From positions 1 through 64,000 of the forward strand of contig JAVJQW010000049.1 in assembly GCA_040218735.1 (NCBI GenBank): DNA of 64,000 nucleotides. The letters are read 5' to 3'. This document shows positions 1 to 64,000 of the stretch, piece after piece. The translations under genes were made by a program, and so were the position numbers. The stretch's first letter is position 1; each line of letters starts with the position of its first letter. The DNA comes from Deltaproteobacteria bacterium (GTDB lineage: Bacteria > Myxococcota > Kuafuiibacteriia > Kuafuiibacteriales > Kuafuiibacteriaceae). The notes beneath the pieces were generated by a model. It was not told the DNA's origin, did no database searches, and saw only the letters and a list, made by a program, of their open reading frames with translations.

Positions 1-21
1 GTCACGACGTCGAACCCGGGC

Positions 22-1567
22 GCTTCAACAGAGCCCGACCGCGTCGCGGTCGGGAAGGCACGTAGCTGGGCGCCTTGCGCCCGAAGGGGGAACACATGGC
101 TTCAACGGAGCCCGACCGCGTCGCGGTCGGGAAGGTGGCGGCACACCCGACGAAGGAGCGCGACGATCGCCTCCGCTTCAACGGAGCCCGACCGCGTCGC
201 GGTCGGGAAGTCGAGCTGCCCCTCGTACGTCGCGACCGGGCCCGACCAGCACGCTTCAACGGAGCCCGACCGCGTCGCGGTCGGGAAGTGAGGTCTCCAG
301 CAGGTAGCGCCCCTTCGGTCGATGGAGGCTTCAACGGAGCCCGACCGCGTCGCGGTCGGGAAGCGGTGCGCGCGACGGCGGAATCGTCGGCGACTGGGCG
401 CACGCGCTTCAACGGAGCCCGACCGCGTCGCGGTCGGGAAGGGCCGAGGAGCGGGCGATCCGTCAGGCCCAGGCCCTCCAGGCTTCAACGGAGCCCGACC
501 GCGTCGCGGTCGGGAAGCGTCGAGGAACAGCACCTTGCGCCGGCGGCCGGTGATCGCTTCAACGGAGCCCGACCGCGTCGCGGTCGGGAAGGTTTGCGAG
601 CCCGGTCATCTTCGCGCCGACTGCGTCGCCGCTTCAACGGAGCTCGACCGCGTCGCGGTCGGGAAGGGCGGCACGTCGATCACGCCGGCCGGCTGCCAGG
701 GAAAGCTTCAACGGAGCCCGACCGCGTCGCGGTCGGGAAGGTGCCCAAGTTTCCGACGGCAAGCTGGAGCGAAACAGGCTTCAACGGAGCCCGACCGCGT
801 CGCGGTCGGGAAGTCACCGACGCTCGCCGGATGCGTTACCAGCAGCTCATCGGGCTTCAACGGAGCCAGACCGCGTCGCGGTCGGGAAGTGGCGAACCAC
901 CGTGACCGGGGGCCCCGCCGGTTGCTCGACCTTGCTTCAACGGAGCCCGACCGCGTCGCGGTCGGGAAGCGGCCGGCGCAGGAGGCCGCTCGTCGCGTCG
1001 ATCTGCACGCTTCAACGGAGCCCGACCGCGTCGCGGTCGGGAAGCGAGGATCCCGAGATGCCGACCGCGACGTCCGAGGTCGCTTCAACGGAGCCCGACC
1101 GCGTCGCGGTCGGGAAGGGGAAGCCGACCTCGTTATCGCCGACCCGCCGTTCGAGGAGACGCTTCAACGGAGCCCGACCGCGTCGCGGTCGGGAAGTTCG
1201 GTCTGCTCGGTGGGTGCGCGCGAAATGGGGCGACGCTTCAACGGAGCCCGACCGCGTCGCGGTCGGGAAGCCTCGACGCCGGCCACACACGTCAACGTCA
1301 ACGGTGCGCTTCAACGGAGCCCGACCGCGTCGCGGTCGGGAAGCGGTCGCCGTCGCGGTCGCGCCCCTCGTCGGACACGGTGCTTCAACGGAGCCCGACC
1401 GCGTCGCGGTCGGGAAGGAGATTCACGCGGTTGAGGATGGTCTCCTTGACGCCACGGCTTCAACGGAGCCCGACCGCGTCGCGGTCGGGAAGCCAGAGAC
1501 TTCTCGTCGTCCGTGAGCGTGGCCATGGCACGCTTCAACGGAGCCCGACCGCGTCGCGGTCGGGAAG
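22..1567 (-). CRISPR. CRISPR array, 21 repeats of 36 bp and 20 complete spacers of 37-44 bp; probably continues past the left window edge
   Basis: Repeat GCTTCAACGGAGCCCGACCGCGTCGCGGTCGGGAAG starts at 22, 99, 175, 253, 328, 406, 482, 556, 631, 705, 778, 854, 934, 1009, 1082, 1161, 1235, 1308, 1382, 1457 and 1532. Single-base variants at 22, 631 and 854. The reverse complement ends in TTGAAGC and has an internal hairpin, as in I-G repeats; the array lies downstream of cas2. Confidence 0.99.
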
Positions 1568-1810
1568 AGCCTGGACCATAACACCCCAAGATCCCTCGCA
1601 CCAAGCCATCACACGCGAGCGACCCCTCCCGTCGACGTGCGAATCAACCGAGGTCCGCCGGACGCTACCACTCTTCCAAGTAATCCTCGCCACTTCCGCC
1701 CCGCGAGCGACTCAGCCCCTTACCGCGCTACCCGCGCGCTCGCGCGGCGACGGCGCGTCGTATGCGCTTGTCAACGAGCGATGGGCCTGCCGGCAGCGGC
1801 GGCACCGACA
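1568..1810 (-). promoter_or_regulatory. CRISPR leader
   Basis: Non-repeat region between the cas2 stop and the first repeat; the leader-proximal repeats are invariant. Confidence 0.75.
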
Positions 1811-2116
1811 TCATAGCACCACAGGCCCCGGCGCCCCGTACGGCGATGGTCGCCCCAGCGTCTCGATGTCGCGTTCATTGCGCACGCCGGCCGGACCGAG
1901 GGGCGCGAACAGGATCTGGTCCTCTGCTGGCGCGATGATGTCCTCGAGCTCGCTCATCAAGCGGACCTTACGGCTCGCCGACAGCCGACAGAGGAACACG
2001 GAGTACTGCCAGTGTTCGCCGTACCCGCGCATCGTCACGTAGACGCGCCGAAGGCGCTTCGGATCGCTGATGTCGTAGCACACCAACCACACCTGCATGC
2101 CGTGCCCACGACTCAC
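1811..2116 (-). CDS. cas2: CRISPR-associated endonuclease Cas2
   Basis: WLVCYDISDPKRLRRV...GYGEHWQYSVFLC motif, 101 aa, overlapping the cas1 stop. Confidence 0.96.
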   Translation of the reverse strand: MSRGHGMQVWLVCYDISDPKRLRRVYVTMRGYGEHWQYSVFLCRLSASRKVRLMSELEDIIAPAEDQILFAPLGPAGVRNERDIETLGRPSPYGAPGPVVL

Positions 2117-3758
2117 CGCGTGATGAACTCCGGGAACGCGTCGATCTCCCCCATGAGAAATCGACCCAGCAATCGCGCTTGCACCTCGAACACCTGACGA
2201 TAACTCACCCGATACCCGAAGACCGGGTGCGTGACCTGCTCACCGAGGCGTCGCTCCCAAGCCTGAATGAACCGTTTTCTCCCCGCCTGACTCAGAGCAC
2301 ACGACGTCTTCGTCACGATGAAGTCATCCGCTCCGACGATCCCACGTCGCACCGCACTCAGCACCACCGAGTCCGCCACGATCGGACGAAACTCCTCCAT
2401 GAGATCGAGGGCGAGCGCCGGACGCCCGTACTTCGGCTGATGATAGAAGCCGAGGTAGGCGTCGAACCCGACCCGGTCCAGCGTCTCGGTCCAGGTCGTG
2501 GTCAACATCGCATAGGCAAACGAGAGCATCGCGTTCACCGGATCCCGCGGAGGACGTCGGTTGCGCCGAGCGAAGTCGAACTCACCCCCTTGCCCCTCCG
2601 CAATCGCGGCGGCCAACCCTCGGAAGTACACGCTCGCCGCCTGGCCCTCGATGCCCAACAGCCGCTCCAGCGAATCACATCTCGCCACCGCATCGCGCAG
2701 CTTCGACAGCTCCGCCATCACCTCCGTGGCATCCTCCAGATTTCGACGGAGGAACGTTCTCGAGTTCTTGATCTTCGCGCGCACGAGTCGCTGTGCGATC
2801 GACAATGCCAACTCGGCGTCCGTCGCGTGCCGATACTGCGCCAGCCGGAGAAGCACGTTCTTGTGACTCGGCCCCCGCGTCCGGCCGTAGAGCCAACCCC
2901 CGTGGCTCATATAGGAGATTGGGACTCCCTCACGCATGAGGGCATGCATCGCCGGCGTCGTGATTCGCACCGAGCCGTGTAGCTGAACACTCGACACATC
3001 CACGAGTCGTACCCGCACGGCATCTCCGCCTTCCCGAGGCTCGACGATCAACTCCGCGCCCGACTTGCGAATGACGGATCCCGCCTCGGTCACGTGGAGA
3101 GGATAGGACTCCACTGACCTCGCGCGGACGACGCGCAACCTGTCTTGCGCGACCCCCTCGGCGAGGAGCGCGTGTTCATCCGGCAGGCAGATACTTGCCA
3201 GCGAACACCCGACACACTTTGGACTGTCCTCGAGTGGCGGCGGCGCCTTGTCTCGTTCAGCGACTTCAAGCGCCGCATCCCTCAGCTCCAGCACGCGTGC
3301 TTCGAGGTCATCGTCGACCTCGACCTCGACGCGCCGCCGCGACCCTGCGAACCAGAGGAACCCTCGCGTTGCTGCGTAGCCGTTGCTACGCAGCAACAGA
3401 ACTTGCGCCGCGACCTGCACGCGCTCGGGCTCCCACGCACCGTCCTCGGCGTCGGGGAGCTTGCCGCGCTTGAACTCGATCGGGGCGACCTCGGTACCCT
3501 CGGCGTCAAGGAGATCGATCTTGCCGATCAGCCCCAATACTTCGTCGGAGAGGTCGAGACTACGGAGCACGCGTGGCATTCCCCCTCCTTGGGGCGCCGT
3601 TGCCGAGGCTTGTCGACGTGTTTGTGCACACGCTTTCCGTCCAGCGTGTACACGTTGTCGGCCCACTCGGACTGGACCCACTCCAGGTGAAACAGGCGAG
3701 GGCAGTACGTGAACTCGTTGAGCATCCTCAAGGGCAGCAGTCGATCGTTCTTCATCAC
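2113..3758 (-). CDS. cas1: Cas4-Cas1 fusion with an apparent 1-nt frameshift near 3580-3590
   Basis: N-terminal [21 protein letters not shown] (ORF 3528-3758, AGGAGG RBS upstream) is in a different frame from [29 protein letters not shown] (Cas4) and [37 protein letters not shown] (Cas1). Confidence 0.92.
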
Positions 3759-4107
3759 CGTCCTCCTGAGCCTCGAACCTCACTCGACTCGACATCCCCT
3801 TCGAGCCTCGATCAGCACACCGGAAGGGGAGGCGAAGCCTCCGAGGGGCCCACCCGCGACTTCGAAACCCAAACCGACGCTTCCGAGCGGCGCGTCGCAG
3901 GCTTTGAAACCCAATCTCGGACCTCGCCGCGCCGCGAACGGGTGTGCACGAGTCCCAAGATTGCTCCCTCGTCGGTCGCACTCGACACCGAAGGCGCCGC
4001 CATCGCCGTCCAACGTCGCAAACCGCACCCTCGGCGTACCGGAACGCCTGCCAGACCCTCGAAACCCACTTCGATGCGCCCTGTGCGGGCACGGTCAAGG
4101 CCGGCAC

Positions 4108-4905
4108 CTACGAGACGTCGGCAGGCTGCGCCTTCGCGGAGGCGTCGAGATCGTCCATCGCCTCCTCCACCGCCTTGTCGGCCTGGGCGCTGCGTCTCGC
4201 ATCGACGTTCTCGAGCGCTGCCTCGAGCCCGCCGAGCAATCGGTGGTGATCCTCATCGCCGAGGTTGCTCACCTCGGCGATGGCAACGAACAGCCCCACG
4301 GTTCGAACGAACGCGAGCGCGGCGTCGTACTTCCCGACGTTCGGCGCCGCGTTTTCGATGGCAGCCATGAGTGCCACCCGGCGCTGGTCGAGCTCGACCA
4401 ACTGCCGCGCGAGGGTGACGCGCTCGTTGAAGAACCCCAGCAGCGTGCCGCCCGGGATCTTCATCTCGCGCAGCGCTTTCCTCTGCACGGGTGTCAGGCG
4501 CGATCGAGCACGCTCAGCCGCACCCCCCTGGCGGCGCATGCTCCAGGTGACCACGCGTCGACCCTCGGGAAGCAGCGTCTCCCGCAACGACTCGATCGTC
4601 GCCTTGGTCGACGCCTTCGGTGCCAGGTCGATGAGCCCCGCGAGCACCCCGTCGATGCCCCGGACGATGTCATCGTGCCGCCGGTCGAGCTCCTTGATCT
4701 CCGCTCGCACGCGCGCCAGCTCCTCCGGCAGGTCCGTCGGCTCCGGCCGGCCTGCGGAGAGCATGGTGTCATGCAGCGCATCCAGATCCGGCAGGAAGGG
4801 CGCGAGCTTCGGGTATTGCTCGATCACCTCGCGGTCGCGCTGGGCTCCGACCCAAGCGCCGACGACGGTGACCATGGTTTCGAGGTCGAGATCTTTGAGT
4901 GCCAT
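4108..4905 (-). CDS. Hypothetical alpha-helical protein between the adaptation and interference modules
   Basis: 265-aa ORF starting MALKDLDLETM with normal codon bias; no recognisable Cas motif. Confidence 0.7.
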   Translation of the reverse strand: MALKDLDLETMVTVVGAWVGAQRDREVIEQYPKLAPFLPDLDALHDTMLSAGRPEPTDLPEELARVRAEIKELDRRHDDIVRGIDGVLAGLIDLAPKASTKATIESLRETLLPEGRRVVTWSMRRQGGAAERARSRLTPVQRKALREMKIPGGTLLGFFNERVTLARQLVELDQRRVALMAAIENAAPNVGKYDAALAFVRTVGLFVAIAEVSNLGDEDHHRLLGGLEAALENVDARRSAQADKAVEEAMDDLDASAKAQPADVS

Positions 4906-5018
4906 CCGCCGAGCCTGAGGTGGGACCGGGCCCGCGCACAACTGACCGAGAGGGCAGATACAGTCTACGGACTCCGGCGCTTTTGCCGTAGGGAGGATGG
5001 GGGAGAATCGAACGCTTC

Positions 5019-7709
5019 GTGACGTATTTGAAAGATGTCACCGTGACTACGCCCACAGAATGGCTAGAACCCCTCATCGGCTTTCCACCTCACCCGTGGC
5101 AGGCCAGGCTCGCCGCGGACACCCTGGCGCGTAGCCGCCTCGTCCGGGTCCCTACGGGGCTCGGGAAGACGGCAGGCGTCGTCGGCGCCTGGGCCTACAA
5201 CCGCATCCACCGTCGCGATGACACCTGGCCCCGTCGGCTCGTCTTCTGCTTTCCGATGCGCGTGCTCGTCGAGCAGTCCGCCGAAGCGATTCGAAGCATG
5301 CTCCACCGCGTCGGCCTCGGCGACGAGGTCGACGTCGACATCCTCATGGGCGGCGTTCGACCCGACCCGGACGAAGTTCCCTGGCACCTGCGTCCGGAGC
5401 GCTTCGCGATCCTCCTCGGTACGCAGGACATGCTCCTGTCGCGAGCGCTGAACCGTGGGTACGCCGCACCGCGCGGGCGTTGGCCGATGGCGTACGCGCT
5501 GCTGCACAGCGATGCGTTGTGGGTCGCCGACGAAGTGCAGCTCATGGGCGTTGGCCTCGCCACGAGCACTCAGCTGCAAGCCTTCCGCGACGACGCCCCG
5601 GGGCCCCGTCCGAGCCACACCTGGTGGATGAGTGCAACGCTCCAGCCCGATTGGCTCGCCACGTATGACGCCCTCCCCGAACTGGAACGCCGTCGCGCCG
5701 ACATGACCGAGATTCCGGCTGCCGAGCGTGGCGGGACGGCGTTCGAGGGGAAGAAGCCTTTGTCGGTAGAGTCCATCCCCGCCGAGACCGACGCCAAGCT
5801 CGACGCGTGGGCGGACCGCGTCCTCCGCGCACACGCGGACGCAGAGCCGACCGGAACCGGGCGCGTCACGCTCGCCATCGCGAACACCGTGCGGGACGCG
5901 GTGTCACTTTACGAGCAGCTCGGGCGTAAGCTCGACGGCGGTGTCACCCTCGAACTCGTTCACAGCCGCTTCCGCGGCCACGAGCGAGCGCAGTGGCGTG
6001 ATCGGTTTCTTCGCCGTGACCACTGTCTCGCCGCCGAGACCAACCTCATCATCGTCGCGACCCAGGTCGTCGAGGCCGGCGTCGACATCAGCGCGACCGC
6101 ACTCGTCACTCAGCTCGCGCCCTGGTCGTCGCTCGTCCAGCGTTTCGGACGCGCCGCGCGCTACGGCGGAGCGTGTGCCGTAGTCGTCGTCGACCGCGCC
6201 CTCGACGAGAAGCGCGCTGCCCCCTACGAGCTGCCGGCACTGTCCGCCGCGAAGGAGGCGCTCGCGCGACTGGACAAGGTCGACATCGCGGATCTCGAGG
6301 ATCTCGAGGCGTCTTTGCTTCGAGACGCTCCCGACTTCCTCGCACGTCTCTACCCCTACTCGCCGATGCACCTGCTGCGGCGGCAGGACCACCACGAGCT
6401 CTTCGACACCGGTCAAGACCTCACCGGGATGGACATCGACGTCTCGCGCTTCGTTCGCGACGGCCTCGACAGTGACGTCCAGGTCTACTGGCGCGAGGTT
6501 GACGACAACCCCACCGCCGACGCACGCGCAACGCTCCGCACCGAGCTCTGTCCCGTTTCCATTGGCGCCGCGAAGAAGTGGATCGAACGCGTCGACGGTC
6601 GCGCGTGGACCTGGCGCTACCTCGACAACACGTTTCGCGCCGTTCGCCACTACGAGGTTCGGCCGGGGATGACCATCGTCGTCGATGCCACCGCTGGTGG
6701 CTACGACGAGCGTCTCGGCTTCACAGGGGCCGCGCGTGCGAAGAATGATCCTCCGGTCGGTGTGATCGGCTCCGAGCCGCTCGACCACACCGCAGCCGCC
6801 GCGCTTCGCGCCGACCTTGCTCAGGACGCCGAGGATCTCAGCGAGGCTGCGGGCTACAAGTCGATCGCGCTTCATGGCCAGGAGGCCGCCGAGGAAGCCG
6901 CCGCTCTCTGCCGCGAGCTCGGCCTCGACCCCGCGATGAGCCGTCTCGTCGAGCTTGCAGCGCGGCTGCACGACTACGGAAAGATCCACCCCGCGTTCCA
7001 GAGCCTGATCGTCGAGCGCCTTCGCGAAGACGATCGCGATCTCGCCAAGGCTCCCGCCGGGGCGTGGCGACGTCCGCCCGTGTACATGGTCGACGATGAC
7101 TCAACGGTGAGGAAGCGACCGGGGTTTCGGCACGAGCTCGCGAGCGTGCTCGCGATGTTCGAGATGCTTCGCCGAGTCGCGCCCGACCACGAAGCGCTGC
7201 TCGGGCCCCACGCCGCGCTCATCGAGGCCGGCGTGCTGATGCCGCTTGGTTCCGAGGCTGACAAGTCGGAGCCCAACGCGATCGAAGCTGCGCTATGCGA
7301 GCTATCGGGCGAGGCCTTCGACCTGGTGGCGTACCTCGTCTGCGCCCATCACGGGAAGCTGCGGGCGAGCTGGCAAAGTACACCTCAGGACCAGGATGCT
7401 CCTGTCGTCGCGGATGACCCGCGCGGGCCGCCACTGCGCGGCGTTCGCGACGGTGATGTCCTCCCCGGGTTCGACTTTGGCGAGATCGGAGGCCGCGACG
7501 TCCACACGGAGGACCTGACGCTCTCACTCGATCCTGCGCGACTCGGTCTCTCCGACCGCTACGGTCGAAGTTGGCGCGATCGAACGGAGGCGTTGCTGAC
7601 TCGTCACGGTCCGCACGCCCTCGCGCTCTACGAGACGCTGGTGCGTGTCGCCGATGTCCGGGCGTCGATGCGGCGGACGCTTGATCCGCGTTGGGAGACG
7701 GGCTCATGA
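5019..7709 (+). CDS. cas3: Type I-G Cas3 (SF2 helicase with C-terminal HD nuclease)
   Basis: PTGLGKT, DEVQ, MSAT, HSRFR, ATQVVEAGVD and QRFGR motifs, then HG...LHDYGK...FRHE...HHGK...VAD HD domain at the C-terminus. Start may be GTG 5043. Confidence 0.96.
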   Translation: MTYLKDVTVTTPTEWLEPLIGFPPHPWQARLAADTLARSRLVRVPTGLGKTAGVVGAWAYNRIHRRDDTWPRRLVFCFPMRVLVEQSAEAIRSMLHRVGLGDEVDVDILMGGVRPDPDEVPWHLRPERFAILLGTQDMLLSRALNRGYAAPRGRWPMAYALLHSDALWVADEVQLMGVGLATSTQLQAFRDDAPGPRPSHTWWMSATLQPDWLATYDALPELERRRADMTEIPAAERGGTAFEGKKPLSVESIPAETDAKLDAWADRVLRAHADAEPTGTGRVTLAIANTVRDAVSLYEQLGRKLDGGVTLELVHSRFRGHERAQWRDRFLRRDHCLAAETNLIIVATQVVEAGVDISATALVTQLAPWSSLVQRFGRAARYGGACAVVVVDRALDEKRAAPYELPALSAAKEALARLDKVDIADLEDLEASLLRDAPDFLARLYPYSPMHLLRRQDHHELFDTGQDLTGMDIDVSRFVRDGLDSDVQVYWREVDDNPTADARATLRTELCPVSIGAAKKWIERVDGRAWTWRYLDNTFRAVRHYEVRPGMTIVVDATAGGYDERLGFTGAARAKNDPPVGVIGSEPLDHTAAAALRADLAQDAEDLSEAAGYKSIALHGQEAAEEAAALCRELGLDPAMSRLVELAARLHDYGKIHPAFQSLIVERLREDDRDLAKAPAGAWRRPPVYMVDDDSTVRKRPGFRHELASVLAMFEMLRRVAPDHEALLGPHAALIEAGVLMPLGSEADKSEPNAIEAALCELSGEAFDLVAYLVCAHHGKLRASWQSTPQDQDAPVVADDPRGPPLRGVRDGDVLPGFDFGEIGGRDVHTEDLTLSLDPARLGLSDRYGRSWRDRTEALLTRHGPHALALYETLVRVADVRASMRRTLDPRWETGS

Positions 7710-9853
7710 GCACGCACGTGCTTCGTCTGGATGGCTGCGCGTCGCGACCGCTCGCGCTGTACCTGCAGGCTTTGGGCGTGCTCCGACTCGTCGCCGAACA
7801 GGCCGACCCAGACGCGATGGGCATGTGGCGCGAGTCCGGGTTCGTGCTGATCTCGAAGCTGGATCGTGAGGGGCTGCTCCGGTTCTTCCTCGAGGACTAT
7901 GCGCCGACGCCTTTGCTGGATCCGTGGAACGGCGGGAGCGGGTTCTATCCGAAGGACAACAAGTCCGGAATTGATCCGATCCGCGGCAGCACCGCGCTTC
8001 GTTTCGAACCGTATCGGACGGCGATCGCGCTCGCTGACCGGATCGTCGGTGGGGCTGACAAGGCCCCAGACAAAGCTGACAAGGACGCCTTCATTCGGCG
8101 CTACGTCGCGGGATCCAACGATCACGGCGTGGCGTGGGTGGACGCTGCGATCGTGCTGACGGGCGCCGGAGACCCGAAGTACCCGGCCCTCTTCGGAACG
8201 GGAGGGAACGATGGTCGCCTCGACTTCACGAACAACTTCATGCAGCGACTCGTCACGCTATTCGACGCCAAGCATCCGGAAGCAACCGCGACGCCCGGCG
8301 CCGAGGAAGCGCTGGGCGCCGCACTCTTCGGACACGCCGCCCCGAAGGTGATCGAGAAGAATGCCATTGGGCAGTTCTTCCCGAGTGCCGCAGGAGGTGC
8401 CAATGCAGGCAACGGCCCGACGGGAGATGCAGCGGTCAACCCGTGGCACTTCGTGCTGATGCTCGAAGGCGGGCTTGCACTCCGAGCCTCCGCGGTCCGT
8501 CGTCTCGCCGAAGGCGTGGTCCGCGCGTGCGCGCCGTTTGCTGTTCACACGTCCCCGGCCGGATTCGGAACCGCCGTGGACTCGGGCGACAAGGATCGCG
8601 GGGAGCAGTGGCTACCCATCTGGCAGCGTCCTGCGCGCTATGCGGAGGTCGTTCGACTCTTCGGAGAGGGCCGCAGCTTCGTCGGCGGCGAACCGGCGAA
8701 GCGACCGCTCGACTTTGCGCGGGCGGTCGCCCGCCAGGGGGTCGCGCGAGGGATCGATGCGTTCGAGAGGTTTGGATTCCTCGAACGGAACGGGCAGTCC
8801 AACCTAGCGACCGCCCTGGGGCGTTGGCATGTGGAACCTCGACCGCGCCAGGACCTTCTCGACCCCTTCGCCGACTGGTCCCGTGGGCTCGCCAAGGCTG
8901 CGCGTGATCGCACGGCGCCGGCCTCGATCCGACGCCTGTCCCGCCAGGTCGAGGCCCGGATGATGGACTGCACCAAGCGCCCTGACGAAGCACGCACCTG
9001 GTGCGCTTTGCTCGTCGCCGCTGGGGAGGTGGAACGTCAGTGCGTCGCTTCACCGAGGTTCGCGGCGGCGCAGGGCCTGCGCCCGATACCCCCACTCCCT
9101 GCCGAGCTGCTCGACGCGATCGACGACGGAACTTGCGAGACGCGGCTCGCCGTAGCGCTCGCGAGCGTGTTCGGCCGCGCAGAGGTCCGTGACGTCGCGC
9201 CGGATCTCCGTTCGTACTGGCTCCCGATCGAGAACGCCTATCGGTTCTCCAGCAACGCGCACGGGCTCGTCGTCGGTAATCGTGTTGTTGGGACGGGTGG
9301 AGACCTCACCGAAGACCTGCTTCGGGTCCTTGGACGACGGGTCACGGAGCTTCGGCAGCGCAACCACCGTGCCTCTCTTGGGTTGATGGCGCGGGGTCAG
9401 CGATACGCGAGACTCGACGACATCGCGGCCTTCGTGGATGGCGTCGTCGACGAACGCAGGATCGTTGCGCTCGCACTCCCGTTGATGGCCGTCCGCTCCT
9501 TCCACTTGGGTGAACGTTCACCGCGGTCATCAAGACCTGGCGCGGCCTACGCCGTCTTTCGTCTTGTCGCGCCCTTCGTGGCGAGCGGATCCGACGACGT
9601 GGTCCTCGAGCCGCGTGTGCTCCGAGCGCTCGCGCAGGGCGACGCCGTCGCAGCCTCCACCTACGCGCTGGCTCGCCTCCGAAGCCTCGGCCACCACCCG
9701 AAGCTAGGCCGAGTGGTCATGGACCGCGCGCGGCTGCGGCGCGTCGGCGCGTCACTTCTGTTCCCGATCTCGCCCGCGGACGAGTCGCGCTGTCGCGCGG
9801 TCGTCTTCAAACCCGAACTCGAAACTCTGCCTGAAGAAGGATTCAACGCATGA
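7706..9853 (+). CDS. csx17: Type I-G large subunit Cas8g/Csx17
   Basis: LALYLQALGVLRLVAEQAD, PWNGGSGFY, LFGTGGNDGRLDFTNNFMQRL and NPWHFVLMLEG motifs; ATGA overlap with cas3. Confidence 0.93.
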   Translation: MSTHVLRLDGCASRPLALYLQALGVLRLVAEQADPDAMGMWRESGFVLISKLDREGLLRFFLEDYAPTPLLDPWNGGSGFYPKDNKSGIDPIRGSTALRFEPYRTAIALADRIVGGADKAPDKADKDAFIRRYVAGSNDHGVAWVDAAIVLTGAGDPKYPALFGTGGNDGRLDFTNNFMQRLVTLFDAKHPEATATPGAEEALGAALFGHAAPKVIEKNAIGQFFPSAAGGANAGNGPTGDAAVNPWHFVLMLEGGLALRASAVRRLAEGVVRACAPFAVHTSPAGFGTAVDSGDKDRGEQWLPIWQRPARYAEVVRLFGEGRSFVGGEPAKRPLDFARAVARQGVARGIDAFERFGFLERNGQSNLATALGRWHVEPRPRQDLLDPFADWSRGLAKAARDRTAPASIRRLSRQVEARMMDCTKRPDEARTWCALLVAAGEVERQCVASPRFAAAQGLRPIPPLPAELLDAIDDGTCETRLAVALASVFGRAEVRDVAPDLRSYWLPIENAYRFSSNAHGLVVGNRVVGTGGDLTEDLLRVLGRRVTELRQRNHRASLGLMARGQRYARLDDIAAFVDGVVDERRIVALALPLMAVRSFHLGERSPRSSRPGAAYAVFRLVAPFVASGSDDVVLEPRVLRALAQGDAVAASTYALARLRSLGHHPKLGRVVMDRARLRRVGASLLFPISPADESRCRAVVFKPELETLPEEGFNA

Positions 9854-10788
9854 CGATCATCGACGAGCTCTCGAACCAGCGCCGGCTTCTCCTGTCGGTC
9901 CCTCTCCGCCCCGTTCAGGGCAAGCGGTTCCAGCCGACGGGGTTTCCGGACCTGGGCGCTGCGCGGTTCTTCGGACCCGACGACGAAGAGCACCTCCTGG
10001 TCGAGAGCGCTCAGAGTGTCGCCAACCGCCTCGAGGCCGTCTGCTGGGATCCGCAGAACGATACCCTCCGCACTCCCCTCGACGGCCTCTCCTACGTCCG
10101 AGTGGAAGACGAAAGCGGCGCGTTGGTGACATCTTCCGTGCTCGAAGCGCACCGGCTGAACAGTCCGCGAGTGCTCGTCGGTGGCTTCAAGGCTGCGTTG
10201 GAGGACAAGCTAGGAGGCAAGGATGCCGTCGCAGACCCCCGGCGACTTCCGCCGGTGCTCCTCGAGCTCGACGTTGGCTGTCTGTTGCACGGCGTGTTTC
10301 TCGAGAAGATCGCGGGGCTACTCCGACTCCCACGCGCGCTGTCCGGATTCGTGGAAGCCCACGGTGTTCGGTCAGCGGCGTCGGGCGGGGTGAAGAACGA
10401 CCACGTGGATCCCACGGGCGACGCCAAGGCGGGGTACGGGAACGTGCCGTTCTCGCGTGAGGAGTTCGTGGCCGGAGAGATCGTTGCGTACTTCAACCTC
10501 GACCTCGTGCAGGTCCGAGACTACGGACTTGGCGCGGACGTCGAACGACTCTTGATCGCGCTCGCCTTGTTCAAGATCCGCGCGTTCCTCGATGAGGGCC
10601 TCCGCCTCAGGACGGCCTGTGATCTCGAGCCCGTGGGCACCGTGCAGGTCGGATCGACGGAACTCCCGTCGCTCAGCGAGCTCGAGGAGACCGTTCAGGC
10701 TGCGATCTTACCGGTTCGCGACCGAATGCACGTCAACACGGTGACCTATGAGCCGCAGGCGAAGAAGAAGAAGGCGAAGAAGTCCTGA
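9850..10788 (+). CDS. csb1: Type I-G Cas7 (Csb1)
   Basis: RFQPTGFPDLGAA, LLVESAQSVANRLE, LEAHRLNS, SGGVKND, GNVPF and LRLRTACDL motifs. Confidence 0.94.
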   Translation: MTIIDELSNQRRLLLSVPLRPVQGKRFQPTGFPDLGAARFFGPDDEEHLLVESAQSVANRLEAVCWDPQNDTLRTPLDGLSYVRVEDESGALVTSSVLEAHRLNSPRVLVGGFKAALEDKLGGKDAVADPRRLPPVLLELDVGCLLHGVFLEKIAGLLRLPRALSGFVEAHGVRSAASGGVKNDHVDPTGDAKAGYGNVPFSREEFVAGEIVAYFNLDLVQVRDYGLGADVERLLIALALFKIRAFLDEGLRLRTACDLEPVGTVQVGSTELPSLSELEETVQAAILPVRDRMHVNTVTYEPQAKKKKAKKS

Positions 10789-12479
10789 TGCTTCGGCTGG
10801 AGTTCCGATTCCTTGCGGGCCGCTATCACGCGACGCCCTGGGACCATCACGTGAACGAAGGCTCCGTCGAGTGGCCTCCGAGCCCCGCTCGGATCCTCCG
10901 CGCGCTCCTCGCAGCGAGCTACGTCGAGGCCGAGACGCCTGACGAGCCTCCGAGTGACGCCGTTGCACTGCTGGAGCGGCTCGCTTCCGTGCTCCCGACG
11001 TACTTCGTACCACCCGCGCGGACGGCGCACCTGCGACACTACATGCCAGCAGGCAACACGACGACGAAGGTGCTCGACAGCTTCCTGCGCTTCGAAGACG
11101 CGACGGTCGGCCGGGACCAGCGCGTTCTCGGCGGCGCGAGTTCACTGTGGGTGGACTGGCCCATCGAGCTGGACACCGAGGAGCGCTGCGTCCTCCAGCG
11201 GCTCCTCGAACGAGTCGGGTACCTCGGCCGCGCAGAGAGCTGGTGCTCCGTCGCCGTCGTCGATCCGGAGGTCGAGGAGGCCGGAGATCGCGTTCGCGTC
11301 TTGCCGGATCTCGCCGCAGCGACCTCGTCGACATCGATGCGACTCCTCGCGTGGTCGGACCCGACGCACTGGGCGACTTGGCGGACCGAGGCCGTCGAGC
11401 GCAGTCTGGGCGCGGAGGCGTCCCGGAAGGGGTCGGCACTCTCGAACGCGCAGAGAACTCGTGTGGCGTCTACGGTGCCCGAGCGCTGGATCGACGCGCT
11501 GAGTACGCAGTCGTCTGCTGTTGCGAAGCACGGCTGGTCGCAGCCACCAGGCACACGGTGGTGCGTCTACCGCGCCGATCGTCCGCTCTTGGAGACGACG
11601 GCTCCCCGCACGCAGCGCCGGTCTCGCCCGAGTGATCGCGTGAACTTCGTGATACTCACGCTCGCTTCGACAGCGAAACACCGCGAGGTCCTCCCCAGGC
11701 TCACGCGGTGCGTTCGACAGGCGGAGTTGTTGCACTCACGACTTGCGAAGGCGCTCCACCCGCACGGCTCGGTCCCGCTGCTCGGAGCGTCGAACCACGA
11801 GGCGATTCCGTCGGACCATCGACACGCCCATCTGCTGCCCGTCGATACGATCGCTCGACGACCGATGGCGGGCGCGACGCGAGCCCCCGGCGCGATCAAT
11901 CATATCCTCGTATGGTCGGACATGGGACTCGGTCACATCGAGCTGTCCGCGCTCCGTCGTGTCGACCGACTGGAGCGTCGACGTCGCGATCATAGCGCCG
12001 AGGATTCCGGCAGGCGGGTGGCGGACGAGGACCTCTTCGTTACCGTGGTGGTGGAGGGAGACCGCAACGCCGTTGAACGCTTCGGGTTGAACGGGCGCGA
12101 GCTGCGCAACTTGGTCGGCGCGTCGGACGTCTTCGAGTCGGTGACACCCTACGTTCCAGCACGGCATCTCAAGCGCTCACACAACGTCATCGATGACGTT
12201 CGCCGTGAGCTGTCGCAGCGCCCGTCCATCCTCGAACAGGTCAGCGAGCCGAAGGACGACTGGCTCGACGGGGTCCAAGTCGAGGTCTTGTCGCGCGAGA
12301 TAGGACTGAAGAAGCGGTTGCGCGACTTCGAGCGTCGACGAGAGCGCTACGACCGTCGGCCGCCGACGGCCCGCTTCTTTGGGCTGCGCGTGGTGCTGCC
12401 AACGCCGATCAAAGGCCCTGTCGCACTTGGGTTCGGCAGTCACTTCGGCCTGGGGCTCTTCGAAGCCGTCGACCGGTGA
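10788..12479 (+). CDS. csb2: Type I-G Cas5/Cas6 fusion (Csb2)
   Basis: GRYHATPW..EWPPSPARILRAL, YLGRAESW, SVTPY and C-terminal Gly-rich GPVALGFGSHFGLGLF. Confidence 0.94.
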   Translation: MLRLEFRFLAGRYHATPWDHHVNEGSVEWPPSPARILRALLAASYVEAETPDEPPSDAVALLERLASVLPTYFVPPARTAHLRHYMPAGNTTTKVLDSFLRFEDATVGRDQRVLGGASSLWVDWPIELDTEERCVLQRLLERVGYLGRAESWCSVAVVDPEVEEAGDRVRVLPDLAAATSSTSMRLLAWSDPTHWATWRTEAVERSLGAEASRKGSALSNAQRTRVASTVPERWIDALSTQSSAVAKHGWSQPPGTRWCVYRADRPLLETTAPRTQRRSRPSDRVNFVILTLASTAKHREVLPRLTRCVRQAELLHSRLAKALHPHGSVPLLGASNHEAIPSDHRHAHLLPVDTIARRPMAGATRAPGAINHILVWSDMGLGHIELSALRRVDRLERRRRDHSAEDSGRRVADEDLFVTVVVEGDRNAVERFGLNGRELRNLVGASDVFESVTPYVPARHLKRSHNVIDDVRRELSQRPSILEQVSEPKDDWLDGVQVEVLSREIGLKKRLRDFERRRERYDRRPPTARFFGLRVVLPTPIKGPVALGFGSHFGLGLFEAVDR

Positions 12480-12590
12480 ACCGTCGCGCGTGACACGCGG
12501 CGTGTGTCACGGGCCGTGACATCCTCGCCTCCGCGCGCGCGCGGCGGGTGAGGATCGGCGTGGCACGGCGCGTGCGAAGTGCCCAGGACC

Positions 12591-13589
12591 ATGCCTGGAC
12601 AGATTGCCGCGGCTGCCGCCGCATCGAAGCTCGCCGCCGCTGCCGCCGCCAAGGGAGGAGGCGGCTCGAGCCTCGCCTCCATCGCGAAGATCGTCGGGAG
12701 CGGCGCGCCGGGCGCCGCCGAGATCCTCAAGACGATCGTTGGAAACGAGGCCCAACAGATCAACAACAACGAGCGGAACGCCGCGATTCGGGAGGTCCAG
12801 GAGTACAAGAAGGCGTACGGCCTGGGCGTCTCGACGCTGATCATGATCGAGAACGGGACGGGCGCGCCGCTCACGCTCAGCAACGCGCCGGCCCCGGTCT
12901 CGTTCCACGGGCGCCTGCACCAGGGGGCGTGGGATCCGACGATCGACGCCGGATTCACCGAGACCGTCCTGCACGTGAAGAAGGACGCCGCGATGAAGGG
13001 GTCGTCGGGCGCCGTCGTCTACGAGGGCACGACGCCGAACGGGACGCCGATCGACGTCTTCTTCGGCTGGGACACGCCGTACAGCGGCAAGAACTACTGC
13101 TTCTGCGAGGTCATGCCGCGCGGCCACTGGAGCGGCGAGATCACGCCGCAGTGGATGAAGGACAACAAGATCACCGGGCTCGAGCGGGAGACGTACCGGC
13201 ACGACTTCATGGGCTGCGTGGCCATCGCGTCGATCGGTCAGTCCGCGTCGCCGATCCTGCACTGCTCGCTGCAGTACCGGCGCTTGGATCCGCTGTTCCT
13301 GACGGTGAAGGGCAAGACGGCGACGAGCGTCGATCTCGAGTTGTCGCAGGTCGTCGGGGCGAAGCGCTACTTCGTCTACGTGGACAACCACGCCGAAGCG
13401 CAGGACGACTTCGTGCCCGCGCTCTTCCAACAGATCGAGCACGTCGACGACACCTCGCGGAGCGTGAAGATCGACGGCCTGCGCGCCGACTCGATCTGCC
13501 GGATCGTCGTCGCCGCGCAGGACGAGTACGGGGTGTCGGTCGAGAGCGAGACGTTGGCGGTGCGAACCCAAGCGTCCGCGGCGGCGTGA
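12591..13589 (+). CDS. JIP23/Nakanori (actinoporin-like) domain protein with C-terminal FN3-like domain
   Basis: YGLGVSTL..NGTG..HG..LHV..GSSGAVVY..W.TPYSGKN..E...GH pattern resembles plant 23-kDa jasmonate-induced proteins. The C-terminal ~95 aa look FN3-like (KIDGLRADSICRIVVAAQD). Confidence 0.72.
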   Translation: MPGQIAAAAAASKLAAAAAAKGGGGSSLASIAKIVGSGAPGAAEILKTIVGNEAQQINNNERNAAIREVQEYKKAYGLGVSTLIMIENGTGAPLTLSNAPAPVSFHGRLHQGAWDPTIDAGFTETVLHVKKDAAMKGSSGAVVYEGTTPNGTPIDVFFGWDTPYSGKNYCFCEVMPRGHWSGEITPQWMKDNKITGLERETYRHDFMGCVAIASIGQSASPILHCSLQYRRLDPLFLTVKGKTATSVDLELSQVVGAKRYFVYVDNHAEAQDDFVPALFQQIEHVDDTSRSVKIDGLRADSICRIVVAAQDEYGVSVESETLAVRTQASAAA

Positions 13590-13590
13590 G

Positions 13591-14283
13591 CTACGGCGCG
13601 GGCAGGAGCGCTCTTAGGCTTGCGGGTGCCTCCAGCACGACGTTGTGGCCAGCGCCCTCGATCACTTCGACGCGTGCGTTCTCGAGGCCTTCGGCGATCG
13701 CGATGAACTTGGTGTCCTGCGCGCCGACGACGAACTTCAGCGGGACGTCGATCCGCGCGTTCCGGTAGTCGGGCATCGACGACAGCGCAAACGCCTCGAA
13801 CGCGTCTGCGAGGCGGTACGGATCGTGGCGCCGGCGAATGCGCTCCTGCGCCGCGAGGGCCTCGGGCGGCAAGCTGCGTTGCGAGGTGAACAGCGGGAGC
13901 GCGCGCCAGGTCGCGAGGAAGGCGTCGAGCCCCTCTTCGCGGAGTTGGGCTGCGATGGTCGCTTCCCACGCGCGTCGGGCGGGGCGCTCTGCGTCGTCGA
14001 TGCCGAAGTTCGCGCCGATCAGCGTCGCGGAGGCGAAGCGCTCCGGGGTGGCGACGACGGCCCCGAGCGCGAGGCGGCCGCCCATCGAATAACCGACGAG
14101 GTGAACGGGCGGCTCGAGCGCGGCGGCCGCGTCGACGACGAACGCGACGCCCCCTGCGAATCCTGCGCTCGGATCGATCGGGACGTCTTCGTGGCCGGGG
14201 AGGGTGACGGCGCGTTCGTGCGTGCGGACGCGATCCCAGCTCGCCGCGGCACCGGTGAAGCCGTGGAGGAGGAGCGTGCTCAA
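13591..14283 (-). CDS. MenH-like alpha/beta hydrolase (SHCHC synthase family)
   Basis: LLHGFTG, GYSMGGRLAL, LPLFTSQ, GAQDTKF and GAGHNV motifs; TTG start. Confidence 0.8.
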   Translation of the reverse strand: MSTLLLHGFTGAAASWDRVRTHERAVTLPGHEDVPIDPSAGFAGGVAFVVDAAAALEPPVHLVGYSMGGRLALGAVVATPERFASATLIGANFGIDDAERPARRAWEATIAAQLREEGLDAFLATWRALPLFTSQRSLPPEALAAQERIRRRHDPYRLADAFEAFALSSMPDYRNARIDVPLKFVVGAQDTKFIAIAEGLENARVEVIEGAGHNVVLEAPASLRALLPAP

Positions 14284-14924
14284 TCGACCGCCTCGAAGAG
14301 CGCTTCGAGCAGCGCCGCGTTGGCGCCGCGGTCCGGGTGCGCCCAACGTGAACGGGAGCGGGCGTGGATCTCGGTGACGCTCGACGTCGTCACGCGAACC
14401 TGGACCGCGACGTCGTGCCGGAACAAAAAGACGCCGCGTGTGACTTCGGCCTCGAAGTGCCGATCCGCTTCGTGGACGATCGACCAGCCGAGCTCTTCGG
14501 CGGCGTTCCTCACGCGCGCGAAGGCGGCGTCCGGGGGCGCGTCGATCCGTCGCGGCGCGACGAGGTCGGCGGGGCCGAGCGCACCGACCTCGTGCGCGGC
14601 GAACGCGACGGGGTCCTCGGTCGAGGTGGCCGCCTCCCAATGCTCGGCGCGCTGTCCGATCTGGCCGTAGACGATCGTGGTCAGGGAGGTGACGAACGCG
14701 AGCACGACGCCGATCCACCCGCGCCGGCGGGCGGGACGGTCGCGTTTCGCCAGCGCGACGAGCCCGATGCCGGAGCCCAAGGCGCTCGCGATCCCGGACA
14801 TCGACGAGAGGCTGTACCCGGCGCTCGGCTCCACGACGCCGAGCTGCGCGAGGAGCGGGCCGCTCACGAGGAGGACGAACGACGCTGCGCCGAGTCGGCT
14901 CGCGAAGGCGATCGGCGCGCTCAC
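14280..14924 (-). CDS. DUF1499-like membrane protein
   Basis: N-terminal TM helices and C-terminal FRHDVAVQV..IHARSRSR..DRGANA. Confidence 0.7.
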   Translation of the reverse strand: MSAPIAFASRLGAASFVLLVSGPLLAQLGVVEPSAGYSLSSMSGIASALGSGIGLVALAKRDRPARRRGWIGVVLAFVTSLTTIVYGQIGQRAEHWEAATSTEDPVAFAAHEVGALGPADLVAPRRIDAPPDAAFARVRNAAEELGWSIVHEADRHFEAEVTRGVFLFRHDVAVQVRVTTSSVTEIHARSRSRWAHPDRGANAALLEALFEAVD

Positions 14925-14973
14925 GATGGCGAGTTGTCACCCAGTCGACGTCGCGTGTACAGCCGACCCCACG

Positions 14974-15498
14974 ATGCGTATCCGCTTCGCCCTGTTGCTC
15001 CTGCTGACCGCGTGCCCCGCCGCCGACAAGGCGAAGCCGTCGGCCGACGCTCCGCCGAAGGACGACGCGCCGCCGGCGAGCCAGCCCGCGAGCCGCCCCG
15101 AGCCGAAGACGATCACGGTGAAGTACACGGACCCGACCTGCGGAGGCGCCGGACCGTGTGTCTGCGTGGGGGAGCTCGAGGTCGGGATGCAGCTGCTGCG
15201 ATCGGTCGGCGTCGAGGACGCGGCGCTCACCACCGGCACGCCGTGCCTGCTCGGTGACTTCGACGGCAACGGTCACGTCGACGGCGCGTTCCTCGAGCCG
15301 GGGCTCGGCGACAAACCCGCGGTGGCCGTCGGCGTCCTCATGTACGACGAGGGCGGGGTGATGGTCGCGACGAAGATCCCGAAGAAGGTCACGTCGCTCG
15401 CGATCCTCCGCGAGGAGAACCGGCAGGCGCTCATCGAGCCCGAGGCGCGGATGCGGTTCGACTTCGCGGACGGCAAGTTCGAGCCGAAGCGGATGTGA
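14974..15498 (+). CDS. Hypothetical lipoprotein
   Basis: MRIRFALLLLLTAC lipobox; GDFDGNG motif. Confidence 0.7.
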   Translation: MRIRFALLLLLTACPAADKAKPSADAPPKDDAPPASQPASRPEPKTITVKYTDPTCGGAGPCVCVGELEVGMQLLRSVGVEDAALTTGTPCLLGDFDGNGHVDGAFLEPGLGDKPAVAVGVLMYDEGGVMVATKIPKKVTSLAILREENRQALIEPEARMRFDFADGKFEPKRM

Positions 15499-15623
15499 GT
15501 CGCAGCGCGCGGTAACGTCCGAAACCTCCGCCGCGCGTCGCCGCGCGGGGAGCGCCGCGGGATGGTTCGTTCAGGGCTGACGGGCACTTGTGGTCCGGGG
15601 CGCGTTCGTGCCAAACGGTCCGC

Positions 15624-16697
15624 ATGCACTCCTGGTTCAAGACGACCATCCTCTGCGCCGCCGGCGCGCTGTTCGCCTGTCAGAACGCGACGCCCGCCAA
15701 GGCGCCGCCGAAGAGCGGTCCGTCCGCCACGATCCCGAAGGGCGCAGAAGACGAGGGGCGCCTCCCGGGCGACACCGTGGTCGCGACCTGGAACGGCGGG
15801 AAGATGACCTACGCCGAGCTCCTCGCGCAGCACCCGGCGCGCTTCAAGGCGATCCGCAACAAGTACCAGCAGGACCTCTACGAGCTCGAGCAGCAGGAGC
15901 TCGAGGGGCAGATCATCGACATGTTGATCGAGCAGGAGGCGAAGAAGGAGGGCATGAAGCCCGAGCCGTGGATCGAGAAGATCGCCGGCGACGCGAAGCC
16001 GACCGACGAGGACGCCAAGAAGTTCTACGAGGAGAACCTCAAGGACAAGGGGATGCAGTTCGAGCTGGTGCGCGAGCGCATCCTCCAGGTGCTCGAGCAG
16101 CAGGTGAAGGGCGAGCGCGTCCGCGCCAAGATCGAGGAGCTCAAGAAGAACGCCAACGTGAAGATGGACCTCCCGGCGCCGAAGGCGGCGGTCGCGGAGT
16201 TCGACCTCGCCGGTGCGCCCGTGAAGGGGCCGGCGGACGCGAAGGTGACGATCGTCGAGTTCTCGGACTTCGAGTGCCCCTACTGCTCGCGCGCGGTGCC
16301 CGGCGTGGAAGCGCTCCTCGACAAGTACAAGGGCAAGGTCCGCGTCGCGTTCCTGCACTTCCCGCTGTCGTTCCACCAGCGCGCGATGCCCGCCGCGATC
16401 GCCAGCATGTGCGCGCACCGCGAGGGCAAGTTCTGGGAGATGCACGACAAGATCTTCGACAACCAGGGGGAGCTCACCGACGCGAAGTTCGCCGAGCACG
16501 CAGCAGCGATCGGCCTCGACGCCGGCAAGTTCAAGGCGTGCCTCGGGGACGCGGAGATCGAGAAGAAGATCCGCGCCGACATGGAGCAGGCCATGACGGG
16601 CGGCGTGCAGGGCACGCCGTCGTTCTTCGTGAACGGCGTGAAGACGCAGGGTGTGCCGACGGTCGACGCGATCGAGAAGGCGCTCGCCGGTAGCTGA
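15624..16697 (+). CDS. DsbA-family thiol-disulfide oxidoreductase lipoprotein with SurA-like N-terminal domain
   Basis: Lipobox LFAC; VEFSDFECPYC, HFPL and GVQGTPSFFVNG motifs. Confidence 0.9.
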   Translation: MHSWFKTTILCAAGALFACQNATPAKAPPKSGPSATIPKGAEDEGRLPGDTVVATWNGGKMTYAELLAQHPARFKAIRNKYQQDLYELEQQELEGQIIDMLIEQEAKKEGMKPEPWIEKIAGDAKPTDEDAKKFYEENLKDKGMQFELVRERILQVLEQQVKGERVRAKIEELKKNANVKMDLPAPKAAVAEFDLAGAPVKGPADAKVTIVEFSDFECPYCSRAVPGVEALLDKYKGKVRVAFLHFPLSFHQRAMPAAIASMCAHREGKFWEMHDKIFDNQGELTDAKFAEHAAAIGLDAGKFKACLGDAEIEKKIRADMEQAMTGGVQGTPSFFVNGVKTQGVPTVDAIEKALAGS

Positions 16698-16700
16698 GAA

Positions 16701-17243
16701 GTGCGTCTCCCACTCGTCCAGCTCGCGGGTGCGTTCTACGGGGCGCTCGCCCTCGCCGCGGTCGGGTGGTGCTGGGTCACGGAGCGGGAGTCGGTCTTCT
16801 GGATCGGCGCCCCGCCCACGCTGGCCTCGGTCCTGTCCTGGTCCGCGATCGGTGCGTTGTTCGCGGGGATCGTCGTGCTCGCGACCGACGTCGCGGCGGA
16901 GCGCTTCGCGGTCGTCGAGGAGATGGGCAACGCCTTCGAGGACGTCCTCGGCCGCATCACCTGGGGCCAGGCGTTCCTCCTCGCGCTGTTCTCTTCGTTC
17001 GGCGAGGAGATGCTCTTCCGCGGCGCGCTGACGCCGTCCTTCGGTGTGTTCGGCTCCGCGGCGCTCTTCGCGATCGTGCACTGGCCGATGGAGAAGCGCC
17101 TGATGCTGTGGCCGATCTTCGCGCTGGTCGTCGGCCTGGCGCTCGGGTGGGCGTTCGAGACGAGCGGCCACCTCGCGGCGCCGATCGTCGCGCACTTCGG
17201 CGTGAACTTCGTGAACCTCGGGATGCTGAAGTACCGGGATTAG
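16701..17243 (+). CDS. CPBP (CAAX/Abi) intramembrane metalloprotease
   Basis: EEMLFRG, FAIVH and AHFGVN motifs; multiple TM segments. Confidence 0.88.
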   Translation: MRLPLVQLAGAFYGALALAAVGWCWVTERESVFWIGAPPTLASVLSWSAIGALFAGIVVLATDVAAERFAVVEEMGNAFEDVLGRITWGQAFLLALFSSFGEEMLFRGALTPSFGVFGSAALFAIVHWPMEKRLMLWPIFALVVGLALGWAFETSGHLAAPIVAHFGVNFVNLGMLKYRD

Positions 17244-17251
17244 AACCTCGT

Positions 17252-17290
17252 CGGGAGCGCGGCGCTCGCCGCGGCAACTCCCCAGGCATG
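17252..17290 (+). promoter_or_regulatory. Putative ECF promoter copy 1 (CGGGAGCG-N11-GCGGCAAC-N9-ATG)
   Basis: Identical boxes and spacing at 17252, 17455 and 20476. Confidence 0.7.
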
Positions 17291-17450
17291 AGACGAACGA
17301 ACGGGCTCGCGTTACTCGCGGTCCTCTCCGCCTGCGCGGCACCCGAAGCTCCGACGGCCGAGCGGTCCTCGGGGGGCGTCGATAGGCCTGGTCGCGGGGG
17401 ACCGCATCGTTCGACGCGACGGGCCGTGGGCCTGGGGCTTCGCGAGGTAG
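17288..17450 (+). pseudogene. Collapsed relic paralogue of the downstream FG-GAP/PBP lipoprotein gene
   Basis: Contains similar copies of that gene's 5' end (MRRTNGL..AC vs MKRTNGL..AC), middle (17379-17409 vs 19231-19261) and 3' end (17430-17450 vs 19825-19845). Confidence 0.75.
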
Positions 17451-17454
17451 AAGT

Positions 17455-17493
17455 CGGGAGCGGATCCCGCGGGGCGGCAACTCTCCGGGTATG
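17455..17493 (+). promoter_or_regulatory. Putative ECF promoter copy 2
   Basis: CGGGAGCG 17455-17462, GCGGCAAC 17474-17481, ATG 17491. Confidence 0.72.
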
Positions 17494-19845
17494 AAGCGAA
17501 CGAACGGGCTCCTGTTCCTCGGACTGTGGGCGTGCACCGCGCCGGATGGGCCGGTCGCCGAGCGCACGGAGGAGATCTCGGTTCGACCCGACCCGCTGCG
17601 CCTCGAGGCGGGGCCGATGCCCGGGGACGACGCGACGACCGACGTCGAGGTTCGGCGGTTCGGTGGGGCCGTAGCGACGGGTGACTTCGACGCGGACGGC
17701 ACTTTGGAGATCGTCGTCGGCATGCCGACGGCCAGCGATGGCGACACCGGGCGGTTCGCCGTTTACGCCCAGGACCCCGCGGGGCCCCAGCTTCTGGAGG
17801 TGTTCACGCCGGCCGCACTGTTCGGCGCGGTCGAGGAAGTTCACCACTTCGGGACGAGCGTCGCGGTCGGGAACATCAACTGCGACGGTTACGACGATCT
17901 CATCCTCGGCTTTCCGGAGCTCTACGCGGGGACGCTGTGGCGCCGGGGCGCGATCGCACTCGTGCCCGGTGGACCGAACGGGCTCGACGTTGCTGCGACC
18001 CAGACCATCCATCGGCAGGACGTCGACCCACCGCTGGTCGTCTCGTACGGCGCGCGGTTCGGCTCAGCGCTCGCGGTGGGTGACTTCGACGGGGACGGCT
18101 GCGCGGACCTCGCCGTGGGCGCCGAGACGCTGAGGCTCCCGCCGGACCGAGCTGGTGGGGTCTATGTGTTTCCGGGCACGAGCGCGGGGCCGGCGGTCGC
18201 GCAGGTCATACTCATCACGGCCGACGGGGTGCCGGGGACCGCGCCGCGCTACAACGCGCGCTTCGGTCACACACTCGCGGTTGGTGACTTCAACGGCGAT
18301 CTCCGAGACGACCTCGCGATCGGGGCGCCCTTCGACAACGTCCCAGCGACTGGCGACCACGGCGAAGTCGTCGTGCTCGACGGCGGGCCGACGGGCCTCG
18401 ATCTCGGTACCGCAAGGACGTACGACCAGGACGTCCTCGGCCTGCCGAAGAGCCCGCTCGAGCCGGGCGTTTCCTGGCAGAAGCGCGACGAGTTCGGGAC
18501 CGCGCTGGCGGCGGCGGACGTCGACGGCGACGGTATCGACGATCTCGCCGTGGGCTTAGGTGGCTACAACTTCGACGACGGGACCACCGTGCACGGAACC
18601 GTCGGCGCCGCCGCGCTGCTGTTGGGCCGGAGCGACGGCGATCTCTCGATCGACGCGCAGTACCTGTTCCTCTCCGACGTGGGCCTGGCCGACATCGGCA
18701 CCCAGTTCGGGGATCGTGGCTTCGTCCTCGCGGACCTCGACGAGGATGGCCGCGCGGACCTCGCCGTCAGCGCCACCGATCATCCCGGCGACGGCGGCCC
18801 GACCGGTATCGTCGCGCTCTACTACGGCGACGCGTCCGGCTTCACGACGGAGCGAAAGAAGTGGCTCGACATCCACGACGTGGACCCGAGCTGGGACTCC
18901 GTGGGCCTCGGTCACGCGCTCGCCGCGGGGGATCTCGACGGCGACGGACACGTCGACTTGATCGCCGGCGCGCCGTACACCACCGGAGGCGGTGTGGTGC
19001 ATGCGTTCGAGCCGCTCCCGCCGTTCCTGTCCACCGACTTCGACGCGGGGCTCCTCACCGACGGCCTCGGCGTCCGCTACATCGCCGACAAGATCCCCGA
19101 GGAGGCCTACCCGCTCGCCGACTTCGGCACGTTGCTCACGGGGCTCGTGGTGGTGGAGGCGATCGAGGCGGGGCGCCTCTCGGATCGTTCTGTGGTCACG
19201 GTCCCTCCGTCGGCGATCGTCGGCGGGCGCTCGATGGGCCTCGTCGCCGGGGATCGGATCGAGGTTCGAGATCTGTTGGCCGGCCTGATCCTGGCGAACG
19301 CCAACGACGCCGCCGTGACGCTCGCGATCGCGACGAGCGGCACCGAAGGCCGATTCGTCGACGCGATGGACGCGACGGTGGCACGCCTCGGACTCGTCGA
19401 CACCCACGTGGCCCACCCGCACGGTCGCAACCCGGCCGACGTCAACCCAGCTTGCCGCGGCGCGCGTCTCGACGACCCGGTCTGCGGCCACTCGAGCAAC
19501 GCCCAAGAGCTCGTCGTCCTCGCGCGCGCCGCGATCGATCAATCCCGCTACCGCAACCTCGCCGTCCGCCAGAGCTACGTCACGAGCACGTGGCGCGACG
19601 CCGCGGGCCGCGCGAAGGACCGCGCATTGTGCAACGGATACGCGCCGATTCGTTTGGGTGATGCGCACTGCTCGGCGTCGCCGCACTACGATCCGGACGC
19701 CGTGCTCGGCCTGTCCGGCGACGGCGTCTACTTCGGCTACGCATCACGCGGGCCGAAGTCGCTCCTGCTCGTCGGCCTCGGCGCGGCGGGTGCGGCGAAC
19801 TACGCCAGCGCAGCGGCGATGTTCGCCTGGGGCTTCACGAGGTGA
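17491..19845 (+). CDS. Lipoprotein: FG-GAP repeat propeller fused to a degenerate D-Ala-D-Ala carboxypeptidase (S11)-like domain
   Basis: Seven FG..LA.GD.DGDG..DL repeats, then LILANANDAAVTLA..FVDAMD..LGLVDTHVAHPHG..HSSNAQELVVLA. Confidence 0.85.
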   Translation: MKRTNGLLFLGLWACTAPDGPVAERTEEISVRPDPLRLEAGPMPGDDATTDVEVRRFGGAVATGDFDADGTLEIVVGMPTASDGDTGRFAVYAQDPAGPQLLEVFTPAALFGAVEEVHHFGTSVAVGNINCDGYDDLILGFPELYAGTLWRRGAIALVPGGPNGLDVAATQTIHRQDVDPPLVVSYGARFGSALAVGDFDGDGCADLAVGAETLRLPPDRAGGVYVFPGTSAGPAVAQVILITADGVPGTAPRYNARFGHTLAVGDFNGDLRDDLAIGAPFDNVPATGDHGEVVVLDGGPTGLDLGTARTYDQDVLGLPKSPLEPGVSWQKRDEFGTALAAADVDGDGIDDLAVGLGGYNFDDGTTVHGTVGAAALLLGRSDGDLSIDAQYLFLSDVGLADIGTQFGDRGFVLADLDEDGRADLAVSATDHPGDGGPTGIVALYYGDASGFTTERKKWLDIHDVDPSWDSVGLGHALAAGDLDGDGHVDLIAGAPYTTGGGVVHAFEPLPPFLSTDFDAGLLTDGLGVRYIADKIPEEAYPLADFGTLLTGLVVVEAIEAGRLSDRSVVTVPPSAIVGGRSMGLVAGDRIEVRDLLAGLILANANDAAVTLAIATSGTEGRFVDAMDATVARLGLVDTHVAHPHGRNPADVNPACRGARLDDPVCGHSSNAQELVVLARAAIDQSRYRNLAVRQSYVTSTWRDAAGRAKDRALCNGYAPIRLGDAHCSASPHYDPDAVLGLSGDGVYFGYASRGPKSLLLVGLGAAGAANYASAAAMFAWGFTR

Positions 19846-20416
19846 AGCCGAGGTCCTCACCCAGCTTCGTGATCGCGTCGTCCGACGGGACCTCGATCAG
19901 GGCCGCGAGCTCTTCGCGGGCGCGCGCGAGGCGGCTGCGCACGGTCCCGGCCGACACCCCGGTGACCTCGGCGATCTCCTCCGTCGACAGGTCCTCCCAG
20001 TAGTACAGCTCCAACGTGATCTGTCGGTCGAGGCTGAGCCGCTGCATGGCCATCAGCAGCTGCGACCGTCGCTCGTTCGCGGTGAGCCAGCTCGACGGCC
20101 CCTGGCGGAGGTCGGCGACGGACAGCGTCGAGAAGTCGAAGTCCGGCGTGCGCGACTGTTTTCTGAAGTGCATCGCGAGCTGCTTGTGCGCGAGGCCGAA
20201 GAGGTACGCGCGCACGCTGCTGAACTCCGTCCGCGCGCGGGCCTGGCGAACACACGCGAGCAAGCTCTCTTGCGTGAGATCCGCCGCCTCGAGCGGGACC
20301 TTCGCGGCGAAGAACCGAAACAGCGACGCGAAGTACCGCTCGAAGAGGGCCTCACCGCTCGAGGCGTCGCCCTCGACCCAGGCGGCGAGCAGCGTCTCGT
20401 CGCTGGGCGACTCCAC
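19835..20416 (-). CDS. ECF sigma factor
   Basis: DETLLAAW..GEALFERY..DLTQE (region 2) and LELYYWEDLSTEEIAEV.GVSAGTVRSRLARAR (region 4). Start is GTG 20416 or further upstream. Confidence 0.92.
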   Translation of the reverse strand: MESPSDETLLAAWVEGDASSGEALFERYFASLFRFFAAKVPLEAADLTQESLLACVRQARARTEFSSVRAYLFGLAHKQLAMHFRKQSRTPDFDFSTLSVADLRQGPSSWLTANERRSQLLMAMQRLSLDRQITLELYYWEDLSTEEIAEVTGVSAGTVRSRLARAREELAALIEVPSDDAITKLGEDLGFTS

Positions 20417-20475
20417 GGGGTTCGTGATGCCAAAAGCCGGTGGGGCGAGCAACCGGTCAAAATAGTCGACAAAGC

Positions 20476-20514
20476 CGGGAGCGAAACTCGGAGCGCGGCA
20501 ACGAGATCGTCATG
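20476..20514 (+). promoter_or_regulatory. Putative ECF promoter copy 3
   Basis: CGGGAGCG 20476-20483, GCGGCAAC 20495-20502, ATG 20512. Confidence 0.72.
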
Positions 20515-23496
20515 CACCCCCAAAGATGCGCGCTGGTCTTGCTCGTCGCCTTCGCCTGCTCGGAAGATCAGGCTCCAGAGCCCGGGGGCCCGTGGGCGCG
20601 CATCGAGGTGCGGCCTTCGTCGCTCCTGCTGACCGAGGCCGGCGCATCGCAGCGGCTGGAGGTCGTCGCGTTCGACGCGGACGGGCGACCGACGTCCGCG
20701 CCGCCGGTGAAGTTCTCGGCGTCGTCGGAGGGGGTGTCGGTCGCGGCGGACGGGACGGTGGAGCGCCGATCCGCGGAGCCGGGGAGCGCGCAGATCTTCG
20801 TGGACGGGGAGGGCGTGTCGGCGACGGTCTTCGTCCTCCTCGCGAAGCCGGTGGCGGGGGCGAAGCTAGTCGACGACGACGCGGTGTTGTCCACGCCGAC
20901 GCCGGTGGAGGGGACACCGTTTCGGTACCGCGTCCGGCTCGCCGGTACGTTCGCACCGAACGACGTGGTGATCGCGTCGGGGTCGGCACCGGTCTCCGGT
21001 CGAGTGATCTCCACGGAGGGTGACCGCGTGGAGCTTGAGTACGTGGCGCCCGAAGCGCTGTTCGAGCGGGTGCGGATCGAGGAGACGTTCGACCTGACGC
21101 GCGCGTCGGTGGTGCTCCCGGAGGGCGCGAACTACGGCGTGCGGCGCGTCGGCGATCGTCTTCAGCTCGCGACTTCGGGTCAGGCGCTGCGCCCCGCGGA
21201 GGACGCGGAGCCGGCGCCGCCGTGCTCGGTGGGGGGCGAGGGGCAGCTTTCGTTCTCGTCGTTCGTGCCGGACTTCGACACGTCGCTGAGCGTGGATCTG
21301 AAGTACGACGACGAGACGTTGCAGCGGCTGGTCCTGATGGGGGACCTGAAGTCGAAGGTCGACGCGACGGTGGGGATCACGGGTGCGCTCGAGGCGAAGT
21401 TCGAGTGCAAGGCGCAGCTGTTCGTGATCCCGGTTCCGATCACGGGAGCGCTTCAGCCGATCCTCGGGGTTCAGGTTCCGCTGGGGGTGGGGCTCAGCGC
21501 GTCGGTGAAGGGGAGCGGCACGGCGGTGGGCGGCAAGCTGGCGGCGACGCCGACGGTGAGCGTGCAGCTGGGATTCGTTTGCACGCCGGACGGGGCGTGT
21601 GAGGGGGTGAACGACGGCGCGGCGGGTATCGGCGCGCCGAAGTTCGAGCCGGTGCTGCCGTCGGGGGTGCAGGTGGAGCTGGGGCTGTCGGCGTTCGGCT
21701 ACGCGGATCTGAGCCTGGGCAACGCGTACGCGGGGATCAAACTCGGGGGGCTCAAGGCGGGGCCGGTGCAGAGCTGGAACGTGCGTTCGGAGGCGGCTCA
21801 AATCGACGACCTGACGTACGCGTCTTCGTACGACTTCAAGCTGGCGTTGACGGCGGACGTGGGTCTGTCCCTGTCGGCGGGCCCGTTGTCGGTGGTGGTG
21901 GCGAAGGTGGAGCGGAAGATCGAGCATCCGCTCGCGCTGTCGCCGAAGGGGACGCTGACGACGGAGCTGGAGGACGCCGAGACGGTGCGGGGTCGGGTGA
22001 CGATCGATCCGACGACGCTCGCGTACCTCGGCGTGCCGAACGTGGACGCAGTGACGTTCTACCGGTACGTGGGCGGGGCGCTGGAGACACTCGCGACGGT
22101 CGACGCCGAGAGCCCGACACAGTCGACGTTCGAGGCGACGTGGCCGTTCGCGGTGGAGACCGACGCGGGCGGCGAGGTCTTCCACGCGTTCATCGAGACG
22201 CCGCTGCTCCCGCTCTTCGGGCTGGAGGCCCCGCGACCGCTCCCGAACCCGTGTGATCCCACCCCCGCGTCGGCGGTGGTGCGAACCCAGGAGGAGCTGG
22301 ACGCGCTCGCGGCGGTCAAGGTCTCCGGCTCGCTCACGATCGTGGACGGAGTGACCAACCTGTTCCCGCTGAATCAGCTCGAAACGACCTGCGGCAACCT
22401 CGTGATCCGAAGCGCGCCGGCGTTGATCAGCCTCGCGGGCCTCGAGGCGCTGAAGCAGGTGCAAGGTACCTTGCAGATCGAGGACGTCCCGGTCGACAGC
22501 CTAGCTCCGCTCGCCGCGCTGCAGTCGTCGCGGGGCCTGCACCTCGACCTCCCCGAGCTGACGTCGCTCGCCGGGCTCGAGAACCTCGCCGTGGCGAACG
22601 GCTCGTTGGTGACGTTGCTCCTGCCCAGCGTGCAGAGCCTCGCGCCGCTCGCGAAGATCGGCCCCGAGCTCGCGCGTCTGGAGGTCGAAGTGGACGTCGA
22701 CGACCTCGACGATATCGCGCACCTCACGCAGGTCCAACAGCTCTACCTGGGCGGGCGCGTCGCCGACCTCTCGAAGCTGCTCGTGATCGAGCGCGTCGAA
22801 CAGCTGCAGCTCCGCGCGCCCGACGTGATCAACGTCGACGCGCTCGCGCAGGTCGGAGGCCTGTGGCTGCTCGTCCTGGCGACGCCGTCGGAGGTGGTCT
22901 CGCTCCCCGAGATCCCGGGGCTCTTGGATCTCGGCGTTTGGGACGGACCGCAGATCGTGTCGATGGCCCGCGCGCCGACGCAGCAGCTCTTCGTGTCCTC
23001 GGAGACGCTCGACACCCTCGTGCTCGGTGGCTTGTTGTCGACCGACACGGTCCGGGTCACGGCCGAGCGCCTCGAGATCCTCGACCTCACCGGCCTCGTG
23101 ACTTCATCGGAGGGGGTCGGCGTCGCGAACAACGCGGCGCTCGAGGAGATCGCCGCGTCGTCGCTGCAGACGGCCGGCGAGATCTACGTCGCCGACAACC
23201 CGGCGCTCACCATCGCTCGATTCGGTGGCCTCACGTCGGTCGTGGCGTCGACGAACGGAGCCGGCGTCGGCGTTCAGCGCAACGATGCTCTGACGTCGGT
23301 CCAACTCGGCGCGCTGACCACGATCGCCGGCGACCTCACGATCCAGCGCAACCCCGCGCTCACGAACCTCGACCTGTCGAGCCTCCAGAGCGTCAGCGGC
23401 AACATCGACATCCGCGACAACCCGATGCTCGACATCGACGCGGTGCGGAAGATGCTCGAGGGCGTCGAGGCTGAGCGCGTCGTCATCGCTCCGTAG
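20512..23496 (+). CDS. Large lipoprotein with Ig-like, beta-rich and C-terminal receptor-L/LRR-like solenoid regions
   Basis: Lipobox AFAC; repeated L..L..V.G.L.I..NP.L motifs in the C-terminal third. Confidence 0.8.
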   Translation: MHPQRCALVLLVAFACSEDQAPEPGGPWARIEVRPSSLLLTEAGASQRLEVVAFDADGRPTSAPPVKFSASSEGVSVAADGTVERRSAEPGSAQIFVDGEGVSATVFVLLAKPVAGAKLVDDDAVLSTPTPVEGTPFRYRVRLAGTFAPNDVVIASGSAPVSGRVISTEGDRVELEYVAPEALFERVRIEETFDLTRASVVLPEGANYGVRRVGDRLQLATSGQALRPAEDAEPAPPCSVGGEGQLSFSSFVPDFDTSLSVDLKYDDETLQRLVLMGDLKSKVDATVGITGALEAKFECKAQLFVIPVPITGALQPILGVQVPLGVGLSASVKGSGTAVGGKLAATPTVSVQLGFVCTPDGACEGVNDGAAGIGAPKFEPVLPSGVQVELGLSAFGYADLSLGNAYAGIKLGGLKAGPVQSWNVRSEAAQIDDLTYASSYDFKLALTADVGLSLSAGPLSVVVAKVERKIEHPLALSPKGTLTTELEDAETVRGRVTIDPTTLAYLGVPNVDAVTFYRYVGGALETLATVDAESPTQSTFEATWPFAVETDAGGEVFHAFIETPLLPLFGLEAPRPLPNPCDPTPASAVVRTQEELDALAAVKVSGSLTIVDGVTNLFPLNQLETTCGNLVIRSAPALISLAGLEALKQVQGTLQIEDVPVDSLAPLAALQSSRGLHLDLPELTSLAGLENLAVANGSLVTLLLPSVQSLAPLAKIGPELARLEVEVDVDDLDDIAHLTQVQQLYLGGRVADLSKLLVIERVEQLQLRAPDVINVDALAQVGGLWLLVLATPSEVVSLPEIPGLLDLGVWDGPQIVSMARAPTQQLFVSSETLDTLVLGGLLSTDTVRVTAERLEILDLTGLVTSSEGVGVANNAALEEIAASSLQTAGEIYVADNPALTIARFGGLTSVVASTNGAGVGVQRNDALTSVQLGALTTIAGDLTIQRNPALTNLDLSSLQSVSGNIDIRDNPMLDIDAVRKMLEGVEAERVVIAP

Positions 23497-24829
23497 CCTG
23501 GCGGACCAGCTCGAGCAGCCGCTTCGGGGTCCCCGTCACGCCGTTACCGCCCGCCGCCGCCACGGTCGGCGTCATCACCGGCACCAGGCGCTCGGACGTG
23601 TAGATGTACACCGGCGTGTCGGCGCCTTCCGCGCGCACCGCGCGGATGACCGCGAGGCCGCCGTTGAGGTCGTAGCCGGCTTCGTCGAGGCGCTCCATGT
23701 CCGAGAGCACCGCGACGTACGCGGACAAGGGCCCGGCGCGGCGCGCTTCCTCCAGGGACACCGCCGTCACGACCCGGAGGCCCATCGCGTGCATCGCCGC
23801 GATCTCCTTCTTGTTGTAGCGCGGGTTGTCGTCGATCCACAGCACGGCCGGCGCCTCCGCGGAGAACGGATCGTCGGGGACACCTTCGTACAGGGGGTCG
23901 TCGCGCAGCACGGACGCCACAGCGAGGGCGAGGATGGCGGCCACCAGCGCGAGCGGCATCCACCGGCGACGGGGCTCGGGCGGGGACAGGGCCTCGATCA
24001 GCGGGGTGAGGTCGGCGGCGCGTGACTCGACGTCGGTCTTCAGGCTCTCGCGTAGCGGCTTGGCGAGCCGCGGCGGGATGTCCGCGAGGGCACCTTCGTA
24101 GAACGACCCGGTGAGCGCGAGGTGCAGCGACTGGGCGAAGGCGTACACGTCCGCGCGGCGATCGGTCTGCGCGCCCGCGAGCTGCTCGGGCGCCGCGAAG
24201 CGCGGTGTGCCGGCGCGCTGCGGATCGTCGCGCAGGGGGAGGTCGGCGAGGCCGAAGTCGGCGATGCGCACCCGCCCTTCCGTCCCCACGATCACGTTCG
24301 AGGGTTTGAAGTCCCGGTGGACGATTCCGCCCGCGTGCACGGCGGCGAGCCCCTCGGCCGCCTGCAGGAACGCGGAGCAGATCTCGTCTGCGGACCGCGC
24401 GCCCGCGCCGAGCCACGCGTCGAGCGTCTCCCCTTCGACGTACTCCATCGCGATGAAGAGCTGCCCCGCGTGCGTGCCGAGGTCGTAGACCTGCACGACG
24501 TTCGGGTGACTGAGCTGCGCGGTGAATCGTGCTTCCGCGCGGGTGCGCTCCGAGTCGGCGTCACCGAGCAACGGGTGCACGATCTTCAGCGCGACGGTGC
24601 GTTCGAGCTCCGGGTCCGTGGCGAGGAACACGACGCCCATCCCGCCGCTGCCGATCGCCCGCACGAGCTCGTAGCGTCCGACGCGAACGGCGGGCTCTTC
24701 GGACCCGAACAACGCACGCCGCGTCGCCCGACGCGCGACGCGGCTCACGAGCTCGAACGCGACGCCGCCCGGCGCCGCCACGCGAAGGTCCTCGGAAGCG
24801 GCGCCCGGACCGATGGCCGCCTGGTTCAC
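23483..24829 (-). CDS. Hanks-type Ser/Thr kinase with hydrophobic segment and C-terminal receiver domain
   Basis: GSGGMGVV, VALK, HRDFKPSN, DFG and GTPRFAAPE motifs; then VLWIDDNP..LSDM..IYTS. Confidence 0.92.
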   Translation of the reverse strand: MNQAAIGPGAASEDLRVAAPGGVAFELVSRVARRATRRALFGSEEPAVRVGRYELVRAIGSGGMGVVFLATDPELERTVALKIVHPLLGDADSERTRAEARFTAQLSHPNVVQVYDLGTHAGQLFIAMEYVEGETLDAWLGAGARSADEICSAFLQAAEGLAAVHAGGIVHRDFKPSNVIVGTEGRVRIADFGLADLPLRDDPQRAGTPRFAAPEQLAGAQTDRRADVYAFAQSLHLALTGSFYEGALADIPPRLAKPLRESLKTDVESRAADLTPLIEALSPPEPRRRWMPLALVAAILALAVASVLRDDPLYEGVPDDPFSAEAPAVLWIDDNPRYNKKEIAAMHAMGLRVVTAVSLEEARRAGPLSAYVAVLSDMERLDEAGYDLNGGLAVIRAVRAEGADTPVYIYTSERLVPVMTPTVAAAGGNGVTGTPKRLLELVRQATER

Positions 24830-24912
24830 GGCGCGAGTCTAGCCGGCACCGTGCCCAACAAAACAATGTTCCGCTTTCGGCCGGCTGCCCTTCACCGAGC
24901 AGACGAGCGCGG

Positions 24913-25728
24913 CTACGGACGCCCGCCCGGGCGGCGATCTCCATCCTCGTCCACCCAGCGCATCCCGCGCGGTGCGTAGTTGCTGCGTGTCCCCGTCACG
25001 CGGAACCCGGCGCGCAGCATGTTCTTGAAGGAGTGGTTGGGATCGCCGTCGGCGGCCTCGCCGGTCTCGGTGAAGACCTTTCGGCAGCCGAGGTCCTGCG
25101 CGACGCGGAGGCGTTCGGCCATCAGGGCGGCCTGCGCGCCCCGCTTCCGCGCGTCGGGGAGGGTGGCGGCGAAGGGGAGGTAACCCGCGTCGCCGTCCAC
25201 GAACAGCCCGGCGGCGGCGACGACCTTCGGACCGTCCGTCGCGACGAAGGTGTACCAACGCGGTCGCCCGATCAGCGTCGTCATCGCCGATGCCCCGACC
25301 GTGCCGAAGTCGAACCCCGCAGCCAGGATCGCGCCGAACGCCGCACCGTCCGCGGGGGTTGCAGCGCGGATGGCGAGCGACGTCGCCGCGTCGCGCACCG
25401 GGGCGCGGTCGCGGCCGAGCTTCAGCCACGCGCGGGGGTAGGGGACGACGTCGCGGGCCTCGAGCCGAGTGCCGACCGACGCTGCCGCCTCGGGCCACAG
25501 GTGAACGAAGAAGCGGTGCACCCCGGCCGACGCGAAGCAGTCCAGGACACGCGACGTCTGTGCAACGGACACCTCGTCCAGCCCGAACGCCCGGTTGAAG
25601 AGGATGCCGGGCTCGCCGGGGGTGTACAGCACGGCGGCGCCCGAGAAGCGCTCGAGCTCGACCGCCTCGGCGGCCTCCGCGAGGTCGGCCCAGGCCGCGA
25701 CTTCGACGTGTTCTTCGATCTTCATCAC
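24913..25728 (-). CDS. GNAT-family acetyltransferase
   Basis: ATLPDARKRGAQAAL acetyl-CoA motif; NHSFKNMLRAGF. Confidence 0.85.
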   Translation of the reverse strand: MMKIEEHVEVAAWADLAEAAEAVELERFSGAAVLYTPGEPGILFNRAFGLDEVSVAQTSRVLDCFASAGVHRFFVHLWPEAAASVGTRLEARDVVPYPRAWLKLGRDRAPVRDAATSLAIRAATPADGAAFGAILAAGFDFGTVGASAMTTLIGRPRWYTFVATDGPKVVAAAGLFVDGDAGYLPFAATLPDARKRGAQAALMAERLRVAQDLGCRKVFTETGEAADGDPNHSFKNMLRAGFRVTGTRSNYAPRGMRWVDEDGDRRPGGRP

Positions 25729-25786
25729 ACTTTGGGGCGTTCACTTTCGTGGAACGATGTTCCGCGCGCTGTCACGCCCCTCGGGC

Positions 25787-26533
25787 ATGAACTCACTCAC
25801 GCTCACTGACCTCGTCGACATCGGCGTCTTCGGCGGCTTCGCCGCGTTCGCCGTCTTGGACTTCCTCCGCCCCGCCCGCGTCTTCCCGAAGGTGCGGTTC
25901 TGGCGGCTCCGCGGGATCGCGTTCTTCGCGACCTACCTGGTGCTCTCCTCGCTCCTGCCGTTCGTCTGGGACGGCTGGCTGGGTCAGCACCGCCTGATCG
26001 ACGCGACCGGGCTCGGGACGTTCGGCGGCGCGGCCGTCGGCTTCGTCGCCTACCAGATCGTCGCGTACGGCTGGCACCGGCTCATGCATCGCTCCAACCT
26101 CCTCTTTCGGTGGGTGCACCAGATGCACCACAGCGCCGAGCGCATCGATATCTGGAGCGCGATGATCTTCAGCCCGACCGGGATGGCGGCGTGGACGTTC
26201 GTCGGGAGCTTCGCGCTGGTGCTCGTGGTCGGCGTGACCCCGGAGGCCGCGTTGCTCGTGGCCCTGTCGGCCACGCTCCTCGCGTTCCTGCAGCACTCCA
26301 ACCTGAAGACGCCGCGCTGGCTGGGGTACTTCGTCGTTCGCCCCGAGTCGCACCTGCTCCACCACAAGCGCGGGGTGCACGCGTTCAACTACTCGGACCT
26401 CCCGGTGATCGACATGATCTTCGGGACGTACCGAAACCCGCACGACGTCGAGGGGCCGGCGGGATACTACGACGGGGCGTCGGACCGCATCCTCGCGATG
26501 ACGCTGGGACGCGACGTCACGCGACCCGCGTGA
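25787..26533 (+). CDS. Sterol desaturase / fatty acid hydroxylase family protein
   Basis: His boxes HRLMH, HQMHH, QHSN and HLLHH. Confidence 0.9.
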   Translation: MNSLTLTDLVDIGVFGGFAAFAVLDFLRPARVFPKVRFWRLRGIAFFATYLVLSSLLPFVWDGWLGQHRLIDATGLGTFGGAAVGFVAYQIVAYGWHRLMHRSNLLFRWVHQMHHSAERIDIWSAMIFSPTGMAAWTFVGSFALVLVVGVTPEAALLVALSATLLAFLQHSNLKTPRWLGYFVVRPESHLLHHKRGVHAFNYSDLPVIDMIFGTYRNPHDVEGPAGYYDGASDRILAMTLGRDVTRPA

Positions 26534-26551
26534 TGTGCGATTCTCCCGATC

Positions 26552-29500
26552 GTGCGCGAGCTTCTCGTAGGACGCGGCGGCGATCTGTCGCGGCTGGGGA
26601 TCGGTCTCGACGAGGCCGCCGCCGGTCGCGGCAGCGTCTGGCTCGTGACCGGCGAGGCGGGCATCGGCAAGACCCGCCTCGCCGAAGCGCTCGCGGATCG
26701 CGCCGCCGCGCGCGACGTCGGCTGTCACTGGGGGCGGTGTTGGGAGGGCGGCGGCGCGCCGTCGTACTGGCCCTGGATTCAGATCCTGCGCGGTGTCCTG
26801 CGTCGGCACCCGGGCCTCGCGGACGCCGCGGACGGCATCGCGAGCGAGGCCGCGCGTGCGTCCCTCGCGGCGCTCGTACCCGAGCTCCTCCCGACGACCG
26901 GCGACACACCGAAGCTCGACCCCGAGCGCGAACGGTTCCGCTTGTTCGAGGCGGTGTTCGGGGTGCTCGTCGATGCGGCGTCGACCGAGCCGCAGGTGGT
27001 GCTCCTCGAAGATCTGCACGCCGCCGACACGTCTTCGGTTCAGCTGCTCGACTTCGTCGCGCGACAGGTCGACGGCGTTCCGCTGCTCGTGCTCGCGACC
27101 TACCGCGATCAGGACGCCGAACGTACGGCGGTGGGGGCGATGCTCGCCAAGGTCGCGCGCATCGCGCACCAGACGCCGCTGGCGCGCCTCCAAGAAGCCG
27201 ACGTCGCCGAGCTCCTCGCCGGGCGCGACCCCACGATCACGCGCCGCGTGTACGAGGCCTCGGAGGGCAACCCGCTCTTCGTGGTCGAGGTCGCGCGGCT
27301 CCTCGAACGCCATCAGACCTCGACGGTGCCGCTGAGCGAAGGCATCCGCACCGTTATCCGCGAGCACCTCGCGACCGTCGACGCCGACACGTTCGCGCTG
27401 TTGCAGGCGGCGAGTGTGTTGGGCCGGGAGGTGCGCGTCACGCACCTCGCGGAGCTGGTGTCTCGCCCGGCGCAGGACGTCGCCGTCGCGCTCGCGTCGG
27501 CTTCGGAGGCGGGGATCCTCGAGACGATCGGTCCGGACTGCCTGCGGTTCGCGCACTTCCTGTTGCGCGAGGTTCTCCACGCCGACCTCCCGACCCAGGT
27601 TCGGGTCGACCTCCACCTGCGCGCCGCGGAGCGCCTCGAGGCCGGGACGGACCCGGGCCGATGGTCGCAGCTCCTCGTGCACTACATCGACGCGGGCCCG
27701 GTCGCCCACGCCCGTGCGCTGGAGGCGGCGACGAACGCCGCCGAGCATGCGATGGCGCAGCTCGGGTTCGGCGATGCGGCGGAGTACTACGCGAAGGCGG
27801 TCTCGCTGATCGACGGCGACTCCGTGGAGGCGCGCGTGCGGCGTGCGGAGCTGCTCCTGCGTCGTGGCAGCGCGCAGCTGATCTCGGGCGACCTCGAAGA
27901 AGGCAAGGCAGCTTGCCTGTCGGCGGCGGCGTTGGCGCGCGAGCTGGAGCGTCCCGAGCTCCTCGCTCGCGCCGCGTTGGAGCTGGGCGGGATCTTCGTC
28001 ATCGCCAACGTCGATGCGACATTGGTTCGGCTGCTCGAAGAAGCGCTCGAGATGTTGCCCGACGCGCCGAGCGCGCTCCGGGCGCAGGTGATGGCGCGTT
28101 ACGCGGCGGCGATTCAGCCCGCCCCCGACATCGACGAGCCGATCGCCATCGCGCGCGCGGCGATCGACATGGCCCGAGGTTTCGATGACGCGCGCGCGCT
28201 CCTGCTCACGATGCGCTCCGGCGTCTCGGCGATGATGGACCTCGCGGATCCGCGGATGCGGCGACCGTTCAACGAGGAGTACATCCGACTCGCGAAGGAC
28301 CTCCGCACGGAGACGGAGGTGCTGCGCGGACACCTCCGACTGGCGATGGACAGCATCGAGCTGGGTGACGCCGCCGCGCTGCGCGCGTCGGTGCGCGCTG
28401 CGGAGCTGGTCGCCGTGGCGCTCGACCACCCGTTCTACGCGTGGCGCTCCGCCGCGCTGTGCGGCGCCGAAGCGGCGTGTTCGGGGCGCTTCGACGAAGC
28501 GGTTCGACACCGCGACCGCGCAGAGGCCTTGGCCACGGCGGCGAACGACCCGTCGGCGAGTACGACGCTCGCGATGCACCGAGTGGGCGTCGAGCTGTTG
28601 CGCGAGGACGACGAACGCCTCCGCGCGGCGTTGCCGAAGCTGCTCGAACGCGTCGGTACGTCCTCGCTCGATCCGGCGTTCCTGACGATCACGGTCGCGG
28701 GTTCGCTGTCGAGGATCGAGGCCGTCGACGATCCGCTCTCGCGTCCCACGTGGCGCGACGTTCGGGCGGCGCTCGGCTTTCGCGACGCGTCGATGTTGAC
28801 GATGCTCGCCGACGTCGCGTTCGCACACCGGGACGTCGAGCTCGCGCGGGTGGTCGCGCCGTTGGTCGAGGCGGCGCCGCAGGTGCTCGTGAGCTGGGGG
28901 CTCCTCGGCGTGTGCTGTGACGGCCCCGTTGCGCGCGCTCGTGGGTTGGTGGCGGCGACGCTCGGGGCGCAGGCTGCGGCGGTCGAAGCGTTGGAGGAAG
29001 CGGAGCGCGTCGCCACGGAAGCGGGGCTCGAGTCGAGCCGCGCGCGCATCATCTACGAGCTCGCGATCATCACGGGCCAAGCCGAGCACGCGCAGCGCGC
29101 ACGTGCCCTCGCGGCGACACTCGGCATGGTCGGGCTGATCGAGCGCATCGACGGTCGTGACTTCGGCGTCGTGCCGACGACGTCTTCGAGACCTCAGCTC
29201 GTCATGGAGCGGGAGGGGGACGTCTGGTTGGTTCGCACGGCGGCTTCCTCGTTCCGCCTCAAGGGCACGAAGGGCGTCGACTTGCTCGCACGCCTGGTCG
29301 CCGACCCCGGGCGCGAGCACCACGTCCTGGACCTCGTCACCGACGGCAAGCGCAGCGAAGTGGACGCCGCGGACGCGGGACCCGGCCTCGACGATCGCGC
29401 GCGAGCGCAGTACCGCGAGCGCCTCGCTGCGATACAAGCCGAGCTGGACGAAGCCGAGACCTGGGCGGACGTCGGTCGCGCAGAGCGTCTTCGCTCGGAG

Positions 29501-29710
29501 CAGGAGGCGCTCACCGCGCAGCTGTCCGCCGCGTTCGGACTGTCGGGTCGCGCGCGCCCCACCGGAGGCGCCGCCGAGCGCGCGCGGGTCAACGTGCAGC
29601 GACGCATCAAGGACGCCATCCGTCGCATCGGACGCCACGACGCCGACACCGCGAAGTTCCTCGAACGCGCGGTCGTCACCGGGATGTACTGCAAGTTCGA
29701 CCCCGCGTGA
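26552..29710 (+). CDS. STAND-type AAA ATPase regulator with TPR-like region
   Basis: GEAGIGKT, LLEDLHAAD and GNPLF motifs; C-terminal ERARVNVQRRIKDAI..TGMYC. Confidence 0.88.
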   Translation: MRELLVGRGGDLSRLGIGLDEAAAGRGSVWLVTGEAGIGKTRLAEALADRAAARDVGCHWGRCWEGGGAPSYWPWIQILRGVLRRHPGLADAADGIASEAARASLAALVPELLPTTGDTPKLDPERERFRLFEAVFGVLVDAASTEPQVVLLEDLHAADTSSVQLLDFVARQVDGVPLLVLATYRDQDAERTAVGAMLAKVARIAHQTPLARLQEADVAELLAGRDPTITRRVYEASEGNPLFVVEVARLLERHQTSTVPLSEGIRTVIREHLATVDADTFALLQAASVLGREVRVTHLAELVSRPAQDVAVALASASEAGILETIGPDCLRFAHFLLREVLHADLPTQVRVDLHLRAAERLEAGTDPGRWSQLLVHYIDAGPVAHARALEAATNAAEHAMAQLGFGDAAEYYAKAVSLIDGDSVEARVRRAELLLRRGSAQLISGDLEEGKAACLSAAALARELERPELLARAALELGGIFVIANVDATLVRLLEEALEMLPDAPSALRAQVMARYAAAIQPAPDIDEPIAIARAAIDMARGFDDARALLLTMRSGVSAMMDLADPRMRRPFNEEYIRLAKDLRTETEVLRGHLRLAMDSIELGDAAALRASVRAAELVAVALDHPFYAWRSAALCGAEAACSGRFDEAVRHRDRAEALATAANDPSASTTLAMHRVGVELLREDDERLRAALPKLLERVGTSSLDPAFLTITVAGSLSRIEAVDDPLSRPTWRDVRAALGFRDASMLTMLADVAFAHRDVELARVVAPLVEAAPQVLVSWGLLGVCCDGPVARARGLVAATLGAQAAAVEALEEAERVATEAGLESSRARIIYELAIITGQAEHAQRARALAATLGMVGLIERIDGRDFGVVPTTSSRPQLVMEREGDVWLVRTAASSFRLKGTKGVDLLARLVADPGREHHVLDLVTDGKRSEVDAADAGPGLDDRARAQYRERLAAIQAELDEAETWADVGRAERLRSEQEALTAQLSAAFGLSGRARPTGGAAERARVNVQRRIKDAIRRIGRHDADTAKFLERAVVTGMYCKFDPA

Positions 29711-29752
29711 CCCCACGTTGACTTTCTCGAAGCGCAGGAATCTGCTGATGTC

Positions 29753-30586
29753 GTGAGAAATACCTGCGTCACGCTTGTCGTGGGGCTTGGATTGTTCGCA
29801 ACCGGGTGTGGCAGCGAGAGCGCCGGCACGCCCGACTCAGGGACGCCCGATGATGCGGGCGACGGAGGGATAACGTCCCCGGCGGACGGCGGCGGACCGC
29901 CCGCGAGCTTCGTCTTGGGGCTCGTGCTCAACGACGGCGTCGACGAGCGCGCGCCTCGCGGGTGGCCTCTGGTGCTGATGGGGATCGCAGCGCTAACCGA
30001 TGACGTCCCGCGGGTCGTCCTCGACGCTGCCTCGCTGCAGCTGAGCATCGAGGACGACGGCGGAGCGTTCCAGGCGTGGGCGTTCGACGTCCCTATGCCG
30101 CTCGACGGCGACGTCGTGCTCGACGACGCGAAGGCGCAGTTCGAGGTGACCTGGGCGCTCCGCGGCGATCAGACGGAGGCGCTGCCCCTTGGTCGCTACA
30201 CGGCGCGTCTCTCGTTGGGCGATCAGACCTCGCCGCCGGTGACGATCGAAGTCGTCGACTTGGCCCCGACCTCTGATCCTGTCGAGAGCGCGACGCGGAC
30301 CCGCCGACGTGCTGGCCTCGAGGCGCGCGTGGCGCTGCTGCGCGCCGACGCGCCGGCTGCGCTCTCGGCGGTCGATACCGCGCTCGCGGAGGTGCCCGAC
30401 GATGTCGCGCTGCTCGTGTGGCGGGGCAAGGCCAACGCCGCGGCCGACCGCGTCGAGGACGCGCTGTTCGACTTCGACACCGCGGACGCTCGGGTGCGCG
30501 CGGAGAACGACTCCGGCGAGCCGGCGGTGACGATCTCCGAGAATCGCCGCCCGGTCCTGGAACGGTACTTCCAAGGTGCACGATGA
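29753..30586 (+). CDS. Hypothetical lipoprotein with TPR-like C-terminus
   Basis: Lipobox ATGC; helical TPR-like end; overlaps the next start. Confidence 0.7.
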   Translation: MRNTCVTLVVGLGLFATGCGSESAGTPDSGTPDDAGDGGITSPADGGGPPASFVLGLVLNDGVDERAPRGWPLVLMGIAALTDDVPRVVLDAASLQLSIEDDGGAFQAWAFDVPMPLDGDVVLDDAKAQFEVTWALRGDQTEALPLGRYTARLSLGDQTSPPVTIEVVDLAPTSDPVESATRTRRRAGLEARVALLRADAPAALSAVDTALAEVPDDVALLVWRGKANAAADRVEDALFDFDTADARVRAENDSGEPAVTISENRRPVLERYFQGAR

Positions 30587-32694
30587 ACGCCGTACGTCTC
30601 GTGCTCGCGGTCTGGGCCATCTCGGTTCTGCACGTCGGCTCTGCGTTCGCGCAGTCCGCCGAGATCCGTGCGGTCACCGCATGGCGGCTCCAGTTCACGT
30701 ATGAGATCACCAGCGCGCTGCGTGCGGGTGGTCAGCAGTTCGACTACCGCGTCACGGCGTCGGGCAACGGCGTGCTCGAGCCGGACGGCGAAGGTCGCGT
30801 CGGGTTCTCGGGTGCGCCGAACATCACGGTGTCGATCGACTACATGGGTTCGGCGATCGACGGGCAGGGTTGCGGTCTCGTCGAACAACTCACCGCGAGC
30901 GGCGCGCCGAATTGTGAGAATCCGACCTCGCTGGAGCTGGGCTCGAATGGGTTCGAGCTCGATCTGCGGTGTCATCGCATGCCGGTCACGCACTCATTCA
31001 GCTGGCAGGGCAGCTGCGGCGAACAATTCCCGTACCCGACCGACGGAGCGCCGATCGTCGACTGGCCCTGGCTCGCACAGGACGTCTCCTTCGACGGTGG
31101 GACCGTGAAGCTCCTGTTCCCGTATCCGGCCTCCGGCGTCAGCATGGGCGGCCGCGACGGGAACCAGCTCATGGGTTTTCTGGCGCCGCTCTTCACCGCG
31201 ATCGCGACGGGGACCCCCACGCCGCTCGACTACACGTTCCAGTTCACGCTCACACCCGCGGAGGAGGAGGACCTCACGTTGGAGATCGACTCGGCGAGCT
31301 ACGCGCGTTGGCGCCCGAGCGCAGCGCTCCCGAACGCGGCGGGCGCGCCGCTCGACGTCACGGCGAAGCTCGTCTCGTCCACGGGACGTCCGCCCTCGCT
31401 CCGTATCGCGGAGGTCATCTGGGAGTTGAAGAACACCTCACGCGAGCCGGGCATCGCGATGAACTTCCCGTCGGCAGCGATGGACGACGAGCTCGATCTT
31501 CGTTTCGCCGACGATGGCGCACACGTGATCGAGGACGACGCGCAGCGCGCGGTGCGTTCGAACCCAGACGGCTTCACGGACACCGTGCGTATCGAGCCCT
31601 ACGACTGGGGCGGGTGGTCTCAGCTCTCGGTCACCGCGGTGCTGCAGGGGGGACGTCGGATCGTCGGCAAGGTGCGCGGCGCGGCCGAGGATGGGTTGCG
31701 CGTCCCCAAACGAGGCGCCGGATCATGGGTTGCGGACGACTGGAAACAAACCACGGGTGTGACGGGGCTGGCGGACGCTTCCGACGCCGACGCGTTACCC
31801 GCGGGCGACGGGACGCCCGGCGACGGACTGACGCTGTATCAGGAGTACCGTGGCTTCTACGTCGGCGATCGACATGTCACCGGCGACCCCAAGCGAAAGG
31901 ATCTCTTCGTCAACAACCTCGCGAAGGGCGCCGCGACCGCGGGGATTGCGCGCTTCGGGCGTGTCTCCGGTTTGAAGGTGCACGGCGAGCTCACCCCCCA
32001 GCAGATGACGATGGCGCGTGTCGTAAACGGCAACCGTCGCGATGGTCCGTCGGTGACCGATCAACACGCAATCATCATCGAGGTCATCGCGGCGCAGAGT
32101 GGGTATGCGGCGGCGAGGGGTGGCCCCGGAAACCCGAAGACGATCTCATCGGTCCAACTCATGGGCGACTGGGCGACGCTCGATGGTGACTACCTGTCGA
32201 AGATCGTCGCGCACGAGCTCTTCCACACGGTTAACGTCTACCACCACGGCGAGACCGACGAAGAGGTGACCTGGCGCGACGCGATGGGGGTCCTGGTCGA
32301 GCGACGCCGAGGAGGCCCCGCCGCGGGCGCTGCGATCCGGGTGCTCGGCGAAAACGGCGTCGACGCCACGCGACTCATGCTCGCTCGTTTGCAGCGCATG
32401 CCGGGCCTCGCCGAGGACTTCTGGCTCGGCGTCACCGGTGGCCAGCAGTCCGGCCACCACGACTGCGTGATGCGCTACAACAACGCCGAGACGTACGTCA
32501 GCATGGCCAGCGCGAGCGATCGCTACCTGATCACCCAGCCGATGGGGTCGGGGTTGTGCATGTCACCCGACGGTACGGGGCCCAACGCGCCCGCGCACCG
32601 TCCGCAGTCGCGCTTCGGCGCGGCGAGCGCGGGACGCGGGAGCTGTCGTGCCCAGCTCTTGGTGACGGACGCGGTCGCGGCGCCGGGGCGCTGA
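30583..32694 (+). CDS. Secreted protein with zinc-metallopeptidase motif
   Basis: Signal peptide (AFA); HELFHTVNVYHH and CVMRY (Met-turn-like). Confidence 0.7.
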   Translation: MNAVRLVLAVWAISVLHVGSAFAQSAEIRAVTAWRLQFTYEITSALRAGGQQFDYRVTASGNGVLEPDGEGRVGFSGAPNITVSIDYMGSAIDGQGCGLVEQLTASGAPNCENPTSLELGSNGFELDLRCHRMPVTHSFSWQGSCGEQFPYPTDGAPIVDWPWLAQDVSFDGGTVKLLFPYPASGVSMGGRDGNQLMGFLAPLFTAIATGTPTPLDYTFQFTLTPAEEEDLTLEIDSASYARWRPSAALPNAAGAPLDVTAKLVSSTGRPPSLRIAEVIWELKNTSREPGIAMNFPSAAMDDELDLRFADDGAHVIEDDAQRAVRSNPDGFTDTVRIEPYDWGGWSQLSVTAVLQGGRRIVGKVRGAAEDGLRVPKRGAGSWVADDWKQTTGVTGLADASDADALPAGDGTPGDGLTLYQEYRGFYVGDRHVTGDPKRKDLFVNNLAKGAATAGIARFGRVSGLKVHGELTPQQMTMARVVNGNRRDGPSVTDQHAIIIEVIAAQSGYAAARGGPGNPKTISSVQLMGDWATLDGDYLSKIVAHELFHTVNVYHHGETDEEVTWRDAMGVLVERRRGGPAAGAAIRVLGENGVDATRLMLARLQRMPGLAEDFWLGVTGGQQSGHHDCVMRYNNAETYVSMASASDRYLITQPMGSGLCMSPDGTGPNAPAHRPQSRFGAASAGRGSCRAQLLVTDAVAAPGR

Positions 32695-32695
32695 G

Positions 32696-33429
32696 CTAGA
32701 GCCGCTCGATCGCGGGCCGGTACTTCTCTTTCGCGCCGCCGATCACCCGGACGCCGTGCACCGGGAGCACGTGGTCGAACTCGAGGTCGAGGAGCGCGCG
32801 GACGTCGCCCTTGTTCGGCTTGGCGCCCTTGAGCCAGCCGGGGCCCACGTTGTGGGGTTTGATGAACCCCATGAAGCGCATGACGAGCGCGCCGAGCGTC
32901 GAGAAGTAGCGATCGGTGACGCCGTAGTTCTGCAGGCAGTCGCCCGACACCAGCAGGCCGTCGTGGCGGTCGACGTAGATCATCCCCTCCGGCACCAGGC
33001 CGCGGAGGACGATCAGGCGGGCGTCGTCGATCGGGAGCTCGGTGTCGGGGGTCATCCAGACGTCCGGCTGCAGGTAGCCGTCCTCGGGGCGCACGTTCGC
33101 GTTCGTGAAGCCCTTCGCGTAGGCCTGGCCTTCGACCGCCCAGAGCTTCGCGCCGTAGCGGTCGCGGTAGAAGGCGTCGTCCAGCCCGTGGAAGCCGGCG
33201 ATGCGCACGACGTGGTCGACCTTGCCGAGTCGGTCGAGCTCCTCGAGGCCGACGTCGTTCAGGCGCATCGAGTTGACGATCGTCAGCGACCTTCCGCGGC
33301 GGAAGATCGTCATGTTGCGACTGAACCGAATGGCGACGGGCCCGCCCATCGCCGCCGTGCCCGTGACGAAGAAGACGCCGTCGAGCACCTCCTCGACCGG
33401 GCCGTGGGGCAGGGCGGGGGGAAAGCGCA

Positions 33430-33430
<1 letters not shown>
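32696..33430 (-). CDS. Metallo-beta-lactamase-fold protein (DUF4336-like)
   Basis: RNMTI, FHGLDD, GDCLQN and HVLPVHG motifs. Confidence 0.65.
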
Positions 33431-34747
<1,317 letters not shown>

Positions 34748-34758
<11 letters not shown>

Positions 34759-35740
34759 CGCTCGTTCCCTTGCCGCGGCGGGTCTATTCCGTAGTACGTT
34801 GCCTGGCAAGCCCGTGCGGTTCAGAGCGCCCGCCAACGTCCTCCTCCGGCGCGCACAGCTGACGCTGATGCTCGCAACGCTCGTCCCCACCGTCCTGATG
34901 ACGGCCCTGGGGATCGTGATGCTCGCGGTCGGGCAGGGCACCGCCAACGTGGTCATCGGGGTGCTGTTCCTGGCGTTCTGTACGACCTCCCTGACCGGCT
35001 ACATCCTCGGCTCCATCTTCGTGTCGCGCGGCGCGTCCCTCGCACGCGTCCAAAACGACTTCGTCTCGTCCGTTTCCCACGAGCTGAGGACGCCGCTGAC
35101 CTCCATCCGGATGTTCATCGAGACGCTCCGCGACGAGCGCCTCACGGATCCGGTCGAGCGGGAGAAGTGCCTCGGGTTGCTGCAGCGGGAGGTCGAGCGC
35201 CTGGACGGGCTCGTCAGCCGGGTGATCGAGCTGTCCCGCATCGAAAGCCGCGGCAAAGCCTTTCAGAAGGATCCCCTACGCCTCCTCGACGTGGTGAAGG
35301 ACGCCATCGCCGCCTTCGACGCGGCGACGCTCAACGATCCGGTGGAGGTCGGGCTCCAGGTCGACGACCGCCTCCACGTCACGGGCGACCGCGACACCCT
35401 CGCGCTCGCCGTGACGAACCTCCTGCTGAACGCGCACAAGTACACGTCGTCGGCGGATCGGGAGATCTCCGTGGTCGTGGAGGCGGTGACGAAGACGGAG
35501 GTGGAGATCCGCGTGAAGGACAACGGGTCGGGGATACCGCGGGCCGAGCAGAAGTTGATCTTCGAGCAGTTCGAGCGCGGTCAGCAGGCGATCGACGCAC
35601 GCACCACCGGCAGCGGGCTCGGGCTCGCGATCGTGAAGGCAATCGTGAGCGCACACCGCGGGCGTATCGAGGTACGCTCCAAGGAAGGCGAGGGTGCGGA
35701 GTTCTGCATCCGTCTCAAGCGGCGTGTGCTCCCGGCCTGA
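34748..35740 (+). CDS. Membrane sensor histidine kinase (true start probably slightly downstream)
   Basis: Two TMs; SHELRTPL, NLLLNAHKY, DNGSG and GSGLGL motifs. Confidence 0.93.
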
Positions 35741-35746
35741 CACGAG

Positions 35747-36466
35747 ATGACGGACGAAGTGCGGATCCTCATCGTCGAGGACGACGACGCGATCGCGACC
35801 GGCATCGCGCTGAACCTGAAGCTGGAGGGCTACGTCGCGGTGCACGCGCAGGACGGCGAGGTTGCGAGTGAGCACCTCGACGACCACGACTTTTCGTTGG
35901 TGCTGCTCGACATCATGATGCCGAAGAAGACCGGCCTCGACGTGTTGCGCGAGATGCGTGAGCGGCACGACGTCACGCCGGTGATCGTGCTGTCCGCGCG
36001 CGAGCACGAGTACGACAAGGTCGCGGCGCTCCGCCTCGGCGCGGACGACTACGTGACCAAGCCGTTCAAGCTCGCGGAGCTGCTCGCGCGCGTGCACGCG
36101 GTGTTACGTCGCGCGCAGCTCACCAAGGGGCAGAACAGCGGGCGCATCGTTCGGTTCGCGGACGTCGCGATCGACCTCGACCAGCGCGTCGCGTCCAAGG
36201 GCGACGAGCCGGTGCGTTTGACCAACCTCGAGTTCGAGTTGCTCCGGTTCTTCGTGACGAACCCGCACCGGGTGATCGGGCGCGGTGAGCTGCTCACCAA
36301 GGTGTGGGGTCAGGCGCACGGAGGGAGTCGGCGCACCGTCGACAACTTCGTCGCGCAGCTGAGGAGCAAGTTGGAGGCGGACGCGGAGGCGCCGCAGCAC
36401 TTCGTGACCGTGCGCGGCGCGGGGTACCGGTTCGAGCCGTCGTCGTCAGCCGGTCCGGCGGAGTAG
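35747..36466 (+). CDS. OmpR-family response regulator
   Basis: VEDD..LLDIMMP..GADDYVTKPF plus winged helix TVRGAGYRF. Confidence 0.95.
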   Translation: MTDEVRILIVEDDDAIATGIALNLKLEGYVAVHAQDGEVASEHLDDHDFSLVLLDIMMPKKTGLDVLREMRERHDVTPVIVLSAREHEYDKVAALRLGADDYVTKPFKLAELLARVHAVLRRAQLTKGQNSGRIVRFADVAIDLDQRVASKGDEPVRLTNLEFELLRFFVTNPHRVIGRGELLTKVWGQAHGGSRRTVDNFVAQLRSKLEADAEAPQHFVTVRGAGYRFEPSSSAGPAE

Positions 36467-37831
36467 GTCGCCGTCGGCGCGCTCGTCGCGGAGGAACTGT
36501 TCCCAGGTCTCGACCGTCTTGCGGAGCTCCTCGAAGAAGGGGTTCAGCTCCAGCGCGCGGCGGCCGTGTTCGATGGCGGCGATGACGTCCTGCACCTGAC
36601 GGGCGGCGAACGCCTGGCGGGTGAGGAGCGCGGCCTGGTCGACGCGGTCGGGGCACACGCGGTTCCACGCACGGCGGAGCGTCGACAGCGACACGCCGGA
36701 TTCGTCCTTCGCGCGGGCGATGCGCTCGAGCGCGCGGACGTGGCCGGAGCGGAAGTCGTACTCGAGGCGCGACAGGTCGGACCCGAGGACGCGGCGGATG
36801 CGCGACAGTACCGTCGTCGCGGCGCGGACACGCGCGGACTGGGGCGGCGGGAGCGTGTGCGCGGCGCGCTCGAAGCGGTCGAACAGGATCGAGATGCGCT
36901 CGGAGATCTGGTCGGTGGTCGCGGTCGGGTAGAGATCGAGCGCGGCGTACAGCGCGTCGTGCTCGGCGTGGCGGAGGACGCGCTTCACTTCTTCGAAGAC
37001 GTTCTCGAGGTCGTCGTCGTCGTCGACCTGGGCGGCCTTCTCGAGGTCGCCGTCGAGGGCGTTGGCGATGCCGTCGACGTAGTCGCGGATCGCGGCCTTC
37101 TTCTGCTCGTTGAGGTCGGTGAACGCGAGGCCCGCGCCGGGCGCGATGCCGTACGTCTTGGCGCGGTCGGGCGGGACGACGTGGACGACGGTCGCGTTGA
37201 AGTCGAGCTTGCCGCCCGGGGTCTTGAGGTGGACGACGAGGGAGGTCCCGGGCGGGGGCGCCTCGTCCATCTCGACGAACAGGCCGCCCTTGGAGATGTC
37301 GCGCTGCCACAGCTCGCGGAGCTCGTCGCGCCCGGAGAGCTGAAGCTCCACGCGGCGGTTGTCGAGGATGCGGCGCGCGCGGCGGCTCGCCTCCGGCTGC
37401 TTCGGCGTCGGGGCGCCGATGCGGAGGTCGTCGGTGCGGACCTGCGCCGTGAGGTCGAGGACCGCGGTGATCTCTTTGACGATGTCGTTGTCGAACGCTT
37501 CGTGGGTCGCCTCGACCTCACGCAGATCCGGGCCGTCCTCCGCGGGGACGATCAGGGCGGTCTCGCCGATGAGGATGCTCTCGCCGCGCTCGAGGCGCTT
37601 CTTGCCGGACAGGCGCGCGTTGCCCTGCCAGCTCCCGTTGCGGCTCCCGGCGTCCTCGTACCAGACCGCGCCGTCCTCCACCCACACCGCGCCGTGCCGG
37701 CGCGAGATGCGGGGATCCCAGGTCAGCTCGACGTCGAGATCCGGGCCGCGGCGTCCGATGAACGCCTTCGACGACTTCTCGAGCGGAAATGAGAACTCCC
37801 CAATCGCGGGGTGCATGAGCGTGATCTTCAA
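36446..37831 (-). CDS. FHA + PilZ-like + J-like domain protein
   Basis: IGR..ISRRHG..GSRNG (FHA); DISKGGLFV (PilZ-like); LYAALDL..R.EYD (J-like). Confidence 0.75.
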   Translation of the reverse strand: MKITLMHPAIGEFSFPLEKSSKAFIGRRGPDLDVELTWDPRISRRHGAVWVEDGAVWYEDAGSRNGSWQGNARLSGKKRLERGESILIGETALIVPAEDGPDLREVEATHEAFDNDIVKEITAVLDLTAQVRTDDLRIGAPTPKQPEASRRARRILDNRRVELQLSGRDELRELWQRDISKGGLFVEMDEAPPPGTSLVVHLKTPGGKLDFNATVVHVVPPDRAKTYGIAPGAGLAFTDLNEQKKAAIRDYVDGIANALDGDLEKAAQVDDDDDLENVFEEVKRVLRHAEHDALYAALDLYPTATTDQISERISILFDRFERAAHTLPPPQSARVRAATTVLSRIRRVLGSDLSRLEYDFRSGHVRALERIARAKDESGVSLSTLRRAWNRVCPDRVDQAALLTRQAFAARQVQDVIAAIEHGRRALELNPFFEELRKTVETWEQFLRDERADGDLLRRTG

Positions 37832-37967
37832 CTCGCGGACTCCCTTTGATCCTCGTATTCGGGAGACGAGACGAATTCAGTAGTTGTTTCTCATTGAGAC
37901 GAGAAAAAACGCACTGCGAGGGCTGCAGATCGATGCAGAGGGGGTGTTCTGAAAGCGGGACGCCGTA

Positions 37968-38720
37968 TCAACCGGCGGAGTGGAGGACGCCGGCGTCGAT
38001 GCCGCGCCAGCGGTAGTCGGCGCCGCCTATGTCGACGCACACCCACAGCGTCCCCGTGGTCTGCACGTGCACGCTGCCGGCGTGGTCGATGTGGCAGTCC
38101 CCGGCCGCCGGCTCCTCGGCGCCGCCCGGGACGATCAGCAGACGCCCCGCCGTGACCTCCTGCGCCCGCACCCTCCCGTCGACCTCCAGCGCGTGGCGCT
38201 GACCCGGCGTCGCGCCGATGAAGTCGCCGATCGCCACGTGCCCCGCCTCGTCGATTCGCAGCTTCTCCCCTGCGTTCGATCCCCCGAACGTCCCGAGCCG
38301 GAGCTCCTTCGAGCTCCCGTCCGCGTAGAGGTTCCACTCCTCGCCCCCCGCCTCCGAGCGGGTGTCGAGCATGATCCGCGCGGTCCCCCCGGCGCGCTCC
38401 GCCACCACCCGAACCGCCGGGACGTTCGCGCCGCTCGCGCCCCCCGACGCGCCGTCGCTCGTCCCGATCGCCAACCGCGCCCCGGCCGCCGGACGGCCGA
38501 CCCCGACGTTGCCATTCATGTCCACGGACATCGCGAGCTCGAACGCGGCGAGCCGCCGGTCGAGATCGTCGAACAGCGCATTCACCTCCGCCGCCACGAT
38601 CCGCGAGCCCGCCTGGAACGGGAAGAACGCCTCCAACGTTTCGTCGAACGCGTACGCCGTCACCGACCCCACCCCGCACATCAGCCACGCCACGTGGACC
38701 ATCACCTGTCGAACCTTCAT
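37968..38720 (-). CDS. Hypothetical secreted protein with GNVGVG-type beta repeats
   Basis: Signal-peptide-like N-terminus; GNVGVG and GHVAIG repeats. Confidence 0.6.
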   Translation of the reverse strand: MKVRQVMVHVAWLMCGVGSVTAYAFDETLEAFFPFQAGSRIVAAEVNALFDDLDRRLAAFELAMSVDMNGNVGVGRPAAGARLAIGTSDGASGGASGANVPAVRVVAERAGGTARIMLDTRSEAGGEEWNLYADGSSKELRLGTFGGSNAGEKLRIDEAGHVAIGDFIGATPGQRHALEVDGRVRAQEVTAGRLLIVPGGAEEPAAGDCHIDHAGSVHVQTTGTLWVCVDIGGADYRWRGIDAGVLHSAG

Positions 38721-38732
38721 CTTTCGCTCCCT

Positions 38733-38927
38733 TCACTGCCAGCTCGACGCATCCCAACGCGCGTCGTCGTCGTCCCAGCGCGCGCTGACCGTCGCGGTGG
38801 TCGTCATCCGGGGCCCGCCGCCGGGCGCCTCGTCATCGATGTCGACGAGGCCCGAGACCTCCGCCGAAAAACACCCCGCGCCGCTCATCAGCAGCAGCGC
38901 GATCGCCATCCATCGTCTCCAGCTCAT
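38733..38927 (-). CDS. Small lipoprotein
   Basis: GAGC lipobox; co-oriented in an operon; repeated WD motif. Confidence 0.5.
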   Translation of the reverse strand: MSWRRWMAIALLLMSGAGCFSAEVSGLVDIDDEAPGGGPRMTTTATVSARWDDDDARWDASSWQ

Positions 38928-38931
38928 CGTT

Positions 38932-39642
38932 TCAGTCCTCGTCCGCCACGAGCCGGCCGATCAGCCAGCCGGTCGCGCCGATCAAGATGGCCCCGCCCGC
39001 GAACATCGCGACGTCCGCACCTGCGGCGCGTGCGCCGAGGCCGCGAGCCATCGGGTTCGTTCGTGCCGTCGAGACGGTCGTCGCGCCGAGCACGAGCCCC
39101 GCGCCCAACACCGCCGCGCCGACGCCGCCCAGCACGACGGGCCCCGTCAGCGAAGGCGCCGGCTTGTGACCGACAAGATCCAGCACCGCCGTTCGCAGCG
39201 CGAGCGGGAGCTGCGCCTCGTCGTCGGTGCGCGCTTCGCTACGCCGCGTCGTGCGCTCGTCGCTCGTGTCGACGACCTTCACCGTGCACACGTACGCGCG
39301 ACCGAGCCGGTGCACCTCGGCGCCCGCGATGCGCCCGAAGTCCATCTTCCGCGCCGCGAGGATCGCGCAGCGCTGGGAGTCGTCGGCGCAGCCGAGCGCG
39401 GACTTCACGCGCTCGAACTCGACCTGCAGCTCGAGGTCCGCCAGCGACACCACACGATCGGGCGTCGACTCGGCGAACGCCTGCGTGAGGACGTCGCGGA
39501 GGAGCGCGGCCTGCGTCGGCTGGTCGGAGCGCTGCACCTGCAGCACGAGGAGCGGCTCCGCCTGCGCGACAGAGGCCGACAAGACGAGCGTCATGACCGA
39601 GGCGGCGATGTACCGGGCGAGGAGGGGCGTCGCAGCAGGCAT
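38932..39642 (-). CDS. Hypothetical exported protein with C-terminal TM segments
   Basis: Signal peptide, CADDSQRC motif, hydrophobic C-terminus. Confidence 0.6.
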   Translation of the reverse strand: MPAATPLLARYIAASVMTLVLSASVAQAEPLLVLQVQRSDQPTQAALLRDVLTQAFAESTPDRVVSLADLELQVEFERVKSALGCADDSQRCAILAARKMDFGRIAGAEVHRLGRAYVCTVKVVDTSDERTTRRSEARTDDEAQLPLALRTAVLDLVGHKPAPSLTGPVVLGGVGAAVLGAGLVLGATTVSTARTNPMARGLGARAAGADVAMFAGGAILIGATGWLIGRLVADED

Positions 39643-39690
39643 GTACCGGCGCCGTGCGGTGCGCCGCGCGCTTCGATCACTGCTTGACGA

Positions 39691-39736
39691 AGAAAGGGGC
39701 CCCCGGGCGCGAAAGGGAGGTGCGCCCGGGGGCCCC
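39691..39736 (-). terminator. Rho-independent terminator
   Basis: GGGGCCCCCGGGCGC...GCGCCCGGGGGCCCC stem followed by TTTCT on the minus strand, just after the stop at 39761. Confidence 0.75.
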
Positions 39737-39760
39737 GTCGTAGCCCGGGGGGAGGCGGGC

Positions 39761-42511
39761 TCAGGGGGTCGGGCAGAGGACCGTGCCGTTGTCGATGGCG
39801 AACGGGGCCGTGGCCTCGTCGATCGACAGGAGGAACGCCTTCAGCGCGTCCCGCTCGGCAGCGGTCGGCGCGAAGTTCGGGTTCCCTGCCGTGGTGTGCG
39901 CCGCGAAGCGCGCGTCCAGCAGGTCGTCCAAGTCCGTCGCTCCACCGTGGTGCAGGTACGGCGCGCCCGTCGACAGACCGAGCAGTGACGGCGGGTTGAA
40001 CCCGTTGCGTCCCTGCGCCGGCGTCCCGTTGACGCGGACCTCGTCGGCGCCGCCCTCGACGCCGAACGTTTGCACGTTCCGGATGTTGCACGCCTGGCGC
40101 TTGAGCGCCGGGGCGCCGCCGTCCGAGTCGTCGCCGGCCACGAGGGTCGCGTCGACGTTCACGTCCAGCGGGAGCCCGACCAGCGCGCTCGGATCCATCG
40201 CGGTCTGGAACGCGGCGTCGGCCTCGAACGTCCGGCCGGGGAGGGCGCCTTCGAACGCCTCCGGCGTGTAGAACGTGCGGCTCACGGTCCACTTCGCGCC
40301 CGCGTGGCACTTGTTGCACCCGGCGTCCGCGAACACCGCGCGGCCCTGGTCGATCTGCGCCTGCGCGGCCGGCTTTGCGTTCGGGCTGCGCACCGTCTGG
40401 ATGTAGCGGTCGATCAGATCCCAGTCGACGCAGGTGCCCTCGTTCGAGCACACGCCACGCTCCCGCGCCACGAACGTCAACGAGCCGTTGAGCGCCTGGT
40501 GGTTCTCGACGGTCTGGCCGTCCTCCATCGTGAGCGACGCGAAGGGCGGGCCCGCCGGCGACGCCACCGGACCTTCGCCGTTGCGAATCGCGCCCGAGCC
40601 GCCGGAGACGCCGCGCGTGTTGAGCTCGAAGTCGGTGGTCTCGTCGAAGATCGCCGTCCAGTTCAGCGCGCGCATGTCGCTCGGGTCGTCGGACGCGTAC
40701 TGGCCGTCGAGGCTGATCGACTGGCGCGGACCGGCCGCGAAGCTCCAGGTGATGTTGTCCGTCAGGCCCATCGGGTGGCAGCCCTGGCACGAGCCCCAGC
40801 CTTCACGCGACCAGATGCCCGTGCCGGTGTTGAAGAAGCGCTTGCCGCGCCACACGGTGTGCTCGTCGGAGCCGGGCGTCGGCGTCGCGGTCGACTCCAC
40901 GGTGTTCACCGTGGCCTGGTCGCGGAACGAAACCACCGACAGGTCGCGGCTGATGAGGTTCGCGGTGTACGCGCCGGCGCCGGTCGTGCCGTGGCGCACC
41001 ACGAGGCCCTGCGGGTTCTGGCCGACGACGATGTTCAGCGCGGTCGCCGCGCCGATCTCCACCGTGCCGTCCTCGTTGAAGACGACGCGCACCATGATGT
41101 CGCTGCCCGCGGCGGTCACGTAGCCGATCGCGAGGTCGTCGCGGTTCACGAACGCGATGCCGTTCGGCACCGACAGGAAGCGCCGCCCGACGGTCTCGTC
41201 GCCGTCGTTGTCGACCTGGTCCTTCACGAGGCTGTTGAGGTTCGTGGACTGACCCGCGACCTCGGCTTCCGCGTCGACGTCGATGACCGACACGACCGCC
41301 TGCACGTTGTGGTTGAACTGCACCGGGCCGGCCGGCGACGCGGCGACGCTCGTGACGTAGGCCCACGTCCGGTCGAACGCCCGGTGGATGGTGATGCTGT
41401 TGAGCTGGTTCGGGAAGCAGCCGGTGGTGACGGCTTCGCCGTTGATCGGCGCGGTGAAGCAGTCGGCGATCGGCGCGAGGACGATCTGGCTCTTCTCGGT
41501 GTTCGCACCGACCTCGATGACGTGGACGATGCCCTGTGCGCCGTCGTCGGTGGCCTCGTCGGTCACACCCGCGCGGCGCTCGGCGTAGAACTGCGTGACG
41601 AGCGCCTTCTCGTCCTCGTCCTCGTCGTCCCCGTCGTTGGTGATAGCGATGGCGTACGGGTTGCGTCCGAGCTCGATGGTGCGGAGCGTCTGCATGGTCT
41701 CCGTGTTCACCACGGTCACGGTGCCGGAGACCCAGTTGGTCACCCACAACGTGCGGCCGGAGGGCGTGAGCGCGAGGCCGATCGGCTCGCCGCCGAGCTC
41801 GAGCTCCGCGTCACGCGTGGCGCCGGCGGTGCCGATGTCGATGATGCGTGCAACCGAGCCTGCGGCGCGGTTGGCGACGAACGCGGTCGTGCCGTTCGGG
41901 TGGATGACGACGGACATCGGCTCGGCGTTCGCGGTGGCGCTCGATTCGACGCGCGCGATCCGAGATTCCTGCTCCGGCGTAGCGTTGAAGAAGGACACGG
42001 AGCCGCCGTCGGTGTTGACCATCGCGACCACGGAGTCGTCGTTGTTGATGTCGACCGGCGTGGAGCGGCTCGGGCGCGCGAGGCGGTCCGTGGGGGGCGG
42101 CGGGGGCGCGGTTTCGCATGCGCAACCCGCGTTGCAGACGAAGCCCTCGTCGCAGCCGTCGTTCGGGCCGTTGCCTTCGCAGACGGGGGCGTCGGCCTGG
42201 CAGACCTCTTCGACGCACGCGCAGGACGTGTCGCAGAGGAATCCGTCCGCGCAGCCGCTGTTGGGGCCGTTGCCCGCGCAGACGGGCGCGGTGGAGTCAC
42301 ACACCGGGGCGTCGGCGACGCAGGTGCAGGTGTCGTTGCAGGAGAAGCCGGCGTCGCAGCCGCTGTTCGGGCCGCTTCCGGCGCACACGGGCGCCGTGGC
42401 GTCGCAGGTGGGTTCGGGTTCGGGTTCGGGTTCGGGCTCAGGTTCGGCCGTGGCGTTACACGCGACGAGTGCGAGCAGTAGGAGCGGGGGGAGTCGACGA
42501 ATCAGGTCCAT
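39761..42511 (-). CDS. YVTN beta-propeller / di-heme cytochrome c lipoprotein with Cys-rich N-terminal repeats
   Basis: Lipobox LVAC, (EP)n linker, three PVC.G.GPN.GC..GF.C repeats, propeller blades, CQGCH and CNKCH, PSLLGL..APYLHHG. Confidence 0.85.
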   Translation of the reverse strand: MDLIRRLPPLLLLALVACNATAEPEPEPEPEPEPTCDATAPVCAGSGPNSGCDAGFSCNDTCTCVADAPVCDSTAPVCAGNGPNSGCADGFLCDTSCACVEEVCQADAPVCEGNGPNDGCDEGFVCNAGCACETAPPPPPTDRLARPSRSTPVDINNDDSVVAMVNTDGGSVSFFNATPEQESRIARVESSATANAEPMSVVIHPNGTTAFVANRAAGSVARIIDIGTAGATRDAELELGGEPIGLALTPSGRTLWVTNWVSGTVTVVNTETMQTLRTIELGRNPYAIAITNDGDDEDEDEKALVTQFYAERRAGVTDEATDDGAQGIVHVIEVGANTEKSQIVLAPIADCFTAPINGEAVTTGCFPNQLNSITIHRAFDRTWAYVTSVAASPAGPVQFNHNVQAVVSVIDVDAEAEVAGQSTNLNSLVKDQVDNDGDETVGRRFLSVPNGIAFVNRDDLAIGYVTAAGSDIMVRVVFNEDGTVEIGAATALNIVVGQNPQGLVVRHGTTGAGAYTANLISRDLSVVSFRDQATVNTVESTATPTPGSDEHTVWRGKRFFNTGTGIWSREGWGSCQGCHPMGLTDNITWSFAAGPRQSISLDGQYASDDPSDMRALNWTAIFDETTDFELNTRGVSGGSGAIRNGEGPVASPAGPPFASLTMEDGQTVENHQALNGSLTFVARERGVCSNEGTCVDWDLIDRYIQTVRSPNAKPAAQAQIDQGRAVFADAGCNKCHAGAKWTVSRTFYTPEAFEGALPGRTFEADAAFQTAMDPSALVGLPLDVNVDATLVAGDDSDGGAPALKRQACNIRNVQTFGVEGGADEVRVNGTPAQGRNGFNPPSLLGLSTGAPYLHHGGATDLDDLLDARFAAHTTAGNPNFAPTAAERDALKAFLLSIDEATAPFAIDNGTVLCPTP

Positions 42512-42630
42512 GATGTAAGAGCCTCCTCGGGTGGCCATGGGTTCGATGATCAGTAGTGAGATCCGGGGGCGTTTCGGGTCTCGGGCTTTCGAATGGGAGC
42601 CATAGGCCTCGGCTATGTGGTGCGACGCAC

Positions 42631-43398
42631 ATGGACGCGCGCGCCCCGAGCTGCGATGCGAGGCACACCGTGAGCTTCGTGCTCGACCCGCCTTTGCACC
42701 TCGATCTGTCGGTGCCCTGTTCGCCCGAGCTCGCGGCCGAGCGGCTCGGTGCGCGGCTCACCGCGGTCGCGACGTTCGTGCCGGAGGGCTCGATCCCGGT
42801 CGACGTCGGCACCGACCACGCGCGGTTGTTGATCGCGTTGGTGCGTTCGGGGCGGTGTCCGACGGGCATCGGCGTGGACGTCGCGGAGGGGCCGTACCGC
42901 CGCGCGAAGCGTGCGGTCGCGGGCGCGGCGATGTCGCATCTGATCGCGGTTCGTCAGGGTGACGGGTTGGCGCCCGTCGATCCGGGGGAGGCGGACGTCG
43001 CGGTCCTCGCGGGCTTCGGCGGGCGCACGGCAAACGCGGTGCTCGCCGCGGCGTCCGATCGGCTCCCGATTCGGCGGTGGGTCGTGCAGGTGAACCGGGA
43101 CGTCCCCGCGGTGCGGCGTTCGTTCGAGGCGCGCGGCCTGGCGATCGTGGACGAAGCGTTGGTGTTCGACGACGGCCGGGTGTTCGTGGTGATGGCCGCG
43201 GAGGCGGGGGAGATGGCGTTGTCGGACGCGGACGCTTGGCTCGGTCCCAGGCTTCGTGCGGAGCGGTCGCCGTTGTTCGTCGCGTGGGTGAGGTCGCGGC
43301 GCGATCACCTTCGGGCGCTCGCGGCGAAGGGGCACCTGTCGGGCAAGTCGCGCGAGGAGCTGTCGATCGTCGAAGCGGAGCTTCCGGGTTCCTGCTAG
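42631..43398 (+). CDS. trmK: tRNA (adenine22-N1)-methyltransferase-like
   Basis: RL.AVA.FV..DVGTDHA..DV.EGP..GDGL..AGFGG motifs; start uncertain. Confidence 0.82.
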   Translation: MDARAPSCDARHTVSFVLDPPLHLDLSVPCSPELAAERLGARLTAVATFVPEGSIPVDVGTDHARLLIALVRSGRCPTGIGVDVAEGPYRRAKRAVAGAAMSHLIAVRQGDGLAPVDPGEADVAVLAGFGGRTANAVLAAASDRLPIRRWVVQVNRDVPAVRRSFEARGLAIVDEALVFDDGRVFVVMAAEAGEMALSDADAWLGPRLRAERSPLFVAWVRSRRDHLRALAAKGHLSGKSREELSIVEAELPGSC

Positions 43399-43410
43399 GC
43401 TCCGCGCCCA

Positions 43411-44232
43411 ATGGGTTACCGATGGTGGTGCGCGGCGTTCGTTCTGTTCAGCGCGAGCCCGGCGTACGCGGGTGGGTTCACGCAGGGCGAGGGCGGCTAC
43501 TACGTGAAGGCGTGGACGCGCTCGTTGATCGGCAACAAGGCGTTCGACACGGCGGGGGATCTCGTGGAGCTCCCGGAGTCGTTCTCGGACCACGCGTTGA
43601 ACGTCTACGGCGAGTACGGCCTGACGAACGACGTGACGTTGCTGATGTACGTCGTGCCGTTCGGCTACAGCGCGTACGGCGATCAGTCGCAGCTATACGC
43701 GGGGACGTTGTCGGTCGGGGCGCGGCATGCGCTGTGGTCGGGGTCGCAGCCGTTGGCGTTGGAGGTCCGCGCGGGCGGGCGTCCGGCGGTGGGTGACGAC
43801 CCGCTCGCGGAGGGGGTGCTCGACACGGGCCCCTACGTGGTGCGAGCGACCTTGCCGACGTTGTTCTTCGACGCGGAGCTGCAGGCGGCGGCCGCGTTGC
43901 CGTACGGGTTGTGGCTCTCTGCGGGGGCGGGCGCGCGGCTGCACTCGCGCGATGGGTTGTCGCCGGCGTTGTTCTCGAACCTGCAGCTCGGGTGGTCGTC
44001 GTCGTTCGGCTTGGTGCTCGACCTGCACGCGCAGGCGTACTTCTCGGTGGATCGGCCGGACATCATCGACGTGTTGGGTGTGGGCCAGACGGACTACATC
44101 GGCTTCGGTGTGGGCGCGGCGTACTGGATCACGGACGGCTTCGGCGTGACGTTGGGTTTCGACTCTGCGGCGCTCGCGCGTGCGAATGCGGGGACCGCGC
44201 CGATTCAGATCGGTGTTCAGCTCAAGGGTTGA
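43411..44232 (+). CDS. Hypothetical outer-membrane beta-barrel protein
   Basis: Signal peptide (AYA) and amphipathic beta pattern. Confidence 0.6.
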   Translation: MGYRWWCAAFVLFSASPAYAGGFTQGEGGYYVKAWTRSLIGNKAFDTAGDLVELPESFSDHALNVYGEYGLTNDVTLLMYVVPFGYSAYGDQSQLYAGTLSVGARHALWSGSQPLALEVRAGGRPAVGDDPLAEGVLDTGPYVVRATLPTLFFDAELQAAAALPYGLWLSAGAGARLHSRDGLSPALFSNLQLGWSSSFGLVLDLHAQAYFSVDRPDIIDVLGVGQTDYIGFGVGAAYWITDGFGVTLGFDSAALARANAGTAPIQIGVQLKG

Positions 44233-44269
44233 TTCGGGGGGCCGATAGCAGGGGGTGGAGGTCGTCCCC

Positions 44270-44605
44270 ATGTCGAACCCGAAAGACGCCAACTACCGCA
44301 ACCACCCCCGCGCCGCGGTCCGCTGGGCCGCCTACTGGACCGACGGCCTGCGCGCGCGCACCGGCGAGATCCGCGACATCTCCAAGGGTGGCCTGTTCCT
44401 GTCCCCGGCGTGGCGCCCGAGCACCACGTACAGCCCCGGCGACGAGATCGAGATCCGCTGCGCGATCGAGGATCTGTCGATCGACCTGAAGGCGGTCGTC
44501 CGCTGGTCCGGCACGAGCGAGCAGCACGCCTGCGAGGGCTTCGGCCTCGAGGTCCCGGCTACGGCGGACCTGGAGCGGCTGCTCGAGGCCGCCGAGAAGA
44601 ACTAG
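44270..44605 (+). CDS. PilZ domain protein
   Basis: RNHPR and DISKGG c-di-GMP motifs. Confidence 0.88.
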   Translation: MSNPKDANYRNHPRAAVRWAAYWTDGLRARTGEIRDISKGGLFLSPAWRPSTTYSPGDEIEIRCAIEDLSIDLKAVVRWSGTSEQHACEGFGLEVPATADLERLLEAAEKN

Positions 44606-45956
44606 AGGCGTCGTTCGCTCGCTGCGACGCGAGCACCCCGCCGATACACTCGCCGGTGACTTCGCCGACGACCCACCCCAGCGTTCCGAGCAGGAGCGTG
44701 AGCACCACCCGTCCGAACAAGACGCCCGCGACGATGCCGGCCTCGGTCGCGAGGCCGTGGGCGATCGCTTCGGAGGTCGTCGGTATCTCTTCGTCGGAGA
44801 GAAGGCGGGACAGCACCGTGACGACGATGAACTGCGCGAGGATCGTGAGCGCGGGGACGCCGACCGGCTTCATCACCACGCTGACGAGCAACGCACCGAC
44901 GACCGGGTACTTGATCGCGGGCGCGAGCCGGGTGCGCGCGAGGGCGAGCGCGGCGACAAACGAGAGGATGAGGCCCTCCATGTCGTTCGACTCGAGCGGC
45001 GTTCCGATGACTTGGCTGAGGCTGCGGTAGCCGCCGCTCATGAAGAGGAAGTAGGCGAGGGTCACGGTGACCGCGAGGATCGCGAGCACGTTGGTCACGC
45101 TGCGAATCAGCGGGTGGTCGGAGGGGATACCGGGGCGGTCGACGGTGGCGGGGCGAAAGGCTTCGACCGCGAGCCACAGCAGTCCGATGGACGCGAAGCC
45201 GAGGGCGATGAGTGAGATGGGTTTGGCGGTGACCGAGCCCGGGAGGCTGATGCCGACGCCAATCGACGTGACGACCGCCGTGTACTTCGCGAGGCGGGCC
45301 CCGTGTGGTCCGAAGGTGCCGTCGCGGCGGGTGACGGCTTCGGCGAGCGCAGGTTCGACGGCGATGCGCGCGTAGCGGAAGATCAGGACCGCGTTGAGCA
45401 TCACGACAGCGAACAGCGCGGCGACCTGCGTGGGTGGCAGCGGCGCGTCGATCTCTTGCATCACGACCGCGCCGACGCCCGCGCGGATGAACAGCGCCAC
45501 CAGCTGGATCACGAGGTACCCGAGGAAGCCGGTATTGAAGAGGAGGAACATGCCGAGCACGGCGACTGCGATGACGTAGCCGTTGCTCTGTCCGGTCGTG
45601 GCGGGGGGAGCGACCGCCGGTGGGGGTGTTGCGTCTTCACGTGTGACGGCGCCGTCGGTGGCGCTGACGTAGGTTCGTGCGTCGATCGTCTCGACGCTCC
45701 AGAACGGGAAGTAGACGAGCGGGAGCGTCGAGGTCGCGTCGATGACGACCCCTTCTGGAGCGCCCTCGACGAGCGGGCAGCGTGCGGGCAGCGGGAGCTT
45801 CGACGCCGGATCGCGGGGCGCCACGGCGGCGCGCTTCTTGTGGAGGATGAAGGGGATCCAGACGAGCTTCGTGACGTGCTCGGCGTCGGCGGGGACTCCG
45901 GCGACCGCGCGTGCAGCGTCGGCGTCGAGGTTGGGCGGTGCGTGGCGCGCGTTCAT
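44559..45956 (-). CDS. Hypothetical polytopic membrane protein
   Basis: Start MNARHAPP overlaps the upstream stop; many TM segments. Confidence 0.65.
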   Translation of the reverse strand: MNARHAPPNLDADAARAVAGVPADAEHVTKLVWIPFILHKKRAAVAPRDPASKLPLPARCPLVEGAPEGVVIDATSTLPLVYFPFWSVETIDARTYVSATDGAVTREDATPPPAVAPPATTGQSNGYVIAVAVLGMFLLFNTGFLGYLVIQLVALFIRAGVGAVVMQEIDAPLPPTQVAALFAVVMLNAVLIFRYARIAVEPALAEAVTRRDGTFGPHGARLAKYTAVVTSIGVGISLPGSVTAKPISLIALGFASIGLLWLAVEAFRPATVDRPGIPSDHPLIRSVTNVLAILAVTVTLAYFLFMSGGYRSLSQVIGTPLESNDMEGLILSFVAALALARTRLAPAIKYPVVGALLVSVVMKPVGVPALTILAQFIVVTVLSRLLSDEEIPTTSEAIAHGLATEAGIVAGVLFGRVVLTLLLGTLGWVVGEVTGECIGGVLASQRANDASSSSRRPRAAAPGPP

Positions 45957-46879
45957 GGCAGCCCCTTCGGCGCGCCGTGTTTCGAGCAGGTCGGCCCGGC
46001 GTTCGTCGAGTGGATGGCGCCGCCGTAGGGACACTCTCGAACCAGGAGCTGGTTGCTGTGGCAGCGTAGGATCTCTCCGTAGGAGGGGCCACCGAGCGCC
46101 ATGGCGACGGTCTGCGCGAAGCCGAGGTGGCTCGCGGAGAGCAACCAACCTCCGGAGGTGGTGATCGCGCCCGCGACGAGCATGCGCACAGCGGGGGATG
46201 CGAGCGGTCGCTCGGGGAGCTTCACGAGCGCGAGGGGTGAGCGACGGGTGCGTCGTGACCAGAGCCCGAGGAGCACGGCGAGCACGACGACCATCTGACC
46301 GAGGTCCCAGAGGGCGTCGGTCGGCCAAGGGCTGGGGGCGTCGGCGGGCGCTGCGGTTGGCGTGGGGTGCGCGTGACGAGGTCTACCGCGGTAGTCGACG
46401 GACCGCATGACGTCGCCGATGGTGTTGAATTCGATGCGTTTGCCGACGCGGCGTCCGTGGTCGAACTCGCCGCGCTCGGCGATCGCGCCGTCGGGGTACC
46501 AGTGCTCGTAGGGGCCGTGGCGGAGGCCTTCGTCGTAGTGGCCGACGTAGATGACGGCGCCGTCCTCGGCGTAGTCCACCCACCGCCCGGTGCGTTTGCC
46601 GGCGTTCATCTGTCCGACGCCGAAGACCACGGGCGGAACCGCGGTGTTGCGGATGTCGATCACGGGCCCGTGCAATCGTTGGTTGGCGTCGAGGCAACCG
46701 CGTCGCAGCGGGAAGGGGCCGTCGCGAACGGCGCCCATGTCCCATCGTTCGAGCTTCATCGTCGTGGGCGTCGTGCCGGGCGGGCACACGATCGGTGCGT
46801 CGGTGGCCGGCGCGCGGCTGGAGGTGTCCGTCCCGCCGCACGCGTGGAGGAGCACGAAGGCGGGGACCCAGCGGCGCAT
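45953..46879 (-). CDS. MORN-variant repeat lipoprotein with C-terminal TM segments
   Basis: LHAC lipobox; G.Y..G.RHG.Y..WY.DG repeats. Confidence 0.7.
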   Translation of the reverse strand: MRRWVPAFVLLHACGGTDTSSRAPATDAPIVCPPGTTPTTMKLERWDMGAVRDGPFPLRRGCLDANQRLHGPVIDIRNTAVPPVVFGVGQMNAGKRTGRWVDYAEDGAVIYVGHYDEGLRHGPYEHWYPDGAIAERGEFDHGRRVGKRIEFNTIGDVMRSVDYRGRPRHAHPTPTAAPADAPSPWPTDALWDLGQMVVVLAVLLGLWSRRTRRSPLALVKLPERPLASPAVRMLVAGAITTSGGWLLSASHLGFAQTVAMALGGPSYGEILRCHSNQLLVRECPYGGAIHSTNAGPTCSKHGAPKGLP

Positions 46880-47031
46880 GCGCGCGACGATAGCACCGAG
46901 CGGGCGGCACCGTGGGCCTGGCCGCCAGGTCAGCGAGCACCTTGGCGACGGGTGGAGCGTGCCGGTACGATTCCGTATCCACCTTGCCGAATGCGGGTGA
47001 ACCGTTCGCGGGAAGCCAAGGTGATTCTCAC

Positions 47032-47949
47032 GTGAACTCACTGGAGTCGACGATCGCCGCGATTCGAGAAGCGGGCCTTGTCGCGCGCCGATCTCCAGAA
47101 GGTGGCAACTGCATTGTCGGCGGCCTTCGCGAGACGTTGACGCCTGACGGCGTGCAGCTGGCCGAGTATCCCTTCGTTATTTCGCCCGACCACGACGGTT
47201 GGCGCCTTCGGACCACGCATGTCGGACGCGGTGAGTTGGAGACGACCCACGGCACCCTGTCCGAACTGTTGCAGGCGCTGAAGGTGTGGAGCGAGGAGCG
47301 GAGGCGCGAGAGAATGGCGCCGTTGGGCGAACGCGCTTCAACTTGGTTCGTCGATCCACCCCTCGCCGAGGCCAGCGTGTCGATGGCCTTCGCACCACTG
47401 GAGGCGTTGGGCCTCTTACGGAGCTTCGACTCGGACTTGATATGGCTCAGGCAGTTCAGTCGTTTCGGTGGCAGAGAGCCGACCGTCGTCCTCGAGCCTC
47501 CCAACACGGCTTGGACCGATGTCTCGGAGGGCGAGAGCGACGTCGGCCCGTACATCTTTGGTCGAATCTGTGTCGACGACTTGAGCGATGATCAGCTGCT
47601 CACTTTTGTCACGCGATCGAGCTTCGGTGTTGATTCGCTGATTGTGGCCTGGGGTACGAGCGACGTTGCTACAGGAATCTCGGACCTCCGCCGTGTTCTC
47701 GAGGAGCGCCGCGCCGCCAAGAGGCTCCCGATCGAAGAGTCGCTTCAGCGTCGCTTCATTCGCAGGGTTCTGGCCGTCGAAAAGTCCGGAGGTTTCATCG
47801 TGACGGCAGTGCGGGGGGACACTGCGAGGTTCATGCTGATCTTGACCGGTGCTTCGATGATCGGGACGGTCCTCCGCAGTCACGGTGTCAGCCCCATCTC
47901 CGCCATCCCACGCGACGAGATCGGATACCGTGTCTCGCCGATATTCTAG
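47032..47949 (+). CDS. Hypothetical protein (island cargo, possible immunity protein)
   Basis: GTG start; lower GC than flanks; bracketed by motif copies at 46997 and 47960. Confidence 0.55.
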   Translation: MNSLESTIAAIREAGLVARRSPEGGNCIVGGLRETLTPDGVQLAEYPFVISPDHDGWRLRTTHVGRGELETTHGTLSELLQALKVWSEERRRERMAPLGERASTWFVDPPLAEASVSMAFAPLEALGLLRSFDSDLIWLRQFSRFGGREPTVVLEPPNTAWTDVSEGESDVGPYIFGRICVDDLSDDQLLTFVTRSSFGVDSLIVAWGTSDVATGISDLRRVLEERRAAKRLPIEESLQRRFIRRVLAVEKSGGFIVTAVRGDTARFMLILTGASMIGTVLRSHGVSPISAIPRDEIGYRVSPIF

Positions 47950-48004
47950 TGTCACTCGCGTGATCGATCCTCGGAATCCACGATGACGCCGCCAAGGCGA
48001 TAGA

Positions 48005-48346
48005 ATGCTGGTCGATGTACTCCAGAGCAGGCTGGCGCCGATCTTGACTGACTACGCATGGTCTTTTGAGAAGGGCATTGCGGTGATGCACTTTCTTCAT
48101 CAGTACCACGTGGTCTTTGAAGATGGATTCAGCATGAATGGCGACAGACACAATGAAGTGCTTGGCTTTGCGGAGGCATCGGAGTTGGTCTCTCGGCTAT
48201 GCGGCAATCCGAAAAAGTCTCCAACGTGGTGGAAGTCGCGTGCGCCCGCAGGGTTGGTCTCGTCCAGGAGACTTGCTGATCTTCTGGATGAACTCGTCGT
48301 CTTGTTTGAGTTCGATCCGGGGGTGCGAGGCGTGAGTGCTGATTGA
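48005..48346 (+). CDS. Small hypothetical protein, orphan immunity-like
   Basis: 113 aa, markedly lower GC, bounded by motif copies. Confidence 0.55.
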   Translation: MLVDVLQSRLAPILTDYAWSFEKGIAVMHFLHQYHVVFEDGFSMNGDRHNEVLGFAEASELVSRLCGNPKKSPTWWKSRAPAGLVSSRRLADLLDELVVLFEFDPGVRGVSAD

Positions 48347-48403
48347 AAAGAAGTGAACCATATTCTGCGAGAAGACCGCGAAGTGACCCAGGAGAAGTGA
48401 GCC

Positions 48404-51294
48404 ATGTTCTGGAACCAGCGTGGAGACGTTCTGGTGGCGCACGCGCATCTTCAGACTGGTGAGTCCGGCGTCGGGTCGCCGACCGCGCTGCGGAGCTTCG
48501 CCTACGACTCGGGCCACCGGCTCACGTCCATCACTATGCGTGACCTGTCGACCGTGACGTTCGGGAACTTCCATCCGGTGCACCAACTGCCGCAGACGAT
48601 GAGGATGGCGTCCGCGGGGTCGATCAACTCCAGCTACAACGACCGTGGTGATCTGGTGAGCCTGACGACCGTCGACGGTGCCTACTCGGAGACCAACACG
48701 TATGTCCAAGATGCGCTCGGGCGTCCGCGTCGAGCCGACATTGCGAACGGGGCGAGCGTGGAGCTCGATAAGGATCCCAACAGGGGGGCGTGCAGCACGT
48801 CCGCGACTCTGCGGGGCGCCTCGAAAGCCTGACATACGCGGGAAGCGCGATGATGTCGGTGTCGGACTATGCGATGGCCTCGGCCCCGGGTACGGTGGTC
48901 CTCGGCAACGGCGTGGACCGTGTAGACGACTACGATCAGCGACGTCGACTGGTCAGCCGGACGTACGTGCAGGGCGGCAACATCGTCGCATCGTTTCGTT
49001 ACGCGTATGACAGCGCGAACCGAGAGGTCGCTCGGGTGGATGTCCATCGCGCGGGTCGCGCGAACCTCTACAGCTACGACCAGGAACGCCTGGGTACGGC
49101 GAACATCGGCGCGCGCCCGACAGTGTTCGGCTCTCTCCCGACGAACGGTGACTTCGGGGTGGGCGATGCGCACTTCACGTCGGTCTACGCACCGATCACG
49201 TTCGACGATCGCCTCCAGGAAGTGGTCACTCAGGTACCCGTGGGCGAGTCGACGCCTGAGATCGCGGAGCTGTACCAGGGCTACGACGCGATGGGCCATG
49301 CGACGCTGCTCGACGGGGTTGCGCGGACGCGAGACTCACTCGGTAACGTGACGTCGACGCCCTCCGAACAGGGCACGCTCGCCCTGGACTACGACGTCCG
49401 GTCGCGCCTGCGACAGGCGACGCGCCCCGACGGGTCGACCGTCACGTACGATTACCGTGCCGACGACGCGCTCTTGGGGCGCACCGTGACTTGCGCCGTG
49501 GGGGCGGCGGACTGCGTGGACTCGAACCGAGTGTACGTCTACGACGGGCTGCTCTTGCTCCAGGAGCACGAGCAGGGCGCAACGCCCTCGCTGCGCGCGC
49601 AGTACTTCTACGCCGATGAGGGCGACGTACCGTTCGCGGCGGACCTGTGGAACGCGACGACGCAGCAGCTGGAGCGCTACTACTACGTCGTCGATCGCAT
49701 GGGCTCGGTGGTGGGCTTGATGGACGCGTCGGGGCAGGTGGTCGAGCGCATCGACTATACGGTGTTCGGGTACCCGCAGATCACGGGGCAGGACACGGCC
49801 GCTCCGGCGGTCTCTTCGGTGCGCAGTGACGGGAGCGGTCGCTTGGAGCTGGTGTTCTCGGAGCCGGTAGACCCGGCGGTGTCGGGGACGCCGGTGCCGG
49901 TGTCGAACGGTCAGGTGGGCATCGAGGTCAATGACCTGACTTCTCACATCACCGTGCGTGACGGGCAGGGCGCCACGGTCGCGGTGACCGACGTGACCGT
50001 GGTGTCGGACGCGGCGCATCGGTACGGAACGGTGTACTCCTTGACGACCACGCCGCTGGCCGCGGGGATCTCTTATACGGTGGACGTGTCGGCGGGCGCG
50101 GTTCAGGACGCTTGGGCGAACTTGAGCTCTGCGCAGGCCGTGACGGTGACCTACGCAGCGGCGGCTGGGACGCTGCAGGCTACGGGGACGGTGGCAGGCA
50201 GCACGGCGCCGGCGGTCTTGGCGAGGAGTGCGGTCGGGAACTCGATCGGGTTCCAGGCGCATCTGCATGACTGGGACGTGGACTTGGTGCTGGCGAGGGC
50301 GCGGGTTTATGACGCGCGGTCGGGGATGTTCCTGCAGAGGGACCCTGAGGGGTATGAGGATAGCGTCAACCTGTATGCCGGGATGCGGTGGGATCCGGTG
50401 AACCTGAGGGATCCGACGGGACGGGCGACGGGTGACCCACGGTTCTACATGTCGCAGGCGCTCGGGCAGCTCATCGAGTTCTTCACGGGAGGCCGTGCGG
50501 ATCCCGCACGGGACAAGAAGCCGAAGCTCAGTGGGCGCGGTGGTGTGGTCGGGGGTGCAGTGGAGGCCGCTTGCTTCCGGTGCGGCTACCTTGAGTCGGA
50601 CAGGACGGGCCTGAGTTCGATCGGTGCGGATCACGGCGCCGGGATGGTGCCGTACCTCGACTCCGGAATGACTCTTGCGACTGGCGAAGATGTGCAAGGT
50701 CGAGAGGTTGGGCGGGGAGAAGCGGCGCTTCGGTTTGGACTTGAGGTCTTGCCCCTGGCTGTTCCCGCAACGCGACGCCTTCGTAGCGGGCCCAATCGCC
50801 GAATCGCATCGGGTGACCTGAGTCTCGCCGCGACCGATGAACTGCCAGGTGCGGCGGTGTTCACCAAGGAGGCCGATGAATTCGGAAGAAACGCGCAGAA
50901 GGCAAAGCCCGTTGACGGGTACACGGATATTGCTCTTCATGGTGGAGACGACTTTGTGTCTCAGGTCCCGAATCCGAGACTCGACGAGAAGATCTCGTCG
51001 GATCAGTTTGCCCGGTTGCTGAAGCGGTCGCCGTCCTACAACGGAGGTCCTATCCGCCTTATCGCCTGCGATACCGGATCGTGCGCTACGGGGTTCGCCC
51101 AGCAACTATCCAATGCGCTGGGTGTTAGGGTTCGTGCTCCATCGACCTATGTGTGGGCATTGCCGGATGGTACCCTCTTTGTTGCGGACCCTGTTAGGGT
51201 TCTGGTTCGCGGCCCGTCTGGTCTTGGAGTTCGGCAACTTCCAGTAGCCGATCTCACGAAGCCTGGGACGTGGGTCGATTTCGATCCGGAGTAA
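48404..51294 (+). pseudogene. 5'-truncated Rhs (YD-repeat) toxin gene with a frame break near 48785; C-terminal His/Cys protease-like toxin
   Basis: YD repeats in ORFs 48404-48832 and 48790-51294. Core motifs DRMGSV..YTVFG, ARVYDARSGMFLQRDP and NLYAG..DPVNLRDPTG. C-terminal IALHG..IRLIACDTG..FAQQLSNALGVRVRAP. Confidence 0.88.
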
Positions 51295-51295
51295 C

Positions 51296-51577
51296 TTGGC
51301 TATGCTTCCCGCATCTCTGTGCTTCCTAGAAGCCTGGGTAGAACGCTTCGGTTGCCTGACCGAGACTGCGTCCTTTGCGAAAATTCATGAAGAGGCAACA
51401 GACGATGAACTTGAGCGGCTGTCTCAGATCATGACTGAACTGCTCATGGGTCGGCCTCTATCACTTCAGGCTGCGTTTCTTGCATTGGATGAGGTACAGG
51501 ACGAAGAGGTGAGGGTGAGAGCCACGTCACTTCTCTGTGCGATTCTACCGCGGATGGGTCAGGGGAGCGAGAAGTGA
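51296..51577 (+). CDS. Putative cognate immunity protein
   Basis: Small acidic low-GC ORF directly after the Rhs stop; its stop codon lies inside a GAGAAGTGATCC partial motif. Confidence 0.65.
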   Translation: MAMLPASLCFLEAWVERFGCLTETASFAKIHEEATDDELERLSQIMTELLMGRPLSLQAAFLALDEVQDEEVRVRATSLLCAILPRMGQGSEK

Positions 51578-51599
51578 TCCGGAGAAGGGATCCAAGGAG

Positions 51600-51779
51600 G
51601 AGAAGTGATCCATCCTCCGGATCCACTGAGTAGATTCTCGTTGCTCTGATTTGTCGTAACGCAGAAATATCGGAAGGGCTCTTGAGGGCGAGAAGTGATC
51701 CATCCTCCGGATCCACTGAGTAGATTCTTGTTGCTCTGATTTGTCGTAACGCAGAAATATCGGAAGGGCTTTTGAAGGG
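51600..51779. repeat. Near-perfect 90-bp tandem duplication
   Basis: Units start at 51600 and 51690, each beginning GAGAA followed by the 22-bp motif. Confidence 0.95.
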
Positions 51780-51921
51780 GATTTCCTCTTCTTCTTAGCC
51801 GCCGTCTGAGGCCCTTCGCGAACCCGTGCCCGAGCGCGCTGCGCTCCTCCTCCTGAACCCTCTCTGTCGCTTCGTGGTGGGCCCGTCCGGGCCTGAACTC
51901 ATCCCTCAAGATCAGCTTCGC

Positions 51922-52836
51922 TCACGCGGCCGCGGCGGCCTCGACGGGCCATCGGAGTGGCAGCCTTGGCCTGAAGGTGTGCTCGGGGAAGTAGGTCCCG
52001 AGTCGCCCTTTTCGGAACGCCGCGCTGGCCTCTCTGTAGGTCATGACGAACCACCGCCACCCATCGCGGAACGCCATCCAGGCATCGCGGGTGGATGCGT
52101 GACAGAGGGGCGCAGGTCCGCGCTTGGTGCGCTCGGGCTCGTGGAGCGGGTCGGTCGCGAGGACGGTCTCGACGCCGAGGACGTCGCCGCTGCGGTCGCG
52201 TGCGAGTCGGTCCTCGCGCTGATGGATCGCCGCGCGAACGTCTTCGAGGTCGAGGGTGTCGTCGGTGTCGAGGTGGAGCTCGACGCGCTCGGTGAAGTCT
52301 TCGCGGGAGGGGACTTCGTCGCCGAGGCGCATGGCGCGGTCGAAGGCGCGGCGGTATCGCTTCCAGTGAAAGCGCGCGCAGGGAAGGGTGACGGCTTGGC
52401 CGCCGCACCAGGCGACGAGTCCCGGCCAGTCGCGGTGGGAGCGCACGAGGCCGGCGGCGGGGGGATTGGTGACGGTGTAGACGATGCGGTTGGCGAGCGC
52501 TTCGTCGTCGACGATTTCGATCGCGGAGTAGCGCCGCTCGAGGACTTGGCCGCGCACCTGGTCGACGGCGTTGAGGGCTCGGGCGAGCTGACCGTCGAGG
52601 TACTCCATGAGGTCGGCGAGCTGGGAGCGCTCGTCGGTGAGGACGAGGTGAAAGTGATTCGACATCTGGACGGCTGCGTGAAGGCGCACGCCGTCGCATC
52701 GCTTCAGGGCCTTGGCGAGGAAGAACTTGAAGAGCTCTGTGCGGTCGATGTCGGGCGTGAGTCGGAACTGGGATCGCGCGCATCGTACGGTGACGAACCA
52801 ACGTGCGCCGGGCGTGAGTCTTCTTGGTCTTCGCAT
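51922..52836 (-). mobile_element. RAYT / IS200-like Y1 HUH transposase
   Basis: MRRPRR..FVTVRC, QMSNHFHLV (HUH), RGQVLERRY, YTVTNP..AGLV..DWPG; intact 304-aa ORF. Confidence 0.92.
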
Positions 52837-53104
52837 GCGCGAGGGGAAGAGCAACGCTCGCGCCGTCCCGTCCGCGGTGTGTCTTGGTCGACGGTCGTCC
52901 GATAATCGGACTTCGTCCGAAGCTGTCCGAAAGTCGAAAGTGTTTCGGTCATCCCGCTTTGCGTGTGGCGCGCCACCCCCGCCCACCCGCGGGTCCGTCG
53001 GCTCGAGCGGATGGTTGATGCGGGGGGCGGAGTCGCTTTGCTTGCGGAACTGCCTCGCCTCCGATGGGGGCCCGCTGCGGGGTCCCGGGCCGTCGAAACC
53101 CCCG

Positions 53105-53834
53105 GCCACGACGGAGCCGCAACCGTCGAGCCGAAAGGCCCGCCTGTGCGAGCGCCTGGCCCGTACCGAGCGAGTCGCCCGCACATCCTCGCTTCGCGAA
53201 GGGGCGTCCGCCACCGCCCCTCGGAGGCCCGCTGCGCGGGCCTAGAAGAAGAGGGGCCGCCTCGCCGCGCTTGCTGTCGCGGGTGCCGTAGGTCGGGGAT
53301 CGCTGCTGCAGGGCAGCGACCCGGACCTCGACGTCTGAGGGTTTGGTCACCGCTCTCGCTGAGCGTCTTGCTGCCCCGCTGGTCTCCGCTATCGACGACG
53401 ACGACGACAGCAACCGTAAGCCTGTGAAGCTGTCCGCGGCAACCTGTCGACGCGCACGGTGATGACGAACGGTGGTGGGTACGCAGAGACCGACCCCAAC
53501 GAGGACGGCTCGGTGGCGCGGCTGACATATCCGCGGACGAGCGGCGTGGTGACGCGTGAACCATCCTCGGGATCCACTGCGGCGACGACGGCGTCGAGTC
53601 CGTCGTCCTCGTTGCCGTGGGCGAGGACCGCGAGCTCGGGCTTCTGTCTGGCGGCTTCGCGATCTCGGGTCCAGGCGTGGCGCGCGGTTGCAGGACGAGA
53701 GGCTGGAACAAGGAAGTCGCCTGGGACGATGGAGATCGGGTCGTGTCTGCGAATGGGAATCGGCGCATCGACGAAATCGGGATCGAAGAAGCGCGCCACG
53801 ACGGAGGCGCAACCGTCGAGCCGAAAGTCCCGCC
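53105..53834 (+). repeat. Pair of 40-bp direct repeats (53105-53144, 53795-53834) with an internal GACGG/CCGTC hairpin
   Basis: GCCACGACGGAGSCGCAACCGTCGAGCCGAAAGKCCCGCC, two mismatches between copies. Confidence 0.85.
53430..53555 (+). pseudogene. Short Rhs-like remnant ending at a motif copy
   Basis: VRGNLSTRTVMTNGGGYAETDPNEDGSVARLTYP resembles YD-repeat sequence (compare DRGDLVSLTTVDGAYSET near 48640). Confidence 0.45.
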
Positions 53835-53845
53835 GCCGCCGAGGC

Positions 53846-54141
53846 CTAATGCAGCCGGTCGTGCCAGTAGTCGGGGTGCTGCTTGAAGTGCGCGAAGGCG
53901 ACGATGATGGGCTCGCGTCGACGAAGGCGATGAGGATCTTGTAGGGGAAGCGGTCGACGATGAAGCGTCGGACCTCGGCGTCGACGCCTGAGAGCTGGGT
54001 TCCCGCTCGCGGGAACCGCTCGGCAAACCGAACACGACGGTCGACGGTGCGCGCGAATCGGTCAGCGGTGCTTGGGCTCTCGGCTCGGAACTCGAAGGCG
54101 GCGGCCTCGTACTCGAGGACGGCCTCTTTGAGCCACTTCAC
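53846..54141 (-). pseudogene. ParE/RelE toxin with a 1-nt frameshift near 53915
   Basis: EAVLEYEAA..FPRAG..VRRFIVDRFPYKIL; the canonical end IIVAFAHFKQHPDYWHDRLH* is in another frame. Confidence 0.82.
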
Positions 54142-54377
54142 GAAATAGGCTCTTCGAGCTTCCTCAATAGGTCGCGCTGAACGTCCTCGTGGTCGACCGT
54201 CTCGGCCTCGCCTGTGCGGAGGGCATCGATTCTCTTTTGGACGGTCTCTCGGAGCTCGGGCTCCAGCTCGGGTGGCTCCGTCGAGAGGTGCTCGATCAGC
54301 GTATGAGCCGTGAGTTCCTGCTCCTCGCGTTTGAGCGCGAGGGCATCCGCGATGACCTTCAGCACGTCTCCGGACAT
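54138..54377 (-). CDS. Addiction-module antitoxin
   Basis: ALALKREEQELTAHTLIEHL..KRIDALRTGEAETVDHEDV; overlaps the toxin start. Confidence 0.82.
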   Translation of the reverse strand: MSGDVLKVIADALALKREEQELTAHTLIEHLSTEPPELEPELRETVQKRIDALRTGEAETVDHEDVQRDLLRKLEEPIS

Positions 54378-54507
54378 GCCGCGCATGCTAGCGACCCGGG
54401 GTGTACTTTCCAAGCCCGAAAGTGATGACGTGCCGAGTCCTGTGCCTTCTGGTTTGATGGTTCTATGTATATTTACAATATTACACTAAGTGTTTGATGG
54501 GGCGATC

Positions 54508-54750
54508 GTGACGCGGCGTCATCGGACGAGTAAGGCGCACCCGGCGACCGCACGGACCCGGAGGGCTTTGCGGCGCTGCTCGATGCAGACGACGGATTGG
54601 ATGCTCATACGGATTCGCTCCCCCGAAGGTGCAGCTGATCGAGCGGTCGGTGGACGCTTTCATCGCTTGGTGCGACCAGCGCGGCGTGGTGCGCCCGAGC
54701 CAACGTGACGCGCCCGGTGCTGCAGCGGTACGCGCGACATCTACCGCTAG
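54508..54750 (+). pseudogene. N-terminal remnant of an Xer-like tyrosine recombinase
   Basis: Frameshifted pieces GDRTDPEGFAALLD / DWMLI / AFIAWCDQRGVVRP / VTRPVLQRYARHL; ends at the motif copy at 54753. Confidence 0.65.
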
Positions 54751-55041
54751 ACGTGATCCATCCTCCAAATCCACGTACGACCCCCGCTACGACGGGCGCC
54801 GGCGTACGACCACGGCGGGCGGCCTACTGACGACGGCGCACGCCGGAGTGTTGCGCGTGAATCGCCAGGCGAGCAGCGCCGGTCGGGGTTGGTGATTGAC
54901 CGGGTGCTCGACGCGCATCGCCGCGAGTCTGGTACTGGCGTGCCCACGTCCCCTCGCACACACTGGCGTTTTCGGCGAACGGCGGTCGGCGGGCTCCAAA
55001 CCGCTTGCCCCGCCGCCACAAAGACGCCACGAATCACGGCC

Positions 55042-55704
55042 ATGCCGACCGTCGAGATCACCGACGCCAACTTCGAGTCCGCCGTGTTGCAGTCGGAGCT
55101 GCCGGTGCTGCTCGACTTCTGGGCGACGTGGTGCGCGCCCTGTAAGGCCGTGGCGCCGGTGCTCGAGGAGCTTTCGGAGCAGTACGCGGGGAAGTTGGTC
55201 ATCGGGAAGCTCGACGTGGATGCGTCGCCGCAGACGGCGCAGATGTTCGGGATTCGTTCCATCCCCACGCTGGTGCTCATGGACCAGGGCAAGCCGGTGA
55301 AGGCCGTGCAGGGGGCGCAGCCGAAGGAGGCGCTCGTGGAGCTGATCGAGTCGAACGTCGCCGGGCTGCGCGCGCCGACCGTGAAGCCGGAGGAGCTGGC
55401 TGCGCTGATGCAGCGCGGGATGCCGATCGTCGTGTTCGACCTTCGCGACCCGCGCGACGTTTCGCGCAGTCACTTGCGGCACGCGAAGACGGTCGCCGCC
55501 GACGCGTTGCCCGCGGCGATCGCCGAAGCGGATCCGCGGTCGCTCGTCGTGCTCGTGTGCCGGACCGGAGAGATCTCTTCGGAGGCCGCGGCGAAGATCG
55601 GGCAGCCGAACGTCGTCGCGATCGAGAAGGGCCTCCTCGAATGGGAGGGCGCCGGGTTCGAGACTTTCAGCGACCGCGAGGAAGCCGAGCTCGACGCCGG
55701 CTGA
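55042..55704 (+). CDS. Thioredoxin fused to a rhodanese-like domain
   Basis: DFWATWCAPCK and GIRSIPT, then FDLRDP..SHL..VLVCRTGEIS..GLLEW. Confidence 0.9.
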   Translation: MPTVEITDANFESAVLQSELPVLLDFWATWCAPCKAVAPVLEELSEQYAGKLVIGKLDVDASPQTAQMFGIRSIPTLVLMDQGKPVKAVQGAQPKEALVELIESNVAGLRAPTVKPEELAALMQRGMPIVVFDLRDPRDVSRSHLRHAKTVAADALPAAIAEADPRSLVVLVCRTGEISSEAAAKIGQPNVVAIEKGLLEWEGAGFETFSDREEAELDAG

Positions 55705-56223
55705 TCAGCGCATCGCAGGGATCGCGTCGGGGCGGGCGAATCGATCGCGCAGGACCGCGAGCTCGTCGCGACGCACCTCGACGGAGCGACCGTTCTCGAG
55801 ATCCTCCAGCACCAAGCTCCCGTCTTCGCTCAGACCGCCGCGGCCGATCTCCACACCGTCCGCGAGGACGCGGAAGCTCTCGGCTTCGCGCTCGAGCCGG
55901 TACTCGCGGTCGCCGACCTGCACGACCACGGCGTCCTCCGACTCCGACTTCACTTGCGCCGTCGCTCCGCCGCCGAGCGGGTTGGAGCCCGTCCAGAACT
56001 CGATCAGGTTGAAGATGATCGCGTCGCCGAGCGTGATGAGCTCGTAGACCGGGATGATGACCAGGACCCAGAACACGATCGTGTTGAGGAACTTGTTGCC
56101 GAGGCTTCCGTTCCAGGTGTGCAGCTTCTTCGTGAGCGCGAAGCTCCCGTAGCAGCCGGTCGTGCCGACCGTCGCACCGGTGATCGTCGTAGCTGCGAGG
56201 AGAGCGATGAGGCGTTTGTTCAT
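55705..56223 (-). CDS. DUF3332-like lipoprotein
   Basis: GCYGSFALTKKL..IPVY..D..IFNLIEFWTGSNP. Confidence 0.8.
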   Translation of the reverse strand: MNKRLIALLAATTITGATVGTTGCYGSFALTKKLHTWNGSLGNKFLNTIVFWVLVIIPVYELITLGDAIIFNLIEFWTGSNPLGGGATAQVKSESEDAVVVQVGDREYRLEREAESFRVLADGVEIGRGGLSEDGSLVLEDLENGRSVEVRRDELAVLRDRFARPDAIPAMR

Positions 56224-56324
56224 GCGGCGCGGTATGCCGCGTGGGGACGCGCCGTCGCCATACACGACGCGGCGCTTTTGTATTCGTCCGGAGGGTGGGC
56301 GACAACCCGCGGTGGGGTCAGCGA

Positions 56325-57851
56325 TCAGACACCGTCGACGAGGCGCTGGATCTCCATGAGCGCGTCGCGCGCGGTGGCCGCTCGGGTGAGCTCGGCGCGC
56401 ATCGTGTCGAGGTCGGCCTGGAGCTGATCGCGCGCGGCACCGAGGTCCGCGATGCGACCCTCCGCGAGCTGCAGCTCCGCCGTCGTCGCCTCCAGCGCGT
56501 CCTTGAGCTCGGCGCCCTGCGCGCGGGACTTCGCGAGGGCCTCGTCCTTGTTCTCGAGCTCCTGCTCGAGCGCGCCGAGCAGCTCGCGCTGACGCTGGTC
56601 GAGCTCGGTGAGCTCCGTGATCCGATCGAGGACGCGGTCGCGCTCCTCCGCGAGCGCCTCCGACTCCTCGATCAGCTCGTCCGCGACCGCCTGCCGCTCC
56701 GTCGCGAGCGCCTCCGCCTTCTCGCGAGCCTTCTGCTCCGCGTCGAGGCGCTGCGTCAGCTCCGCGACGCGCCGGTCACGCTCCGCCAGCTGCTCGGCGA
56801 GCTTGCGCTTGTCGACCTGCGCGGTCTCCAACGCCTCGCGGAGCGAAGCCACGGTCTGACGCACACGCGACGCCGTCGCGGCCGGCGCGGGGGCTGGCTC
56901 CTCGGTGCGCTTCGCCGCGACCGCGAGGCGAGCCTTGAGGGCGTCGATGCGAGCGCGACCGGACTGCACGACGTCGGCCGCCGGGACCTCGAGGAGGGGG
57001 CGTCGGGAGGACGGCGGCGTGGTGGCGGCCGCGGGCTGCGCAGTGGTGGGGGAGGTCGCCGATGGGGGCGTCGGCGCGGCGATGGGGGCCTGCGCGGATG
57101 CGGTGGGTGCGGGCGCAGCCTGGGAGGCCGACGCGGGCGTCGGTGCGGATGCTGGGGCCGCCACAGGCGTGGACGGGGATGCGGTGGCTGCCGGTGTCGT
57201 GGCCGGGGCCGATGCGGCGCCGGACGCCGGTGGTGGTGAGGCTGCGGGGGCCGAGGCCGGTGACGGCGCCGGGGCTGCGGTCGCAGCGGGGACGCTCGCG
57301 GATGCCGAGGCGGACTCGGTCGCGGCTATGGGCTCGGGTTCGGACGCAGACTCCGGTGCGGCCACGGAACCGGACGCGGCCACGGAACCGGACGCGGACT
57401 CGGAATCGGACGCGGCCACGGAATCGGACTCGGAATCGGACTCGGAATCGGACTCGGAATCGGACTCGGAATCGGACTCGGCCACGGAGTCGGACGCGGA
57501 CACGGACGCGGACACGGACACGGTTGCGGACGCGGACTCGGGTGCGGCCACGGACTCGGACGCGGACACCGCCTCGGGTTCCGTCACCGCCTCCGGCACC
57601 GGCACCACCTCGGCACTCGCGGGCACCTCCGCCTTCGCCGCGGCAACACGCCCCGCGTCCTTGCTCTTACCCCTCGGCGCCTTGGCTCGGGCCTTCGCCT
57701 TTTCGGGACCCGGACCGGAACCGGGACCCGGACCGGGTGGGGTGGGGAGCTCCGACGGGACCTCGTCGCTCACGGGCAGGTCCGCGAGCATCGTGCCCAG
57801 GCGGGTGCGCGGCTTCTTCTTCGAGACGTTCTTCGAAAACGCGGACTTCAT
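56325..57851 (-). CDS. pomX: PomX, coiled-coil activator of the PomZ ATPase
   Basis: N-terminus MKSAFSKNVSKKKPRTRLG resembles the M. xanthus PomX activating peptide; low-complexity linker; C-terminal coiled coil; synteny. Confidence 0.85.
   Translation of the reverse strand: MKSAFSKNVSKKKPRTRLGTMLADLPVSDEVPSELPTPPGPGPGSGPGPEKAKARAKAPRGKSKDAGRVAAAKAEVPASAEVVPVPEAVTEPEAVSASESVAAPESASATVSVSASVSASDSVAESDSESDSESDSESDSESDSVAASDSESASGSVAASGSVAAPESASEPEPIAATESASASASVPAATAAPAPSPASAPAASPPPASGAASAPATTPAATASPSTPVAAPASAPTPASASQAAPAPTASAQAPIAAPTPPSATSPTTAQPAAATTPPSSRRPLLEVPAADVVQSGRARIDALKARLAVAAKRTEEPAPAPAATASRVRQTVASLREALETAQVDKRKLAEQLAERDRRVAELTQRLDAEQKAREKAEALATERQAVADELIEESEALAEERDRVLDRITELTELDQRQRELLGALEQELENKDEALAKSRAQGAELKDALEATTAELQLAEGRIADLGAARDQLQADLDTMRAELTRAATARDALMEIQRLVDGV
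57330..57570. repeat. Coding 12/18-bp tandem repeats (SDSE/SVAA) in pomX
   Basis: (CGGACTCGGAAT)n and GGCCACGGAACCGGACGC units. Confidence 0.9.
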
Positions 57852-58843
57852 TGCATCTGCTCCGTGGCTACCGGCTCCGGCTGGGACGGCGTGACTTGGG
57901 CCGTCGCCGGGGCGTGGATGGCGTCGATCATGGTCTGGACGTCGGCGGCGCCCTTGCTCGACGGGTCGAACAGGAAGATCGGCGTGCCCTCGCTCGAGGC
58001 CTGGGCGAACGTCGTGCACTGCCGGACCACCTCCGGGAGCAGGTACTCCGGATAGTGCTCCGCCAACGCGTCCCGCGCGGCGCGGGCGATCTTCGTGGTC
58101 GGGTTGAACTGGTTGATCACGATGAAGACGCGCTCGAGGCGGTGGTCGAGATCCTCCGCGATGTCGTCCAGCGTCTCGAACAACAGCTTCAAGCCGTGGA
58201 ACGACAGGAAGTCCGGCAGCACCGGCACGATGAGATCGTCGGCCGCCACAATCGCGTTCAGGTTCAACAACCCGAACGAGGGCGGGGCGTCGAGCACCAC
58301 GTACTCGTACTCGTCCTGCACCGCCGCCAACGATCGCTTCAAACGATTCTCGCGGTTCGACATCGGCATCAGCGACAGGTCCACCGTCGCCATGCGCAGG
58401 TTCGACGGAATCAGATGCAGCTCCGGGATCTCCGTCTCGATGCGGACCTCCGCCATCGGGACCTTCTTCACGAGGACCTCGAAGAGCGTCGCATCCTGCT
58501 CCTCGCCGTCGTAGCCGACGCACTTCGTCGCGTGGCCCTGCGAGTCGAGGTCGATCAGCAGCACGCGGTGCCCCAGCTCCGCCAGGCGCTGCGCGTAGGA
58601 CACCGACAGCGACGTCTTCCCCGTTCCACCCTTGAAGTTCAGGAACAGCTGCGTCCGCAGCGGCTGCCGCGCGGGTTGCCGCGCGAGCCGCGCGCGGTAA
58701 CGCGAGAGGTCACCGAGCGGATAGGTCTCCTTCGGGCCGCCGAGCTCCGACAGCACGCCGACGCGCTCCAGCGTCTCCAGCTCGTCGACCGACATCGACA
58801 GCAGCTCCGCCATCCGCTTCTTGGGGTACGTCACGTCCTCCAT
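57848..58843 (-). CDS. pomZ: PomZ ParA/MinD-family ATPase with N-terminal HTH-like extension
   Basis: NFKGGTGKT, IDLDSQGHAT and LDAPPS motifs; lies between pomY and pomX. Confidence 0.88.
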   Translation of the reverse strand: MEDVTYPKKRMAELLSMSVDELETLERVGVLSELGGPKETYPLGDLSRYRARLARQPARQPLRTQLFLNFKGGTGKTSLSVSYAQRLAELGHRVLLIDLDSQGHATKCVGYDGEEQDATLFEVLVKKVPMAEVRIETEIPELHLIPSNLRMATVDLSLMPMSNRENRLKRSLAAVQDEYEYVVLDAPPSFGLLNLNAIVAADDLIVPVLPDFLSFHGLKLLFETLDDIAEDLDHRLERVFIVINQFNPTTKIARAARDALAEHYPEYLLPEVVRQCTTFAQASSEGTPIFLFDPSSKGAADVQTMIDAIHAPATAQVTPSQPEPVATEQMQ

Positions 58844-60429
58844 TGCGTGTTCCTTTCCGCCGCGCCTTCGGCCGGCGCGAGGCGCGCGCACAGCTGCGCG
58901 CGCAGCGACTGCGCCATCTTCCGTCGCGTCGCGGCGTCCGCCTCGGCGACGCCGTTCAACGTCACACCGAGCCGGCGCGACAGCGCCCGCGCGACCCCCA
59001 CGCGCACGGCGTGGTCCTCGTCCATCAGCTGACGCGTCAACGTCAGCAACGCGCGCTCGTCCCCGCGCGTCCCGATCGCCGTGGCGATCGCGCGGCGCGT
59101 GCCCGCGTCCTCGTCGTCCATCGCGCCGAGCAACACACCCACCGGGTCGAACGAGCTCGTCCCCGACGCCGCCAGCACCGCACGCCGACGCACCCGCGGA
59201 TCCGCGTCCGCGAGCGCCGCGCGCAAGAGCATCGCGGGGTCGTCGGCCTCGGCGAAGCCCGCGCCGTTCACCGAGCCCGCGCCGTTCACCGAGCCCGCGC
59301 CGTTCGCGGAGGCGCCCGCGCCGTTCGCTTCGAAGTCGCGGCCGTCGAGCGCCGACGTGCGAGCGCTCGGTCCCTGCGCGCGCCGCGTCGCCCCCGCGTC
59401 CATCCGCGCCAGCCCCGCCTCCACGCTCGCCGCGCGTATGCGCCAGTCCGCGTCCGCCCGCGCCGCCAAGAGCGCCTGCTCCGCGACCGGGCCGGGCAGC
59501 GTGCCGAGCCCGCGCAGGCAGGCGTCGCGGGTGTCGAAGTCCGCCGACGAGCGCAGCACGAACGCCAGGGCCGGGGCCGCCGCTTCGTGGGCCGAGGACA
59601 TCAGCGCCTCGACCGCGCCCGCGGCGCGCTCGGCGGTGCCGTCGAGGAGCGCCTCGAAACACGCCGACGCCTGGGCCCGCGACAGCGAGCCCTCGATGGT
59701 CTCCAGCGCCGCCCGCGCGTCCGCCGCGGACAGGCCCGTCTCGGACGGAGCCACCGGCGGCGCCTCCAGCCAGCGCGGCGTGCTCGGCGGGGTGGACGGC
59801 GTCGTCGGCACCACCGCTTGCGGAGGCTCGACGCCCGCGTCCGCGAGCGCGTGGCGGAGCGCGCGGTTCGTCGCCTCCGTCGCCGTCCGATCCGCGGACA
59901 GCTTCAAGGTCTCGTTGCGCAGCTCCGCGATCAGGCTCGCGAGATCGATGGCGTCCCGATCCCCCGCCGCGACCGCGTGCTGCCAGCGCACCAGCCGCTC
60001 GAAGAAGCGCTCCTGCTGACGCTCCATCCGATCGATCCGCGCCTGCGCGCGCGTGAGCGCTTCGCCGTCGGCGTCGTCCTTCTGCCGCGTCGCCAGCAGC
60101 CGCGCGTACGCCTCGGCCACGCGGTCCTGCGTCGCCTCCGCGCTCCCGCGCCGCTCGACCTCGCGGAGCGTCTTTTCGGCCTGTGCGGCCCGATCCGACA
60201 GCCTCGCGGACTCCGCGCGCGCCTCCGCGAGGCGCGTCGTCAGCCCCCGGATCTTCTCCGCGGACTCCGCCTCGCGGCGTGTGCTGTCCGCGACGAGCCG
60301 ACGTTGCGCGTTCACCGCCTCACGCTCGGACTCGAGGCGGGCCGCCATCTGATCCAGTCGCCACTCGAGGAAACCGATCCGCTCGACGGCAGCCGCCAGC
60401 GCTTCGAGATCCATGTCCTTGCGATCCAT
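58831..60429 (-). CDS. pomY: PomY, coiled-coil plus HEAT-repeat protein
   Basis: N-terminal coiled coil; HEAT/PBS repeats (DADPRVRRRAV, DEDHAVR); synteny with pomZ and pomX. Confidence 0.8.
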   Translation of the reverse strand: MDRKDMDLEALAAAVERIGFLEWRLDQMAARLESEREAVNAQRRLVADSTRREAESAEKIRGLTTRLAEARAESARLSDRAAQAEKTLREVERRGSAEATQDRVAEAYARLLATRQKDDADGEALTRAQARIDRMERQQERFFERLVRWQHAVAAGDRDAIDLASLIAELRNETLKLSADRTATEATNRALRHALADAGVEPPQAVVPTTPSTPPSTPRWLEAPPVAPSETGLSAADARAALETIEGSLSRAQASACFEALLDGTAERAAGAVEALMSSAHEAAAPALAFVLRSSADFDTRDACLRGLGTLPGPVAEQALLAARADADWRIRAASVEAGLARMDAGATRRAQGPSARTSALDGRDFEANGAGASANGAGSVNGAGSVNGAGFAEADDPAMLLRAALADADPRVRRRAVLAASGTSSFDPVGVLLGAMDDEDAGTRRAIATAIGTRGDERALLTLTRQLMDEDHAVRVGVARALSRRLGVTLNGVAEADAATRRKMAQSLRAQLCARLAPAEGAAERNTQWRT

Positions 60430-60621
60430 CAGAGGCGATCCGATCCGCGCGCCGGATCCATCGCCGAGGAGACTCGGAGACACGACCGAACGTCGCGAAC
60501 CCTCTACGCCGGCAAGGTACACAACACCTGTGGGGCCGTCGATCCCCATTCTACCGAAAAGATGATATCGAAAAGAACGCCGGCTGGACCGCGCTCACGA
60601 TCCCCTGCTAGGCCATCCGAC

Positions 60622-61623
60622 GTGGAAACACGATCGCTGCGTTCCGTCCCCGACGCGTACCGGGGCCGGCACGAACCTCTCGACCCAAAGCACGTCTTCG
60701 AGCTCATGGTGAAGTCGCGCGCGCTCGAAGAGCGGCTGATCGCGATGACCCGATCCTCGGACGGCTTCTTCTGGATCGGCGGCCCCGGCGAAGAAGCGTT
60801 CAACGTCCCGCTCGGCCTCCTCGTGAACAAGGGCGAAGGCCTCGATCACGACTTCCTCCACCTGCACTACCGCAGCTCCGCGATCCTCACCGCGATGGGC
60901 ATGCCGATGATCGACGCGATCCGGCAGATGGCCTCCAAAGCGACCGACCCCCACACCGGCGGCCGCAACTTCATCAACCACTTCGCCATGAAGGCGTGGA
61001 ACGTCGTCCCGGGCACGTCGACCATCGAGACCCAGTACGCCGTCGCCCCCGGCACCGCCCTCGCGCAGAAGCGCCACGGCGGTCACGGCATCACGATCGT
61101 CAACGGCGGTGACGCCGGCAGCGCCGAGGGTGACTTCGCGACGTGCCTCAACTGGTCCAGCCGCCCCGGGCGCGAGCTGCCGCTCCTCATCATCGTCGTG
61201 AACAACAAATACGGCATCTCGACGCCGTTCGATCAGGTGCACGGCGACCAGTTCATCGCCCGCCGCGGCGAAGCGTTCGGCATCCGGTGGGACGTCCTGA
61301 ACGGCAACGACCCCGTCGAGTCGCACCAAAAGCTCTCGGAGATCATCGCGTACATCCGCGAGGAGCGGATGCCGTTCGTGCTCGAGGCGTACACCTCGCG
61401 CCTTCACGGTCACTCCAGCTCATCGGGCGCCGCGCGCGTGCACGACGAGCCGGACTGCGTGAAGGACTACGGCGAAAAGCTCGTCGCCGAGGGCATCTTC
61501 ACCGCGGACGACATCGCCCAGCTCGAGAAGAAGTACCGCGACGAAGGCCTCGCCGCGCTCGAGCAGGCCCGTAGCGAACCCGATCCGGATCCGTCGACGA
61601 TCCACGACCACACCTTCGCGTGA
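60622..61623 (+). CDS. 2-oxoacid dehydrogenase E1 alpha subunit
   Basis: GPGEEA, HYR, GDAGSAEGDF..NNKYGIS and RLHGHSSS motifs. Confidence 0.92.
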   Translation: METRSLRSVPDAYRGRHEPLDPKHVFELMVKSRALEERLIAMTRSSDGFFWIGGPGEEAFNVPLGLLVNKGEGLDHDFLHLHYRSSAILTAMGMPMIDAIRQMASKATDPHTGGRNFINHFAMKAWNVVPGTSTIETQYAVAPGTALAQKRHGGHGITIVNGGDAGSAEGDFATCLNWSSRPGRELPLLIIVVNNKYGISTPFDQVHGDQFIARRGEAFGIRWDVLNGNDPVESHQKLSEIIAYIREERMPFVLEAYTSRLHGHSSSSGAARVHDEPDCVKDYGEKLVAEGIFTADDIAQLEKKYRDEGLAALEQARSEPDPDPSTIHDHTFA

Positions 61624-61631
61624 GATAGAAA

Positions 61632-62690
61632 ATGGCGAACATCGCGCAAGCACTTCGAATGGCCCTGCACGTCGGCGAGACCCGCCTCGGCGTCACCGAC
61701 GTCTTCGGTGAGGACGTCGGCCCGCCGCTCGGCGGCGTCTTCACCGCGACGCAGGGGCTCACCACGACCTGGAACTCCCCGCTCGACGAACGCGGCATCG
61801 TCGGCACCGCGTTCGGCCTCGCGCTCGCGGGCCAGCGCGCCGTCGCCGAGATCCAGTTCGTCGACTACATCTACAACACGATCGATCTGCTGAAGCTCGT
61901 CGGGAACTGCCGCTGGTCCTGCAACGGCATGTTCGAGGTCCCGCTCGTCCTCATGACGCCGGTCGGCTCCGGCATCCACGGGTCGCTCTACCACTCCCAC
62001 TCGTTCGACACGTTCGCGACCCACATGCCGGGCTGGAAGGTCGTCCTCGTCTCGACCCCGCTCGACGCCTACGGCCTGATGATCAGCGCCATCCAGGATC
62101 CGAACCCGGTCATGTTCCTCTACCCGAAGGCGCTGATCCGCATCCCCGGCAGCGACAAGATCCCCGGCGAGCCGGAGGACGCGAAGGAGCTGTCGCGCCG
62201 CATCGACGCCCCCGTCGGTGCCGCCCGCGAAGGCTGGACGCCGGACTGGCCGGAGCTGCCGGACTTCTCCATCCCGATCGGGGAGGCGAAGACGATCGCC
62301 GAGGGCACCGACGTCACCTGCGTGACCTACGGACGCACCGCACCGCTCGCGAAGAAGGCCGCGGCGAAGCTCGCCGAGGAAGGCGTCTCGGTGGAGGTCA
62401 TCGACCTGCGCACGCTCGTCCCCTACGACTGGGACGCGATCGTCGCGTCCGTGAAGAAGACGCGCCGGTTCATCGCGATCAACGAGGACACCGAGGTGAC
62501 GAACTTCGGCGAGCACCTCGCGCGCCGCGTGACCGAGGAGCTGTTCTACGAGCTGGAGGCGCCGCCCAAGGTGCTCGCCGGCGCGAACACGCCCGGCATC
62601 GGGCTCGCCTGGTCACTCGAACAGGTTCAGGTGCCGCAGGCCGCCGACATCGAGCGCGCGCTGCGCGAGCTCGCGGCGATCTACGCCTGA
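61632..62690 (+). CDS. 2-oxoacid dehydrogenase E1 beta subunit
   Basis: GEDVG..GGVF, PLDERGI, EIQF.DY, HS and EVIDLRTL.P.D motifs. Confidence 0.94.
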   Translation: MANIAQALRMALHVGETRLGVTDVFGEDVGPPLGGVFTATQGLTTTWNSPLDERGIVGTAFGLALAGQRAVAEIQFVDYIYNTIDLLKLVGNCRWSCNGMFEVPLVLMTPVGSGIHGSLYHSHSFDTFATHMPGWKVVLVSTPLDAYGLMISAIQDPNPVMFLYPKALIRIPGSDKIPGEPEDAKELSRRIDAPVGAAREGWTPDWPELPDFSIPIGEAKTIAEGTDVTCVTYGRTAPLAKKAAAKLAEEGVSVEVIDLRTLVPYDWDAIVASVKKTRRFIAINEDTEVTNFGEHLARRVTEELFYELEAPPKVLAGANTPGIGLAWSLEQVQVPQAADIERALRELAAIYA

Positions 62691-62700
62691 GGAGGCCGCC

Positions 62701-62994
62701 ATGAAGGACGCCACGAACGAAGCGGAGTACATCGAGAAGCTCAACGCCGCGCACGAGTTCCCGAAGATGTTCACGTTCAAGATCATCGGGAAGAACGAGC
62801 CGGAGCTGGAGCAGGGCACACGCGACGCGATTCGCGCGATGTATCCCGACCTCGAGCCCGAGATCACGCAGCGCGCTTCGTCGAAGGGCAAGCACCTCGC
62901 GCTCACCGTGGTGATGCTCGTGCCCAACGCGGAGGCCGTCGTCGCGCTGTACCGGCGCTTCAACGAGCTACCGGGCCTGCACATGCTGATGTAG
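62701..62994 (+). CDS. DUF493/YbeD-like protein
   Basis: FP..FTFKIIG..SSKGKHLALTV. Confidence 0.8.
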   Translation: MKDATNEAEYIEKLNAAHEFPKMFTFKIIGKNEPELEQGTRDAIRAMYPDLEPEITQRASSKGKHLALTVVMLVPNAEAVVALYRRFNELPGLHMLM

Positions 62995-63005
62995 CATTGC
63001 CGCCC

Positions 63006-64000
63006 GTGTCCGACCTGCCCAGCGTCGCCATCATCATGCCCGCGTACAACGCGTCGCATCTGCTCGGCCGTTCGCTCACCGCCGCCCTCGTCGCCGCGAA
63101 GGACCAGAAGGTCCTCGTCGTGGACCCCGGCTCCACCGACGACACCGCGGACGTCGCGCGCAACATCGGCGCGGACGTCATCCGGCTCGAAAAGCGCGCC
63201 GGCCCCGCGCACGCGCGCAACGTCGGCGTGCGCCACGTCGACACCGACATCGTCCTGTTCATCGACTCCGACTGCGTCGCGCACCCGGACGTCGTCGACC
63301 GCGTCCGCGAAGCGTTCCAGGACCCCGAGCTCGTCAGCCTCACCGGGTCCTACGACGACACCCCGCCCGAGCAGAACTTCTTCTCGCTGTACATGAACCT
63401 GCGCCACCACTTCACGCACCAGCGCGCGAACACCGAGGACGCCTCGTTCTGGGCGGGCTGCGGTGCGGTGCGGCGCACGGTCTACGAGCAGATCGGCGGG
63501 TTCGACGCCGAGCAGTTCCCGATGCCGATGATCGAGGACATCGAGCTGGGGTTGAGGCTGCGCCCGAAGGGCAAGACGCGCCTCGACCCGAAGCTGCACG
63601 TCACGCACCTGAAGAAGTGGACGTTCAAGAGCGTCGTCTCCACGGACATCAAGAACCGCGCGATCCCGTGGACGCGCCTGATCCTCGCGACCGGTCAGAT
63701 GCCGAACGACCTGAACCTCAGGCTCTCGCAGCGCGTCGCCGCCGCGCTCGCGCCGTTTGTGCTCGGCGGCCTCGCCGTCGCGCCGCCGCTGTTCCTGACC
63801 GGCATGTTCCCGCTCGGCGCCGCCGCGCTCGCGCCCGCCGCGGTGTCGGCCGTGATGCACTCCGAGATGATCGGCTGGTGCAACCAGGTCCGCGGGCCGT
63901 CGTTCGCCGCGCGCTTCTGGCTCTTCCACCAGGTGCACCTCGTCTACTCCGCCGCGACGTTTGTGTGGTGCCAGCTCGAGCACCGCATCCGTCCGCGCAC
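63006..64000 (+). CDS. Glycosyltransferase family 2 (runs off the window)
   Basis: IIMPAYN..VVDPGSTDDT..ARN.G..FIDSD..GGFD..EDIELG read in the + frame from GTG 63006; no stop before the window end. Confidence 0.9.
   Translation, partial: MSDLPSVAIIMPAYNASHLLGRSLTAALVAAKDQKVLVVDPGSTDDTADVARNIGADVIRLEKRAGPAHARNVGVRHVDTDIVLFIDSDCVAHPDVVDRVREAFQDPELVSLTGSYDDTPPEQNFFSLYMNLRHHFTHQRANTEDASFWAGCGAVRRTVYEQIGGFDAEQFPMPMIEDIELGLRLRPKGKTRLDPKLHVTHLKKWTFKSVVSTDIKNRAIPWTRLILATGQMPNDLNLRLSQRVAAALAPFVLGGLAVAPPLFLTGMFPLGAAALAPAAVSAVMHSEMIGWCNQVRGPSFAARFWLFHQVHLVYSAATFVWCQLEHRIRPR

Follow-up and report, generated by a model that had tools for sequence, protein, structure and literature searches.

A REPtron combines a TnpA-REP (RAYT) gene with flanking REP/BIME sequences and is known from E. 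coli, Stenotrophomonas and Marinomonas. Elements of the IS200/IS605 group (IS608, ISDra2) carry subterminal hairpins at their left and right ends, on one strand, and inverted ends of about 45 bp are atypical for them. Among HUH enzymes, ISCR/IS91 provide the precedent for capture of flanking DNA. Integron attC sites are about 57-141 bp long, with a GTTRRRY core and an inverse core, and Rhs loci exchange modules made of a variable C-terminal tip and its immunity gene.

RAYT groups with few flanking repeats are described in the corresponding part of PMC5581495. TnpA-REP subclasses with a large conserved C-terminal domain also exist, and the abstract of Quentin et al. 2018 (PMC6006769) describes them as having no REPs.

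We analysed a window of 64,000 nucleotides (the whole stretch of DNA) that appears to contain an 8-kb island, horizontally acquired and variable between strains, whose genes (Rhs pseudogene, frameshifted ParE, ORFans) are in decay. A 22-bp motif, GTGATCCATCCTCCGGATCCAC, recurs in this island. We suggest, with about even confidence, that the adjacent two-domain RAYT-like HUH/Y1 transposase recognises it as a cognate, REP-like site at the ends of its element, the marking of junctions being a by-product. As the end site of the adjacent transposase gene, the motif thus most likely marks the seams of a patchwork rather than proves a gene-capture machine; it would lie at seams because it is an element terminus with REP-like intergenic placement, and not through dedicated cassette capture. 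The features are as follows.

47032..47949, + strand: ORF A, 305 aa, no family; the sole match outside its own cluster is a 90%-identical MAG protein
47960..47981, + strand: motif copy, 3 mismatches, 10 nt past the ORF A stop and 24 nt ahead of the ORF B ATG
48005..48346, + strand: ORF B, 113 aa, no family; no relative in a word-indexed search
48397..48418, + strand: plausible weak motif copy, 6 mismatches, with GGAGAA upstream; includes the ATG (48404) of the N-terminally truncated Rhs
48404..51294, + strand: Rhs pseudogene lacking its N-terminal part, its frame broken near 48768-48832
51296..51577, + strand: presumed immunity ORF, 93 aa, no family, so named because it follows the Rhs tip; replaced along with the tip in strain X3
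51574..51595, - strand: probable partial inverted partner of the 51605 copy; overlaps the immunity stop TGA (51575-51577)
51605..51626, + strand: canonical motif copy; the different toxin/immunity module of strain X3 ends at 51600
51695..51716, + strand: canonical motif copy in the second unit of the 51600-51781 tandem duplication, 206 nt past the RAYT stop
51922..52836, - strand: intact gene for a RAYT-like HUH/Y1 protein of 304 aa whose C-terminal domain is conserved; no other close copy in the genome
53105..53144, no strand: 40-bp repeat; second copy at 53795-53834, 95% identical
53556..53577, + strand: motif copy, 2 mismatches, 720 nt upstream of the RAYT start, direct orientation
53846..54413, - strand: toxin-antitoxin remnant (antitoxin 54138-54413; ParE-like toxin 53846-54141)
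54753..54774, + strand: motif copy, 2 mismatches, at the right edge of the island

Copies of the motif and the junctions they mark

At three mismatches or fewer the motif was detected five times in the window, on the + strand only (47960 with three; 51605 and 51695 with none; 53556 and 54753 with two each), and 0 of 100 shuffles yielded a match. Across both strands of the 11.6-Mb genome we counted two matches without mismatch, two with two mismatches, one with three, none with four, 19 with five, 99 with six and 808 with seven. With no genomic match at four mismatches and five at three or fewer, all copies within four mismatches are therefore confined to the island, where a 6.8-kb stretch contains them all, around the one close copy of the RAYT-like gene in the genome. 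The single orientation of the motif and its absence elsewhere in the window, both noted by the first-pass annotation, were thus borne out for these copies, and the genome-wide scan that it had proposed showed that the motif is non-random and limited to the island. A genome-wide REP family is ruled out by the lack of copies outside the island, and neither counting 14-mers nor a blastn search of the genome with 46-56 kb revealed another repeat family.

A single 92-bp tandem duplication (51600-51691 and 51690-51781, 95.7% identical) accounts for both 51605 and 51695, therefore the independent strong copies number four. ATCCTC (motif positions 8-13) is unchanged in all five strong copies. No full copy in inverted orientation occurs in the window, and the copies flanking the RAYT-like gene are direct repeats. 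The first-pass annotation had listed further copies, and these fared less well than the five above. The 48397 site, at six mismatches (about 0.07 such matches are expected by chance in the island), is a plausible copy because the upstream GGAGAA is common to it, and the sites at 46997, 48353 and 48383, each with more than seven mismatches, were indistinguishable from chance. The 51574 site, previously taken for a partial copy, is by its sequence better read as the inverted partner of 51605 (arms 51576-51592 and 51607-51623, 17 nt, 88% complementary).

The half-site GAAGTGA is found seven times on the + strand of the window, six of them in two clusters at 48350-48394 (48350, 48380 and 48394, near the 48397 copy) and 51571-51692, and GAGAAGTGAnCC occurs three to four times in 48346-48403 and in 51565-51611. 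Clustered half-sites and a near-palindrome resemble operator or iteron arrays, GGAGAA-GTG/ATG resembles a ribosome site with a start codon, and one pair of copies clearly comes from tandem duplication, all of which would suit a passive or regulatory repeat (a palindrome of the operator kind, or a short sequence multiplied locally through duplication or gene conversion) that takes no part in recombination. We consider such a repeat rather unlikely: the other copies match over 22-24 bp only, every copy being delimited by sharp, abrupt edges unlike those of duplication or conversion tracts. Moreover, the promoter/terminator scan did not rise above shuffles and gave no promoter-like site in 46800-55100, no regulator was identified, and the position of the motif relative to RAYT would be left unexplained.

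The motif had also been described as a bulged hairpin. The canonical copy does fold as drawn, but weakly (-3.8 kcal/mol on the + strand, -4.4 kcal/mol on the - strand) and at the level of shuffles, 36 of 200 (+) and 21 of 200 (-) folding equally well (z -0.9 and -1.2), and variant copies lose hairpin pairs with no compensatory changes. Only the 72-nt inverted pair at 51560-51631 stands out (-13.1 kcal/mol, z -2.9, 3 of 200 shuffles). GTAG 5' of the palindrome is given as a determinant of the studied REPs in the portion of PMC8266576 that deals with it; here neither GTAG nor CGTC is present at that position, the 5' neighbours being GAAGT, CGCGT, CGCGT and GACGT on the + strand and CTCA, CGCA and similar on the - strand.

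Among the junctions that the copies were said to mark, the 47949 stop (at a 10-nt gap), the immunity stop and the start of the truncated Rhs were upheld, and two broken genes were not confirmed: the supposed second Rhs scrap has no Pfam or NCBIfam match at E<=1 and does not resemble the local Rhs, and the supposed integrase remnant left of 54753 gave a single marginal XerC match (E 0.088 over 28 aa). This XerC-like match, just left of a copy, would accord with the motif as the duplex core site of a tyrosine recombinase (integrase or Xer-type), the array then consisting of att-type sites left by serial integrations. Inverted arms of 7-8 bp surround a 7-bp asymmetric spacer (GTGATCC / ATCCTCC / GGATCCAC), the ATCCTC part of the spacer is the constant one, arm changes break hairpin pairs, and all copies are direct repeats. 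We nevertheless regard a recombinase core site as improbable, since six-frame PF02899 and PF13495 searches gave no match to the stub at E<=10, no intact recombinase or integrase family was found among the island ORFs, the window has no tRNA or other usual attB, and the reiterated half-sites and the RAYT-family end anatomy described below would have no explanation.

The RAYT-like enzyme and its ends in related genomes

The product of 51922..52836 is a RAYT-like HUH/Y1 enzyme, in agreement with the first-pass annotation. It matches NCBIfam REP_Tyr_transpos (NF047646) at E 8.4e-15 with 54.9 bits, under the cut-off of 80, and Pfam Y1_Tnp at E 0.066 (score 13.8 against a cut-off of 23); PDB sequence and profile searches with the protein gave no match. 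Foldseek with the AF2 model (pLDDT 77) returned 4er8_A as the best match (E 1.1e-5, TMt 0.68, 142 columns), the structure of TnpA-REP bound to a REP hairpin, followed by IS200/IS605 transposases. H61, H63, Y120, N124 and P125 are unchanged in nine of nine aligned homologues and six of six strain variants, and the protein has an extra conserved C-terminal domain of about 150 aa. It is intact in four further strain variants (94-100% identity) while the neighbour genes decay; NCBI MAG contigs carry versions with 94-96% identity. The family comprises 612 cluster representatives at E<=1e-30.

As in a REPtron, the HUH/Y1 gene is single-copy in this genome and has 4er8 as its best fold match, and short, sharp near-palindromes lie on both sides of it and just after stops, including the inverted doublet 51574/51605. 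Unlike in a REPtron, whose repeats number tens to hundreds genome-wide, the five copies here are restricted to the island, with a weak hairpin, no 5' GTAG and direct flanking copies, and the enzyme has its additional C-terminal domain and a score below the NCBIfam cut-off. The catalytic fold, the direct-orientation sites at -720 and +206 of the gene and the multi-copy relatives (in genomes G007 and G002) are reminiscent of IS200/IS605; unlike in that group, the ends of the relatives are inverted and about 45 bp long, and the Y1_Tnp match is marginal. The two-domain architecture and the lack of a genome-wide REP family agree with the subclasses of Quentin et al. 2018 (PMC6006769), and differ from them, as that abstract describes them, in the conserved ends with reiterated units and the gene-less end pairs that are present here and in sister genomes.

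Comparative anatomy supports a link between the motif and the 3' end of the RAYT-like gene, to which it appears to be tied. In 10 of 15 homologue loci G[GA]TG[GA]CAC lies 210-290 nt past the stop and is followed by a locus-specific unit re-iterated after GCAC; in the window the motif starts +206/+296 past the RAYT stop (+224/+314 for the same two sites by GGATCAC regex), with re-iterated GGATCAC-TTCTC. An inverted form of the end is located 136-181 nt upstream of the gene in 4 of the 15 loci, and the homologue ends are inverted, about 45 bp, unlike the direct copies at the window gene. Tandem end copies with 41-133-nt periods were detected at four loci (L015, L020, L034, L038), the window counterpart being the 92-bp copy. 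Genome G015 has paired ends without the gene, or with the gene deleted, and in G013 the end repeat is restricted to the three homologue loci. Profiles (nhmmer) of the homologue ends (48 nt) and of the whole downstream region of the homologues gave no match to the motif at E<=100 and E<=10, respectively, therefore the link is positional and anatomical and not one of demonstrable homology. For the G007 downstream regions, consensus folding gave a weak structure (covariation term -0.72).

In gene orientation the motif reads GTGGATCCGGAGGATGGATCAC followed by TTCTC, about 206 nt past the stop codon, with the 92-bp tandem copy and the GGATCAC-TTCTC half-sites as its reiteration there. We infer binding, cleavage position and the origin of the solo copies as follows: the RAYT-like enzyme would bind the end on single-stranded DNA, nick next to ...CAC by means of Tyr120 and the H61/H63 metal site, and rejoin the DNA; repeated insertion, end reiteration and adjacent deletion or replacement could then produce solo ends. 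Several results speak against the terminal-site reading: the lack of profile matches, the direct orientation of the flanking copies, the shuffle-level hairpin, the missing GTAG, the seven of nine credible strain breakpoints away from any copy (below), and the copies at 47960, 53556 and 54753, which past 22-24 bp have nothing in common with the RAYT-like element. RAYT-like proteins with a C-terminal domain, reported as without REPs in the abstract of PMC6006769, do seem in this lineage to possess their own ends, in an unusual pattern of repeated terminal units and derivatives devoid of the gene. The confinement of the ends to one island of this genome would make them a tractable substrate for probing the function of the subclass.

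Beyond this genome, 20 family genomes contained a single one-mismatch match, in G005, a genome without the RAYT-like gene (about 0.5 such matches are expected by chance, by our own estimate). The three matches among 185,579 species genomes and the one contig from a metagenome search were all unrelated. A 15-nt match at C70:60215 was discarded as chance-like. Each copy of the 40-bp repeat lies to the right of a motif copy (51695...53105 and 53556...53795), and the DNA of the two intervals between motif copy and repeat has no similarity; 53556-53834 was rejected as an internally deleted element copy, its interior similarity not being above shuffles.

Strain differences and the proposed capture of conflict genes

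The locus is an Rhs polymorphic toxin locus with a broken gene, in which, using family models that included TIGR03696 and TIGR01643, we found YD repeats (E 6.2e-4), the Rhs-associated core (TIGR03696, E 6.4e-13, residues 480-544, nt 50227-50421), a variable tip and an immunity gene. The core ends at about 50421, the C-terminal toxin at 50422-51291 belongs to no assigned family, and an Atlas search with the tip gave weak leads only. No genomic paralogues of Rhs, ORF A, ORF B or the immunity gene were detected. With Rfam, two snoRNA-type matches below threshold (E 0.39, 0.47) fell within the Rhs gene and none at the motif, and PADLOC reported nothing.

Strain X3 carries 1,443 other letters in place of 50420-51600 (Rhs tip and immunity gene), which places the right-hand boundary of the other module 5 nt from the 51605 copy. 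On the left, the swap starts at 50420, where the Rhs core ends. As in other Rhs loci, tip and immunity gene differ between strains from exactly the core end; unlike in these, the variable module is bounded on its right by the motif, and a search for orphan Rhs core fragments found none here. Rhs homology resumes at 48459 in X3, the frame-break region has 111 letters in X3 versus 2 in the window, and both X3 and X4 have an additional 21-nt motif-like reiteration at 51708. The first-pass annotation had proposed comparing strains for segments bounded by the motif, and the outcome was mixed: this one module swap ends at a copy, and of the nine credible strain breakpoints one is at a strong copy, one is 41 nt from the weak copy and seven are elsewhere. 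Two of the X3 contigs measure 41 kb and 5.7 kb. The X2-X5 contigs leave island parts uncovered (e.g. 46.7-48.3 kb and 50.5-51.5 kb), and we infer no absence there.

The first-pass annotation had viewed the motif as an integron-style joining site through which RAYT captures, excises and reorders conflict-gene cassettes; ISCR/Helitron-like 3' transduction via alternative downstream ends would be a variant. The copies share one orientation, each 0-25 nt before an ORF or after a stop, the segments are mosaic in composition (GC 0.51 to 0.70), and the tip/immunity swap has its right-hand boundary at a copy. Four copies (47960, 48397, 51605 and 51695) lie downstream of the RAYT-like gene in its orientation; if read-through reached one of these as an alternative end, the immunity gene, Rhs and ORF B would be carried along. 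The gene-site-gene-site array in one orientation is like that of integron cassettes; unlike an integron, the island has no IntI, attI or attC architecture, its unit is 22-24 bp without GTT, and no capture event was observed.

The capture of conflict genes was not supported and appears quite unlikely. No contig in four runs shows joined or excised forms bounded by two copies (rare forms are not visible in contigs), most breakpoints lie elsewhere, and the left edge of the swap conforms to the ordinary homologous route of Rhs tip exchange. None of the 15 homologue loci has Rhs, TA or immunity neighbours, their genes being single and amid housekeeping genes. The hairpin is weak, the two broken genes were not confirmed and most of the cargo is dead. 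It is similarly doubtful that the two-domain RAYT-like enzyme moves or exchanges toxin/immunity and ORFan segments via a private 22-bp end-site by choosing alternative ends. If the enzyme did join segments at the motif, toxin and immunity genes would have a new route of reshuffling, and capture would be an HUH-driven, single-strand counterpart of integron/ISCR gene capture at an Rhs locus; otherwise, the locus is simply a transposon among dead genes.

Homology to a conserved thioredoxin region starts about 230 nt past the 54753 copy (~55001), to the right of the island, and when the same-genus genome G011 was compared as a possible empty site, synteny with it was lost at about the same position (~55001). 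In the toxin-antitoxin remnant the antitoxin matches Unstab_antitox (E 7.7e-6) and the ParE-like toxin (ParE_toxin, E 0.1) is split across two frames; after 53915 a further C is present in X3 and X4, both of which are missing 14 nt at 54063.

Motif copies and content of the island

The 22-nt motif GTGATCCATCCTCCGGATCCAC was found with at most three mismatches at 47960, 51605, 51695, 53556 and 54753 of the window, on the plus strand in five of five cases, against no match in 100 shuffles, confirming the first-pass annotation at these five positions. Mismatch counts across the whole genome on both strands (11.6 Mb, 70 contigs, GC 68.8%; the window corresponds to C29:1-64000) gave two sites with 0, two with 2, one with 3 and none with 4 mismatches, then 19, 99 and 808 with 5, 6 and 7; this clean gap separates the copies with at most four mismatches, all of which lie in the island. 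One 92-bp tandem duplication holds both canonical copies (51605 and 51695), leaving four independent strong copies. Further copies claimed at 46997, 48353 and 48383 each have more than seven mismatches and are unsupported, and the partial copy at 51574 is better explained as the inverted partner of 51605. The 48397 sequence (six mismatches, chance expectation about 0.07 in the island) has the upstream GGAGAA in common and is a plausible motif copy. The half-site GAAGTGA is clustered at 48350-48394 and 51571-51692 (six of its seven plus-strand occurrences in the window). On contig C70 of the same genome (60150-60290, minus strand), low-GC intergenic DNA has a 15-nt identity to the right part of the motif and its flank (GGATCCACTGAGTAG), with GGATCCATTCC nearby and no RAYT paralogue on the contig; this match is probably due to chance.

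The repeat unit is sharply bounded at 22-24 bp, with the flanking sequence diverging at once; positions 8-13 (ATCCTC) are constant across copies and substitutions are confined to the arms. This arm-spacer-arm anatomy with an invariant centre fits a tyrosine-recombinase core site, but the island has no intact recombinase; the motif may instead be a repeat with a passive or regulatory role. The canonical copy folds into the hairpin originally drawn, but weakly (-3.8 kcal/mol on the plus strand, equalled by 36 of 200 shuffles; -4.4 on the minus strand, 21 of 200), and in the variant copies pairs are broken with no compensating change. The doublet at 51560-51631 is the only unusually stable fold (-13.1 kcal/mol, 3 of 200 shuffles).

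The segment of about 46.9-54.9 kb has no second copy in the genome (blastn), contains no tRNA, and is of lower, mosaic GC (0.51-0.70; flanks about 0.69-0.72). Its features and the gene that follows are:

47032-47949, ORF A, no family; own cluster plus one 90%-identical MAG relative
48005-48346, ORF B, no family; no relative found
Rhs gene, N-terminus missing, split over two frames, YD repeat present
50227-50421, TIGR03696 core of the Rhs gene (residues 480-544)
Rhs C-terminal tip, matching no known family, followed by a 93-aa ORF
51925-52836, minus strand, RAYT-like gene
Toxin-antitoxin remnant, antitoxin matching Unstab_antitox (E 7.7e-6)
ParE-like toxin of this remnant, split over two frames
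55042 onward, conserved thioredoxin-rhodanese gene

The identities of a "second Rhs scrap" and an "integrase remnant" were not confirmed by our searches. The AT-rich stretch 54430-54490 with palindromic TGTATATTTACAATATTACA, immediately upstream of the antitoxin gene, is likely the toxin-antitoxin promoter/operator. Both copies of a 40-bp repeat (53105-53144 and 53795-53834, 95% identical, possible CGACGG/CCGTCG stem) lie right of a motif copy, in the manner of another type of element end; the intervening DNA is unrelated. The low-GC inverted pair CCTCTTCTTCTTAGCC / GGCCTAGAAGAAGAGG (51785-51800 / 53239-53254, 88% complementary) flanks the RAYT-like gene within the motif-bounded segment and is statistically ordinary, one among 36 inverted pairs in 2.4 kb.

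The RAYT-like enzyme and the ends of its homologues

The assignment of the neighbouring gene as RAYT-like was supported. Its 304-aa product, P0001, matches NCBIfam REP_Tyr_transpos (E 8.4e-15, under the curated cut-off) and Pfam Y1_Tnp at E 0.066 only. H61, H63, Y120, N124 and P125 do not vary among nine aligned homologues, nor does a C-terminal block (P243, C245, Y267, R268 and others). The best fold match of the AlphaFold model (pLDDT 77, pTM 0.75) is 4er8_A (E 1.1e-5), the E. coli REP-associated tyrosine transposase with bound REP hairpin, followed by IS200/IS605 transposases. The two-domain family numbers 612 cluster representatives at E<=1e-30, and one relative is labelled "REP element-mobilizing transposase RayT" at its source. 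Matches at E<=1e-50 are restricted to six genomes of the window's own family, its own included, among 401 phylum genomes sampled. The gene has no second close copy in the genome, where five distant paralogues score about E 1e-4, and four other strain variants keep it intact at 94-100% identity.

Homologues at E<=1e-10 occur in 8 of 20 family genomes, own included, and are multi-copy in G007 and G002; the G007 copies are 67-78% identical to each other within the coding region only. We compared 15 homologue loci in gene orientation. Ten have G[GA]TG[GA]CAC, mostly GGGTGGCAC, 210-290 nt past the stop, preceded by a short GCAAC...TGC segment and followed by a locus-specific unit that repeats again after GCAC; four have the inverted form 136-181 nt upstream of the gene. 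The five loci lacking this end are L012, L014, L016, L019 and L024, with a variant end in L014 and L019; in G013 the L014-type end is found at three homologue loci and nowhere else. Tandem end copies (periods 41-133 nt) were detected at L015, L020, L034 and L038, and in G015 end pairs surround a gutted gene (L055) or no gene (L054). GGGTGGCAC ends are seen at L020, L034, L038, L021, L031, L011, L025 and L015, and at L054-L057 of G015, with a repeated unit of 7-18 nt; for the C-terminal-domain subclass this may be a type of end that has not been described before. The nearest homologue, L011 (G004:C29; 50% identity, one in-frame TAG), adjoins an IS91-type Y2 transposase with a zinc-binding domain.

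The window locus reads, in gene orientation, ...GAGCAAC(A/G)AGAATCTACTCA GTGGATCCGGAGGATGGATCAC TTCTC..., with a 92-bp tandem copy and repeated GGATCAC-TTCTC half-sites; the motif starts at +206 and +296 after the RAYT stop (+224 and +314 by the GGATCAC regex). Both position and architecture match the family; against this, the window's flanking copies are direct repeats and the homologue ends inverted, and nhmmer profiles from the homologue ends did not retrieve the motif. The motif is best explained as a private, REP-like end of the RAYT-like element. Its solo and reiterated copies would then be remnants of insertion, of reiterated ends and of the loss or replacement of adjoining DNA in a decaying island. 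Highly abundant flanking 16-mers are reported for RAYT groups 2 and 3 only (PMC5581495), some TnpA-REP subclasses have a large C-terminal domain and no REPs (PMC6006769), and a palindrome together with GTAG, CT cleavage and a single active strand are described for REPs (PMC8266576).

Strain variants and the gene-capture proposal

Parts of the island are present in twelve public runs, and contigs from four of them (three studies) were compared over 43000-59000, counting a break point only if the joint had at least 81 letters on its shorter side. The 41-kb X3 contig is window-like to 45178, continues with 26,619 other letters, presumably including the missing Rhs N-terminus, and rejoins at 48459, 41 nt past the weak 48397 copy. 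The window instead has there the end of a MORN-repeat gene, ORF A and ORF B. At 48768-48771 X3 has 111 letters and the window 2, which accounts for the Rhs frame break in the window. X3 then matches the Rhs gene up to 50420, the core end; 1,443 other letters replace 50420-51600, and the match returns 5 nt ahead of the canonical copy 51605. The left edge of this tip swap, at the core, follows the ordinary route, and the right edge is the start of the conserved element. X3 covers 51689-57323 and X4 51689-53573, so both share the RAYT block with its 53556 copy, and X3 has the 54753 copy as well; in both variants a further motif-like reiteration of 21 nt follows 51708. The stretch 53695-53943 is missing from X2.

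Of the nine break points (44767, 45098, 45178, 48459, 48768/71, 50420, 51600, 53695 and 53943), 51600 lies at a strong copy and 48459 near the weak copy; the other seven lie elsewhere. No contig of the four runs joins two motif copies, a comparison in which rare forms are not visible.

In the neighbourhood scan, 125 open reading frames of 140 aa or longer, from flanks of about 1.5 kb at the 15 homologue loci, were compared with Pfam (E<=1e-6). The families matched are housekeeping ones, i.e., thiamine enzymes, amidase, thiolase, 3-hydroxyacyl-CoA dehydrogenase, adenylosuccinate synthetase, sigma factor, flagellin, RNase T and OmpA, with one IS91-type transposase; Rhs, toxin-antitoxin and immunity families were absent from these flanks at that threshold. 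Among the matches listed for RAYT and Rhs in the literature, titles and abstract openings describe no RAYT at an Rhs locus. Integron-style capture by the RAYT has the right edge of the tip swap at a motif copy in its favour, and the lack of two-copy joints and of conflict-gene neighbours speaks against it; a dedicated gene-capture function of the motif and enzyme is possible but of low probability.

All four runs show a rise in contig depth at 57418-57951 (e.g., 92.8 in X3, about 15-20 nearby), with numerous short joints at 57491-57741, which suggests repeated or widely shared sequence.
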